From contig NC_133618.1 in assembly GCF_048593235.1 (NCBI RefSeq), positions 33,080,478-33,144,477 of the forward strand: DNA of 64,000 nucleotides, read 5' to 3'. Shown here in pieces: positions 1 to 64,000 of this stretch. Every line of letters starts with the position of its first letter. Position 1 is the stretch's first letter. Under the pieces are notes generated by a model. The model was not told the origin of the DNA. It saw only the letters and a list, made by a program, of their open reading frames with translations, and did not search any database. This DNA comes from Sminthopsis crassicaudata (lineage: Eukaryota). The position numbers and the translations under genes were made by a program.

Positions 1-579
1 AACAGAAAGAAAAGTATGAGGGACAATCTGCTGCGCAGACTCTGAGCACTGGACTCTGCTTACCAGATGCAGAGATCATGATTAAGATGAGGAAGAATCT
101 GAGTGTTGGTAGCCAATGGAAGGTCAGAGAATTAGCCAGTTCAATTACAGATCGTGAGGATCTCTGTTCAGAAAGAGGGGAAGGCACGAGCCCAGAGGCA
201 GCCCTGTTTCTGCTTAATACTACAGCAGAGAAGGCCCTCTGAGAAGAAATGACATCAAAGAAGTTGGGGCATGCATTGTCACTCATTGCAAAGGTCCAGA
301 GGTCACAGAGGAAATATGTATTTAACTTATGACTATATTTGTTTATGATGTTTCAGGAAGAATGCCAAAGTGTTTATACTTGTCACTATATAAGACCCAT
401 TATTGGAATGAATTTATTGGCTATGCAGCTTACTTGTATTTAAATGCAATTGATTTTGTATTTATTCCATGTATATTTATATATGTAGATAATGTTGTCT
501 CTGAGAGAATATAAACATCTTTGGCGTAGGATTTGTTGCATTTATTGTATTCTTACTCTCAGTTAGTTCCTGGAACATA

Positions 580-775
580 GTAGGAATTTTATAAATACTT
601 GTAGATCTTTTTTTTTAATTAATTTTATAATTTTATAATTTTTTGACAGTACATATGTATGGGTAATTTTTTTTTTTACAACATTATCCCTTGTATTCAC
701 TTCCTTTCCAAATTTTCCCCTCCCTCCCCTGGGAGGCAATCCCATACATGTTAAATGTGTACTTGTAGATCTTTT
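580..775 (-). mobile_element. LINE-1 3'UTR terminal fragment (marsupial type)
   Basis: Reverse complement matches the 3' ends of the L1 copies at 10072-11085 and 11160-12124 (acaagggataatgtt...aaaaaaattacccat...tactgtcaaaaaatt). Confidence 0.75.
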
Positions 776-910
776 GAACTTCAAAATATATGTATCATAT
801 AAGACATATTTTATTATGCAGTGCATTAATGGTTGTTGCATTACGTTCTAAATGTCTATTTTTTATTTTGTTCTATATTTGTTCAGAGAAGGTAAACAAC
901 CAAATACAGA

Positions 911-1053
911 NNNNNNNNNNNNNNNNNNNNNNNNNNNNNNNNNNNNNNNNNNNNNNNNNNNNNNNNNNNNNNNNNNNNNNNNNNNNNNNNNNNNNNNNNN
1001 NNNNNNNNNNNNNNNNNNNNNNNNNNNNNNNNNNNNNNNNNNNNNNNNNNNNN
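911..1053. other. Assembly gap (N run); other gaps at about 4077-4263, 19471-19689 and 43366-43520
   Basis: Runs of N in the sequence. Confidence 0.99.
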
Positions 1054-2111
1054 TATGGATAGATAGATAAATGGATGGATGAATGGATAGATGGATACAT
1101 AGATAGATATAACAAAACCCTGTGGGTCTTCCCCTTCCAGATTGGGATTTTTAATTAGGTAAAAGAAGTCATTCTCTGCTTCATTTCTTATCTAGCCTTA
1201 ATCACTGAATGGGCATTGCCTCAGTCAAACTGAGACCTAGAAAAGACCCTAGCTTTAAAAGGGCCAGATCTCCCACTGAATCCAGGGCCATCTTGATTTA
1301 TATCTTGCCACTGCCTCCAAAGGCGAGAGTGAGACTAATGATTTTTTATAGACCTCCCCATCTTAAATCCAACTCACTTGCATATCATCGATTCACTTCC
1401 CTGATGTCATAGTCTTTTTTAAGAACAAAAGACAAATTGCAATGTTTTCTTTCTCAGTGGTGTCCAACTCTTTATGAACCCATTTGGGGTATTTTTGGCA
1501 GAGATAAAGAAGTAGCTTGCCATTTTCTTCTCCAACTTATTTTACAGATGAAGAAACTGAGGCAAATAGACTGACCTGACTTGCCCGGGATCACTTAGCT
1601 AGTAGGTGTCTGAGGCTGGATCTGCATTCAGGAAGATGGATCTTCCTGACTCCAGGCCTGCCCTCTGTTTGCATTGTGTGATTGCTTTATATATTAAGTC
1701 TTTCATAGGCTAACAATGATTTTTGATCTAAATGTATGAATTATTTTAATGTGTGCTTTTGATTATCTGCTAACTATTATATATAGACATTCTCTGAGGT
1801 CCCTTCGTGATCTGGAAGTATCCAGAGCCTGTGAAAAATAGCAAATAAAAGAGTTAGCCATTGTCTCAGAGGGCTGAATAAGGACAACTGTAGTCTACGC
1901 TGTAGGAAATAGGCTTATTTAACTCTAGACCTCAAGGAGATGGAGTCCAGAGTTGCGGAAGACAGTGGAAGACTGTGTCTCAGATGAGGATACAATGAAA
2001 GACTTCTAGGAGCTTCAGTGAGAGGCTTATTAACCCATAGGTCTTTGCAGTGGATTTCTGAATTTGCTAAATAGAGCTGCAATCTCTGGGAGGGAAACTC
2101 TATAGTCTAAG

Positions 2112-2200
2112 TATATATATATGTATATATATATATACATGCATATATATATATGTATATATATGTATATGTATATATATATGTATATGTATATATATAA
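2112..2200. repeat. (TA)n / (TATG)n microsatellite
   Basis: Direct reading. Confidence 0.9.
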
Positions 2201-5028
2201 CTATAGTCTTCTTTGTGGATATTAAACGTTGTTCTTGAAAATAATTAGAAAGCTGAAGACTTGAGGAAAATAGTGTGAATGGAATGTCCAGTGGGAATCA
2301 ACAGAGAAACACCACATGGGGCAAATGAATCTTGCTAGAAGACAATGGCAAACTCCGTAGTGAGGGAAGCACGTGCTAGCTCCTGTATCTGTAGGCCTTC
2401 ATGTCATAGGCCCCTTCATGAGTGTTTTTGAGATACATCTTCCTCAAGCGGGTGTAGAGATGATAATGGAGATCTTATGGGCAGCGATGAGGAGGATTGC
2501 CCCTCGTGAAATGAAGAACTAAAATCTATGACTAAAAACCCATAAAAGAAGTAGATATTTTGTCCTGTTTTTCTGGTAGGATAATTAAGAAGCTATTCTA
2601 ATTTCAACATCCCCTGTCCTACTCCTATTCCCTTCCCCCCACTTTGGGTCGGCTTCTTCTAGGCTTGGCTCCTTAAAGTTTAGAGAAATAACCATTTGCT
2701 TATAACAACATAAATCTGTCACAAAGGCTGCTTCCTCTTCCCCTACATGAAGTTTTATTTCAGGAAAGTATCTAAAATACAGGTCAAGTACTGCTTGTGT
2801 CTCATTTCCCATTTTCCAACTTGAGGTAACCTCAGAAGTAAATAATAATAACCGCATTTATAGAGCATTTTAAAGTTTGAAAAATGTTTTTACATTTATT
2901 AATTCGTTGTGATCCTCCCAAAAACCCTGGGAAGTGAATGATGATATTATGCCCATCTTACAGATGAGGAGACTGAGGCAGGCAGAGTTTAAGTGACTTG
3001 CTCAGAATCACATAATTAGTTAAATAAATGTCTTAAGACTGGATTGAGTTCATCTTCCTGATTCCAAGACCAAGTGCTCTATCCAGTGCTCCACCTAGTG
3101 GCCAAAAGGCAGGCGTAAATTGTCAGCATCTCCTTTGTATGAAATAGAAAGATAATGAAGGAATATTGAGATTCTAACCCAAGTAGCTGTTCACTACATA
3201 GGTAACAGAGCCAAGCCTTTGCAAGCCTAGCAACAGCCCAGGGCATGAATGGTTTGAGGTTTTACATTTTCTCTTTCCAACGGAACCAGAGGTAGCTTAG
3301 GATGTATGCCTTCCTTCCCAAAAGACCAACTCCAGGAAGTCATGGGAAAAGAAGCTTTTTTTTTTTTTTTTTTTTGCTGATTCCAGTAGGAGTTTACTAG
3401 AAATATGTTCAGTTTTACCCTCAAAGGAAATCTCAAGAATAAAAGCGGATACTAGTATTCAGTAATACTAATAATGCTAATTCATTTAAAGTGACATGGA
3501 AACATTGGTAAACTTGGTAAGTATCTTTATTTGTGTTAGAAATTAGCTTATTTTTGGAATTACAGAATCTCAAAGTTGGGGGGAACCTCAGAGGCCACCC
3601 AGTCCATTTGGCCCTGATCAGAAATCGGGAAGCATCCATTTATTCCTCTTCTCCTCATCAAAGTCCCGCCACAGATAGGTGACCAGGGATTTTTTCACCA
3701 TACCAACCCTCTTTTATCCCATGAATGCCAGTTGATGATCCCTGGTTGATCCCCTGTATTCTGGAGGGCAAAAATAATCAGGACCCCCTCAGAGATCTCC
3801 AAACTCAGTCAGCTGCCATGGGAGCCAAGCCCTTTGAATTCACAGGCAATCTATCCCAGGTGTCCTAGCTTCCCTCTGGCACTTCCTACCTATAAATCCC
3901 CAAATCTATGAGTTTGTACAAATGAAGGAGAGACAGACAGAGAGACAGAGACAGAGGCAGACCAAGAAAAAAAAAAGACAGCAGGAGAAAGATACACAGA
4001 GAGAAAGACAAAGAAAGAGAAAGATGGGGAAAGAGAAAGACGAAAAGGAAAAAAAAGACCTAGAGACAGAGAACAANNNNNNNNNNNNNNNNNNNNNNNN
4101 NNNNNNNNNNNNNNNNNNNNNNNNNNNNNNNNNNNNNNNNNNNNNNNNNNNNNNNNNNNNNNNNNNNNNNNNNNNNNNNNNNNNNNNNNNNNNNNNNNNN
4201 NNNNNNNNNNNNNNNNNNNNNNNNNNNNNNNNNNNNNNNNNNNNNNNNNNNNNNNNNNNNNNNCTCTTCTGGCAAAGTTCCCTAGTCTGATATGATAGAC
4301 TGATTAAAAACTGTCTGGATTTTTGTTTGAGGTTATTTTTTGGGGGGAAAGGAGGATGTTGTGGGATTCTCTGAATTTATTATATCCCTTGGCCATATGT
4401 TTCAGTCTGTCCTTTAGAGTGACCCATTCAGATGGATATTTTATCACATCCCATCATTTAAAAAACTTTTCTATTTTCCTCTCAGCTTTCTGATTCATTC
4501 TTACTACTTGAAGCTTTTTGTGAAAAACAGAGACATGGAAAGGAAGAGTCCTTCTATTTTTGGAGACATTAAATGTGTATGCCCCATATGTGATTCATAT
4601 GCAAATCTACTTTTCTCTCTAAGTATATATGCATTTCTGAGAAAACAAGCTCAAGGCTTAAAGAGGAATAATTTGTTGTCATTTTCTTTCATTTTTATTT
4701 CATCAAATGCCTTTGTTGTGATTAAAGTGTGTCCTTTTAACCATTAAAAAAATATACATTGATGGGGACTCATGAAGCTTGAAGACGATTCTGACCCAAT
4801 TTTGAACTAAATTGTAACTAAACTGAAGCTCATATGCAAAGTTGAGAACTTATCAATGATAGCTTATTCCATAGTCAAAATTTTTAGTTTCTGCCTGTGA
4901 TAACATGTCTCATCACTAGCTACTCATGTTCCCATGTGTGTCACATAAAGAACTTACTTGGATCTGCCTAAACCAATACCAGTGTACTCATAAGGCAGCT
5001 GACTAAATTCTTAAGAACCTATTCAAAT

Positions 5029-5190
5029 AGAGGCAGCTAGGTGGCGCAGTGGATAGAGATACAGCCCTGAAGTCAGGAAGACCTAAGTTCAAATCTAGCC
5101 TCAGACACTAAACACTTCCTAGCTGTGTGACTGTGGGCAAATCACTTAACCCCAATTGCCTCAGGAAAAAAAAAAAAAAGGAAAAAAAAA
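5029..5190 (+). mobile_element. tRNA-derived marsupial SINE with A-tail and target-site duplication
   Basis: gaggcagctaggtggcgcagtggatagag head, B-box-like gttcaaatc and poly(A) tail. Flanked by aagaaccta(t/g)tcaaat on both sides. Related copies at about 7440-7580(-), 38088-38215(-), 40690-40825(+), 41777-41915(-), 47714-47842(-), 52330-52450(-) and 63670-63790(-). Confidence 0.85.
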
Positions 5191-6960
5191 GAACCTAGTC
5201 AAATTCCTCATCCCAATAGTCTTGAAAAGGTACCAGAGGGTTCAGGCCGGACTATGCCCTACCATTCTTTTCATTCATTTACCCATGAGTGAGATTGTAG
5301 AAAAGTTTAGTAATTATGGCATAAATCTTTTTTTTTTTTTTTTTTTACTTTTTAAAATTTTATCTCAATTTATTTTATTCAATTTAGTTTCCAATAACTT
5401 GTCATTTTTCCACGATCATTTATACTATATTTATGAAAAAGAAATGACTTATAATATCTTTAGTTCCTTCCCACTAGAAAGCTATATTGTATATGCTCAA
5501 GATCTGAATACCTATTTTTTTCTTTTTATTTCTTTTTTTTAATTTTTACAAAAATTTTATGCATAGGTAATTTTCCAACATTGACAATTTATGGTATAAA
5601 TCTTTATGAATTTCCAACAATAGCTATCAAATCCTAGAAAAATTTCTTTAAAAAAAACTTTCTTAAAAAATAAAATCTTTAATTTTTAAAACAATTTTAT
5701 GAATATGAGCAGATATGTACAACTATCTTTTCAGGTTTATACTTCACTCTTGGTTGAGACACTATGTAATTAAAACATATAAATGCAGAGTTGAAAATTA
5801 AGGATGGAATCACCTTCCCTCAGTCCACCAGGCTCATAACATCACCTGAGACCCTAGAAAAGGGTAGGATGAGCAAGGAATGGGCTTAAGAGGGTAAAGA
5901 GAAAGCTCTTTAGCCCTATAGCTTCGGGTAGATGGATAATTATGACAAGATTTACACTTTTGAAGCTCTGAAATAACAAAAAGAAATTGAAATATTTTTT
6001 CAGAGAACATTTTTTATTGTTAGCTTTACTTGAAAGAATTTACTTTGATTTTTTTTTTTTCCTGACTTCAGGACTGGTACTCTATCCACTACGCCATCTA
6101 GCTACCCTTTACTTTGATTACTATGAAAAGTTGAATAATTAAAATAACAGGTGTGTAGGTTTTTTGGGGGGAGGAAGGGGAAAGGACAGAATAAAATCTA
6201 TTATGCTTTAGGCAACTCTTAAATAGTAGGAGTAATCTCATAGAAGCAGATGATTAACATCAATCAATCCTAGTGAGAAAAATAAGGACATATTGTACTT
6301 AAAAGCAACATATGAAAAAATAACAATTTTAAGTATAAACACAACCAAAAGGATTAGTGACTAAGCATCACCTCCCTGATGTCATGATCCTTTTCTAGAA
6401 TGAAGTAAAAACAACAACAAAGAAAATCTAATTTATTTATGAGGATGAAATTTGACCCCAGAGAAGAAAAGACAAAATGTACATCCCGCCCTTATTTGCA
6501 GAGATGTGGAAAATAGATATGGAATACTGCATATGTTATCTGACTTAATTGATTTTCCTGTTACTTTTGCAGAATTGCTTTTTCTCTTTCTTTTTTTTTT
6601 TTATTCTTCATTATCAGGAATGATCCACTGGATAGAAGAGGAGAAGGAAATATATTAATAAATGAAGATGATGTAAAAAAAGATATCAATACAAATATAA
6701 AATTTTTTAAATGATCTAAAAAATAAAGTTATCCCTGTAATTGTTGGAGCAAATAAGCAAAAAGAAGAAAAAAGAAAAAATGGGCAAAAAGCAAGAAAAT
6801 AGTGATAATAGCACAATAACAGTAACAGACTTTAATATTCCTCTTTTAGGTTAGGATAGATCCAAAAAAAAGGAGAAACAAGAAAGAAAATATAGAGCTG
6901 GGATTTAATTTTTCTGTGATACACAGGAATATTAAAGGATGCATGTAGTTCTCTTAGCTT

Positions 6961-7325
6961 CTTTTAAAAATCAATTATGTGCTAAAGTAGAAAGAAATCA
7001 TAAGGAAATATAAAAGGTCAGAAATAATAAACTCATTCTTCAGAGACCATAACACCGCAAAATTTACAATGAATAAAGAAAATATGACCAAAAGATACAG
7101 GCCTAAACTGAAACTAAGTAATAATCTCCTAAATAATGATTGGATGAAAGAATACATCAAAGGAAAAAATAAATAATTATGTTGACTATAATGATAACAG
7201 TGAAACAAAATATCAAAACTTTTGGGACAACTCCTGGGTCTGTATCCCAAAGAGAACATAAAAAAGGGGAAAGGCCCCATGTGTACAAAAATGTTTGTAG
7301 CAACTCTTCTTGTGGTGACAAAGAG
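6961..7325 (+). mobile_element. Internally deleted L1 ORF2-derived fragment (copy A of an inverted pair)
   Basis: The 3' part matches the L1 ORF2 C-terminal region (ctgggtctgtatcccaaagag...aaaatgtttgtagcaactctt). The 5' part resembles the endonuclease-adjacent region. Inverted copy at 9140-9488. Confidence 0.6.
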
Positions 7326-8084
7326 TTGGAAAATTAATATGCCCATCTGTTGGGGAAAAGCTGATTAAGTTCTGGCATATGAAACTAATGGAACATTATT
7401 GTTTTAAAATTTTTTTTAATTTTAATTTTTTTTTTTTTTTTTTTTTTTTGCTGAGGCAATTGGGGTTAAGTGACTTGCTCAGGGTCACACAGCCAGGAAA
7501 TGTTAAGTGTCTGAGGGCAGGTTTGAACTCAGATCCTCCCGACTTCAGGGCTGATGCTCTATCCACTGCACCACCTAGCTATCTCTATGTTATTGTTTTA
7601 TAAGAAATAATAAGAAATTTTATAAGAAATGCTAAGTGAGGCAAGCAGGACCAGAAAAACTGTTCACAGCAACAAGATTGTGTGATGATCAACTTTTATA
7701 GACTTAGCTCTTCTCAGCAATACAATGATCCAAGGCAATTCCAATAAGCTTTGGATGGAAAATGCCATCTGCATCCAGAGAGATAATTATGGAAAGTGAA
7801 TATAGATCAAAGCATACTATTTTTACCCTTTTTTTGGTTTTGTTTTGTTCTGTTTTTTTTCCTGATTTTCCTTTCCCAACATGACTCATATAGAAATATG
7901 TTTAAAATTAATATATGTGAATAACCTATATCAGATTGCTTGCTAGTGTGGTGATAGGGGAAGGTAAAGGAGAAAAACAAATTTTAGGACTCAAAATTTT
8001 ATAAAAATGAATGTTAAAAACTATCTTTACATGAGATTGGAAAAATAATATACCATTAATATAATTTAAAAAAAAAACTTGGGG

Positions 8085-8735
8085 CTTATCTTTGTAGTGG
8101 CCAGAAACTGGAAACTAAGTGGATGTCCATCAATTGGAGAATGGCTGAATAAATTGTGGGTATATGAATATTATAGAATATTATTGTTCTATAAGAAATG
8201 ACCAGCAGGATGATTTCAGAAAGGCCTGGGGAAGGACTTATAGGAACTGATGCTGAGTGAAATGAGCAGGACCAGGAGATCATTATGTACTTCAAAAACA
8301 ATACTGTATGATGATCAATTCTGATGGACGAAGCCCTCTCCAACAATGAGATGAACCAAATCAGTTCCAATAGAGCAAGGAGAACTGAACCAGCTACACC
8401 CAGCAAAAGAACTCTGGGAGATGACTATGAACCACTACATACAATTCCCAATGCCTCTAATTTTGTCCACCTGCATTTTGGATTTCCTTCACAGGCTAAT
8501 TGTACACTATTTTAAAGTCCGATTCTTTTTGTACAGAAAAATAACTGTTTGGACATGTATACGTATATTATATTTAACTTATACTTTAACATATTTAACA
8601 TGTATTGGTCAACTTGCCATCTGAGGGAGGAGATGGAGAGAAGGAGGGGAAAAGTTAGAACAAAAGGTTTTGCAATTGTCAATCCTGAAAAATTACCCAT
8701 GCATATATCTGATAAATAAAAAGCTATTAAAAAAA
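8085..8735 (+). mobile_element. 5'-truncated LINE-1 3' end (ORF2 tail plus 3'UTR)
   Basis: gtggccagaaactggaaactaagtggatgtccatcaattggagaatggctg... then 3'UTR, ending aataaaaagctattaaaaaaa. Confidence 0.85.
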
Positions 8736-9139
8736 ACAACTTGGGGCATAGCTAAAGTGGAAATTTTATATCTTTGAAAATATAATTATAAAACAGAAAA
8801 AGAGGTCAATAAACAGTATATAATTAAAAGTATTAGAAAATAAATTAGTAACCTTAAAACAAGTACAAAAGCAGTGATTTCATTTTATAGAAAAATCTCA
8901 GATGAGGAAGGTTCTTTTTCCAATGCTGGTTGGCATATTTTCTGCAATATTTAGGTTAGAGCCTTCTACTTTAAGCTATTAGACAAAAGTCATATAAATA
9001 AAATAGAGTCATAAAAATAGAGAAATTTTTAAAATGGGCTAATACAACAAACAATATTGTTTAATATCCAGCAAAATTGATAAACTATTAACTAACCTAT
9101 TCAAGAATAAGAGAGAAGAAAATTATTAGAAATAAATAT

Positions 9140-9488
9140 AATAAGCAACTTTTTGCTACCACAAAAACAGCTGCTATAAACATTTTTGAACATGTGGAGC
9201 CTTTCCCCTCTTTCATTTTCTCTTTGTGCTACAGACCCAGTAGTTGTCCCAAAAGTTTCGATATTTTGTTTCACTGTTATAATTACAGTCAACATAATTT
9301 TTTTCCTTTGATGTATTTTTTCACCAAATTATTATTTAATTTTAATTTAGGCCTGTATCTTTTGGTCTTATTTCCTTTATTCATTGCTAATTTTGTTGTG
9401 TTATGGTCTCTAAAGAATGGGTTTATTACTTTTAACCTTTTATGTTTCTTTATTTCTTTCTACTTTAGCACATAATTGATTTTTAAAG
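9140..9488 (-). mobile_element. Internally deleted L1-derived fragment (copy B, inverted)
   Basis: Reverse complement aligns colinearly with 6961-7325, including the same deletion junction. Confidence 0.6.
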
Positions 9489-10071
9489 GCAACTATGACA
9501 AATATATGTATCCTTTACATATATAAATATATACATATTTACAAAAATATAACAATTATAACTTCTCACAATTTTAATATTATTTTTGAGAGATGTAGGG
9601 TTTCTTTTTCTAATATCATTGGCTTGAATCCTGAGTAGTACCCTTTTTGATTAACCATATTATCAATTCAGCATCACTTTAAGTCAACCAACTTTAAGTA
9701 ATTTTTATAAAGGGGTATTTACTAAGGTGGTATAATGACAGATGGTACAAAATAGTCCCCCAAAAGTCTGTAACAGATAATTCCTTTAGTATACTAAAGG
9801 GAACTTTAGTATATGGAGTCCAAAAGAAGGTAACCTTAAGTTCATAAAGCATTTACCAAGGAATGCTTGATTTTTCTCATTTGTGGGACATTCAAGCTAG
9901 GTGGCACAGTGTATAGAGTATGAAACCTAGAGTCAGGAAACCTGAGTTCTAATCTAGCTTCAGATACTAGCTACTCTGGGACCTGTTTGCCTCAGTTTTC
10001 TCATCTATAAAATGTGCTGGAGAAGGAAATGCCAACAATTGCAGTATCTTTGCCAAGAAAACCTCAGATGG

Positions 10072-11085
10072 ACTACTGATAAGAGAAATGCAAATTAAGA
10101 CAACTCTGAGATATCACTACACACCTGTCAGATTGGCTAAGATGACAGAACATTCCAAATCACTACTGATCAGAGAAATGCAAATTAAGACCACTCTGAG
10201 ATACCACTACACACCTGTCAGATTGGCTAAGATGACAGGAACAAATAATGATAAATGTTGGAGGGGATGTGGGGAAATTGGGACACTAATACATTGCTGG
10301 TGGAGTTGCGAAAGAATCCAGCCATTCTGGAGAGCAATCTGGAATTATGCCCAAAAAGTTATCAAACTGTGCATACCCTTTGACCCAGCTGTACTACTAC
10401 TGGGCTTATATCCCAAGGAAATACTAAAGAGCGGAAAGAGACATATATGTGCCAAAATGTTTGTGGCAGCTCTTTTTGTTGTAGCTAGAAACTGGAAGAT
10501 GAATGGATGTCCATCAGTTGGAGAATGGTTGGGTAAATTGTGGTATATGAAGGTTATGGAATATTATTGCTCTGTAAGAAATGACCAGCAGGAGGAATAC
10601 AGAGAGGCCTGGAGAGACTTAAATCAACTGATGCTGAGTGAAATGAGCAGAACCAGAAGATCACTGTACACTTCAACAACAACACTGTATGAGGATGTAT
10701 TCTGATGGAAGTGGAAATCTTCAACATAAAGAAGATCCAACTCACTTCCAGTTGATCAATGATGGACAGAGGTAGCTACACCCAGAGAAGGAACACTAGG
10801 AAGTGAATGCAAATTGTTAGCACTAATATCTGTCTGCCCAGGTTGCATGTACCTTCGGATTCTAATGTTTATTGTGCAACAAGAAAATGATATTCACACA
10901 CATGTATTGTACCTAGACTATATTGTAACACATGTAAAATGTATGGGATTGCCTGTCATCGGGGGGAGGGAATAGAGGGAGGGGGGGTAATTTGGAAAAA
11001 TGAATACAAGGGATAATATTATAAAAATATATATATATATAAAATTAAAAAAAATTTAAAAAAAAATAAATAAAATAAAATAAAA
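10072..11085 (+). mobile_element. 5'-truncated LINE-1: ORF2 C-terminus (ORF 10088-10705), 3'UTR and A-rich tail
   Basis: [23 protein letters not shown]...[18 protein letters not shown]...EDVF is the typical L1 ORF2 cysteine-rich C-terminal domain. Its first ~80 bp are duplicated in tandem. Confidence 0.93.
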
Positions 11086-11159
11086 GTGACTAAATTGTCC
11101 ATACAATTTCTTCTAGGCAATCAAAATGAATAAAAGTTCTCAAATGCCTTAAAAAAAAA

Positions 11160-12124
11160 AAAAAAATGACAGAACAAATAATGATGAATGTTGGAGGGGA
11201 TGTGAGAAAACTGGGACACTGATGCATTGTTGGTGGAATTGTGAAAGGATCTGGCCATTCTGGAGAGCAATTTGGAACTATGCCGAAAAAGTTATCAAAC
11301 TGTGCATACCCTTTGATCCAGCATTGTTGCTATTGGGCTTATATCCCAAAGAAATACTAAAGAGGGGAAAGGGACCTGTATGTGCCAAAATGTTTGTGGC
11401 AGCCCTTTTTGTTGTAGCTAGAAACTGAAAAATTAATGGATGTCCATCAATTGGAGAATGGTTGGGTAAATTATGGTATGTGAATCTTATGAAATATTAT
11501 TGCTCTGTAAGAAATGACCAGCAGGAGGAATACAGAGAGGCTTGGAGAGACTTACATCAACTGATGCTGAGTGAAATGAGCAGAACCAGAAGATCACTAT
11601 ACACTTCAACAACAATACTGTATGAGGATGTATTCTGATGGAAGTGGAAATCTTCAACATTAAGAAGATCCAACTCACTTCCAGTTAATCAATGATGGAC
11701 AGAAACAACTAAACCCAGAGAAGGAACACTGGGAAGCGAATGTAAATTGTTAGCACTACTGTCTATCTACCCAGGTTACTTATACCTTCGGAATCCAATT
11801 CTTAACGTGCAACAAGAAAATTGGATTTACACACATATATTGTATCTAGGTTATACTGTAACACATGTAATAAGTATGGGACTGCCTGTCATCTAGGGAA
11901 GGGAGCAGAGGGAGGGAGGGGATAATTTGGAAAAATGAATACAAGGGATAATGTTATTAAAAAAATTACTCATGCATATATACTGTCAGAAATTTTTTAA
12001 ATAATTTTATAATTATAAAATTAATAAAATATATAATGATGAATATTATATTAATAATTATTAATAATATTATTGATATTAAGTTATAATAGAATAGATA
12101 TAACATAGTATATTTAAAAAAAAA
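11160..12124 (+). mobile_element. Second 5'-truncated LINE-1 3' end, head-to-tail with the first
   Basis: [32 protein letters not shown]... homologous to the upstream L1. Contains a premature stop and ends in an AT-rich/poly(A) tail. Confidence 0.9.
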
Positions 12125-13924
12125 AAGAAAACCTCAGATGGGGTCATGAAGAGTGGACGAACATGGATGAACAACAAAAACATCAATTCACAGAATGCCT
12201 GAAGAGTTTTTTTTTTCCCCTCATTTGTGGGACACTTCTATCTCTTTGGGTCTCAGGTTCCTTGGTAGCAAAATTAGAAGATTGGATTTGATCATCTTTA
12301 TGATCTTTTTCAGTTTTAACCCTGTGTGGCTAAGACCACTGGTATTAGACACAAAAAAAGATGGCACATTGACTTAGCAGAGCACACATTTTTTTTTTTT
12401 AATTTAAAATATATTAAATATATGGTATTTTTATTTGTTTTATTAAACATTTCCCAAATACATTTTAATTGGATTTGAAGCATTCAGCAGTCTTGAAGGC
12501 TGATTTGCTAAGTTTAACCCCTCTGCCTGAAATCCCATTTATTTGAGGTATATTAATGATCTTGACCTAGCTGATGATCTTGATTCAATCAGTGATCTTG
12601 ATTTTAGTTTGTAGGATCTTTTACAAGAATCATCTCCTTATATTTTCACCACAGCCTATGAAGGAGATACTAAAGTTATTATTCTCACTTTAAGTGACGA
12701 AGAAGTTAGGGCTCAATGAGGTTTATCAAATTGCCAGGGACTTGGAGCCAGCAGGTGTTGGAGGCAGGCTGTGATCCTAGATGGTCCTTCCCCTCTGTTC
12801 TGCATTCTTTCCATTACGCTGTTCTGCCTCTCTCCCAGGATGACAGTTTTCTAAAAATAGGAAGCAATGTGATATCAAGAAAATGCATGCACACAAGCGT
12901 TGCCACAGTGAAACCCCCTCCAGGTTGATTATTCAATCCCTCCCTTCTGTGGCCTCTTCCCTGCAGGAGGGGGGCCTGTTATGGGCTGTGCTGGGAGATG
13001 GGCTCAGGGTCTAACACTGCCTTCCCCTGTCTTAGGAAAATAACTTATTCTTTAAAAAACAAACAACAACAACAATAACAAAAAAAAAACTTTAAAGAAG
13101 AAAAACCAAAAGAAAATTCTTTAAAAAACAAGCCAAACATAATCCCCCCCCAAATTATTTTTTATTATTACTCTTGTTTTTATTATAGTATAAACAATCA
13201 GCTTATCAGACACCAAGGGTACAGTGGAGGATTAAAAAAGTTGTCTTGATTTTTATGAATTTTAGCAAGATAGGATATTTCTTTCTTTCTTTCTTCTTCT
13301 TTTTTTTTTTTTTTTAATTTTCAATGTAGCAGGACCAAACTGTTTTTTAATTTTATTTTATTTTAATAGTTTTTATTTACCAGATATATGCATGGATAAT
13401 TTTACAACATTAACAATTGCCAAAACTTTTGTTCTAATTTTTTCCCCTCTTTCCCCTCCCCCAGATGGCAGGTTGACCAATACATGTTAAATATGTTAGA
13501 GTATAAATTAAATACAATATATGTATACATAGGACCAAACTGTTTAAAGAGTAAGGTTGTAATTCACATTTTTCCTTTATGATGTATCATGGATTTACTC
13601 ACTAGTTATATGAGTATCTATTTTTTTATTAAATATTTTTATTTTCAAAACATATGCATGGATAATTTTTCAATATTGACCCTTGAAAAATCTTGTGCTC
13701 CAATTTTCCCCCTCCTCCTCCTCACTTCATCCCCTATCTAGGGCAAGTAATCCCATATATGTTAAACATGGTAAAATGTATGTTAAAGCTAATATATGCA
13801 TATATATTTATACAATTATCTTGCTGAAAATTATTCTTTCAAAAAGAAAAACAAGGGGAAGCAATTCAGGCATGATTTTCCCTGAGGCAATAAAAACCAA
13901 AACAAAACAAACAAAAAAACCTTA

Positions 13925-13959
<35 letters not shown>

Positions 13960-14264
13960 AAATCTCCTGGAGTGTATTCTTATGTTGACAAAACAAAATC
14001 ATTCAACTGAAAAAAAATTAAATATCCCTGAGCTCCTAGTTAACAACCATTCATACCTGTTGATATTTGATGTTTATTTAATGGATATTTATTTGATATT
14101 TTATACATATAGAAAGAAAAAAAACCACAAATGAATGAAAACAATGGCAATGATAGCACATTCAACATAGTGAATAAATCACTGGAGCTGGAGGCAGAAA
14201 AACCTTGAAATCATCAAAAGTCTCTTCCATTTCTAAATCTAGGATCTTATAACATCATTTGGAA

Positions 14265-14700
14265 AGTTAAGAAGAGGTAGGAGCTGTCACTAAGGGAGGT
14301 GGAGGACATAGTTCTCAACTCCAAGAAGACAGTTCCCCAGAGTCTTTATTAATTTTGCAAAAACACCTCTATAAAGGTATATTCTGGGTAGAAGTAGAAA
14401 CCAAAGCAGAAACAAGCAATTGCATGTGGTGTAAAAGTGACCTGAAATTCTAATTAAGTGGATAATCAATGGGAAGGTTGTGTATCTTGGGACAAATGTT
14501 CTGAGAGCCACAATCTTATTGAAAGTTTGTAGCAAACAAATGCACAAGAAGCTAATGAAGTTAATTGGGAACATTTTGCTGGTGCCATGGGATATGTTCC
14601 TCCATCCTCTGTTTAATCTAAATTTTACAAATTGAAAACTATCTGTATCCCTCTTTGTCAGAAGACATCCTTCCCAGAAACCATACACTATCTTTATTGC
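14265..14700 (+). pseudogene. TTF1: TTF1 (RNA polymerase I transcription termination factor) pseudogene fragment, probably processed, C-terminal Myb-like region
   Basis: Three frames give [39 protein letters not shown] / [22 protein letters not shown] / NLIESL*QTNAQEANEVNWEHFAGAMGYVPPSSV*SKFYKLKTICIPLCQKTSFPETIHYLY. These match human TTF1 as recalled ([38 protein letters not shown]...[47 protein letters not shown]). Stops and frameshifts are present and no introns are seen. Confidence 0.88.
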
Positions 14701-17700
14701 TGATGAAGGAAGGCACAATTGTCCAGGAGCCTGAGGTCCCAAAGCAGGCCTTTTGATCTAAGGACATTTTTTTTTTTTTTTAAATGAAAGTGGCAATGAG
14801 GAAGAAGATAGAGAAGAAAGCAGCTAAATTGGGATCACCCACAAGTTCCTTTTTTATATTTTTAACTTATCGCACTGCTAATGAATACTGCCAGAGAAGA
14901 GGTAAGATAATAAAGCAGCAAAGTCACAAGTACTCTGAGAGGAGACCTTAACACAACCCTCACCAATCATCCAACTGTAAAGATGGTCCCTGCTGTGGCG
15001 ATCCTTCTTTGGGAATGGCCAACAAAGAATGAAATACAAGTCAGTTGTAAGTGAAGAGAAAAAGAAAAGGCATAGACCACGTCCTGAGGTGATTATCCCA
15101 ACTTGCACTCACTCTCCCTAAAGAGATTCCCAGCATTGGCTACTATATATGTCTCTTTAGTACTCTAGGGTAAGCACTGAGGGGTTGGGAGTAGTCCTAA
15201 ACCAGTAAGCCCCCAACAGCATTTACTAACCCCCACTCCATGATAACTTGAAATCACTGAGACAGATCGACCTAATTCACTTTTTAAAAAGAGTAAATTT
15301 TTTGGGGGGAAGGAGTATAGTAAGAATAGCTGATATAAACTATCCTCCAAAAGTCTGACAGTAGACTTCAGGGGAAAGATACTTTAGATAGAGTACATGT
15401 GAGTAATGGGGAGACAATTCCAGATCAGTGGAGTGACTCCTTCCCCCCACAGAGGCTGACTTGCTGAGCCAATGGTTTGGGTAGATCCAGCTGGACCCCA
15501 GTGGAACCCCGCAAAGAATAGTAGCAGTAGAAGGTGTCATAATTTCTCCCAGCTCTTTCACTTGGGCAAGGAAGAATCGAGCTGAGCAGGAGGAAAAAGG
15601 ATAGCCCCGTTCCTTGTTCTGGGAGAGCATAGGAAAGAAAGTTTGGGCTGAAGGCTTGTCTATTGACCCCCAAGACAGCCCAGAAGACACCGAATTGAGG
15701 GACTGACCAATTCTCTATTGTACTGCAAGCAATTTACCCAGATTCCCTTGGGGCTGATAATGCCAGCAGCCATTTATCTTCCTCAACCAAGGAGCTTGTA
15801 GTTGAAGGGGTCCCCCTTTGCAACTGTAAGTTCCTCAGCTACAAAACTTTTTAAACTTTGTCTTTATTTGTATCTCCCAGGACTTAGTATAGGGCCTGAC
15901 ATACATTAAGTGCCTCATAAACACTCCTTGACTGGGGGACTACTTTCTTCTTGGTCCTGACTGTACACTCCTTGACTGGGAGAGAGGAGACTATGTTCTC
16001 TTTGGACTAGTCTACACTGAGTGAATTTCTGAAACCTGCGGAATAGGTGGGCTGGCCCAGCTCAGACTGAGTGGCTGTGGGGACCTTGGAAAGCCACAGG
16101 GGAGCTAAGTTTAATCATCACCTGTTAGGACCCTGAGTGCTTTGTTTCACACAATCAGAAAGAGCCAGTTCCCTCCTTGGGGTCACATTACCAGCTGCCT
16201 ACTGGTCGTCTCCAACCGCGTGTCCCCAAGTATTCTCAAACCTGCCCCTTTTTTGTTGAAGCAACCATAATCTTTCCAGTAACCTAGATTTTAGCCTCGG
16301 AGCGACACTGGACTCTTTTTCAGTCGTTTTCAGTCAGGCCCGACTGTCCCTGACCCCATTTGGGGTTTTCTTGGCAGAGATGCTGGAATGGTTCGCCATT
16401 ACCTTTTCCAACTCATTTGGAAACTGAGGCAAACAGGATGAAGTGACTTGCCTATAGCATCACACAGTGAGGCTGAATTTGAATTGGGATCCTCCTGACT
16501 ATTTCATGAATATTTCATCGATATTTTATACATATAAAAAGAAAAAAAAGCAAATAAATGAAAACAATGGCAATGATAGCACATTCAACAGTGGGACAGT
16601 GAATAAATCACTGGAGTTGGAGGCAGAAAAAACCTGAAGTCATCTCTTCCCACTGAGCCACCTAGCTATCCTTCCATACAGCAGACACTTAATAAATGTA
16701 GCTTGGATGATCTCCCAGTTTGAATCTCCTTTAGGAAGATTTTTCCAGCTTCAAGGCTAAATGTGCTTTTTTGTGCCCTGCTCTGTTGCTCCAGCCTTCT
16801 TTTCCAGGCTTTGTTGAATGAATGAAAGGAATGTGTTAATAACTCACCGCGTGCTAAGTAAGAGCTGGAGGTACAAATAGGTAAGTAAGGCAGTCCATGC
16901 TCTCAACATGCTCAAGTTCTAAAGGGAGAGACACAAAATCCGGCTTTCGGCTGCAAATCCAATGCGGTCTTTGAATAAGTGAAGCCCTTGGGAAGAAGCA
17001 GGAAGGCCGGTGGTGATCCATCTTCTGAAGTGACATTTCCATTAAAGTAATCCCATGCAGCCCGCAAGTCAGGAGGAGCTGAGTTCAAATCCGACCTCAG
17101 ACACTGTGGCTGTGGGACCCTGGGCCAGTCACTTACCCCCAGTTGCCTCAGGAATATATATATAAAACCCCATGCACTGAGGCATTCAATGACGTTAAGG
17201 ATTTGGGTCTTGGTTTTCTGTTTCTTCGGTAGCTGTGGCTGCTGGGGAGGCTCGGGCTACCCCCTTAGAGGGAAAGGTGGTCGGGTTTCATGAAGGGTGA
17301 CTGCGCTGAAGGAAGGCTGCGGGGCTGCGGGGGTGGGGGGGGGGGGTTGTGTGTGTGTGTGCGCGTGTGTGCGTGTGCGTGTGTGCGCGCGCGTGTGTGC
17401 TGAGCGCCTGCGTACTGGTGCCTCCGTATCCATGCTGTGTTCTCCCCTTGGTCTTGGACTTAGCCACTGGTCACAGAGTGTCCCTAAGTGACAGCTGGGG
17501 TCATGGGCCGCTAGGATGGCAGTCCCCGCTCGCCGCTGAGATTGCTCTCGGGGTGAAGCTTGGGGAAACAGGCCGGGCGGTCTGGGGACTGGGGGCAGCC
17601 TCTCCCGGAGTCTCAGGGAGGTCGTGGCTGCCGCCCCCCCCCCACCTCGGCTAAGCCAGCTTGATGGTCCCATGGGGGCCGCTGCTGCTGGCCCTGTGAG

Positions 17701-18239
17701 CTCCTCGAGATTGTCCTCCTTTGCCTGCACACATGCAGGGCTTCAGGAGCAGGGCGGGACATAAACCTGTGTTGCCGAATTTGTGCTTCGCTCTGTGCAT
17801 TAGGTAGGTGCGATATTATCCCCATTTAACAGTTGAGGAAACTGAGGCTGTTACATGCTCAGGATACAACTGGTAAACCTTGTGGTTGGATTTGAATTCA
17901 GGCCTTATTGACTCCAGGCCCACTGCTCTCTTCCGGCCCACTGCTCTCTTCAGTACCACTGTTTGGTGCAGTGCCTGGTATAGAGTAGGTACTCAATAAA
18001 TGCTTATTATCTGCCTGACTCCTAGTTCTGCCCTATTGGGCTAAGAAAACAAATCGAGGGGCAGCTCTTTAAAAAGTTGAAGGCAAATGTCACGTGCTTG
18101 AGTCAGACACCCTCAGTCTTTCCGAATATGAAATGGGCTCAAGACAATTACCACCCTGATGGGTTTTACGGAGTACCGAGTGCTCCCACCCAGCAAGCGC
18201 TTTTCGTTCGTTCGGTTGTCCAAGCACTGATTTTTTTTC

Positions 18240-18808
18240 TTTGATTCATGCGTGCTCGCATGCACGTATTCAGGGGGTGTCCGTTCTGGCCAGCCCGGCT
18301 GGAGCCTCCGGGGCGGGCGGGGCGGAACCGCGCAGCTCTGCGGGCGCTCGCAGCTGTGCCTTCCATCCCCAGCTGTCAAACCTCGGAGCCCCGCCTCCCA
18401 CCAGGGCTCGGATCATCGAGCTTTCTCATTGGCCAAAAGCCTCGCCCAGAGAGCTCGATCCTATGAGAAACCGAGGCCACGGCCGCTGCCTTAAAAAAAA
18501 AATTCGGGCCATCTGACTTCCAAGGCCAATGGGAACGCAGGATTGAGGATGCCTTTTCCATCCGCAGCCCTGACGGACCGCTATGCCCGCCCTCCCAGGC
18601 ACTGATTGGGCAGGCCGCGTGAGCTCGGCCTCCCATTGGCCAGCTCTGCGGGAAAGGGGCCGGTGGGGAGGGTGGTCGCGGGAGCGCTGAGTCAGCTGCT
18701 GCAGACCGGGCTGGGTGGGGTTGTGGGCTGCACCTGGTCCTGAGCGGGGCCAGAGGGGCCGGTCGCTGCGGGTCCCCGCCGCCTGCCGCCGCCGCGCCCG
18801 CCGCCGCC
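18240..18808 (+). promoter_or_regulatory. CpG-island promoter of the RNF181-VAMP5 chimeric gene, with four CCAAT boxes and GC boxes
   Basis: CpG-rich. ATTGG/CCAAT at about 18427, 18526, 18605 and 18633; gggcggggcgg at about 18312. Strong Kozak context gccgccgccATGG. Confidence 0.75.
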
Positions 18809-21800
18809 ATGGAGAACTTCCCCGAGGAGATGGATGAAGAGCAGTACTGGCAGAACGAGCTGCTGCATCTGGCGCGGTGGGCGGGGCTGGCCATCTCTGG
18901 GGATTATCCGGGTCCGCCTTGGCGGGGCGGGGATTATCCGGGGCTGGCCGCTAGTGCGGGGCTGGAAGAGGGTGCAGAGGCCGCCTCGCCCAGCGATTTG
19001 GGGGTGGGGGTGGGGATAGGGATTATCCTAGGGTTCCCTAGTCTAAGGATAGGGATTATCCGGGGCTGTCCAGTCTGGGGATACGGATTATCCGGAGCTG
19101 TCCAGGAGAGAGAAGGGGGTAATCCAGAGATTGAGGGATTATCCGGGGGTTGCCTAGAATGGGGTTTTCTTGTTCAAAAATGGGGGATTATCAGGGGGGG
19201 GTCACTTTTCCAGGCTAGGGATTATCCGCGGTTGTCTGTATAGCGCAAACTGGAGGCTATGGGGGCGGGGGAAGATTGCCCGGGGGTTGCCTAGTGGAGT
19301 AGCACTCGGGTTCTCCTCGTCCGGAGAGGAGGAATTACCTGGGATCACCAGGTTAGAGATTATTGGGGGGCGGGGCGAGGCTGACCAGTCCTGACTTCAG
19401 GTTCCTGAGGACCACATTTGTTCAGCCTGGGGATTGTGTGGAAGGGAGAGAGGAGGTGTGTGCTGGGGGCNNNNNNNNNNNNNNNNNNNNNNNNNNNNNN
19501 NNNNNNNNNNNNNNNNNNNNNNNNNNNNNNNNNNNNNNNNNNNNNNNNNNNNNNNNNNNNNNNNNNNNNNNNNNNNNNNNNNNNNNNNNNNNNNNNNNNN
19601 NNNNNNNNNNNNNNNNNNNNNNNNNNNNNNNNNNNNNNNNNNNNNNNNNNNNNNNNNNNNNNNNNNNNNNNNNNNNNNNNNNNNNNNNNTTGGGAGTTAG
19701 GGATTGGGGATTATTTAGGGGTTGAGTTTATGGAATGGGGAGATAACCAGGAAATTATCGGGGGAGCACTGATCCCCAGATTGGAGATTCTCCCTGTTCG
19801 CCCTACGATTTGGAATGGGACATCGGGGCCAAACGGGGTTTCTGGTGTGGAACGGGCGAGGGAAGGGGGATTACATTTGGAGCCAGGGATTAGGAGAGAG
19901 GAGAGAGTTTGTAGGGAAGTGTCCCGAGAAGGGCATTGTGGGAGGGCAGGGGTGGGGCTTCGGGAGGGCTCGGTTGATTGGGGGAAGGATCTAGTCCCTC
20001 AGAAGACCCAAGGCTGAGATTTATCTGGGAAAAGGGGGGCTGGGAGTCTGGATTATTGGGGTGTGTGTTTTCACTGCTCTGCTATGACTCAACCATCTTT
20101 GCAGTGAACTTTTTTTTTTGGTCCTCGTTTTTCTATCATGTTCATTTCTCAATTTACATTTCCACCCACTCCTACATTAAACTTACTCTACAACCAAAAT
20201 GCACACTCAGACAAAACGGGGGGGGGGGGGGGGAGAATAGTTCTGACCATGGATCCAGCCACTTTCTGTTCCCATGGATACGTTTCCCCCCTCCCAGACT
20301 GAGAGGAGAGAGGCCGGTCTTCAACAATCCCCTGGAAGTGAGATTGTCATGAGACTTCCCCACTATTTTAGAGCTGGCTTCTTTTTCCTTTGTGTAATTA
20401 TTGTGCATATCATTTCCCTGATTTTCTTCTTTCTGCATCTCTCTATGCCAGTCCCACCATGTGTCTATATTCATGATGGTCCTTTCTCACAGAGCTTATC
20501 CTGTTTCATTCATGAGCCATTACTCAGTCATTTTCCACCCACCCGACTTTGTCTCCAATCATCCGCTTTGTTTGTGAAACAAAAATAATGCCATGAATAT
20601 ATTGGCATATTCGGGGACTTTCTTTCTGCCCAGGACACTTTTCAATGGGATGGGCATTGAGCTGCCAACAGGTGAGCTCTTTAGCTGGGAAAACCGACTT
20701 CCTCCCCCTGCTGCCAAGAGAGCCGTGGAGAACCTGCCAAAATCCACCATCACAGGGGCCCAGGCTGGTGAGGGGCCTCCTTCCCCCCAGCCCTCTCTCA
20801 TCTCTGACACTTCCCTGTTAACCTGTTTGACCTTTATGGAACTAACATTATTCCCTCCCCTTCTTCCGCTACCCAGCATGCAACCAACTCCCCGTTCAAT
20901 CTTTCAGACCAGGCTGGGTGAACAAAAAACATCCAAATGAGTGACTGACCTGCCTTTGAGGAGGCAACACTGGGAGGGATGGGGGTGGGCAGGTGGAGGA
21001 AGCAGGTCTTGATCTGATGGACTTCCCCTCACAGACGCAGGTGTCAAATGCCCTGTATGTCTTCTGGAGTTTGAGGAGGAGCAGACTGCCCTGGAGATGC
21101 CCTGTGAGCATCTATTTCATTCAGACTGCATCGTGCCCTGGCTAGGCAAGGTATCCACAGCTTCCCATCCCGCCCTGGTACCCAGCCCCGTTAGTATGTG
21201 GCCCTGCCCATAGATCCTGAGTGTTGGGGATGACCAAAAGAAGCTTTCTTCTAAACACGAACTTAAGCCTCTGAGGGGGGGAGAGAGGTGAGGGAGAAAT
21301 GGATCCTGAACCATCTTCATCCCCACTCTGTCTTCCCAGACCAACAGTTGCCCTCTGTGCAGATATGAGCTGCCTACAGACAATGAGGACTATGAAGATT
21401 ACAGAAGAGAAAAGGTAGGGCTGGCCTCGGGGGCATGAGGAGTTGTTCCTTCCCCTAAACTGCAGTGTAGACAGGAGACTGGAGCAAACCATGCAGCCTT
21501 GCCCCCCTGGTGAGGTCAGAAGATCAGGATTTGAGTGTTAATGAGAAAGAGATGATTATCTTGATCCTATGATCCTCTTCACTCTGACCATTTGTAATGA
21601 TTCCAAGGAAGTAGAAGGGCCCTGGTCATGTCTTTCCCCCAAGAACTCCTACCCACAAGTTCACCAGAAAGTTCCATGGCAGATTTGGGTGTATGGGGAA
21701 GTGGGTTCCACGAGGACCCAACCTAATGTGGGCCTTCTTGCCAGTCAGGGAAGGATCCAGAGATGTGCCTGGATCCTGCTGAAAGGAGGGAACGTCTCCT

Positions 21801-22706
21801 CTCAGACCAGGTCTGTACTAAGGGTTAGGGGGAGGGATGGGAGAAGGGAATGTGGGATCCCTGTACTTGAGTAATGTGGGGCTCCCTAGAATGGGCATGT
21901 GGCGGGCAGGAACTCTCCACTTGGCCTGTGTTGCTGTCGGGCTGAGGTTCTGAGGCTGCTGAAGGCCTATGGAGTTGGGAGTTCTTAAGAACAGAGGGGG
22001 AAGAGGATCAATAAGGGTAATGAGGCTTGCTGAGGAAGGTCAGTTAGGGTAAAGGGAATTTGGTCCTAATTGCTCAGTACAGGGTGATAAGCAGTAAGTG
22101 GACCAGTCCTGCATCAGAGATGGAGCCCTTCCAAGAAGATGGCAGGGGAAGGGTCTAACCAACACAAGTTAGAGAGTGAGCTGGGGATGGGAGGGCAACG
22201 GGAGATGAAAAATGAAAGAAGTATCCCTCTGCAAGGGGAGAGTGAATTGTTTGTGAGGCAGTGAGTTTCCTTTTGTGGGAGGATTCTTATTCAGGTCCAA
22301 TCTCGTCTCCCCCAGCTCAAGGGTTCAAGAGAAAGGTGGGTCTGGGAACTGAGGGAGAATTGCTGGGGACAGAAGGGCTGCCTTGGAGGCTTCAGAGGGA
22401 GAGGGTTTGGGTGATTCGAATACCCCTCTGATCCATATTGATAAACCCTGTTGGCTCCTGCTGTTCCAGAATGCTTTTGCCAGGGCCAACAAGGCCCTGG
22501 CCCTTAAACAGCCTTGGGCAGACTTGGATGGGAACATCCGATGCCGCCTCTTCTTGGGTCTGATCATCACGGCCTTAATGCTGCCCCTCTTGAAGTGGAT
22601 TATTGTGGCTACCACGGAGCGTCCTGTGAATCTTCATAACCCGGCAGCGTGGCATCAGGGGGCCACAGCCAAAGGTTGGGGCTTCGATCCAAGACCAGGA
22701 GACTAA
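18809..22706 (+). CDS. Chimeric RNF181-like RING-H2 E3 ligase with a VAMP5-derived C-terminal transmembrane anchor (about 209-242 aa depending on linker exons)
   Basis: RNF181-type exons 18809-18876, 20634-20767, 21035-21150 and 21340-21414, all GT-AG and with the same phases as canonical RNF181. Intact RING: CPVC...CEHLFHSDC...CPLC. Candidate linker exons 21745-21823 (79 nt) and 22316-22335 (20 nt). Terminal exon 22470-22706: [46 protein letters not shown]...PRPGD*. Confidence 0.75.
18897..19790 (+). repeat. Degenerate G-rich repeat (core gggattatccggg) in intron 1 of the chimeric copy, interrupted by an N-gap
   Basis: More than ten spaced copies of ggattatcc or variants; same core as the RNF181 intron-1 minisatellite. 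Confidence 0.75.
21745..21823 (+). CDS. Candidate linker exon, a degenerate and shortened VAMP5 exon-2 homologue
   Basis: Acceptor ccttcttgccag. Encodes SGKDPEMC...SDQ, versus VAMP5 exon 2 AGKELERC...SDQLLDM. Possible donors at 21810 (cag|gtctgt) and 21823 (agg|gttagg). Confidence 0.45.
22470..22706 (+). CDS. VAMP5-derived terminal exon (juxtamembrane region, TM helix, tail)
   Basis: Aligns to the VAMP5 last exon as recalled: [27 protein letters not shown] (mouse) versus [31 protein letters not shown]. Ends PRPGD*, versus human SGPGN*. Phase-0 acceptor ctgttccag. Confidence 0.78.
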   Translation, partial: NAFARANKALALKQPWADLDGNIRCRLFLGLIITALMLPLLKWIIVATTERPVNLHNPAAWHQGATAKGWGFDPRPGD

Positions 22707-22898
22707 AGTGGATCATGGGGAAAGAGAAGCCAACCCCGCCCAACCATTGGGTCCCACTAAGGAACACTGGTTGGTGCTGGAGTTGAAGAAACCCTGGGGA
22801 GCCCTCTTTGGTGGGCTTGGTTCCACCAGTTGTACCCTTGCACGCTGACCCCCGCCCCCAGGGGTACAAAGTAAATCACCCCTTGCTATATAGAGCTG

Positions 22899-22904
22899 AA
22901 TAAA
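22899..22904 (+). terminator. Polyadenylation signal AATAAA of the chimeric gene
   Basis: About 190 nt after the stop at 22706, followed by GU/U-rich sequence (ctcattctgtgtg). Confidence 0.7.
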
Positions 22905-24399
22905 AATCCCACTAGGGTAAAAGGAATTCTCATTCTGTGTGAAGTGCTCTGGGGAGGTTCCCTACCTGGGGAGGTGGTGACAGATTGGTTAGGAAATCTG
23001 TTTCCCATTCTCAAAGGACATCCTAATTTAGATGGATTTTTCCAGTCATCTCCATTGTTGACTCTCTACATCCAGAGTTTTTTCCCCTTGCTTCTCAAGC
23101 TGGAGACAAGCTACCCAGGAATCAGAGAACCTGGATGCAAAGCTCATCCCAATACTTATCATTCTCATGATCTTGGCCAAGTCCCAAATGGGAAGGTTGA
23201 ATTAAATAGTCTCTAAGGTCTTTCACTCGTCTAAAGTTATGATCCTCCAGAAAGTTTTGGAGGCCCTTTACATGGGCAGCTCAAGTGGAAACTAGAGTCA
23301 TGAAGCAGTACATAAGAACCCTTGATGACTACATATCAACTTGGCTTTAAAATATAATATTTAAATTTTTATTGCATTCTAATTTGTTAATCAGTTTCCT
23401 AGTACAGTTTAATCTGGTTTGACCCCTGTGTATAGGGCATAAGGAGGCTCCTTCCCTGGCCCTAACAGCCCCATTCCAACTTCTTAAACCCTGATCTTCC
23501 CCCTTTTTCTGAGCCTTCTCAGCTATTCCTTTACTCTTATATAAAATATGAACAGGAGGGAAGGGACCCTAAAGTTTGTTCCCAAAGTTTAATCTCCTGG
23601 ACAAATACAAGCAATTATTTTTGTTCTAATCATCATATTTTCTTTCACCCCCAATTCCACCCAAAGCATTCTTCCGGGAGGCACATCAGGCAAGGGCATC
23701 CTTCTCTGGCAACCCTTGAGTGGAGAGTGGGAGAGAGAATGCATCATTATTTGTGGGAGACAAGCAGGAAACAGACCCAGAGTTGTCAGGGTGGATTAAC
23801 TATTAGAGAAATGTCAGAGGCCTGGACAGGCTGGGATTTTGGCCAGGTGGGACGAGAAATCTGATTTTATGAAAGGGCAGATGGTACCTTTTGGGACTGC
23901 TCTTGGTTCTCCTGCTCCCTGAGAGCCCATGGGCACCCAAAGCAAAGAGTCTGGGGTGGGAAGCCCCTCACCACTGCCTCAGAACTTAGTGAGGTCCACT
24001 TGGCCGACATCGGGGTGGGGGTGTGAAAGACGGATCAGTGGGCATTTAGGTAGTGCCTGCTATGTGCCAGGCACAGTGCTGAGGCAGAGCTGGGAAGAGC
24101 TACTCCAGTCCTCAAGGACATGTTGGAGTCAAAGTTCTGGGTTCAAAGTCCAGAAATGCTACTTTGGGACCCTGCACTCCGTGTCAGTATCCAGCAATCC
24201 ATCCAAAGGTTGCATTGGATGCTCTTTGATACTCTTTTTCGATATAAGTACAATGAAGTGAGAGAAGCAAAGTACGACCCAGGAATGGCCCGGGTCCACA
24301 AAGGCAACCCTCCTGGAGGCAGTGAGACTGAAGCCCAGTCTCCGAGGTTAAGTGGCCATTGGGTTAAGTGGGAGAAGAGCTCAGGCGGCTGGGGGGCAG

Positions 24400-24736
24400 C
24401 ACTGAGCCAGCATAGGCGGGCCCAGCTCCGACCTGAAACCCGCTCTGGCTCCGCCTCCTGCGGGTAGCAACCAATGAAAACCTAAATTCGCGGGAAGCCT
24501 TCATTGGCTCGAGCTTTACACCACCTGATTCACAAAGACCAATAGAAAATTATCTTTGGGGTTTCCGGGATCTCATAGTCCCGGTGGGGCGTGGAGCCTT
24601 CCTTATCGTGGTTCTGATTGGACGTTCGGGACGGAGCTAGTTCTCCCATTGGCCAGAGTGGCGCGAAAAGGGAGGGATCTTTTAGTGCAGCATCATAGCG
24701 TCAGGGGTCGCTCGCCGGCTAGGATTCACGGTTGCC
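24400..24736 (+). promoter_or_regulatory. RNF181 CpG promoter with five CCAAT boxes
   Basis: CCAAT/ATTGG at about 24471, 24503, 24539, 24617 and 24648. ctcccattggccag is shared with the upstream copy's promoter. Confidence 0.75.
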
Positions 24737-27412
24737 ATGGCGTCCTATTTTGAGGAGCACGACTGTGAGCCGGGAGTGCCTGAGGAACAGTATCGACAGA
24801 ATGCGCTCCTGGAGTTGGCACGGTACGCGGGGGGGTCATCGCCCGGGGCTGGGCCGGGACGTGACCCCTCCGGAGGGATGAGAGGAAGGGGGCTCTAACC
24901 GGGGGTTCGGGAGGGGCCGTTATCCGGGACTCCGGAGCGTTCGGAGGGGAGCACTATCCGAGGTTCTGGAGGGTTGGGAAGGAGCGTTATTGGGGGTTCT
25001 GGAGGGATGGGAGGGGGGCGTTATCCGGGGTTCTGGAGGGTTGGGAGGAGACATTAACGGGGGTTTTGGAGGGATGGGAGGGGGCCGTTATCGTAGGCTC
25101 CGGGGGGATCCTAGGGATGGGAGGGGGGCTATCAGGGGTTCCGGAGGGATGGGAGGGGGAGCTATCTGGGGATCTGAAGGGATGGGAGGGGGCATTATTC
25201 GGAGCTCTGGAGGATTGGGAGGGGGCGTTATCCGAGGCTCTGGAGGAATGGGAGGGGGAGCTGTCCGGAGTTCCGGAGGGATGGGAGGGGGCATTATTTG
25301 GAGCTCTGGAGGAATGGGAGGGGGGATTATCCGGGGTTCCGGAGGGATGGGAGGGGGGATTATCCGGGGTTCCGGAGGAATGGGAGGGGGGATTATCCGG
25401 GGTTCCGGAGGGATGGGAGGGGGGGCTATCCAAGTCTCAGGAGGGATGGGAGGGGGGGCTATCTGGGGATCTGAAGGGATGGGAGGGGGCATTATTCGGA
25501 GCTCTGGAGGATTGGGAGGGGGCGCTATCCGAGGCTCTGGAGGAATGGGAGGGGGAGCTGTCCAGAGTTCCGGAGGGATGGGAGGGGGGATTACCCAGGG
25601 CTCCGGAGGAATGAGAAGGAGTGCTGTCCGAATTTCAGGAGGGATGGGAGGGGGTGCTGCCCTGGGTTCTGGAGGGATGGGAAGGGGCATTATTCGGGAC
25701 TCTGAGGAAGGGATGATCCATATATTCTTCAGGGGTCCCAGAAGGCTCTTGGGACCAGAGGAGGAAATTATTGAGCCAGTTCCTAGGGGTGACAGGGGCA
25801 CCAAGGAAGCAGTTATTGAAGTAGGAAGTCCTGGGCTAGGACCTTAGAGGCTTTAGAGACATCGGGGCCCTGGAGTTAGAAGTTCTGTGGGTGAGAGTGC
25901 CAAGAAGGAGGGATTATTATTACGGGGATCTAACAGCTCTCTCCCCACCCCCAAATCCTTTTCCCAGGACACTGTTCAATGGGATGGACATTGAGCTGGC
26001 ATCTGCGGACTTCACAGACTGGGACCATCGCCTGCCCCCGCCTGCTGCCAAGAGAGCTGTCCAGAGCCTGCCAAAAGCCATCATCACGGGGGCCCAGGCT
26101 GGTGAGGGGCCTCCTTCCGCCAATCCCTTTCCATTTCCAGCCAGCTTCATTACTTCTGCAGCCAGTGCAGACCCCTCTTCCTCCCCCTCGAATACTCCTG
26201 GCTTTTAGTTGGCTTGGAAGGAAATTTGAATCAAGATTCTCCTGAGTGCAAGGAGAGCAGGCTGCTTTTGAGGCCGCAGTGCTGGAATGGATTTTGGGTG
26301 GGGGGAGAGGCGAGGGCATATGTGGAAGCTAAAAAGAGCTTTTTCCCCAGATAAAGGTCTGAAGTGCCCTGTGTGCCTTCTGGAGTTTGAGGAGGAACAG
26401 ACTGCCTTGGAGATGCCCTGCCAGCACCTCTTCCATTCAGAGTGCATTCTCCCATGGCTGGGCAAGGTACCCGAGATTTCTGCACAATCCATTTCCCCCC
26501 ACCATTTGTTTACTGCACATGTCCATAGAGGAAAGTTTCATTCCTACCCTTCTTGAAATGTCAAGGGTGGAAGCCACAATTATGAGACATGACCCAAAGA
26601 ACTGAAATCAGGGGAGAAAAGTAGAAAAGGAGCCCAGAAGTGTTCACTTGCCTAAGATGCTTCCCCTCTTCTTTTAAACCTCTTAGAATCCCCAGTTTGT
26701 TCCAAGGCTGCCTCCTACATGAGGCTTTTCCTAGTCCTGCCAGTTGCTAATCACTTGGTATTTATTTTTGTGTATAAGGTGTTCCCGTCCAAGCAAGGAC
26801 AGGAATTGTCTTTGTAGCCCAGATACCTGTAGCACAGTGCCTGGCACTTAACACTTATCCAATTGAATGATCACTCCCACTGTTTATTCAGACCAACTCC
26901 TGCCCACTGTGCAGATGTGAGCTGCCCACAGACAATGAAGAGTATGAGGAGTATAAGAAAGATAAGGTAAGAAGAACAGTAGGAGACTCAGGCATTACTG
27001 ACCTGGCCCTTCTGGGCAAGGAGTATTTTACCCATGGGGGGGGGTGGCTACAGAAAGGTCAAAGGACAACCCCAGGCCTGGCCTAAAAATCAAAAGACCT
27101 CTAGTTGATATTTGACTTTGCTACTTTGTGATTGGGTAACCTTAAGTCAACCTGTCCACCATTTTAGACTTTTGACAGATCAGTAGAATCACAGGAGGGG
27201 TTTTATAAGGCTCTGGGTTGTCTTCTCACTGTACCTGTCCTTTAGGACAGACCCTGGGCAGAAGCTGAGTAACCCCCCTCCTCTTTATCTTCTGGAGATC
27301 TCAGTTGAATCAGGTGGGGTTCCCCTCACCGCTTCCTACTTTTCTCCCGTAGGCTCGGCGGCAACAGCAGCAGCATCGGCTTGAATACCTCCATGGAGCC
27401 ATGTATACATGA
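24737..27412 (+). CDS. RNF181: E3 ubiquitin-protein ligase RNF181 (canonical, 156 aa)
   Basis: Exons 24737-24822, 25968-26101, 26351-26466, 26892-26966 and 27353-27412. Protein runs [12 protein letters not shown]...LLELAR/TLFNGM...[11 protein letters not shown]...[21 protein letters not shown].../[25 protein letters not shown] at 27453-27458. Confidence 0.96.
24900..25710 (+). repeat. G-rich 33-bp minisatellite (about 22 units) in RNF181 intron 1
   Basis: Unit ggagggatgggaggggggattatccggggttcc. It generates the spurious ([11 protein letters not shown])n and ([10 protein letters not shown])n ORFs. Confidence 0.92.
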
Positions 27413-28447
27413 TGGGCTTCTTTTTTCCCTCCCAACATTTTTCCTCATGTCAATTAAACTGTTTCCTCACCCTGGACAGCAGCACCTTTGCCTGAAAGGA
27501 TCTGTGCTCTGGGCAGCGGGACACACTGCTTTCACACTCCCACCTCTGCTAATGGTGGGAGAGGTGGGATGCAGTGGTGGACTCTGGAGAGCTGGCTCCC
27601 ATTGGGAAGATTCAGCCCAGATGGGAGAAGATAAAGTCCCCGGTTAAAGGGCAGTCCCAGGGGAACCTAGTCCAAGTCATGAATCCCCAGAGAAGGGTAA
27701 GGAAAAGAGCCTTATTCCCTGCCAGATAAGCTCAGAGTAGGAAATAGTGTCCTTAAGGAATCAGTGGGAGGCAATCCACTTAGGGGGCAAACCTTCACAA
27801 ACAGCCACTTCAGACAGGGATGTGGTCTCATCCTGGGTACCCCAATCTGAACAAAATGCCGGCGAGGAGTAACGGAGTGGGGACAGGACCTCACTCTACT
27901 TCTGAATTGCTCAAATTAGACTTTTCCTGACCTAAATCTGCCTCCCCAACTTCCTGCCATTGTTCCCAGCTCTGCCCCCCCAGCCCTCTAGTCACTTCTC
28001 CACATTGGAGACACCCCTCTTGTGTCCCCATTGTTCCCTCCGCTCCTTCAGTTTAGCAACAACCTTCCTAAAGTGTGACATTCTGGTTTCTCCTCATTTT
28101 TTGGATCCCAGGAAAGCCCTTCCCACAGCTAGACACTCTGGTTCTTCAAGATAGATGGCCAGACAATCAAGAGTTAGATTTTTAATCGATATAAAAAAGT
28201 ACTAAAATATCCGTGATTCTGCTGGGTTATTTGCCCTAAGGGAAGCAGGGAGGAACAAAGGGAAGGAAGTCTGAGCAGATGGAAGCTGGGGGCGGGGGCT
28301 CCACTAGCTGCCTCCTTCCTATATACCCTTTGCTGTCCCAGCCCCCAGAATTCCTGCAGAAAGACTCCAGTGGCCTGGCTTCAGAACCAGTGGGGAGCAG
28401 AAGGCACCTTAAGGGCTGGATTGGTGAATAGATGAGGATAGGGAGTG

Positions 28448-28482
<35 letters not shown>

Positions 28483-28783
28483 AAAAAAAACACTGAAAAT
28501 AAGAATGCTGGGATTGAGCAGACTTAGTGTTAGCTCCCAGGCAGCCAGCAGGAGTCGCTGCTCTTCAGCCCCCAGGCAGCCAGCAGGAGTCGCTGCTCTT
28601 CATGGCACAGGTGTCAAGTTGAGGACAGGATGGGGGGGGTCCTCCAAAGGGAGGATGCACCCCATCAGTAATACTTTTTTCTTAAAAAAAAAAAATCTTT
28701 TTGGTACAAAAGAAACTCAAGGAAGCTGGAGGCCTGGGACCAGTAGGGGGCCTCAGCTGTCCCCCACTGACCTCCCTCCTCGC

Positions 28784-30344
28784 TTAGATCATGGCAATAC
28801 TCTCTGGTGTACAGTTGAGGTGAGTGGAGGTGCTGCTGCTCCCTGGAGACTTGCAGGCTCTGCTAGGGGCTGGCTGGAAGGCTGCCACCAATGTGTCTGT
28901 GGACACTGCCCCGAACTCGTAGCTGAAAGTGCCGTAGAAAACAAGGATGTCGATGACGAAGACCCATTCAGACAGGGCGGCCACATGCTGGAGCTGCGAG
29001 CTTTCATGAATGAAGAAGATACCACCTGTAGCAGAGGCTAAGGAATCCAACTAGCAGATGGGGACGGCCCTGACCCCTCCCTGACGACCTTTGGGCTACA
29101 GAAGGGGAAAAGAGAATCCCATGCCCAGAAGCCACAAGCAGCCCACCTGGGTGAACCACTGAAGCCCTTTCTTCAGCACCACTTGCCTCATCTCTACTAA
29201 TGACAAAATACCATCTGCCCGCCAGAATTGTTGGGGTGATCCCCCAAGGCCTCTGCAAACTGGCCACCTAATCTCTGGGATTGCCCTCCGTCTTCGAGGA
29301 TCGACCCCACAAAGGATACTGAGAACCAGGGCCACAAAGGCAATAATGGCGAGCACAGCACGGAAGTGGGCCATGGCGAAGTCCAGGGGAGCAGCAGCAC
29401 CATGGTAGGAGAGAGCACAGTGGAGACAGACGAAGAGGAGGCCCGCTGGGAAGGCGATTCCTGCCCCGATGTAGTGCAAAGACTTGGCGTGATCCACCTG
29501 GGCAGTGTAGACAAAGTGCTGACCAAAGCCACCCCGCCTCACCAACCCCCGGGCACGTTCACTATCCTGGCCAGAGATGGATCCGCCCCCCCTAACCCCG
29601 GGGTTTCGAGGATGGTTGGGGTCAGCAGGTGGGGCCAATGCTCAGAGAACAGTCTCACCTGGAAGTTGCCAACTACCACCAGGCCAGCAGCATTGAAGCA
29701 GCCCGTGATGAGAGCCATGGTGTTAACCCAGGACCGGTGACTCTGCTCCAGCAGCTGCCCATAGCGGAGAAGGCAGACCAAGGCCACTGTGGAAGAGAAT
29801 GGAAGGGGCTCTGAGGGACAGAGCAGCTATCTCTTAAGCACTGACTGTGCCTACGGGTTCTGAGATACAGAGCCTACTCCCAAAGGAATACAGGGCTCCT
29901 TCCACCAGATATAAGCGGGGAACATGGTGCCTCAGAGAGGGGAACACTGCCCCTGGGCCCCTAAGGGAGGGTTCAGGCCAGACCCTATCCAGGAGGTGGG
30001 AGCAGAAGCCCCAAGTCCAGCCAGGGGTTCCCCAACTTGGAGGCTTTTTAGATAGGTCTGCAGTAGAGTAGATAGTTGATGATAAACCCTTGATTGAGTA
30101 GTTGATAATAAACCCTTTCTTGGACTTAAGTCAGGCTGGAAGTAAAGGATCAGACAAACAGAGTCGGCCTTTAGCCTTTGTGGAATAAAAGGAAAACTTC
30201 CCTCCCCCTCCCGCCAGTGCATTTCTTCTTCACAAGCCTGAGCTACAGTTCAGATCACCTGATGGTGACCAAAGTAGCAGCAGATGTGGCCTAGAATGGC
30301 TCCCTCGGGACAAGGGGTCTGGGGCCAGGCCCTTCCTCACATGC

Positions 30345-30376
<32 letters not shown>

Positions 30377-31810
30377 TTAGTGGGGACCCAGAGAGGAAAA
30401 GAGGGGTCACAGATGGATGGGAAAGGAATGCAAAGGAGGCACTTACCCATGAAAGCGCCCACGTTGCCTATGAGGCTGAAGAGGCAGCTCTCAGGGGGGT
30501 ATGTGCCACATTTACTGGAAAAGGGGAATAAGGCAAGGGGGGAGTCAAAGGCAGTCAGCACAGGCAGGTGAGCTTCCCCACCCCGTCTCCCATTATCCGG
30601 GCAGGTGACTCCTCTCAATGATCTGAGGGCCCTGGGAAAGCTGGGACAAAGGGGAGGGCTCGTGCTAAAGGCAGGCCGGGGCTGGGCAGGTAGTCTTCTC
30701 AGAGGCTCCGACACTGCTTGGGACTTGATGGCACTGGAGGCTGTGGCGGGCACACAAGGAGGGGCACTTCCGGGCCTGTACCCTGCCCCCCTTAGGGGCC
30801 TCACCTGATCAGGGGGATGTCCTCCAGAGTGCAGCAGCTCTTGGGACCACCCTGTATGTTGGGGTCGGTGGAGCAGGACTCGTTGTAGGACCTGGGAGGG
30901 AGGTGGGACAGGGAGCAGACTGGGGCAAAGTGGATTCTCTGCAGCCCACCTCCTTCACCTGGGGCCTTCTCCAGGCCCTCCCCCAAAGAGCCCTCCCTCA
31001 CCAAAAGCAGAGAAGAGTCCCTTTCTCTCCACTATCCTTGAGATAGAAATCAGTAGGGAAAAAGGGCCTCGAAAGGAAGAAGGGGGATTTGGTGGGAGAC
31101 AGGGAAGGTAGGCAAGATGCCATGCCTGGGGAAAGGGTGGGTGATGCCAAAATCAGAGCACAGCAGTAAGGCCCAGGGTCGCCATCTGACTGCTGCCAGC
31201 CCCTGAGCCCAAAAAAGGAGCAGAGATGGAGGAAGCCTTTAGAAGGAGGGTGCCAGGACTGTTCTCCATACCAGTTCTCCACAGGACACACATGGTGGTT
31301 CATCACTGCCATGGCATACCTGCAAGGGCAGAGGGCATCACTCGCGCCGTTCCCCACCTCTGTACCTGTCAGACCCCGCCATCCGTCCAGCTCCCTCATC
31401 TGGAGTCAGATGCCATGGGGAGTGATCCCCAAGCCACGGGTCCCTGTTCTCCCACCTAGTCCCGCCTAGTGCCACTGGTGTCACTTGGTCCCAAGAGTGG
31501 TGGGTCGTTGGGACTTTGTGCCCATGCATGAGGCCAGGCTACGGGAGACGCCCGAGCGGTCCTGAGTCCCAGCACCAGAGTCTACAGCGGGACAAGGGAC
31601 CTCGTGTGTGGGAGCAAGCTGTTCTGTCCTGCCCGACTCTGTTCCTCCCTGGCCCATCTCCCCCTTCCCCCGGCCAGCCTCCTCTCTCCCACTCGTGTCT
31701 GTCCTCCTCCTCCCCTCCCCCTCGCTTCTCCCTCCCGGTACTCACACAATCCATATGCCAGTGATGGAGAAAGCTGAGAGGCTGACAGGGAGGATGACCC
31801 AGGCGGTCAT
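28784..31810 (-). CDS. TMEM150A: Transmembrane protein 150A (DRAM/TMEM150 family, 271 aa)
   Basis: Coding exons 31810-31746, 31319-31272, 30891-30805, 30514-30447, 29786-29659, 29497-29320 and 29025-28784 (816 nt total, all GT-AG). Protein runs [20 protein letters not shown]...[11 protein letters not shown]. Non-coding exon donor at 32574; ATTAAA on the minus strand at 28181-28186. Confidence 0.96.
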
Positions 31811-31999
31811 GAGGGAGGGGAGCCAGGGTGGGGAAGGGGAGGGGGGGCAGGATCGGAAGTGGGTGAAGCAGGGGGCCCAGCTACTTCAGGACACTTGGAC
31901 CACAAGCATCAGCCTGGGGGAGAGAAGGATGAAGTAGGTCAAGGGACTGTGCCGGAACAGCAGGTGGGGGGGTAGCCTGGCCAACGGAACAGGCTGAGC

Positions 32000-33000
32000 C
32001 TCCGGGATGAGCCGAGCCCACATACTGTGCACGTTCCTCCGGGCATCCCGCACCTCCCCCAAGTGCCCCCCACTCCTAACGGGCCCGGCCGGCCGGCCGC
32101 CACAGCTGGAAACGGCCCCGCTTTGGGGTCAAGGCCACCCGGGCCAGCGGACCGGGCCGGCGGGCGGCGAGGGGGCCCCGCTAACAAAGGCCGGGCAGGC
32201 CCGGGCCGGGGGCCAGTCAGGTGGGGACCAGCGGCGGGATGGGGGTGGCGGGCGGCGGGGGCGGGCACTGCGAGGGAGCCCGCCTTTCGCACCCCAGCCA
32301 GAAGCTCGGCCTGCCCGCTGGCCGTGGGACCCCCGGGTCCGGGCCGAGCGCGCGGCCCCCAAGCAAAGTTCCTCGGCGTCGGGACCTCCCCGGGCTCCGG
32401 GAGCCAGCCGCTCTGCGGGGAGCCGGGCTGCTCCCCCAAGCGCATGGGAAGGGAGGACCAGGGCAGGAGGAGGGCTGAGCCGGGCTGAGGAGTTGGGACC
32501 GAAGCTGGGCATCTCCCCTGGGCGGGCGGGCGGGCGGACCGAGCTCGGGCTCCCCACCCCCCAGTCCCCTTACCGGCCGCCGGACCCCCCAAGCGCAGCT
32601 CTCAGCCGCCGTCCCTTTGAACAGCCCTTTAAAGGATTTAAAGAGCCGGGGCCGGTCCCTCCTCTGCCCTCCCCTTCCCTCCCCTCCCCGCCCCTCTGAC
32701 CAGAGCCGTCGCCGCACCGCCCGATGGGACCTGGAGTCCTCCTGCTGGCAGGCGCGGGGGGCGGGGGGCGGCCCCGGACTACAAGTCCCGGCACCCCCCA
32801 GGCCGGGGAGGTGCCGCTGGGGGCGGGCGGCCCGGCCGCCCCCGCACAATGGCTTTGGTGGGCCGCCCCCCGCGGCGTGGGACTGGCCGGCCCGAAGGAC
32901 CCGAGCTAGGAAACGCCTGGGGAGGAGGGGGTGGGACAGGACGCTTCCTCCAGGCAGCCAGAGCTCGGGCAGAGGTCCAGGTGCAGTCCCAGTCCTTCCT
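32000..33000 (-). promoter_or_regulatory. TMEM150A CpG island and 5' non-coding exon; ZNF143/THAP11-type motif ACTACAAGTCCCG at 32778-32790
   Basis: Very CpG-rich. Exact match to ACTAYRNNNCCCR; several GC boxes. Confidence 0.7.
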
Positions 33001-36000
33001 TGGCCAGTCCCGGGGCCTCCCATTCCACTGGAGATCCCCTGGAGGCTGCATCTGTGGCTGGAAGGGATCTCAGCGGCCGTGTGGTCTTAATCTATTTTAC
33101 AGACGAGGGAACTGAGGGACGAGGTAAATGACTTGTCCAAGATCACCCAGATAGTAAGGCAGAGAGATGGTTTTTGAATCCAAACTCTGTGGCTCTGAGG
33201 CGGAAGACTTCAATCCCACTTTTGTCAAAGGCGGCTTCGGACTAGATGCTCCCCGAAGGCATGGATCCGTTTAGATCTGTAGAGGACGGGTCATGGGGCA
33301 CTGCTATCTCAGATAAAGAGACTGAGGTACGCCTTCGGGCTGGGAGGGTGTGGGAATATGTGGAGGAGAGGCTCCCCGGATTGTCCGCCGGGGCCTTCCT
33401 GGAGGCCTTGGACTAGACCTGCCTTCTATTCCCACCCCGGTGCTTGCTAGCTGTGTGATCCCGGCCAAAGCGCTGTCCTGTTCTCCTTAGTCCTTCCCAG
33501 TCACCTTTCAGTGATGGCCAACTGGGAACATTGTCCAACAGCTTAGGCCCTGTCATTTCCCTGCTGCCTGCCTCAGTTTCCTCAAAGGTATCTCAGAATA
33601 ATAATGGCACCCACCACGGAAGCTTGTGAGAATCAGATGAGGTAATATTTCCAAACTGCTTGACCTAGCACATAGTAGGCACTCAACAGATGCTTCTTCC
33701 CCCTCCCCCCAAGCTGCATAGATGTCTTGGGCCCTGGGGATTCTCCAAATGCTGACATGCTCACCCCTGTTAAGGTCCCCCTGTCTTCTCCGGTGACATC
33801 TGAGGTTACAAGTGTCCTCCAGGGAGAACCTGGAGCCACGGCCTGTGCTCAGATTTCCCTCATGGAGCTGGGCATGTACCTGAACCTGCTGGAAGGCTTG
33901 CCGGAGTGTGGCGGTGATTCAGCATATTGGAGTTTTATTTTTAAACATCCATGCGGTGTGGTGTGTGGCAGGGCTGGCAAGATGAAGACCGTGGGCAGGG
34001 CCCTACCTGCCAGCGGCTTGCCCTCCATACATACAAAGATTGGCAAGTCTGGTCTCCTCTGTTAACTTGACTTCATGTTGTGATTCAGTCCCAGGCTGAC
34101 TTTTCATGGCTCCATTTGGGATTTTCTTGGCAAAGACACTGGAGCATTTTACCGTCTCCTTGGGCTCATCTTACAGATGAGGAAATTGAGGCAATTAGGA
34201 TGACTGTGACTTGCCCAGCGTCACAGGGTTCAAATGAGGCTACATTTGAATTCAGGTCTTGATTCCTGGCCCACTCTATCCACCGGAAGTATCCTGGGAT
34301 ACTTTGATAATCCAGCTAATTGTTGAATTCAGTCATTCTGTGGGAGGAAGAGGGGCCCCAGAAGAATCTTGAGGAAAGAATCTGAAAAGTTAGGTGTTCC
34401 TCAAGGTTCTCTCGGTGACTGAGTGGAGATGTTTGTCCACTGGAAGTGATGGAAGAGGATGAGTGGGGGTCGTGTAGACATCAGATGATGGTAGGCTCTA
34501 AAAGTTGGGGTTCAGTCACCCAAAGAATTCACACCGGCCCTTCTCTTTGGCAGATTAGGGGAATAGGTTACAAAGGGAAGGGATACAATAGACACCAGGA
34601 ATGGAGAGAACATATGAAAGACAAGTTCCTCAGTGGAACTCAATAGAAAGGGAGCACCCCATGAGGTGGGACGGGCCCTCAGCTGGCAGGCTAACTCCTA
34701 AAAAGGACTTAGCACCCCGAAAGAGTTAGTTATGGCCAGGAGGAGAAGTGGGGTTGGGAAACATAGTGGAGTGAGTCCCACGTGGCAGGATATCACGGGG
34801 AAGAGGAAGTGAAAAGATACCATGAAGCAGAGTACAGTTGCAAACGGACCAAAGGCAGCAGCCGCCATAGGGATGGCCCTGAAAGTAGCTTGTTTAGGGC
34901 AATTTAACCTCAGGGACATGACTGGGATTTCTGACAGGGCACAGCAAGGTGAGACTGGTTGAGACCACTCCAGAGGGGGCGTTTCTGGGGTTTGATATAA
35001 CTTGGATTTCTGACTGGACAACTTCTCCGGAGGGTAGGAGAGGGAGCTAAACTAATCTCTATCAGTGCCTTTTCCCAGCCTGCCCCAGGGATTAATCTTT
35101 ATCTATTCCTCTACTAACCACACCTAACACTGAGAATCTCACCTGTCAGGCTGGAAGATATTATTCCCAGGCCCTTTTGATTTAGGAAGGTGATTGAGCT
35201 CCCACCTTTTACCGATGAAACTAAACTCTCCAGAGCTTGTGATTTGGCTGTGAACAAGGAGCAAACTCGGTTCTCCTGACTCCAGGTGCCAGTCCTATCT
35301 ACTGCCCCATCCAGCCTTTCTATTTCTTCCACTAGCTTCCTCCTAGATTTCCAAACTATTCCCCTTCCCGGAGGCAATCAGGTTAAGTGACTTGCCCAGA
35401 GTCACAAAGTGTCAGGGGTGGAATGTGAAATCCTGACTCCAGGACTGGTGTTCTAGCCATTGCACCCTCTAGTTGCCCCAGAACTATTTTAAAAAAAAGG
35501 AATTTGGTAAATAATATATAAAATATATTTTTAAAAATCATCTTTTTCTTTCTTGTCCAGTCTTCATCAGAAAATCTGGGTGTCTCTTGATCTGATTTTT
35601 CTTGTGCAACCAGATAACTGTGTAAATATGTATACACATATCATATCTAACATGTATTTCAACATATTTAACGAGTCTTGGACTACCTGTCAGATGGAAG
35701 AGGGGATGGGGAAGGAGGGAAAAATTGGCAACAAAAGGTTATATAAGGGTCAATGTTGGAAAAATTACCCATGCATATGCTTTGTAAATAAAAAGCTTTA
35801 ATAAAAACAAACAAACACTCTGGGTCTCAAGGTATCATAGTGTTTAGCTGCTCAATTAGAGACCATATGGAGAAGCTGCCAGATTGAAAATGTTCTAGTG
35901 AAAGCGGAACAGGAAAAGGATCAGATAAAGGCCCAGGATTTAGCAGAAACCTCGAGGAAGACCAGCAAGCAGCAGGGAGAGGGAGCCAAGGGGACTGGGA

Positions 36001-37164
36001 CTAATTCCAATCCAAACAGGGATGATATTCATACAAAGGTTGAGAGATAGGGACTGAACTTTTGATTTCAAAGGTATATATATATATATACACAGACATA
36101 TACATATATATACGTATATATATACACACACACACACACACAGAGTAAAATTCTGGAAAGGAAATTCCTTCTTTCAGTGGAGGCTCCTTTCTAACACCTG
36201 GTTTTAGAGAATTGCCAAGAATACTGAGAGATTAAGGGATTTGTCCAGGGTCACACAGCCAGCACTTTATAGAACTCAGATCTAAGGCCAACTCCCTACC
36301 TCTTAAGGACACAGATAAAGTAGTTAAAACCAGCAAAATGAGATCTGGTCTTTTAACTCTTGGTTTCATCTGTTGTAGATTGCTAATCAGGCTTGAGTGA
36401 ATGGCTGTGGTTGATACTTAACACAAAAGAAGTTGTCATCTAAATCTCTGAAGGAGAGGGCCTACTGGGAGAGGGAGGATCACCCCAAGGGTATTTGGAA
36501 CCCAATTGTCCCAATGAAACTTAGGAAGGTCTCTGAAGGGATTCTTCAACAAACTTGAGCATACATATTCAGAGATGTATTTGGAAATGAACAAATACCA
36601 GCCATATTCTTGAAGCAGTGTCTAGAGAAAGAATACTAATAATGTGAAGGGAGATGGAAATGCCCCAAGATCCTCTAGGAGGTTTCTCTTAAAGGAAGCA
36701 AAAATCTGGAGGGAGCATTTAAGGAGCAATCGCTATTGGAACAGAATGAATGGATATGAAAGGAAGGAAAAAGCAGGGTGGAAACCATACTATTGAAGAC
36801 CTTTCATGCTAGACTGAGGCTTCTGTATGAGATTTGAGAGGCAACAAGGAACCGCTGACCACTTTTGAGTCCAGATCAGATCTCCAAGGGAAGCAGAGTG
36901 GCAGCCGTGTGGCAGACAGGTTGGAGATTGGAGAGATGGCATGTAAAATGGGGTCCATATTGAGGGTGAGGGAATGAGGGGAGAGGGCTTTTGTGTGTCT
37001 CAGGGGACACAGAAATGAGAGCCAGGTAAGTTAAAGATCACTCCAAGAATGAAAACCAGGCTGGGTGACTGGAAAGGTAAAGAAAGGCTCCCTGACAGGG
37101 ACCTGTGTCATACCTGAAACTTGTTTCTCACCCAAGCACAGGACCCTGTATAGCATGTGTTTTC

Positions 37165-37272
37165 TCTCTCTCCCTCTCCCTCCCCTCCTCCTCTCCCTCC
37201 TCCTCTCCCTCCCCCTCTCCCTCCCCCTCTCCCTCCCCCTCTTCCTCCCCCTTTCCCTCCCCCTCCCCCCTT
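37165..37272. repeat. Polypyrimidine (CCCTCT/CCTCT)n low-complexity tract
   Basis: Direct reading. Confidence 0.85.
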
Positions 37273-40200
37273 TGGGGGCTGATTCAGGGTGAGGGGCATA
37301 TTGTATCTGACTGTTTAAACCCTGCCAGTAGATAGAAAACTCTGTAAATAATGCTTAATTCAATGTTTTTTGAATTATAGTTGAACTAAAAAGCAGCAAG
37401 GCTTCCACTAAGTTTTGATTTTGTTGCATTGAATGACTTTAGATCAATTAACTTTTACTTTCCTCATGGAGGGTAACTTCCTTTCAAGGGGCAGATTAAT
37501 GCTAGCCTACCTTCTGGGGGAAGCAGGAACAAGATTAAGTGATTATAAAAAGTTTGGCAAAAGGAAGTTCTAAGAGAAAAAAGATAGATTTGTATTTTTT
37601 GTCTGTGTATACAAATATATGTATCAATAATATAAAAAGTATCTTCTTCCCAGCTTCTCAAAGTTTTCAGTATGGTATGAACACTCATCTTTACAAGAAT
37701 GTTGAAAGGAAGGGAGGGAGCTATTATTTATAGTTTTTAAATTGGCCAAGTGGGGAGTACCTGCCCGCATTGGTTATTTGAAATCATTAAAAAAAAAAGA
37801 GAGACGACTCTCCTTGCCTTTTGTGGCCAGGAATAGGTACTCACTTTCACTTTGACTTCTCCAAGGGAAGTTTTGGAAGTGGGTGGGTGTACAGTTAATG
37901 GCTACTTTGTTGCCTGATTTTTGTTACAGGCAGTAAAGATAGCTCTGGAAGGTAAGGGAGTGATTGGCTCTCAACATGACAGAAATTGTATTTAAACTCA
38001 AAGTTCAGGGAGAGGGATTTCAAGGTACTGTCTGCACTGTTCTGAAGAGGGTGGAAGGGTTTCCTACTTTTTTTTTTTTTTTTTTTTTTGCAGGGTAACT
38101 GGGGTTAAGTGAGTAGCCTAGGATCACTAGTGTTAAGTGTCTGAGACTGAATTTGAACTCAAATCCTCCGGACTCCAGGTCTCCTGCTCTGTCTACTATA
38201 CCATCTGGCAGTCTCAAGGCTCTGTTTTTTGATAGCTGATCCTGCCCAATGACAAAAATTTTGTCACATCCTGACACATCCAAGGTGATAAGAGTCTGCT
38301 CTCCAGGAGCAAACCTTTTAGCTATCACAGCCTACTATGGAGGGCATGCCTTTTCTTAGGGGCTGATTCAAGGTGAAGGGCATATTATATCTGCTTAGAC
38401 CCTGCCAGTAGATAGAGGATGTTGGGATTCCAAAGGAGACATCACTTTTTATTGATTATAAAAGACATAAACTTGAAGACCAATTCTGATCCAAGGATAT
38501 TTTTGCCTGAATGTCTTGAGCCTGTGATATCGCCTAAAGTTGCCCAGGAAACAGAGACTTTAAGCCCAGGTCTTGGCAACTTTATAGGAAAGAGTAGAAT
38601 TTTTTTCCTCAGTTGTTTCAAGAACTAATGAAAAAGAGTCCTGGGGAGGGAGTCCAACTTGGTGCGAATGGTTTTAAGAGAAGCAATCCAGAACTTAACC
38701 GAGTAATCATTGTCTCCACTGCTTCCTGGGTGCCTTCCCTCTTCACCCTTTTCTTCCAGGAGCCAGGACCCCCAGAACCCACTCAGCTGCTTACAAGCTA
38801 ACATGGCTTAGATAAAGTGAAGCTCCCAGTTTTGTTCCAGTGAGAAGGGTGAGCACCAGTCCTTCCCATCTACTTTGCTAAGGTTCCTATGGGGTTACCA
38901 TGTGAATCCCTAGGCTTTGCCATCTGTCCTTGTGCCATACATTCAGGACTTTCAGGTCTTTCCATCCTGCCAACTAAACTTTTCTTATGTGTCTCCTTTG
39001 ATTGGAGAGCACTGACTCTTGCATTTCCATTTGTATCTCTTCTGCTTAATACAATTTGAGGCACATAGTAAGCTCTTCCCATTCTTTAATGCATTTACTT
39101 TTCATTTCCTTCCAAATGATTATGAGTTTATACATTTATTTATACAATTTATTTTAATAATCCTCAGTGAGGGCAAATTTGGGTTCTTGGAAGGTGGACA
39201 AATGATTTGGGGAAACGGCCAAAAGTCATTTGGAGCCAAGTCTGGGGAACAAGGTGAATGGGCCCATGGGAATATCCTTTTACACAACACACACACCCCA
39301 AGGTGTGAAATGACCAACCTGATTTCCCGAATGCAAACTTGCTCTGATTCACCAGCCTGGTGAAATGTACTGATGTATCCCTAGATAGTTAGAAACTGTG
39401 TATCCCTAGACAAAGAAGCAAATCTAGGGAATAAAGAGAGCCTGAGGATCTGTGTAATTCTAATGACTGGGGTGTGGCCTTGGAGAAAAGAACTAAAACA
39501 CTCCCAGCCCCCCCCCTTTTTTTTTTTTTTTTGGTAGAGGTGAAACCGAGAAACAAAGTAGCAAGAATTCAGCCCATGGAATCTAGAAAGGAGCCTGGGT
39601 TTGATCATAAGCTCCACCATTTATAACCTGTACTATTACTATTAAATTAATGGTTTGGGGGTTCAGTTTCCTTCTTTGCAAAATGGGGGTGGGATGGATG
39701 GGGCTACCCGGCCTCTCAGATTCCTTTCAGCTCCTAGATCCAAGATCCACACTTTGGGGGTGGGTTGTAGCCAAAGCAATTGGTGATTTTGTAACACAGT
39801 TTTTGTGGTGGTGGTTTTCTTCCTCCTCCTCCATCCCCACCCCATTCAAGGTATCTAGAAATGAAAGTTGTTTGTTTTTTGCAAAGATTCTGGGCATCAG
39901 TTAAATTGTAAACCCCACCCCCACCTCTTTTTGTAAATAGACTTTCAAAAAACAAAACACTTTAAGCAATTGTAATAATTCAATTTAATTCTGTAGACAT
40001 TGTGCATCTACATTTGCATGACACTGGGACCTCGGAAGCTGAAAATAAATAGTTCCTGCCCTCGAAGACCTTACATTCCTCTGGCGGGAGGGGGGGGGGG
40101 AGGGGGGGATCTCCCTAGCTCTTAGAAGAACTTTAGAAAGGGTGATTGGCAGGAGAGGCACTTTCCCCTGTTGGGGGTGGGGATGGCCCTGAAGGCTTGG

Positions 40201-42659
40201 GGGCCCATGTTGAATCTTGAGTTGGATTCCAGATGTGGATAAGGGCCTGGGCAAATGCTGGAGGAGGCATGTCAGTCTTGAGCAATGGTTAATACCGTTT
40301 GGCTACAGAAAACTGTGTGAAATGGAATTATATGGAAAAAAAAATCTGGAAAAGTGCATAGTTGGGGCCCATTGATTGGCATCTGAGTTTCCATCATTCT
40401 TGAAGTCATCCTTTTATCCTGGAGTCAATATTGGAGCCACTGAAGGCTTACGAGGAGAGAATGGCCGTTTATCTCATGGATTCTTGAAGATGCTATCCAC
40501 TAGGCTACTGGGGAATTGTGGGTTAGATTGGAATCAGGAAATACAATTGCTACATCATACTCTTACTAGCTGAGCCACTCCAGGAACCTCTTCTAGTCAC
40601 TTTCTCTTCCAGGCTCTGTAAAGTGGGCTGATAATAGTACCAATCTCACAGGATTTGTGAAGGTTAAATTAGAAAATATATGGGGACAGCGAGGTGAGGC
40701 AGGAGATAGAGCACCAGCTCTGAAGTCAGGAGAAGGTGAGTTCAAATGTGGCCTCAGACACTTAATACTTCCTAGCTGTGTGACCCTGGGCAAGTCACTT
40801 AACCCCAATTGTCTCAGGGAAAAAAAATAAAATACATGTAAAGTGTTTTGCCAATCGTCAAAGCTACATGTTAATGTTAGCCATAAATCTCCATGTTTGG
40901 CAAGTTCTTAATCTCTTCATAAAATCATAGATTCAGATCTGATCTTGAATTTAAGAACTATTGATTGTAAACTCTTTTATACAGAGGATTTAAATGACTT
41001 ATCCAGGATCACACAGTAAATTGGGCTATAAATTTAAATCTTGTCTCCAAGTCTAAAAACCCCCTCCCTATTCTAGGCCTTTTTTGTCTCCTAGATTTCT
41101 TCAACTTTCAGGAATTCAATGATCATTTCTATGCAGAGGAATCCCAAGCAGCTCAAATCAACTGGATGCCCCAAAGATACCTAAAACTCAATGTATTCAA
41201 AAAGGAATCTATTTTCTATCACTACACTTTCCTGTTGCCATAGAAACCACCACCCTCCATCCTGCTTGCAACCATTGACATCATTCTTGATTCTCTCCCC
41301 TCTATCACATTCTTCATATTTCATCAGTTGCAAAGTTTTACCAATTTTACCTTCACAATGCATCTATTACTCTTTCTCCATTCTCAGGGCCACCCTGCCT
41401 CAGGCCTTTACCACCCTTAATCTCTAGATTTTAACAGTCACCTCCTAGGACTCCTGGCTTCCAGTTTCTCCTCTCTAATCCACCTTCCTGCAGTTGCCAA
41501 AATATTTCTCCTAGAGTACAGTCTCACCTTGTTATTCCCCTGCTCAGGAATAGCTTGGGCTCTATATTCATTTAAAGCTCTTCTGGCCCCAGCCTATTTT
41601 GCCAGCCTCAATCCCCATTATTCCCCTTCACATATTCTACAAACTCCTGGTTATACTTGTTCTTCCTCTTATATCATATATAACATCCCATCTCCCAGTA
41701 TTTCTCCATCTCCATCTATCTGAGATCCTGGCTACCTTCTATGGTCCGCCTATGTACCACTTCTTTTTTTTCCTTTTCCCTGAGGCAATTGGGGTAAAAT
41801 GACTTGCCCAGGGTCACACAGCTAGGAAGTGTTAAATGTCTGAGGGCAAATTTTGAACTCAGGTCCTCCTGACTTCAGGGCTGGTACTCTATGTATTGTG
41901 CTACCTAATTGCCTCCTATGTACTACTTCTAATGAAAAACCTTTCTAGAATTCACTAGCTCTAAGCCCTCTTTTTGAATGATATCATTTTTTATTATAGA
42001 TAGCAAATCAAATTAACAACCAGCAGCAGCAGCAGCAAGGAAAGAAGTACCCTTGGGCCATGTAAAATTAAATAATCTTGGTCTGAGTCTGGATCTGGAT
42101 CTGGATCTGGTGAGAGAGGCTACAATCTTTGGACCTTGGTGACTCATAAAAGTCTTTCAACACTGAGACCTTCCTACGTAGATTTTCACTTTGAAGAGAG
42201 ACCCCCTCAGATTTAAGGTGAATCAAGTATTGGATAGAAAACCTTCCTCCCCAACCCTATAAAAGGCCAATTGGAAAGTTGGATTCACCCTCCTGGTTCT
42301 GATTCTCTAGTGAGAGTTGGACACAATTCTGATATTCTCTGATTCTAGTTGGGCAGGGGGAGAGGTAGGCATAGATCCATTTGTCATAAAGATCCCCAGT
42401 GGCTGGGCAAGGCAAGGAAGGTTGGTGGGTTATGTCCTTCACCAGCTCCAAGGGACCTGAGCACCAGTGTACTGTCTGCTGCCTGTGTGAATGGGAGTGT
42501 AAACATAGCCCTTTGGGGAACTTCCTATTCTCCAGAGGCACAAACCTACCCATATAACATCCTTTAAAAAAATTTTTTAACCATAATTTTTACTGCTATC
42601 TTTTATTTTTTATACCTTCATTTCCTCATATATACTTGTCCTTTGCCCCACCCAGATTC

Positions 42660-43365
42660 TTTTTAAACTGCCTTTATTTTTATTTTATTAATTTTATAAT
42701 TATAACTTTTTATTGACAGTACATATGCATGGTAATTTTTTACAACATTATCCCTTGCACTCACTTCTGTTCTGAATTTCCCCTCCCTTCCCTCTACCCC
42801 CTCCCCTACATGGCAGGCATTGACATACATATTAAATATCTTATAGTATATCCTAGATACAATATATGTGTGCAGAACCAAATTTCTTGTTGCACAGGAA
42901 GAATTGGATTCAGAAGGTAAAGATAACCTGGGAAGAAAAACAAAAGTGCAAACAGTTTACACTCATTTCCCAGTGTTCCTTCTCTGGGTGTAGCTGATTT
43001 TGTCCATTGTTGATCAATTGAAATTGAATTAGCTCTTCTCTTTGTTGAAGGTATCCACTTCCATCAGAATACATCCTCATACAGTATTGTTGAAGTGTTT
43101 AGTGATATCCTGTTCTGCTCATTTCACTCAGCATCAGTTGATGTCTCTCCAAACCTCTCTGTATTCATCCTGCTGGTCATTTCTTACAGAGCTAGTAATA
43201 TTCCATAACCTTCATATACCATAATTTACCCAACCATTCTCCAATTGATGGACATCCATTCATCTTCCAGTTTCTAGCCACTATGAAAAGGGCTGCCACA
43301 AATATTTTGGTACATACAGGTCCCTTTGCCCTCTTTAGTATTTCCTTGGGATATAAGCCCAGTAG
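42660..43365 (-). mobile_element. LINE-1 3' end (truncated by N-gap)
   Basis: Minus [60 protein letters not shown], plus 3'UTR. Confidence 0.9.
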
Positions 43366-44339
43366 NNNNNNNNNNNNNNNNNNNNNNNNNNNNNNNNNNN
43401 NNNNNNNNNNNNNNNNNNNNNNNNNNNNNNNNNNNNNNNNNNNNNNNNNNNNNNNNNNNNNNNNNNNNNNNNNNNNNNNNNNNNNNNNNNNNNNNNNNNN
43501 NNNNNNNNNNNNNNNNNNNNTTTGCCTCAATTGTTACCTAGCCTTAATCACAATGGGCACAACCTCTGTCAAATGGAGATCTGTTGAAGATCTTAGGTTA
43601 AAAAGGCTGAGATCTTCCATTGCACCAAGGGCCAGCACCAGTCATCCTGATCTCTATCTGGCCACTGGACCCAGATGGCTCTGGAGGGGAAAGTGAGACA
43701 GGTGCCTTTGCCCAGCCCTCCCTCACATCAATTCACTTGTATCTCACAGCATCACCTCCCTAATGTCCTGGTCTTCTTGGAGAATTAAGGACATTATAGC
43801 CCTTTGGCAAAATGTAGGTTCGAGGACACCCCATTTTCTTTGTATTATCCCCATCCCCAGCATAGAGAATTTGGCATGTAATAATTGCTGGATTTGAGGG
43901 TTTCCAGAGTCAGTCTGAGGGATATTTTGAGACAGCTGTGTGGAGGATGGGTTGGAGACGATCCAGGACAATTCCAGAATAGCCTCCAAAGGCCATTTGA
44001 AGGACTGACCCTCATTCTAATGGGGGGAAGCCTGTTTGCTTAAAAGGCAGTCTTTTGTTTTACAGTAATGCTTCAAATCCCAACTTTCAGCATTAGACAG
44101 CTTGCTTGGGAGAAGAATGTTACATAGACTTTGCTTAAGCCAAGTGCCCCTTTCACTGAAGAACAAGGCCAGAGAGAAGGCAAATAGTGTTGCCATGGTC
44201 AGAGAGGGAACCGTTAGAATTTGTGTTCCATCCCAGGGAACCAGGGGTCATGAATGTTTGTTTTGATAGCTGTATTCCAAGAATATGGGCATGCTCAGTA
44301 ATCCTATGTTATTTTATTCATTTAAAAACATTCAGAGAA

Positions 44340-44403
44340 TGAAGCCCCAGGTTTTCCCAGGCAGCCAAAGGAGTCTAGGACACCCAAAGGGTTAAGAACC
44401 CCT
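44340..44403. mobile_element. hAT/Charlie-type MITE terminal remnant
   Basis: ...ggttaagaacccctg end resembles the CAGGGGTTCTTAACC terminal repeats of MER-type elements. Confidence 0.45.
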
Positions 44404-46550
44404 GGCCTATGTCTTGTTTAAACAATACTTCAATACGCCTTTTCAGGTCCTTAACCCCCGTGTTGGCCGGGTAATACAGCTCTGACTGGGCTACATGTCC
44501 TTGGGGCCTCAACTTAAGAAAGCCCCCGGGGTGAAGTCTTCTAGCCCAAATGAAATCTATTAAGTTTCTCTGTATACCATGGGGAGAATCGAGTGGTTGA
44601 GCCAGCCTAATCAACCCAGTAGGCCTCTCCAGTGGTTTCTAATGTTGGCACTAACACCTGAAGTATTTTTGAGGGAAATGGGGAATTTTTTTTTTTTTTT
44701 AATCTTAACACCCTGACTTTGTTTCTATTTGGAGCCAATTCTGAAAGTGCTCAATGAAGAGGTGCATTCTGGGACTAGGGATGACAAGGTATTTGTGCTT
44801 GGAAAGGTGGATAGTCATTCTCTCTTACAGAGTACATTTGTTGAATTCTCCAAGACTTCATTTGGGGTTCTCTTGGCAAAGAGTGGAGTGATTTGCTGTT
44901 TCCTTCTCCAGCTTATTTTACAAACGAGTAAACTGAGGCAAACAGGGTTAAGTGACTTGTCGAAGGTCACCCAGCTAATGCCAGAGTTACATTTGAACTC
45001 AGGATTTCCTCATTCCAGGCCTAGTACTCTACCCTCTGAGTCACCTAATCCCACTAGACTCTAATTTAATTGAGCTTACAAAAGTGTAGCTTTGTTTCCA
45101 ATTGGAAGGTTGCAGATGATCTAAGTGTTTGCCTAGCTCTACTCCTTAGAGGTATGGAGGCCTAGGCCAACCATGGTCTAGGGGGCCTGTTAAGAGTTCT
45201 AACAAAGCTGCTGGGAACCAGTACTAGTGGACTGTGAAGTTCTGATATGAAGGAGCAGTATCATCAGGACAGAGGTTCACTTCCAATCTGTATCACTCAT
45301 CAGAGCCAAACTGGATTCTGGGAAGCAGGTGATACTCCCTGCTCCCATTAAGTGTTCCTGGTAGCCAGATTTTTGTGCCTATTGGGGGGAGTAGGGGGTA
45401 AGAAGGGGAGACACAAATACACTGTAGAAAAACCAAGGACCCATTTCTCAGATTGTAGCCTAGCCCAGATACTGGGAAGAATGCTTAATAGCTAAGAGAT
45501 CTTTTCCTTTGGTACCTTTATTCAAAGAATCTCCAACATACTTTATACATTTAGAGGTGGGAGGTTCAGATGGCAGTCAGGGAGGGGAAGGACAAGGGGA
45601 TCTCTGGGTTCCATCTGGGCAATAGTTTGGGTTCTTGTTTTAAAGAAGAGGGAAGATGAAGGAGCATTAAGTCTCCAATTGGGTAATTATTGCTTATTCA
45701 GCCCCTCCTTTTGTTACTTGGAGAGTGCCGAGTCAGTTGGGAGAGTCTGTAATCTCATTTTCAGTTCTCCTCAAACCTCATCATCTCAGAAGCATCTTGA
45801 CTCCACCGAGATTCTCGTTCTGATGGGCTGGGTCTGGTAGACTTCCTTGGAAAAGGAGGAAGCCTGTAGGGGCATTCTGGAGCCTCACAGATCTTGGGGT
45901 TTTACTGTACATCCTCTCCTTAGGGCTCTTGTGGATAATTGTTTAAAAGTGGTCAAAATGAGAAAACTTACAGCTGTTTAGGCTGAGGTGGTACGAGGCC
46001 CTGGATGTGGGGAGAAGCTCTAGGGTTCTACCTGAGACAGTATCATGGAAATCAAAGGAGGCAAATGGAAGGAAATAGGGCTGAGAAAATGCTCCAGAAG
46101 CTCTGAAGTTTGGTAAGGAGAAACACTTTCCCAAACACAAAAAGCACAAATTTGGAAGAAAGAGGAGGACATGAACCTCCCATGAAAATGGAGTCCATTG
46201 ATTGGCACAATCAGGGCTAAGGGGATCAACCCCTGTGGGTGGGGAAAAGCTCTTCAGGGCGCTCACTGATTGGGGGGCTGCACATCTCATAATTCCAGCT
46301 AGCAGGACACAAGGCCAGAGAAACCCTTTTCTGCAACTCCCAGGCAGCTGTGGTCTGTGTAGAGATGGCAGAGGACACAGCAAAGGAGATGCCAGGGGCT
46401 AACTTGGCAGCGGACACTTCTCCCAAAGCTCCAGCAGCTGAGTGGGGAGGCCAGATCGGGCCTGGAATCCCCAGGATAAAGGGGACAGGGTAACCTCCAG
46501 CTCTGACAATACAAGCCAAGACAGTCCAGTCCCAGGAAAGTCTGCGGCCC

Positions 46551-49443
46551 TCAGGGCCGGCTCTTTCTCTTTGCCATCTCTTCCTGGATTCGAATCTTGA
46601 GGGCCTCTCGCATGGGTGCATCCAGGGGTGTGTGAGCTGAGACCTTCTCACTCACCCTTCCTGGGTCATCATCCTGAGTAGAAGAGGCAAATCACTTCTT
46701 TTTGAGTGTGCAGAGAGAGCAGAGCATTATGGGGCAGGGGCCTAGCACATATTTACTTGTCCCTTCCCCAGATCCTATATACATGTTTCCAGTGACTCCT
46801 GGGTCCCATTCTGAGTTATCCCCTATGGGTGACAGAGGGCATCCTTCCTTCGTTTTTCTGCCCAGGAAACCCAGGTTTCCTACCTCCTCCCCTTCCCAGC
46901 AATGCCCTTCCCATGCTGTACCTGATATACAATGACAGATGTAACTTCCCCGCTGTCTGCTTCGTATTCCAGGCAGAAAAGCTGAAGGCTGGGGGGTTCT
47001 GGGTCTGAGCTGCCGCTACAGCTGCTCTCACTGGACTCCTCATATTCTAGGCTGCATGCAGGGAAGTTTGTATCTGGTACAAGAGAAATCAGTAATGAGA
47101 GGGGAAAGGGGGAAGGGCTAGAATGACTATGGCCAAGGAGACAAGTAGGGGAATGTCCCAGGAAGCATCCTTCCTCACCTGCCCCGAGAACAGTCCAGAG
47201 GTGGGTAGATCTATACCATTCTGAGCCAACCTGATGACTAGTATCCCTACAAAGCTAGGGAGGGACAGACACAGGGGAGTCTGGGTAACTGTTACTAATC
47301 TGTTGACTGATACTGTATAAATCCTTCTCTTTGCCTTTCTTCAAGTCTGTTTCTTCCTATGTAACAATAATAGTATATATTTATGTAGCTATTTGTGTAA
47401 CTGATACATAGTGTTAGATTGTAAAAAGCTCTATTTGATACTTATATCCTTTTGACAAATAAAGACTCAGAGATATTGACATAGCCAATAATTATTAGAG
47501 CAAATGCAAGGCCTTGATTTGAAACCATGTCAGTTGCTCCCGAGTTCTGGTTTACGGTCAAGAAAATAATTTCCACGTTTAGAGGAATTTCATATGTCTA
47601 CTCTATTTCAGATTGCTTGCTGTCTTGGAGAGGGGGAGATAGGGAGAAAAATTTGGAACACAAGGTCTTGCAAAAGTGAATGTTGAAAATTACCTTTGGA
47701 GAAAATTTTTTTTGAGGCTGGGGTTAAGTGACTTGCCCAGGGTCACACAGCTAGGAAGTGTTAAGTGTCTGAGACCAGATTTGAACTCTGGTCCTCCTGA
47801 ATTCAAGGCTGGTGCTCTAACCACTGCGCCACCTAGCTGCCCCCCCTTTTTTTTTTTTAAAAGAAGAAAATAATTTCCTCAGTCATCAAGGAAGGAATAT
47901 ACTAGTTTTGAGGTCAGAGGTCTTGGATGCACATCACACCCATCCTTATGAATTGTGTGGCATAGGTCAAGTCACCCTTCCTGTAAAATCCCTTCCATTT
48001 CTAGAGCTAGGATCCTTTCAAATCAATATAATAACAACAACAATAATAATAAACATCTACTGGCACCTTTTGAAGTGCATCATTATCTCTTTCTATCCTT
48101 ACAACTGCCCTGGGAGACCACCCATGAGTAAACAGATGAGTAAACAGAAGTAGAACCTGCAAATCTAGCTTCCAGGCTTCTCTCACTTCCCAGGCATGAA
48201 ACCTTGGGAGTCGTTGAACCTTTTGGACCATGAGGAATAGAAGGCTGAACTTCACGGCTTTCCATGCCCTGGACCCCCACTACCATCCCCATTTTTTGCA
48301 GGATCCCCCAACTCTGAAGTGACAATAGCAACCCATTTCTCCCCGGCTCTAGCCAGGATCTCATTCCATTGTGTCCTGTCCTGCGTCCTGATCTTAAATA
48401 CAGAGATCCAGGGACTTGCCCAGCGACCCCAGCTAGCTAGGGACTCCGGTGGCCAGGTCCCCTCGAACTCTCTCTCTCACCCCGGCTCCCAGTAGAAGCC
48501 CCCGGCCGGCTCAGTCTCAGTTCTCCTCGTCGTCGGGGTAAGTACACCTGCTGGTCGGGCTTTCGGGGTCTTGTAGGGCCGGGGGTGAGCCGCCTCCGCA
48601 CCTTCTCCTTGGCAGCCTGCTTCATCTTCTTGTCGTAATTATCTCTGCGAGGGGGATTGAGAGGGATGAGAGGAGAGGTCAGGGAACAAGGGGCCCAAGG
48701 AAGGAGGCTTCTCAAGTTAGGGGGCAAGAAGAAGGGAAAGGATGGAGGGGGGGACCTATGTGACAGGTCGACACTAGAGGGATAGAAAGAACCTTGGAGG
48801 AGGGAATGGGGAAGGGGCCTGAGAGCAGAGGTGAGGGCAGGGGTAGGGCTTCAGGGAGAGTGGAGGGACGGGGACAGGAACCCAGGGGCTGGCAGCAGAG
48901 GGAATGAGCCGGGGTAGGGGAGCAGAGGGCAGGGATCCAGACTTTCAAAGGTTAGGGGCAGATCAAGGGGAGGTCAGCTGCAGGAATACAGGCAGGGACC
49001 CAGAGGGAGCAGGGAAGGGTCAGGGCGAGAGGCCGTGGTTTAGGACAGGGGGCAGGGACCCAGGACCAGGGGAAAGTAGAATCGCGACCCCAGTGAGGTA
49101 GGGCGGGGAAGAGGTCGAAAGGCTGAGAAGGACCCGGGGGTACCAGGAGGGGGGGGGGAGGAGAGAGGTAAAAACTGGGTCAAGGACCCCGGGGAGGGAG
49201 CAGGGAAGGGACCAGGGACGAGACCGGGGCTGGGACCCAGGGGTTCTAGAGTCGGGGGAGCGGAGACAGGACCCGGGGGCTGTGGGGAGAGTGGGGGAGG
49301 GGTAGAACCCGGGACAGGGTCCGGGCCCCGCCGCACCGGGCGATCTGGTTCCGCCGGATGTGGTGCACGAAGCCGTGGCTCATATCCAAACGTCCCCCCG
49401 GTTTGCAGCAGCAGCGCCGGCCCGTCCCCGGCTCCGCTTCCAT
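46551..49443 (-). CDS. C2orf68: UPF0561 protein C2orf68 homolog (181 aa; exon 2 extended by 15 codons)
   Basis: Exons 49443-49337, 48644-48481, 47073-46922 and 46673-46551. Protein runs MEAEPGTGRRCCCKPGGRLDMSHGFVHHIRRNQIAR/DNYDKKMKQAAKEKVRRR.../...LFCLEYEADSGEVTSVIVYQ/DDDPGRVSEKV...KSRP*. Confidence 0.9.
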
Positions 49444-51699
49444 TGAGACGCTCCGGGAGCTCGGAAAAAAAAAAAAAAAGCCAACGCCGCCCCCGCCGTA
49501 GGAGCAACCGTCACTGGCGGCCGCGTTCCCTTCCCCCGGCCCCCCTCCCCGTCCCGGCTGGCCCCGCCCCCGCGCGCGGCCCCGCCCCCTCCCCATTCCC
49601 ATTGGCCCTTCTTCTCTCCGCCTCCCCAGCTTGGTCCGGCCCCTTCTCCCCGTGCGCGGGGCTGGGCCCGCCCCTTTGAGAGGCGGGCCTCCCACGTTCT
49701 TTTCCTTCCGAGAGGAAGTCCTATTTACTTTGTATATACTTTGTGTTTACCCTCTTCTCGGGCGTGCTATATAGTCTCTCCACCTAGTGTGAAATAATGA
49801 GTGAATGGGAGAAAAACAGTTATTAAATAACTTCCATGTACCAAACACTGCGGAACAAGGGGCTACATTTAGAAAGGAAATCCCTCAAGAATTCATTAAG
49901 TGGCCAGACACTCCAATAAAAGCTCCAAATGAGAAAAGCGAAAACCTCTTCGCCCAAGGAGCTCACTTTCTAATGGGAGAGAGCATGCAAACCCTATCTA
50001 TATAAAATATACACATTTATGTACATGCATATCTATATGTTACACATATGCGCACGTGTACATATATGTACAAGAGCCTAAGGGCGCAGCTGCAGACTTG
50101 CTGGCAAGTTCCAATAGAACTGCAAATTTCCTGAGATCCTCAGGTCAGAGATTGCCCCCTCTGCTCCCTAAGCAGAGTCCCAGCCCTTTAGTTGGTCATT
50201 TCTCCATCCCTTCCACTTCCATTCTCACAGGGCCAGCTTTGAACTTAGGGATACAGGATTTCAACTTCCATTCTAACACTCTTAATTCAATTTCCTTTAA
50301 GGTACTAGAGAGACAGAGACAGAAAGAAAACAGTGCAAGGATCTTACAATCTATTCATTTTACAAGCAAGAATGTTAAGGCCTAGTCAATAAATCTACAA
50401 ACATCAATCAGTGCCTACTATAGGTCAGATCAAATCACTCTCTTATTAACTCCCGGTGGCTTCTTATTGCTTTTGGGATGTTTGGCATTCAACTCCCCAG
50501 CATATACTCTTTGATTCAGTGCTGAATGCTTCTAAATGTTCTACGAACAGGATCTTCCTTTTTTCAGCTCTCTCCATTTTCTTTGGCTATCCCTTGTGCC
50601 TGAAAAGCTCTCCTTTCTCTGTTTTGACCTTCTTGGCTTCCAATAAGTCTCAGATAAAAATTTTACTTTCTGCAAGAAGCCTTTTCTAACTTTTCTGGAT
50701 TCCGAAGCTTTCCCTCTTTTAATTATTTCCTATTTATCCTATAGATCCCTTGCTTTGTATGTATTTGTTGTCTGTTCCCTTAAGCTGCTTCAGGGGAGGA
50801 CTGTATTTTGTCTCTATCTCAAGTACTTAGCACAGTACTTGGCACTAGTTTAATGAATACAAGTTTAATGAATTGAACTAAATCATTAGTTTGGGACTGA
50901 TTTATTGTTTTGAAACATAAGCATAAGTTGTTTGCCGAGAGTCCTCACCTCCTTTTATGAAATGGTCCACTATCCTTATGATCCTTTGTAATTCATTAAG
51001 AACATATATTTATAAGGACAGCAGATAGAATGCCCAGATTGAAGTCAGGAAAACTCATCTTCTTGAGTCCCAATTTGTCCTCAATCCCGTCCTAGCTGTG
51101 TGATCCTAAACTACTTTACCATGTTTGCCTCAGTTTCCTCATCTGTAAGAGAAGCTGGAGAAGAAAATGGCAAGCTACTCCTGTATCTCTGCCAAGAACT
51201 CCCCAAATGAGATCACTATCAGACGAGGCTGAAAACGACTTAATCCAAATCCCTATATCTTTTGTTTTTGATTCAGTGGAGTCTTCAGGCTCTCCTGTGA
51301 TTAATTGCTGTAGGATGGGTTGGACTCCTATCTTTATTAGTCATAATTCTAGAGATAGAAAAGACTTTAAACACCATTTAGTTCAATCCCCTTGTTTTCC
51401 AGAGGGTAAACTGAGACCCGGAGAAGATGAGTCCTGGTGTACCAACAGTAAATGTCAGCATCCTTCCCACGGCATTATGCAGGCTCATGGTCAGACTCAA
51501 TGCCAAAACTGGGTCGTGGCTGTGCTGTTCTTTTGTGGGGGAACTGTGATTTCACTGGGCTTGGGAACTGCCTGACAATTACTGTCAATTTCGGGTGTTG
51601 CATTAAGTAACCGATCATTCACAATCTTTGCTTGTTTCTGTTTCATGTCACATACTAATCTTTATCATTTTCCAAGCGCTCTTGCTCCTACATTTTTTT

Positions 51700-64000: not shown

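What the first reader, a model, noticed from the sequence alone, without database searches (positions are those of the whole stretch)
18809..22904. Chimeric RNF181-VAMP5 gene: a RING E3 ligase that has acquired a SNARE-derived membrane anchor
Seen in sequence: an RNF181 paralogue with its own CpG/CCAAT promoter, strong Kozak context and four intact GT-AG exons ending in phase 0 (...YEDYRREK). No RNF181 exon 5 ([11 protein letters not shown]...) was found before the next promoter. Instead there is a phase-0 terminal exon (22470-22706) encoding [46 protein letters not shown] plus a ~32-aa tail, followed by AATAAA. Established knowledge: this resembles the last exon of VAMP5 (myobrevin; ...[12 protein letters not shown]... 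then TM helix and tail), the gene immediately upstream of RNF181 in eutherians. RNF181 is normally a soluble RING-H2 ligase. Inference: the product would be a single-pass, C-terminally anchored E3 with a cytosolic RING, converging on the RING+TM layout of RNF152/RNF183/RNF186. Most of the R-SNARE motif is deleted or degenerate, so it should not act as a SNARE. I know of no description of such a gene, but could not search.
Basis: partly seen in the sequence, partly recalled or inferred. Interest (0 to 1): 0.95.

Follow-up and report, generated by a model that had tools for sequence, protein, structure and literature searches.

The report
Marsupial RNF181–VAMP5 fusion gene
This is a real gene found only in marsupials: an old tandem duplication joined the first four exons of the ubiquitin ligase RNF181 to the last two exons of the membrane-fusion protein VAMP5, and the product, probably a membrane-anchored ligase, has stayed almost unchanged across all sampled marsupial orders without ever being described.

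Summary
Window 18809-22706 (+) holds six GT-AG exons. Four are RNF181-type (131 codons, intact RING-H2). The last is the terminal exon 22470-22706. Together they encode 231 aa.

RefSeq predicts the same protein as "RNF181-like" in 12 marsupial species of five orders, at 98-100% identity. The last two exons derive from VAMP5 exons 2 and 3 (hhalign 95.8%, E 7e-9). The first half of the SNARE motif is lost.

Marsupials also keep an intact VAMP5 upstream and an intact RNF181 downstream. This is the layout a tandem duplication leaves behind. Selection is extreme: 27 synonymous and 0 non-synonymous differences between the window and wombat. An intronless Monodelphis contig shows the splice junctions.

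The N gap lies inside intron 1 and touches no codon.

Membrane anchoring and ligase activity are predicted, not shown, and the hydrophobic segment is marginal. I found no paper on this gene.

The parts
18250..18808 (+). CpG-island promoter of the chimeric gene, with CCAAT/ATTGG boxes at 18428, 18526, 18605 and 18635
   Evidence: GC 0.68 and CpG obs/exp 0.75. A 39-nt element around the ATTGG box (18621-18659) matches the RNF181 promoter at 24634-24672, score 33 against 20.7 +/- 2.4 for shuffles.
18809..18876 (+). Exon 1 coding part ([22 protein letters not shown], plus 2 nt), RNF181-derived
   Evidence: 94-97% DNA identity to the Monodelphis and wombat orthologues.
18877..20633 (+). Intron 1, holding a GGGATTATCC-type minisatellite and the assembly gap 19471-19689
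   Evidence: The gap is purely intronic. The orthologous Monodelphis intron has no gap (1592 nt).
20593..20633 (+). Alternative in-frame start (ATG 20593) in a 5'-extended exon 2. It matches the MN(I/V)L.Y.GTFFLPR N-termini of database isoforms
   Evidence: Sequence. Isoforms P0006, P0008 and P0015. The Monodelphis spliced contig L002 begins in this intron region.
20634..20767 (+). Exon 2, RNF181-derived
   Evidence: 81% identical to RNF181 exon 2 at 25968-26101.
21035..21150 (+). Exon 3, first part of the RING-H2 domain
   Evidence: Pfam zf-RING_2 E 2.8e-11. 84% identical to RNF181 exon 3.
21340..21414 (+). Exon 4, end of the RING domain (CPLC) and acidic stretch, ending in phase 0
21415..21744 (+). 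Hybrid intron that holds the duplication junction (RNF181 intron 4 joined to the end of VAMP5 intron 1)
   Evidence: About 35 nt before the acceptor align with the end of wombat VAMP5 intron 1. The position of the breakpoint is inferred.
21745..21810 (+). 66-nt exon ([22 protein letters not shown]), a remnant of VAMP5 exon 2 with about 60 nt deleted inside
   Evidence: Shares the phase-0 acceptor ccag|NCAGGGAAGGAyC with VAMP5 exon 2, and AGKDLERC aligns with SGKDPEMC. Local DNA score z = 4.4 against wombat but 0.1 against Dromiciops. Present in the RefSeq models of 12 species and in the spliced contig L002.
22470..22706 (+). Terminal coding exon, derived from VAMP5 exon 3: C-terminal SNARE layers, juxtamembrane part, hydrophobic segment and a 31-aa tail, then the stop
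   Evidence: tblastn of VAMP5 proteins E 4e-7 to 4e-6. hhalign 95.8%. BLASTP 4e-8. dN/dS 0.010 against Monodelphis.
22707..22925 (+). 3' UTR with the polyadenylation signal AATAAA at 22899-22904
   Evidence: The Monodelphis contig L002 ends about 20 nt after the signal.
24737..27412 (+). Context: the canonical five-exon RNF181 (156 aa), the downstream parent copy
   Evidence: Exons at 24737-24822, 25968-26101, 26351-26466, 26892-26966 and 27353-27412.

Best explanation
**What it is.** A marsupial-specific chimeric gene. On the marsupial stem lineage, a tandem duplication copied the segment running from VAMP5 intron 1 to RNF181 intron 4. VAMP5 and RNF181 are old neighbours in the same orientation. 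The result is the order VAMP5 (intact), RNF181 exons 1-4, VAMP5 exons 2-3, RNF181 (intact).

**Why the fusion worked.** RNF181 exon 4 ends in phase 0 and VAMP5 exon 2 starts in phase 0. So the RNF181 promoter copy could drive an in-frame fusion transcript from the start. VAMP5 exon 2 later shrank to 66 nt.

**The 231-aa product.**
- A cytosolic RNF181-type RING-H2 domain with all eight zinc ligands.
- A helical linker, derived from the C-terminal layers of the VAMP5 SNARE motif.
- A hydrophobic segment (residues 180-200).
- A 31-residue C-terminal tail.

**How it most likely works.** It is most likely a tail-anchored E3 ubiquitin ligase acting on membrane-proximal substrates. It cannot act as a full SNARE.

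**Shown:** gene structure, origin, conservation, and splicing in opossum.
**Inferred:** membrane insertion, ligase activity, substrates.
For: **Structure and frame.** Six GT-AG exons give one 231-codon ORF. The splice sites are the same in Monodelphis and wombat DNA.

**Distribution.** phmmer of the terminal exon against 1.84 billion representatives finds only one cluster. That cluster holds 'RNF181-like' proteins of 12 marsupial species from five orders, 98-100% identical for the main isoform, about 92% for isoforms with another N-terminus.

**Origin of the tail.**
- tblastn of true VAMP5 proteins hits only 22455-22607 in the window.
- hhalign 95.8%, E 7e-9; BLASTP 4e-8.
- The 66-nt exon shares acceptor, phase and first residues with VAMP5 exon 2.
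- The intron between the two VAMP5-derived exons is 659-759 nt, against 679-765 nt for VAMP5 intron 2.

**Duplication layout.**
- Intact 96-aa VAMP5 exists in wombat, koala, Dromiciops and wallaby, with further VAMP5 models in bilby, devil and opossum.
- Wombat order is VAMP8, VAMP5, 21.5 kb, chimera, RNF181, TMEM150A on the minus strand.
- The same downstream order holds in the window's assembly and in Monodelphis.
- Human order is VAMP8, VAMP5, RNF181, TMEM150A (PMC4188067).
- A shared CCAAT element shows the promoter was copied too.

**Selection.**
- Window against Monodelphis: dN/dS 0.022 overall and 0.010 in the terminal exon (23 synonymous, 1 non-synonymous).
- Window against wombat: 27 synonymous, 0 non-synonymous.
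- True VAMP5 exon 3 evolves at dN/dS 0.24.
- In the tree the chimera clade has a long stem (0.29) and a crown of 0.014 or less.

**Transcript.**
- Contig L002 is 100% identical to Monodelphis exons and joins exon 2, 3, 4, the 66-nt exon and the terminal exon exactly at the predicted sites. It ends just after AATAAA.
- In the window's species, RNA runs X15 and X16 hold 0.52 of the gene stretch and 0.00 of the intergenic control.

**Protein.**
- RING matches zf-RING_2 and RNF126 2ect at 2.5e-14.
- The AlphaFold RING core has pLDDT 81-94. Helices span 142-166 and 174-202, and the end is disordered.
- Kyte-Doolittle mean is 2.36 over residues 180-200.
Against:
- The nature of L002 (cDNA contamination or processed retrocopy in a genome assembly) is unknown, although either derives from spliced mRNA.
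- The hydrophobic segment contains Pro and Lys. Its summed Hessa-scale free energy is about -0.06 kcal/mol, against -4.7 to -6.4 for real VAMP5 anchors. Membrane insertion is therefore not assured.
- Pfam does not recognise the tail.
- The homology of the 66-nt exon rests on a short match that is significant against wombat but not against Dromiciops DNA.
- The trees cannot place the duplication relative to the marsupial-eutherian split.
- An Ensembl devil model (P0136) joins exon 2 of this gene to exons 3-5 of the downstream RNF181, so read-through products may also exist.
Confidence: 0.78

Rival explanations
1. The C-terminal hydrophobic segment is not a membrane anchor. The protein would then be soluble or peripheral, and the invariant VAMP5-derived helices would serve as a protein-binding or oligomerisation module for the RING domain.
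For: The Hessa-scale sum for residues 180-198 is about -0.06 kcal/mol, against -4.7 to -6.4 for VAMP5 anchors, and the segment contains Pro and Lys. The segment is invariant in all marsupials while true VAMP5 anchors vary freely, which suggests specific contacts rather than a simple lipid anchor. AlphaFold confidence there is only 70-76.
Against: Kyte-Doolittle mean is 2.36 over 21 residues, well above the usual 1.6 threshold. The segment is homologous in position to the VAMP5 anchor. It is predicted as one continuous helix, 174-202. Marginal hydrophobicity is common in tail-anchored proteins (established knowledge).
Confidence: 0.15
2. The fusion is a gene-model or read-through artefact. The real products would be a truncated RNF181-like protein and, separately, a small VAMP5-like protein started from an internal promoter or from Met138.
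For: RefSeq models are predictions. Large RNA runs also hold intronic and intergenic words. An in-frame Met exists in the 66-nt exon. Alternative 5' ends are annotated.
Against: An intronless Monodelphis sequence joins exon 4 to the 66-nt exon and on to the terminal exon. The residues before Met138 (SGKDPE) are conserved, including a Ser kept through a TCA/AGT codon switch. Frame compatibility and splice sites are kept in three species examined at DNA level. Reading exon 4 into its intron meets a stop after 7 codons (read from the sequence), and I saw no AATAAA in that intron, though I ran no scan for one. No protein of 43-136 aa in the database uses this exon.
Confidence: 0.04
3. The gene is a decaying by-product of a duplication, that is, a transcribed pseudogene with no function of its own.
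For: It lacks RNF181 exon 5 and more than half of the SNARE motif. Pfam sees nothing in the tail.
Against: The ORF is intact in 12 species of five orders, at 98-100% identity for the main isoform. There are 27 synonymous and 0 non-synonymous differences against wombat, and dN/dS is 0.022 against opossum. It is more constrained than either parent gene.
Confidence: 0.01

Closest known systems
RNF181 (soluble RING-H2 E3 ubiquitin ligase; PMC7605433, PMC7339498)
   Same: Residues 1-131 are a clear RNF181 paralogue, with the same exon structure and phases for exons 1-4. The LPPPAAK motif and all eight RING-H2 ligands are kept. Identity to marsupial RNF181 is about 70%.
   Different: It lacks exon 5 and its conserved ...HRLExLHGAMYT end, and carries a 100-residue VAMP5-derived C-terminus instead. 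The lineage shows a long stem of change followed by near stasis.
VAMP5 / myobrevin (tail-anchored R-SNARE, Pfam PF00957)
   Same: Residues 143-204 align with VAMP5 residues 38-95, that is the C-terminal SNARE layers, the W..NIRCR juxtamembrane motif and the anchor position. The exon boundaries correspond to VAMP5 exons 2 and 3.
   Different: About 25 residues of the N-terminal SNARE motif are deleted, including the stretch VLERD that holds the zero-layer arginine. That layer assignment comes from my knowledge of VAMP2 R56. There is a 4-residue insertion (ADLD), a far less hydrophobic anchor, and no Pfam match. The tail is under much tighter constraint than VAMP5 itself.
RNF183 / RNF186 / RNF182 / RNF152 family (N-terminal RING, C-terminal transmembrane segment; PMC7313026)
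   Same: The predicted layout is the same: a cytosolic N-terminal RING and a transmembrane helix close to the C-terminus.
   Different: The two are not homologous. That family has a C3HC4 RING, while this protein has an RNF181-type RING-H2 whose nearest solved relatives are RNF126, Praja-1 and RNF165. The anchor here has a traceable SNARE origin. This is convergence, not membership.
Chimeric genes created at tandem-duplication junctions (a class known from Drosophila and mammals; named from my own knowledge)
   Same: Both parent genes stay intact on either side. The promoter and 5' exons come from one parent and the 3' exons from the other, the intron phases are compatible, and change was rapid at first.
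   Different: It is unusually old (it predates the split of the sampled marsupial orders) and unusually conserved. It joins a ligase domain to a SNARE-derived membrane tail.

Membership tests
RNF181 family | RING-H2 domain with eight zinc ligands (C-x2-C ... C-x-H-x2-H-x2-C ... C-x2-C) | tested here: met
   C73, C76, C91, H93, H96, C99, C110 and C113 are present and invariant. Pfam zf-RING_2 E 2.8e-11 on exon 3 alone.
RNF181 family | Conserved N-terminal region ([14 protein letters not shown]) with orthologous exon structure | tested here: met
   Alignment A5 shows these columns invariant. Exons 2-4 are 79-84% identical in DNA to the downstream RNF181.
RNF181 family | Conserved C-terminal end encoded by exon 5 (...R..Q..HRLE.LHGAMYT) | tested here: not met
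   No exon-5-like sequence lies between 21415 and 24700. The product continues into VAMP5-derived exons.
RNF181 family | E3 ubiquitin ligase activity | not testable with these tools
   Needs an in vitro ubiquitination assay.
VAMP5 / synaptobrevin R-SNAREs (PF00957) | Sequence homology to VAMP5 | tested here: met
   hhalign 95.8%, E 7e-9 over 58 columns. tblastn E 4e-7 with a single locus hit.
VAMP5 / synaptobrevin R-SNAREs (PF00957) | Complete R-SNARE motif (16 layers with a central arginine) | tested here: not met
   No Pfam hit on the terminal exon or the 66-nt exon, each scanned alone, even at E up to 10. Only VAMP5 residues 38-95 are matched, and the region holding VLERD is deleted.
VAMP5 / synaptobrevin R-SNAREs (PF00957) | C-terminal transmembrane anchor | tested here: inconclusive
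   Kyte-Doolittle 2.36 over residues 180-200, but the Hessa sum is about -0.06 against -4.7 to -6.4 in VAMP5. Helix 174-202 has pLDDT 70-76.
RNF183/RNF152/RNF186/RNF182 tail-anchored RING ligases | Homologous C3HC4 RING at the N-terminus | tested here: not met
   The RING is of the RNF181 C3H2C3 type. No member of that family is among the 49 PDB hits, nor among the 120 hits listed of 192.
RNF183/RNF152/RNF186/RNF182 tail-anchored RING ligases | Layout of an N-terminal RING plus a C-terminal transmembrane segment (PMC7313026) | tested here: inconclusive
   The layout is predicted. Membrane insertion is not shown.
Chimeric genes from tandem duplication | Both parent genes retained intact on either side, in the order expected for a duplication junction | tested here: met
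   Wombat order is VAMP8, VAMP5, chimera, RNF181, TMEM150A. The same downstream order holds here and in Monodelphis.
Chimeric genes from tandem duplication | Fused transcript with in-frame junction | tested here: met
   Phase 0 to phase 0. The spliced Monodelphis contig L002 shows the junctions. Not tested in the window's own species.
Chimeric genes from tandem duplication | Purifying selection on the fused reading frame | tested here: met
   dN/dS is 0.022 or less in two of three pairs (at most 0.044 overall) and up to 0.067 in the VAMP5-derived part, wombat against opossum.

The most novel reading that the evidence does not exclude
The retained C-terminal half of the SNARE motif (invariant in all marsupials) may still dock onto Q-SNARE acceptor complexes, as C-terminal VAMP peptides are known to do. 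The protein would then be a SNARE-directed ubiquitin ligase that marks or removes specific fusion machinery at one membrane. That would be a mode of fusion control with no eutherian counterpart.
Probability: 0.12. Interest if true: 0.85.

Novelty: new variant of a known kind. Interest (0 to 1): 0.62.

Why it matters
This is a clean, datable case of a new protein-coding gene born by exon shuffling at a tandem-duplication junction, with both parents still in place. It has been kept for the whole history of the sampled marsupial orders under tighter constraint than either parent.

It turns a soluble ligase into a probable tail-anchored one, using a piece of a fusion protein as the anchor. Other RING ligases reached that layout independently.

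Opossum and dunnart are laboratory marsupials, so function can be tested directly. The gene may bear on marsupial-specific cell biology.

It also flags that about a dozen RefSeq entries named 'RNF181-like' hide an unrecognised VAMP5-derived domain.

Tried and rejected
- **Laying RNA reads.** No junction counts exist for the window's species, and I sent no piece of that place again.
- **Pfam on the tail exons.** Nothing, even at E up to 10.
- **Word-based homology search with the 78-aa exon.** No candidate of 43-136 aa.
- **ESM Atlas on residues 132-231.** Only low-scoring plant RING clusters (0.53), so uninformative.
- **PDB profile search with the tail.** Only a chance spectrin hit at E 1.2.
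- **Second copy of the VAMP5-like exons, or an intact VAMP5, in the window.** None.
- **The 20-nt exon 22316-22335.** It breaks the frame and is absent from all models.
- **Dating the duplication by trees.** The RNF181 tree leaves chimera, marsupial RNF181 and the other clades unresolved. The tail tree has a stem above 2 substitutions per site and no placement.
- **DNA alignment of the 66-nt exon with Dromiciops VAMP5 exon 2.** No better than shuffles (z = 0.1). Only the wombat comparison is significant.
- **Register of the 3' half of the 66-nt exon against VAMP5.** It stays ambiguous. The DNA favours SDQ = SDQ with a new donor 12 nt upstream. The protein profile favours an ungapped alignment that keeps the hydrophobic layers.
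- **VAMP5 bait.** All conclusions rest on the retrieved sequences.
- **Look-up of the Dromiciops chimera locus.** It failed for lack of a free slot.

Full report
**1. The observation**

- An ATG at 18809 sits in a perfect Kozak context, inside a CpG island (GC 0.68, CpG obs/exp 0.75) with four CCAAT/ATTGG boxes.
- Four GT-AG exons (18809-18876, 20634-20767, 21035-21150, 21340-21414) give 393 nt, or 131 codons. They end in phase 0 with ...YEDYRREK.
- Exon 3 alone matches Pfam zf-RING_2 at 2.8e-11, and all eight RING-H2 ligands are present.
- A canonical five-exon RNF181 (156 aa) follows at 24737-27412.
- Nothing like its exon 5 lies between 21415 and 24700.
- The terminal exon 22470-22706 is open in phase 0 and is followed by AATAAA at 22899-22904.

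**2. The gap**

The N run 19471-19689 lies wholly in intron 1, 594 nt after exon 1 and 944 nt before exon 2, so it cannot affect the reading frame.

Several things support continuity across it.
- The exon 1-exon 2 join is in frame. It reproduces the N-terminus of the orthologous proteins from 11 other marsupial species, most from their own assemblies.
- The Monodelphis intron 1 has no gap, at 1592 nt against 1757 nt here including the estimated gap. It holds the same GGATTAT motif.
- That motif is counted on both flanks of the gap (8 and 2 copies). TRF scores an array only on the left flank, and the paralogue's intron 1 holds a related 33-bp array at 24909-25698.

**3. What the gene model really is**

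phmmer of the 78-aa terminal exon against 1.84 billion cluster representatives gave exactly one hit: XP_007477835.1, 'E3 ubiquitin-protein ligase RNF181-like' of Monodelphis domestica, 232 aa, with the exon at its C-terminus.

Its 90% cluster holds 15 sequences from 12 marsupial species: Monodelphis, Gracilinanus, Dromiciops, Sarcophilus, Sminthopsis, Antechinus, Macrotis, Vombatus, Phascolarctos, Trichosurus, Notamacropus and Petaurus. These cover five orders.

The alignment shows the main product to be RNF181 exons 1-4 (131 aa), a 22-aa segment encoded by 21745-21810, and the terminal exon (78 aa).
- The window's product has the residue pattern of P0003 (Sminthopsis/Antechinus).
- The 20-nt exon 22316-22335 breaks the frame and is in no model.
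- Main-isoform identity across orders is 98-100%; isoforms with another N-terminus are about 92%.

**4. Origin of the C-terminal part**

Pfam, a word-based search, the ESM Atlas and a PDB profile search all failed to name the tail. I therefore fished real VAMP5 sequences out of the database with a typed bait and used only the retrieved entries.
- tblastn of 16 VAMP5 proteins against the whole window hits one place only, 22455-22607. E is 4e-7 to 4e-6 and identity is 37-48%.
- BLASTP of the 100-aa tail against wombat VAMP5 gives 4e-8.
- Profile-profile comparison gives 95.8% probability and E 7e-9, aligning tail residues 12-73 with VAMP5 residues 38-95.
- The acceptor of the terminal exon corresponds to the VAMP5 exon 2/3 boundary, shifted by one codon.

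The 66-nt exon shares the phase-0 acceptor (ccag|NCAGGGAAGGAyC), about 35 nt of upstream intron, and the opening residues (AGKDLERC against SGKDPEMC) with VAMP5 exon 2. It also shares the ...SDQ near its end. About 60 nt are missing inside it.
- The local DNA score is best in the whole window at this spot, with z = 4.4 against wombat. Against Dromiciops it is not significant. This part is likely rather than proven.
- The intron between the two VAMP5-derived exons (659-759 nt in three species) is about the size of VAMP5 intron 2 (679-765 nt).

By homology with VAMP2, whose zero-layer arginine R56 lies in VLERD (my own knowledge), the deleted stretch includes the zero layer and the layers before it. 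At most layers +3 to +8 remain.

**5. How it arose**

Marsupials did not lose VAMP5. Intact 96-aa VAMP5 proteins exist in wombat, koala, Dromiciops and wallaby, with further VAMP5 models in bilby, devil and opossum.
- In wombat the order on one contig is VAMP8, VAMP5, 21.5 kb, chimera, RNF181, TMEM150A on the minus strand.
- Dromiciops shows VAMP8 followed by VAMP5.
- The window's assembly and Monodelphis show chimera, RNF181, then TMEM150A on the minus strand.
- The human order is VAMP8, VAMP5, RNF181, TMEM150A (PMC4188067).
- A fish gene model that merges VAMP5-like and RNF181 sequences (P0161) suggests the neighbourhood is old.

The layout VAMP5 / RNF181 exons 1-4 / VAMP5 exons 2-3 / RNF181 is what a tandem duplication from VAMP5 intron 1 to RNF181 intron 4 produces.
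- The phases fit: exon 4 ends in phase 0 and VAMP5 exon 2 starts in phase 0.
- The promoter was copied too, since a 39-nt CCAAT element is shared.
- The paralogous exons are 79-84% identical and the introns cannot be aligned.
- Paralogue dS is 0.66-0.74, slightly above the opossum-australidelphian dS of RNF181 (0.53-0.60). This fits a duplication on the marsupial stem.
- The trees cannot place the duplication relative to the eutherian split.
- No eutherian or monotreme protein carries the tail.

**6. Is it used?**

*Selection.*

| Comparison | Synonymous | Non-synonymous | dN/dS |
|---|---|---|---|
| Chimera, window vs Monodelphis | 43.8 | 4.2 | 0.022 |
| Terminal exon, window vs Monodelphis | 23 | 1 | 0.010 |
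| Chimera, window vs wombat | 27 | 0 | 0 |
| VAMP5-derived part, window vs wombat | 17 | 0 | 0 |
| Downstream RNF181, three species pairs | 26-42 | 2-7 | 0.018-0.032 |
| True VAMP5 exon 3, wombat vs Dromiciops | 12 | 10 | 0.24 |

The serine that opens the 66-nt exon is kept through a TCA/AGT codon switch. So translation begins upstream of the exon's internal Met. The RNF181 tree shows a stem of 0.29 substitutions per site and a crown of 0.014 or less, that is, a burst of change followed by stasis.

*Transcript.*
- A 1261-nt contig in assembly GCA_029782595.1 (L002) is 100% identical to the Monodelphis exons.
- It joins the 5'-extended exon 2, exon 3, exon 4, the 66-nt exon and the terminal exon exactly at the predicted sites. 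It ends about 20 nt after AATAAA.
- Whether it is cDNA or a processed copy, it derives from spliced mRNA.

*The window's own species.*
- Indirect support comes from RNA runs X15 and X16. They hold 0.52 of the words of 20600-22950 and 0.00 of the intergenic control 22950-23950. X6 and X8 give 0.70/0.14 and 0.66/0.13.
- The largest runs hold both stretches and say nothing.

**7. The protein and how it probably works**

- The RING's nearest solved relatives are RNF126, Praja-1 and RNF165.
- AlphaFold gives a confident RING core (pLDDT 81-94). It predicts helices at 142-166 (low confidence) and 174-202 (pLDDT 70-76), and a disordered end at 203-231. pTM is 0.47.
- Residues 180-200 ([21 protein letters not shown]) have a Kyte-Doolittle mean of 2.36. 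Their Hessa-scale sum is only about -0.06 kcal/mol, against -4.7 to -6.4 for VAMP5 anchors.

The best reading is a tail-anchored RING-H2 ligase with a cytosolic catalytic domain, held near a membrane by a SNARE-derived helix and anchor. It is unable to form a full SNARE bundle. The linker and hydrophobic segment are invariant while VAMP5 anchors vary. This suggests they make specific contacts, possibly with SNARE partners. Membrane insertion, activity and substrates are inferred.

**8. Comparison and novelty**

The gene is an RNF181 paralogue that fails the family's C-terminal feature. It is a VAMP5 derivative that fails the SNARE-motif feature.

It converges in layout on the RNF183/RNF152/RNF186/RNF182 ligases (N-terminal RING, C-terminal transmembrane segment; PMC7313026) without being related to them.

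The gene model is already in RefSeq and UniProt as 'RNF181-like'. Searches of the paper library found no description of a marsupial RNF181 paralogue or of a VAMP5-derived domain in it.

I rate it a new variant of a known kind: a chimeric gene from a tandem duplication, and a tail-anchored RING ligase with a SNARE-derived tail.

Noticed in passing
window 18900-20060 and 24909-25698; L004 10316-10455 and 16523-16653; L007 16041-16170: Intron 1 of both the chimera and the canonical RNF181 holds a related G-rich minisatellite (GGGATTATCCGGGG-type, unit about 33 bp). Smaller related arrays sit in the same introns of opossum and wombat. The array therefore seems older than the duplication and has persisted in both copies.
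   Followed up: partly
window 20593-20633: An in-frame ATG lies in the 3' end of intron 1. It gives an alternative N-terminus ([14 protein letters not shown]...) that matches RefSeq isoforms of Antechinus and Notamacropus and the start region of the spliced opossum contig L002.
   Followed up: partly
protein P0136 (Sarcophilus, UniProt A0A7N4P4S1); corresponds to window 20634-20767 joined to 26351-27412: A devil gene model joins the 5'-extended exon 2 of the chimera to exons 3-5 of the downstream RNF181. This is either read-through splicing between the paralogues or a homology-built artefact.
   Followed up: no
window 18809-21414 against 24737-26966, compared with L004 and L007: Synonymous divergence in the RNF181-derived part of the chimera (dS 0.13-0.22) is about half that of the canonical RNF181 next door (0.31-0.60) and of the chimera's own terminal exon (0.59). 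This hints at extra constraint on the RNA or the DNA.
   Followed up: no
L002 (JARCCX010293679.1 of GCA_029782595.1), positions 951-1090: This contig in a genome assembly is an intronless, mRNA-like copy that is 100% identical to Monodelphis exons. It also carries an internal repeat of about 140 nt of the terminal exon and 3' UTR, probably an assembly artefact. I could not determine the nature of the assembly.
   Followed up: partly
window 22950-23950: Several RNA runs hold 0.72-0.94 of the words of this stretch between the chimera's poly(A) signal and the RNF181 promoter. This suggests read-through transcription, a longer 3' UTR, or genomic background in those runs.
   Followed up: no
protein P0161 (Metynnis hypsauchen): A fish gene model fuses a VAMP5-like protein with a truncated anchor to a complete RNF181, in the natural gene order. 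It is probably a merged annotation, but it suggests the VAMP5-RNF181 neighbourhood is ancient.
   Followed up: no
window 28784-31810 (-) and 31800-33200: A Frag1-family gene (TMEM150A-like, 271 aa) lies on the minus strand just after RNF181. It is followed by a strong CpG island (GC 0.71, up to 0.75 per kb).
   Followed up: no
window 17330-17400: A G-run and a (GT/GC)n microsatellite lie about 1.4 kb upstream of the chimera's start, inside a second GC-rich patch (17200-17700, CpG obs/exp 0.57).
   Followed up: no

What the first reader, a model, noticed from the sequence alone, without database searches (positions are those of the whole stretch)
21035..21414. The duplicated RING domain is old and looks purifying-selected, not a decaying pseudogene
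Manual codon comparison of exons 3-4 between the two copies (64 codons) gave about 19 codons with synonymous-only differences and about 11 with amino-acid changes. The changes are mostly conservative (D/E, R/K, V/L, E/Q). All eight Zn ligands and the RING Trp are kept, and exon 2-4 lengths are identical (134, 116, 75 nt). One Ser differs as AGT versus TCC, implying long divergence. The upstream copy keeps the human-like CRYELP where the canonical copy has CRCELP. By contrast, exon 1 is 6 codons shorter and remodelled (MENFPEEMD versus [15 protein letters not shown]), suggesting a changed N-terminus.
Basis: partly seen in the sequence, partly recalled or inferred. Interest (0 to 1): 0.75.

Follow-up and report, generated by a model that had tools for sequence, protein, structure and literature searches.

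The report
Conserved RING of marsupial RNF181-VAMP5 fusion gene
The upstream RNF181-like RING domain is not a decaying duplicate: it belongs to an intact six-exon gene (RNF181 exons 1-4 fused to a VAMP5-derived membrane anchor) found in all eight marsupial genomes examined and annotated in twelve species, and it has been kept almost unchanged since before living marsupials diverged.

Summary
Observation confirmed exactly. Window 21035-21414 holds exons 3 and 4 (116 and 75 nt) of an upstream RNF181 copy (A). Against the canonical copy (B, 26351-26966), 64 codons give 19 synonymous-only and 11 amino-acid differences. All eight Zn ligands and the Trp are kept.

Interpretation strongly supported.
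- Pairwise omega A-B is 0.11-0.14. This rejects 1 and also 0.5.
- Copy A is intact in 8 marsupial genomes I fetched and in 12 annotated species. These span Didelphimorphia, Microbiotheria, Dasyuromorphia, Peramelemorphia and Diprotodontia.
- Its RING exons have an invariant protein sequence. All 26 inferred substitutions on the 8-species tree fall at third codon positions.
- My branch-model codon likelihood gives A-crown omega about 0 (omega=1 rejected, p=4e-18). The post-duplication stem is at 0.26.

The RING is the core of a six-exon chimeric gene, annotated by NCBI as 'RNF181-like' (231 aa). It joins RNF181 exons 1-4 to two VAMP5-derived exons that encode a C-terminal transmembrane helix. 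The tail is equally constrained.

Corrections: Y in CRYELP is not an ancestral or 'human-like' state (H is). About 10 of the 11 RING differences arose on A's stem.

The scan's earlier notes on this gene come from this same window only. No paper in the searched library describes it.

The parts
18200..19000 (+). CpG island around exon 1 of copy A, its likely own promoter
   Evidence: GC 0.66 and CpG o/e 0.79, against 0.06-0.20 in control stretches. Copy B's exon 1 region is similar (0.60, 0.76).
18809..18876 (+). Copy A exon 1 (ATG plus 22 codons plus 2 nt), 6 codons shorter than in B
   Evidence: The protein sequence is identical in the 8 marsupial genomes except one E-to-D change in Gracilinanus.
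20634..20767 (+). Copy A exon 2 (134 nt)
   Evidence: It is 79% identical to B exon 2 at 25968-26101.
21035..21150 (+). Copy A exon 3 (116 nt), holding RING ligands C1-C6 and the Trp
   Evidence: Pfam zf-RING_2 scores 43.9 bits on this exon alone (cut-off 27.3). It is 84% identical to B exon 3.
21340..21414 (+). Copy A exon 4 (75 nt), holding RING ligands C7-C8, the Arg after C8 and an acidic stretch
   Evidence: The RING is complete across exons 3-4: zf-RING_2 scores 54.8 bits on P0122.
21745..21810 (+). Copy A exon 5 (66 nt, 22 codons), a remnant of VAMP5 exon 2
   Evidence: P0122 maps here exon by exon. The opossum equivalent is spliced 4-5-6 in the intron-less contig L011. The protein sequence is invariant in 8 species.
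22470..22706 (+). Copy A exon 6 (78 codons plus TAA), the VAMP5-derived juxtamembrane region, transmembrane helix and short luminal tail
   Evidence: tblastn of koala VAMP5 hits 22455-22592 at E 3e-6. BLASTP of the tail against VAMP5 gives E 7e-5. Residues 180-200 have hydropathy 2.3. Omega is 0.03-0.05.
22899..22904 (+). AATAAA polyadenylation signal of copy A
   Evidence: The opossum spliced contig L011 runs about 20 nt past the homologous signal.
24737..27412 (+). Copy B, the canonical RNF181 (exons 24737-24822, 25968-26101, 26351-26466, 26892-26966, 27353-27412), used as comparator
   Evidence: It translates exactly to P0138, RNF181 of Sminthopsis crassicaudata, 156 aa.

Best explanation
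The stretch is exons 3-4 of a functional, marsupial-wide paralogue of RNF181, and these exons encode a complete RING-H2 domain. A segment carrying RNF181 exons 1-4 with its CpG-island promoter was duplicated upstream. This most likely happened on the marsupial stem lineage, and certainly before living marsupials diverged. The duplicated segment now splices into remnants of VAMP5 exons 2 and 3. The product is a 231-residue protein: an N-terminal RNF181-like substrate/E2-binding part with the RING, a short linker, one C-terminal transmembrane helix, and about 30 luminal residues. The likely mechanism (inferred) is a tail-anchored E3 ubiquitin ligase. Its cytosolic RING would recruit an E2~ubiquitin at a membrane, whereas canonical RNF181 is soluble. 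After duplication the protein changed quickly (stem omega 0.26 in the RING, 0.54 over exons 1-4). About 10 mostly conservative RING substitutions arose, none touching Zn ligands or E2-contact residues. The protein then froze under very strong purifying selection. Shown here: intact ORFs and splice sites in 8 genomes, codon-level constraint, age, RING family membership, the hydrophobic helix, and similarity of the tail to VAMP5. Inferred: ligase activity, membrane topology, and expression in this species.
For: Two copies, with only the exons alignable. Counts and ligands confirmed. Pairwise omega 0.11-0.14 rejects 1 (p about 1e-7) and 0.5 (p<1e-3), where 0.5 is expected if A had drifted neutrally since duplication. 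The window encodes exactly P0122 (A) and P0138 (B). A-type proteins occur in 12 marsupial species within one 90%-identity cluster. Conserved A-B-TMEM150A synteny and intact A CDS with AG/GT at all junctions are seen in 8 genomes. Within-A pairwise omega is 0-0.06, p 1e-4 to 1e-10. Branch model: A-crown omega=1 is rejected at p 4e-18 (RING) and 4e-25 (exons 1-4), and the stem is elevated over B (p 0.002 and 7e-12). Parsimony steps by codon position in the RING are 0/0/26. Tail omega is 0.03-0.05. An intron-less contig 100% identical to opossum exons 2-6 shows the spliced form. Pfam zf-RING_2 scores 54.8 bits. The RING of RNF126 is the best solved match, E 2.5e-14. AlphaFold pLDDT is 82-93 over residues 41-130, with a helix at 174-202. 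There is a single hydrophobic segment at 180-200. The tail matches VAMP5. Echidna, bat and turtle have VAMP5-RNF181-TMEM150A with a single RNF181.
Against: The only transcript-like evidence is one opossum contig from a genome assembly of unknown make-up. NCBI's XP models are automatic predictions. Ligase activity and membrane insertion are untested, and the helix contains a Lys and has only moderate pLDDT (58-74). The tail no longer matches Pfam Synaptobrevin, and its similarity to VAMP5 is modest (37% over 38 residues). The selection tests use my own GY94 implementation on a fixed species tree, not codeml. A pre-therian date for the duplication is not excluded (AU p 0.067).
Confidence: 0.9

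Rival explanations
1. Copy A is an unprocessed pseudogene. It looks conserved only because it is compared with a very slowly evolving parent.
For: RNF181 exon 5 is missing downstream of A. Exon 1 is shortened. Exon 2 alone gives pairwise omega 0.43, not different from 0.5.
Against: Pairwise omega for the RING rejects 0.5. Comparisons within the A lineage, which do not involve B, give 9 synonymous and 0 non-synonymous differences. A-crown omega=1 is rejected at p 4e-18. Substitutions by codon position are 0/0/26. The ORFs are intact in 8 genomes.
Confidence: 0.01
2. The RING exons of A are kept similar to B by recurrent gene conversion rather than by selection on A's own product.
For: The copies lie 5 kb apart on the same strand. 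A 42-nt run in exon 3 differs at only 2 positions. In the bilby both copies carry the same Ala-to-Ser change in the PPPAAKR motif.
Against: The A sequences form one clade with 100/100 support and a long stem. About 10 RING amino-acid differences are fixed and shared by all A copies. A-B dS is 0.65-0.93 in three species. Conversion would not produce third-position-only change among A orthologues.
Confidence: 0.03
3. The RING exons are functional, but as a soluble truncated protein (stop shortly after exon 4) or as alternative 5' exons of the downstream RNF181 gene, not as an RNF181-VAMP5 fusion.
For: Reading through the exon 4 donor gives a stop after 7 codons. An Ensembl model in the Tasmanian devil joins A exon 2 to B exons 3-5 (P0001). 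An opossum UniProt isoform skips exon 5 (P0133).
Against: Exons 5-6 are constrained in the fused reading frame: 72 codons are invariant with 12-20 synonymous differences per pair, p<=1e-6. The opossum intron-less contig joins 4-5-6 exactly. The hybrid devil model skips A's own, equally constrained RING exons.
Confidence: 0.06

Closest known systems
RNF181 (canonical, soluble RING-H2 E3 ubiquitin ligase; copy B in this window, P0138)
   Same: Exons 1-4 have the same phases and, for exons 2-4, the same lengths. The proteins are 67-68% identical overall. They share the same C3H2C3 RING with Trp and linchpin Arg, the same PPPAAKRAV motif before the RING, and the same chromosomal neighbourhood.
   Different: Copy A lacks RNF181's last exon (the coiled C-terminus ending in HGAMYT). 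It has a remodelled N-terminus 6 residues shorter, and it carries about 100 extra residues with a transmembrane helix. It forms a separate clade in marsupials only.
VAMP5 (myobrevin), a tail-anchored R-SNARE
   Same: The last two exons of copy A resemble VAMP5 exons 2-3 (37% over 38 residues across the exon junction, E 7e-5). They end in a single C-terminal hydrophobic helix. In echidna, bat and turtle VAMP5 is the gene next upstream of RNF181.
   Different: About 24 codons of the SNARE motif are absent, and Pfam Synaptobrevin no longer matches (against 85.9 bits for koala VAMP5). Marsupials keep an intact VAMP5 on the same chromosome as copy A, in wombat on the same 1.68-Mb contig, so copy A is an extra gene and not the VAMP5 orthologue.
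RING domains of RNF126, Praja-1 and RNF165/ARK2C (solved structures 2ect, 2l0b, 5d0i)
   Same: These are the best sequence matches among solved structures (E 2.5e-14 to 8e-12). The match includes the PPA-K motif preceding the RING in Praja-1.
   Different: These are soluble proteins with other domain contexts. No solved structure of RNF181 itself was found.
Chimeric genes born by duplication and fusion (for example jingwei in Drosophila, TRIM5-CypA in primates; from my own knowledge)
   Same: A partial duplicate captures the 3' exons of a neighbouring gene. A burst of change follows, and then purifying selection.
   Different: Here the partners are a RING E3 and a SNARE membrane anchor. The fusion is at least as old as crown marsupials, and it is exceptionally conserved.

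Membership tests
RING-H2 zinc finger (Pfam zf-RING_2, PF13639) | Eight Zn ligands in C3H2C3 order with canonical spacing | tested here: met
   C73, C76, C91, H93, H96, C99, C110 and C113 are present and invariant across 52 sequences.
RING-H2 zinc finger (Pfam zf-RING_2, PF13639) | Profile score above the curated cut-off | tested here: met
   54.8 bits against a cut-off of 27.3 on P0122, with profile positions 2-44 of 44 matched. Exon 3 alone scores 43.9 bits.
RING-H2 zinc finger (Pfam zf-RING_2, PF13639) | E2-contact residues (Trp in the central helix, Pro after C7, Arg after C8) | tested here: met
   W103, P111 and R114 are invariant. Their role is taken from general knowledge of RING E3s.
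RING-H2 zinc finger (Pfam zf-RING_2, PF13639) | E2-dependent ubiquitin ligase activity | not testable with these tools
   Needs a biochemical assay.
RNF181 orthologue group | RNF181 is the closest homologue and the exon phases are shared | tested here: met
RNF181 orthologue group | Conserved C-terminal exon 5 (ending HGAMYT) | tested here: not met
   There is no match above shuffled controls in 21415-24737. The gene continues into VAMP5-derived exons instead.
RNF181 orthologue group | Groups with RNF181 of other mammals in a tree, one to one | tested here: not met
   It forms a separate marsupial-only clade beside marsupial RNF181, so it is a paralogue.
Synaptobrevin/VAMP R-SNAREs (PF00957) | SNARE coiled-coil motif matching the profile | tested here: not met
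   P0122 has no Synaptobrevin hit at E<=0.01, while koala VAMP5 scores 85.9 bits. Exon 6 alone has no Pfam hit.
Synaptobrevin/VAMP R-SNAREs (PF00957) | Single C-terminal transmembrane anchor | tested here: met
   Residues 180-200 have mean hydropathy 2.3 and are the only such segment. The model shows a helix at 174-202.
Pseudogene | Disabling mutations, or dN/dS near 1 on its own lineage | tested here: not met
   ORFs and splice sites are intact in 8 genomes. A-crown omega is about 0-0.04, and omega=1 is rejected.

The most novel reading that the evidence does not exclude
Marsupials carry a lineage-specific, tail-anchored RING E3 ubiquitin ligase. It arose at least as early as the crown-marsupial ancestor, when a partial RNF181 duplicate captured the membrane anchor of a partial VAMP5 duplicate. 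It has since been held almost invariant: 1-3 amino-acid differences in about 230 residues across all orders. Even synonymous change in its RNF181-derived exons is about half that of its neighbours. This suggests an essential membrane-localised function that eutherians lack, and perhaps an additional RNA-level constraint. Public databases annotate it only as 'RNF181-like', and no paper in the searched library describes it.
Probability: 0.75. Interest if true: 0.65.

Novelty: new variant of a known kind. Interest (0 to 1): 0.55.

Why it matters
This is a clean, datable case of a new protein architecture made from two neighbouring genes: a soluble RING ligase converted into a membrane-anchored one. 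The fusion was then fixed and held under stronger constraint than its parent for the whole marsupial radiation. It offers a testable marsupial-specific ubiquitination function. It also shows that automatic names ('RNF181', 'RNF181-like') and merged models in marsupial annotations hide a distinct gene. For the narrower question asked here, it settles that the duplicated RING is a working part of a gene and not debris.

Tried and rejected
- I searched for an RNF181 exon 5 equivalent downstream of copy A. Nothing scored above shuffled controls.
- A first exon-level protein search (exon 2 in its open stretch) gave only 2 hits, but these led to the right clusters.
- One outgroup look-up, for a Phyllostomus bat, found no record. 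I used a Myotis bat instead.
- I searched for a VAMP5 SNARE exon within the window and within 10 kb upstream of copy A in 7 other marsupials. None was found, although marsupials do have VAMP5 elsewhere on the same chromosome.
- The first branch-model script crashed on a print bug. Both were rerun.
- I considered and rejected the pseudogene and gene-conversion explanations, and the idea that Y in CRYELP is ancestral.
The annotated proteins and the opossum spliced contig use one 66-nt exon.
- I did not use the large representative-protein search, because the word search and family scans had already settled the identity.

Full report
**What is at the coordinates.** Window 21035-21414 spans exon 3 (21035-21150, 116 nt), an intron, and exon 4 (21340-21414, 75 nt) of an RNF181-like gene on the + strand. 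I call it copy A. Exon 2 lies at 20634-20767. A second copy, B, lies 5 kb downstream with exons of the same lengths at 25968-26101, 26351-26466 and 26892-26966. Between A and B only the exons and about 30 flanking bases can be aligned (79-84% identity); the introns cannot.

**The counts.** The 64 codons give 34 identical, 19 synonymous-only and 11 amino-acid changing. The comparison also shows the AGT/TCC serine and the Y/C difference after the last RING cysteine pair. All junctions are AG/GT. Exon 1 of A (18809-18876) is 6 codons shorter than that of B (24737-24822).

**First test inside the window.** I wrote a Goldman-Yang pairwise codon likelihood.
- For exons 3-4 it gives omega 0.11-0.14 and dS 0.76-0.94. 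This rejects omega=1 (p about 1e-7). It also rejects omega=0.5 (p below 1e-3), the value expected if A had drifted neutrally since the duplication while B stayed constrained.
- Exon 2 alone is less constrained (omega 0.43).
- Pfam zf-RING_2 matches exon 3 of A above the curated cut-off (43.9 bits against 27.3), about as well as exon 3 of B.

**Relatives.** I sent no joined exon model to any search tool. I searched exon 2 by reference, inside its open stretch and using the region option, then searched with a database protein that this returned.
- This found an opossum protein named 'RNF181-like' (P0050, 232 aa). Its 90%-identity cluster holds equivalents from 12 marsupial species: Monodelphis, Gracilinanus, Dromiciops, Sarcophilus, Antechinus, Sminthopsis, Macrotis, Vombatus, Phascolarctos, Trichosurus, Notamacropus and Petaurus.
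- A second cluster holds the canonical RNF181 of the same species.
- Mapping database proteins onto the window exon by exon shows that the window encodes exactly P0122 (A type, 231 aa) and P0138 (RNF181 of Sminthopsis crassicaudata). The window is therefore most likely fat-tailed dunnart.
- Copy A has six exons. After exon 4 come 21745-21810 (66 nt) and 22470-22706 (78 codons and TAA). An AATAAA follows at 22899, and exon 1 sits in a CpG island.

**Orthologous DNA.** I fetched the locus from seven other marsupials (L001-L005, L008, L010) and from echidna, a turtle and a Myotis bat (L006, L007, L009).
- All marsupials show A, then B, then TMEM150A on the opposite strand.
- The three outgroups show VAMP5, then a single RNF181, then TMEM150A.
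- All eight A copies have intact reading frames, conserved splice sites and the same TAA stop.
- The 64 residues encoded by exons 3-4 are identical in all of them.

**Selection on A's own lineage.** I joined exons inside scripts only, for the codon statistics.
- Dunnart versus opossum A: 16 synonymous and 1 non-synonymous codon differences over exons 1-4 (omega 0.02, p 6e-9), and 9 versus 0 over the RING (p 3e-6). Four other pairs give the same picture.
- I fitted a branch-model likelihood to 19 sequences on the accepted species tree, with classes for outgroups, B, the A stem and the A crown.
- For the RING the omegas are 0.066, 0.035, 0.26 and about 0. A-crown omega=1 is rejected with 2dlnL 75 (p 4e-18). 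The stem is higher than B (p 0.002) and just below 1 (p 0.047).
- For exons 1-4, A-crown omega is 0.04 (omega=1 rejected, p 4e-25). The stem is at 0.54, not different from 1 (p 0.22) and far above B (p 7e-12).
- Parsimony steps by codon position on the 8-species tree are 0/0/26 for A's RING and 5/1/48 for B's.

**Age.**
- A nucleotide tree gives the A clade 100/100 support, a long stem and very short internal branches.
- A protein tree with 35 sequences places A beside marsupial RNF181 (support 93).
- An AU test does not quite exclude a duplication before the marsupial-placental split (p 0.067). It rejects an origin outside mammals (p 0.021).
- Shared states of A and marsupial B, such as L in TALEMPC, LPK and HSDC, agree with a marsupial-stem origin.
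- The duplication is certainly older than the split of American and Australasian marsupials.

**Direction of the RING changes.** Against echidna, sauropsids and marsupial B, about 10 of the 11 differences arose on A's stem: K to A, two L to V, Q to E, two E to D, two K to R, D to E, and H to Y. One is a dunnart-specific D to E in B. The site after the last Cys-X2-Cys-Arg is H in echidna, turtle, tuatara, pangolin, mouse, bats, a monkey and chimpanzee. It is Y in A, degu and gharial, and C in all marsupial B copies. The Y is therefore derived, possibly an intermediate on the way to C, and not a retained primate-like state. I did not inspect a human sequence.

**What the RING belongs to.**
- The tail encoded by exons 5-6 resembles marsupial VAMP5 across the exon junction (37% over 38 residues, E 7e-5). 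Koala VAMP5 hits the window only at 22455-22592 (E 3e-6).
- Roughly 24 codons of the SNARE motif are missing, and Pfam Synaptobrevin no longer matches.
- The tail contains the protein's only hydrophobic segment, residues 180-200.
- AlphaFold models the RING region with pLDDT 82-93 and a helix at 174-202.
- The first 72 tail codons are invariant in protein across 8 species, with 12-20 synonymous differences per pair (omega 0.03-0.05, p at most 1e-6). The fused frame is therefore the one under selection.
- A 1261-nt intron-less contig in a public assembly is 100% identical to opossum exons 2-3-4-5-6 joined precisely. It is a spliced mRNA-derived sequence.
- Marsupials also keep an intact VAMP5 on the same chromosome, and in wombat on the same 1.68-Mb contig. 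It is not in this window, nor within 10 kb upstream of A in seven other genomes. This fits a tandem duplication spanning VAMP5 exons 2-3 and RNF181 exons 1-4.

**Likely mechanism.**
- Shown: a complete RING-H2 with all ligands and E2-contact residues; one C-terminal helix; constraint on the whole fused frame.
- Inferred from general knowledge of RING E3s and tail-anchored proteins: the N-terminal 170 residues face the cytosol and recruit an E2~ubiquitin at a membrane, giving RNF181-type ligase activity a fixed location.
- Activity, topology and expression in this species are untested.

**Known or new.** NCBI and UniProt carry automatic models named 'RNF181-like' or 'RNF181', so the gene is in databases. 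Full-text searches for RNF181 with VAMP5, RNF181 with marsupial, and VAMP5 with marsupial terms found nothing on it. The earlier scan notes on this gene are all from this same window.

**Limits.**
- The likelihood code is my own and not codeml.
- The tree topology was fixed.
- The big representative search was not used.

**Unexplained.** Third-position change in A's exons 1-4 is about half that of B and of A's own tail (50 steps on 131 sites, against 107 on 137 and 49 on 72). A's introns, however, diverge like B's.

Noticed in passing
window 18809-21414 (copy A exons 1-4) against 24737-26966 (copy B) and 21745-22706 (A tail): The synonymous rate in A's RNF181-derived exons is about half that of B and of A's own tail. 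Third-position parsimony steps are 50/131, 107/137 and 49/72. Dunnart-opossum dS is 0.17, 0.55 and 0.46. A's introns diverge like B's, and GC3 and CpG content are similar. I have no explanation.
   Followed up: partly
window 20768-21034 (copy A intron 2): This intron is unusually conserved between species (dunnart-devil K2P 0.018, dunnart-koala 0.145, dunnart-opossum 0.27). The other A and B introns in the same pairs reach 0.06-0.87.
   Followed up: no
window 19011-19105 (and degenerate copies up to about 19900, around the N gap 19471-19689) and 24909-25698: Both copies carry a 32-33-nt minisatellite with core GGATTATCCGGGG in intron 1, with 2.9 copies in A and 23.6 in B. This suggests that the duplicated segment included intron 1.
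   Followed up: partly
window 20460-20633; L011:1-270; proteins P0125, P0127, P0134, P0146: Several marsupial gene models, and the opossum spliced contig, start inside intron 1 just upstream of exon 2. This points to an alternative start that skips exon 1. The upstream ORF is not conserved between species.
   Followed up: partly
P0001 (Sarcophilus harrisii, UniProt A0A7N4P4S1): This Ensembl-type model joins copy A exon 2 to copy B exons 3-5, skipping A's own RING exons. It is either a read-through transcript or a merged annotation.
   Followed up: no
L004:14276-14488 (Macrotis lagotis copy A, last exon): The bilby has an in-frame loss of 8 codons in the luminal tail after the transmembrane helix. 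The reading frame stays intact.
   Followed up: no
Bilby proteins P0131 and P0139 (also P0126 and P0140): The same Ala-to-Ser change in the PPPAAKR motif appears in both the A and B copies of the bilby, and singly in Dromiciops A and Petaurus B. This may be a small conversion tract or a recurrent change.
   Followed up: no
P0022 (Metynnis hypsauchen, 243 aa): A fish model fuses a VAMP5-like SNARE N-terminus to a full RNF181, the opposite order to the marsupial gene. It is probably a merged annotation of neighbouring genes.
   Followed up: no
window about 29100-31400, minus strand: ORF fragments here resemble TMEM150A (Frag1/DRAM family). This matches the gene called downstream of RNF181 in all fetched loci.
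   Followed up: partly
L011:660-1261: The opossum intron-less contig repeats about 140 bases of the 3' end (L001 14135-14275 occurs twice). This looks like an assembly artefact, and the nature of assembly GCA_029782595.1 is unknown to me.
   Followed up: no
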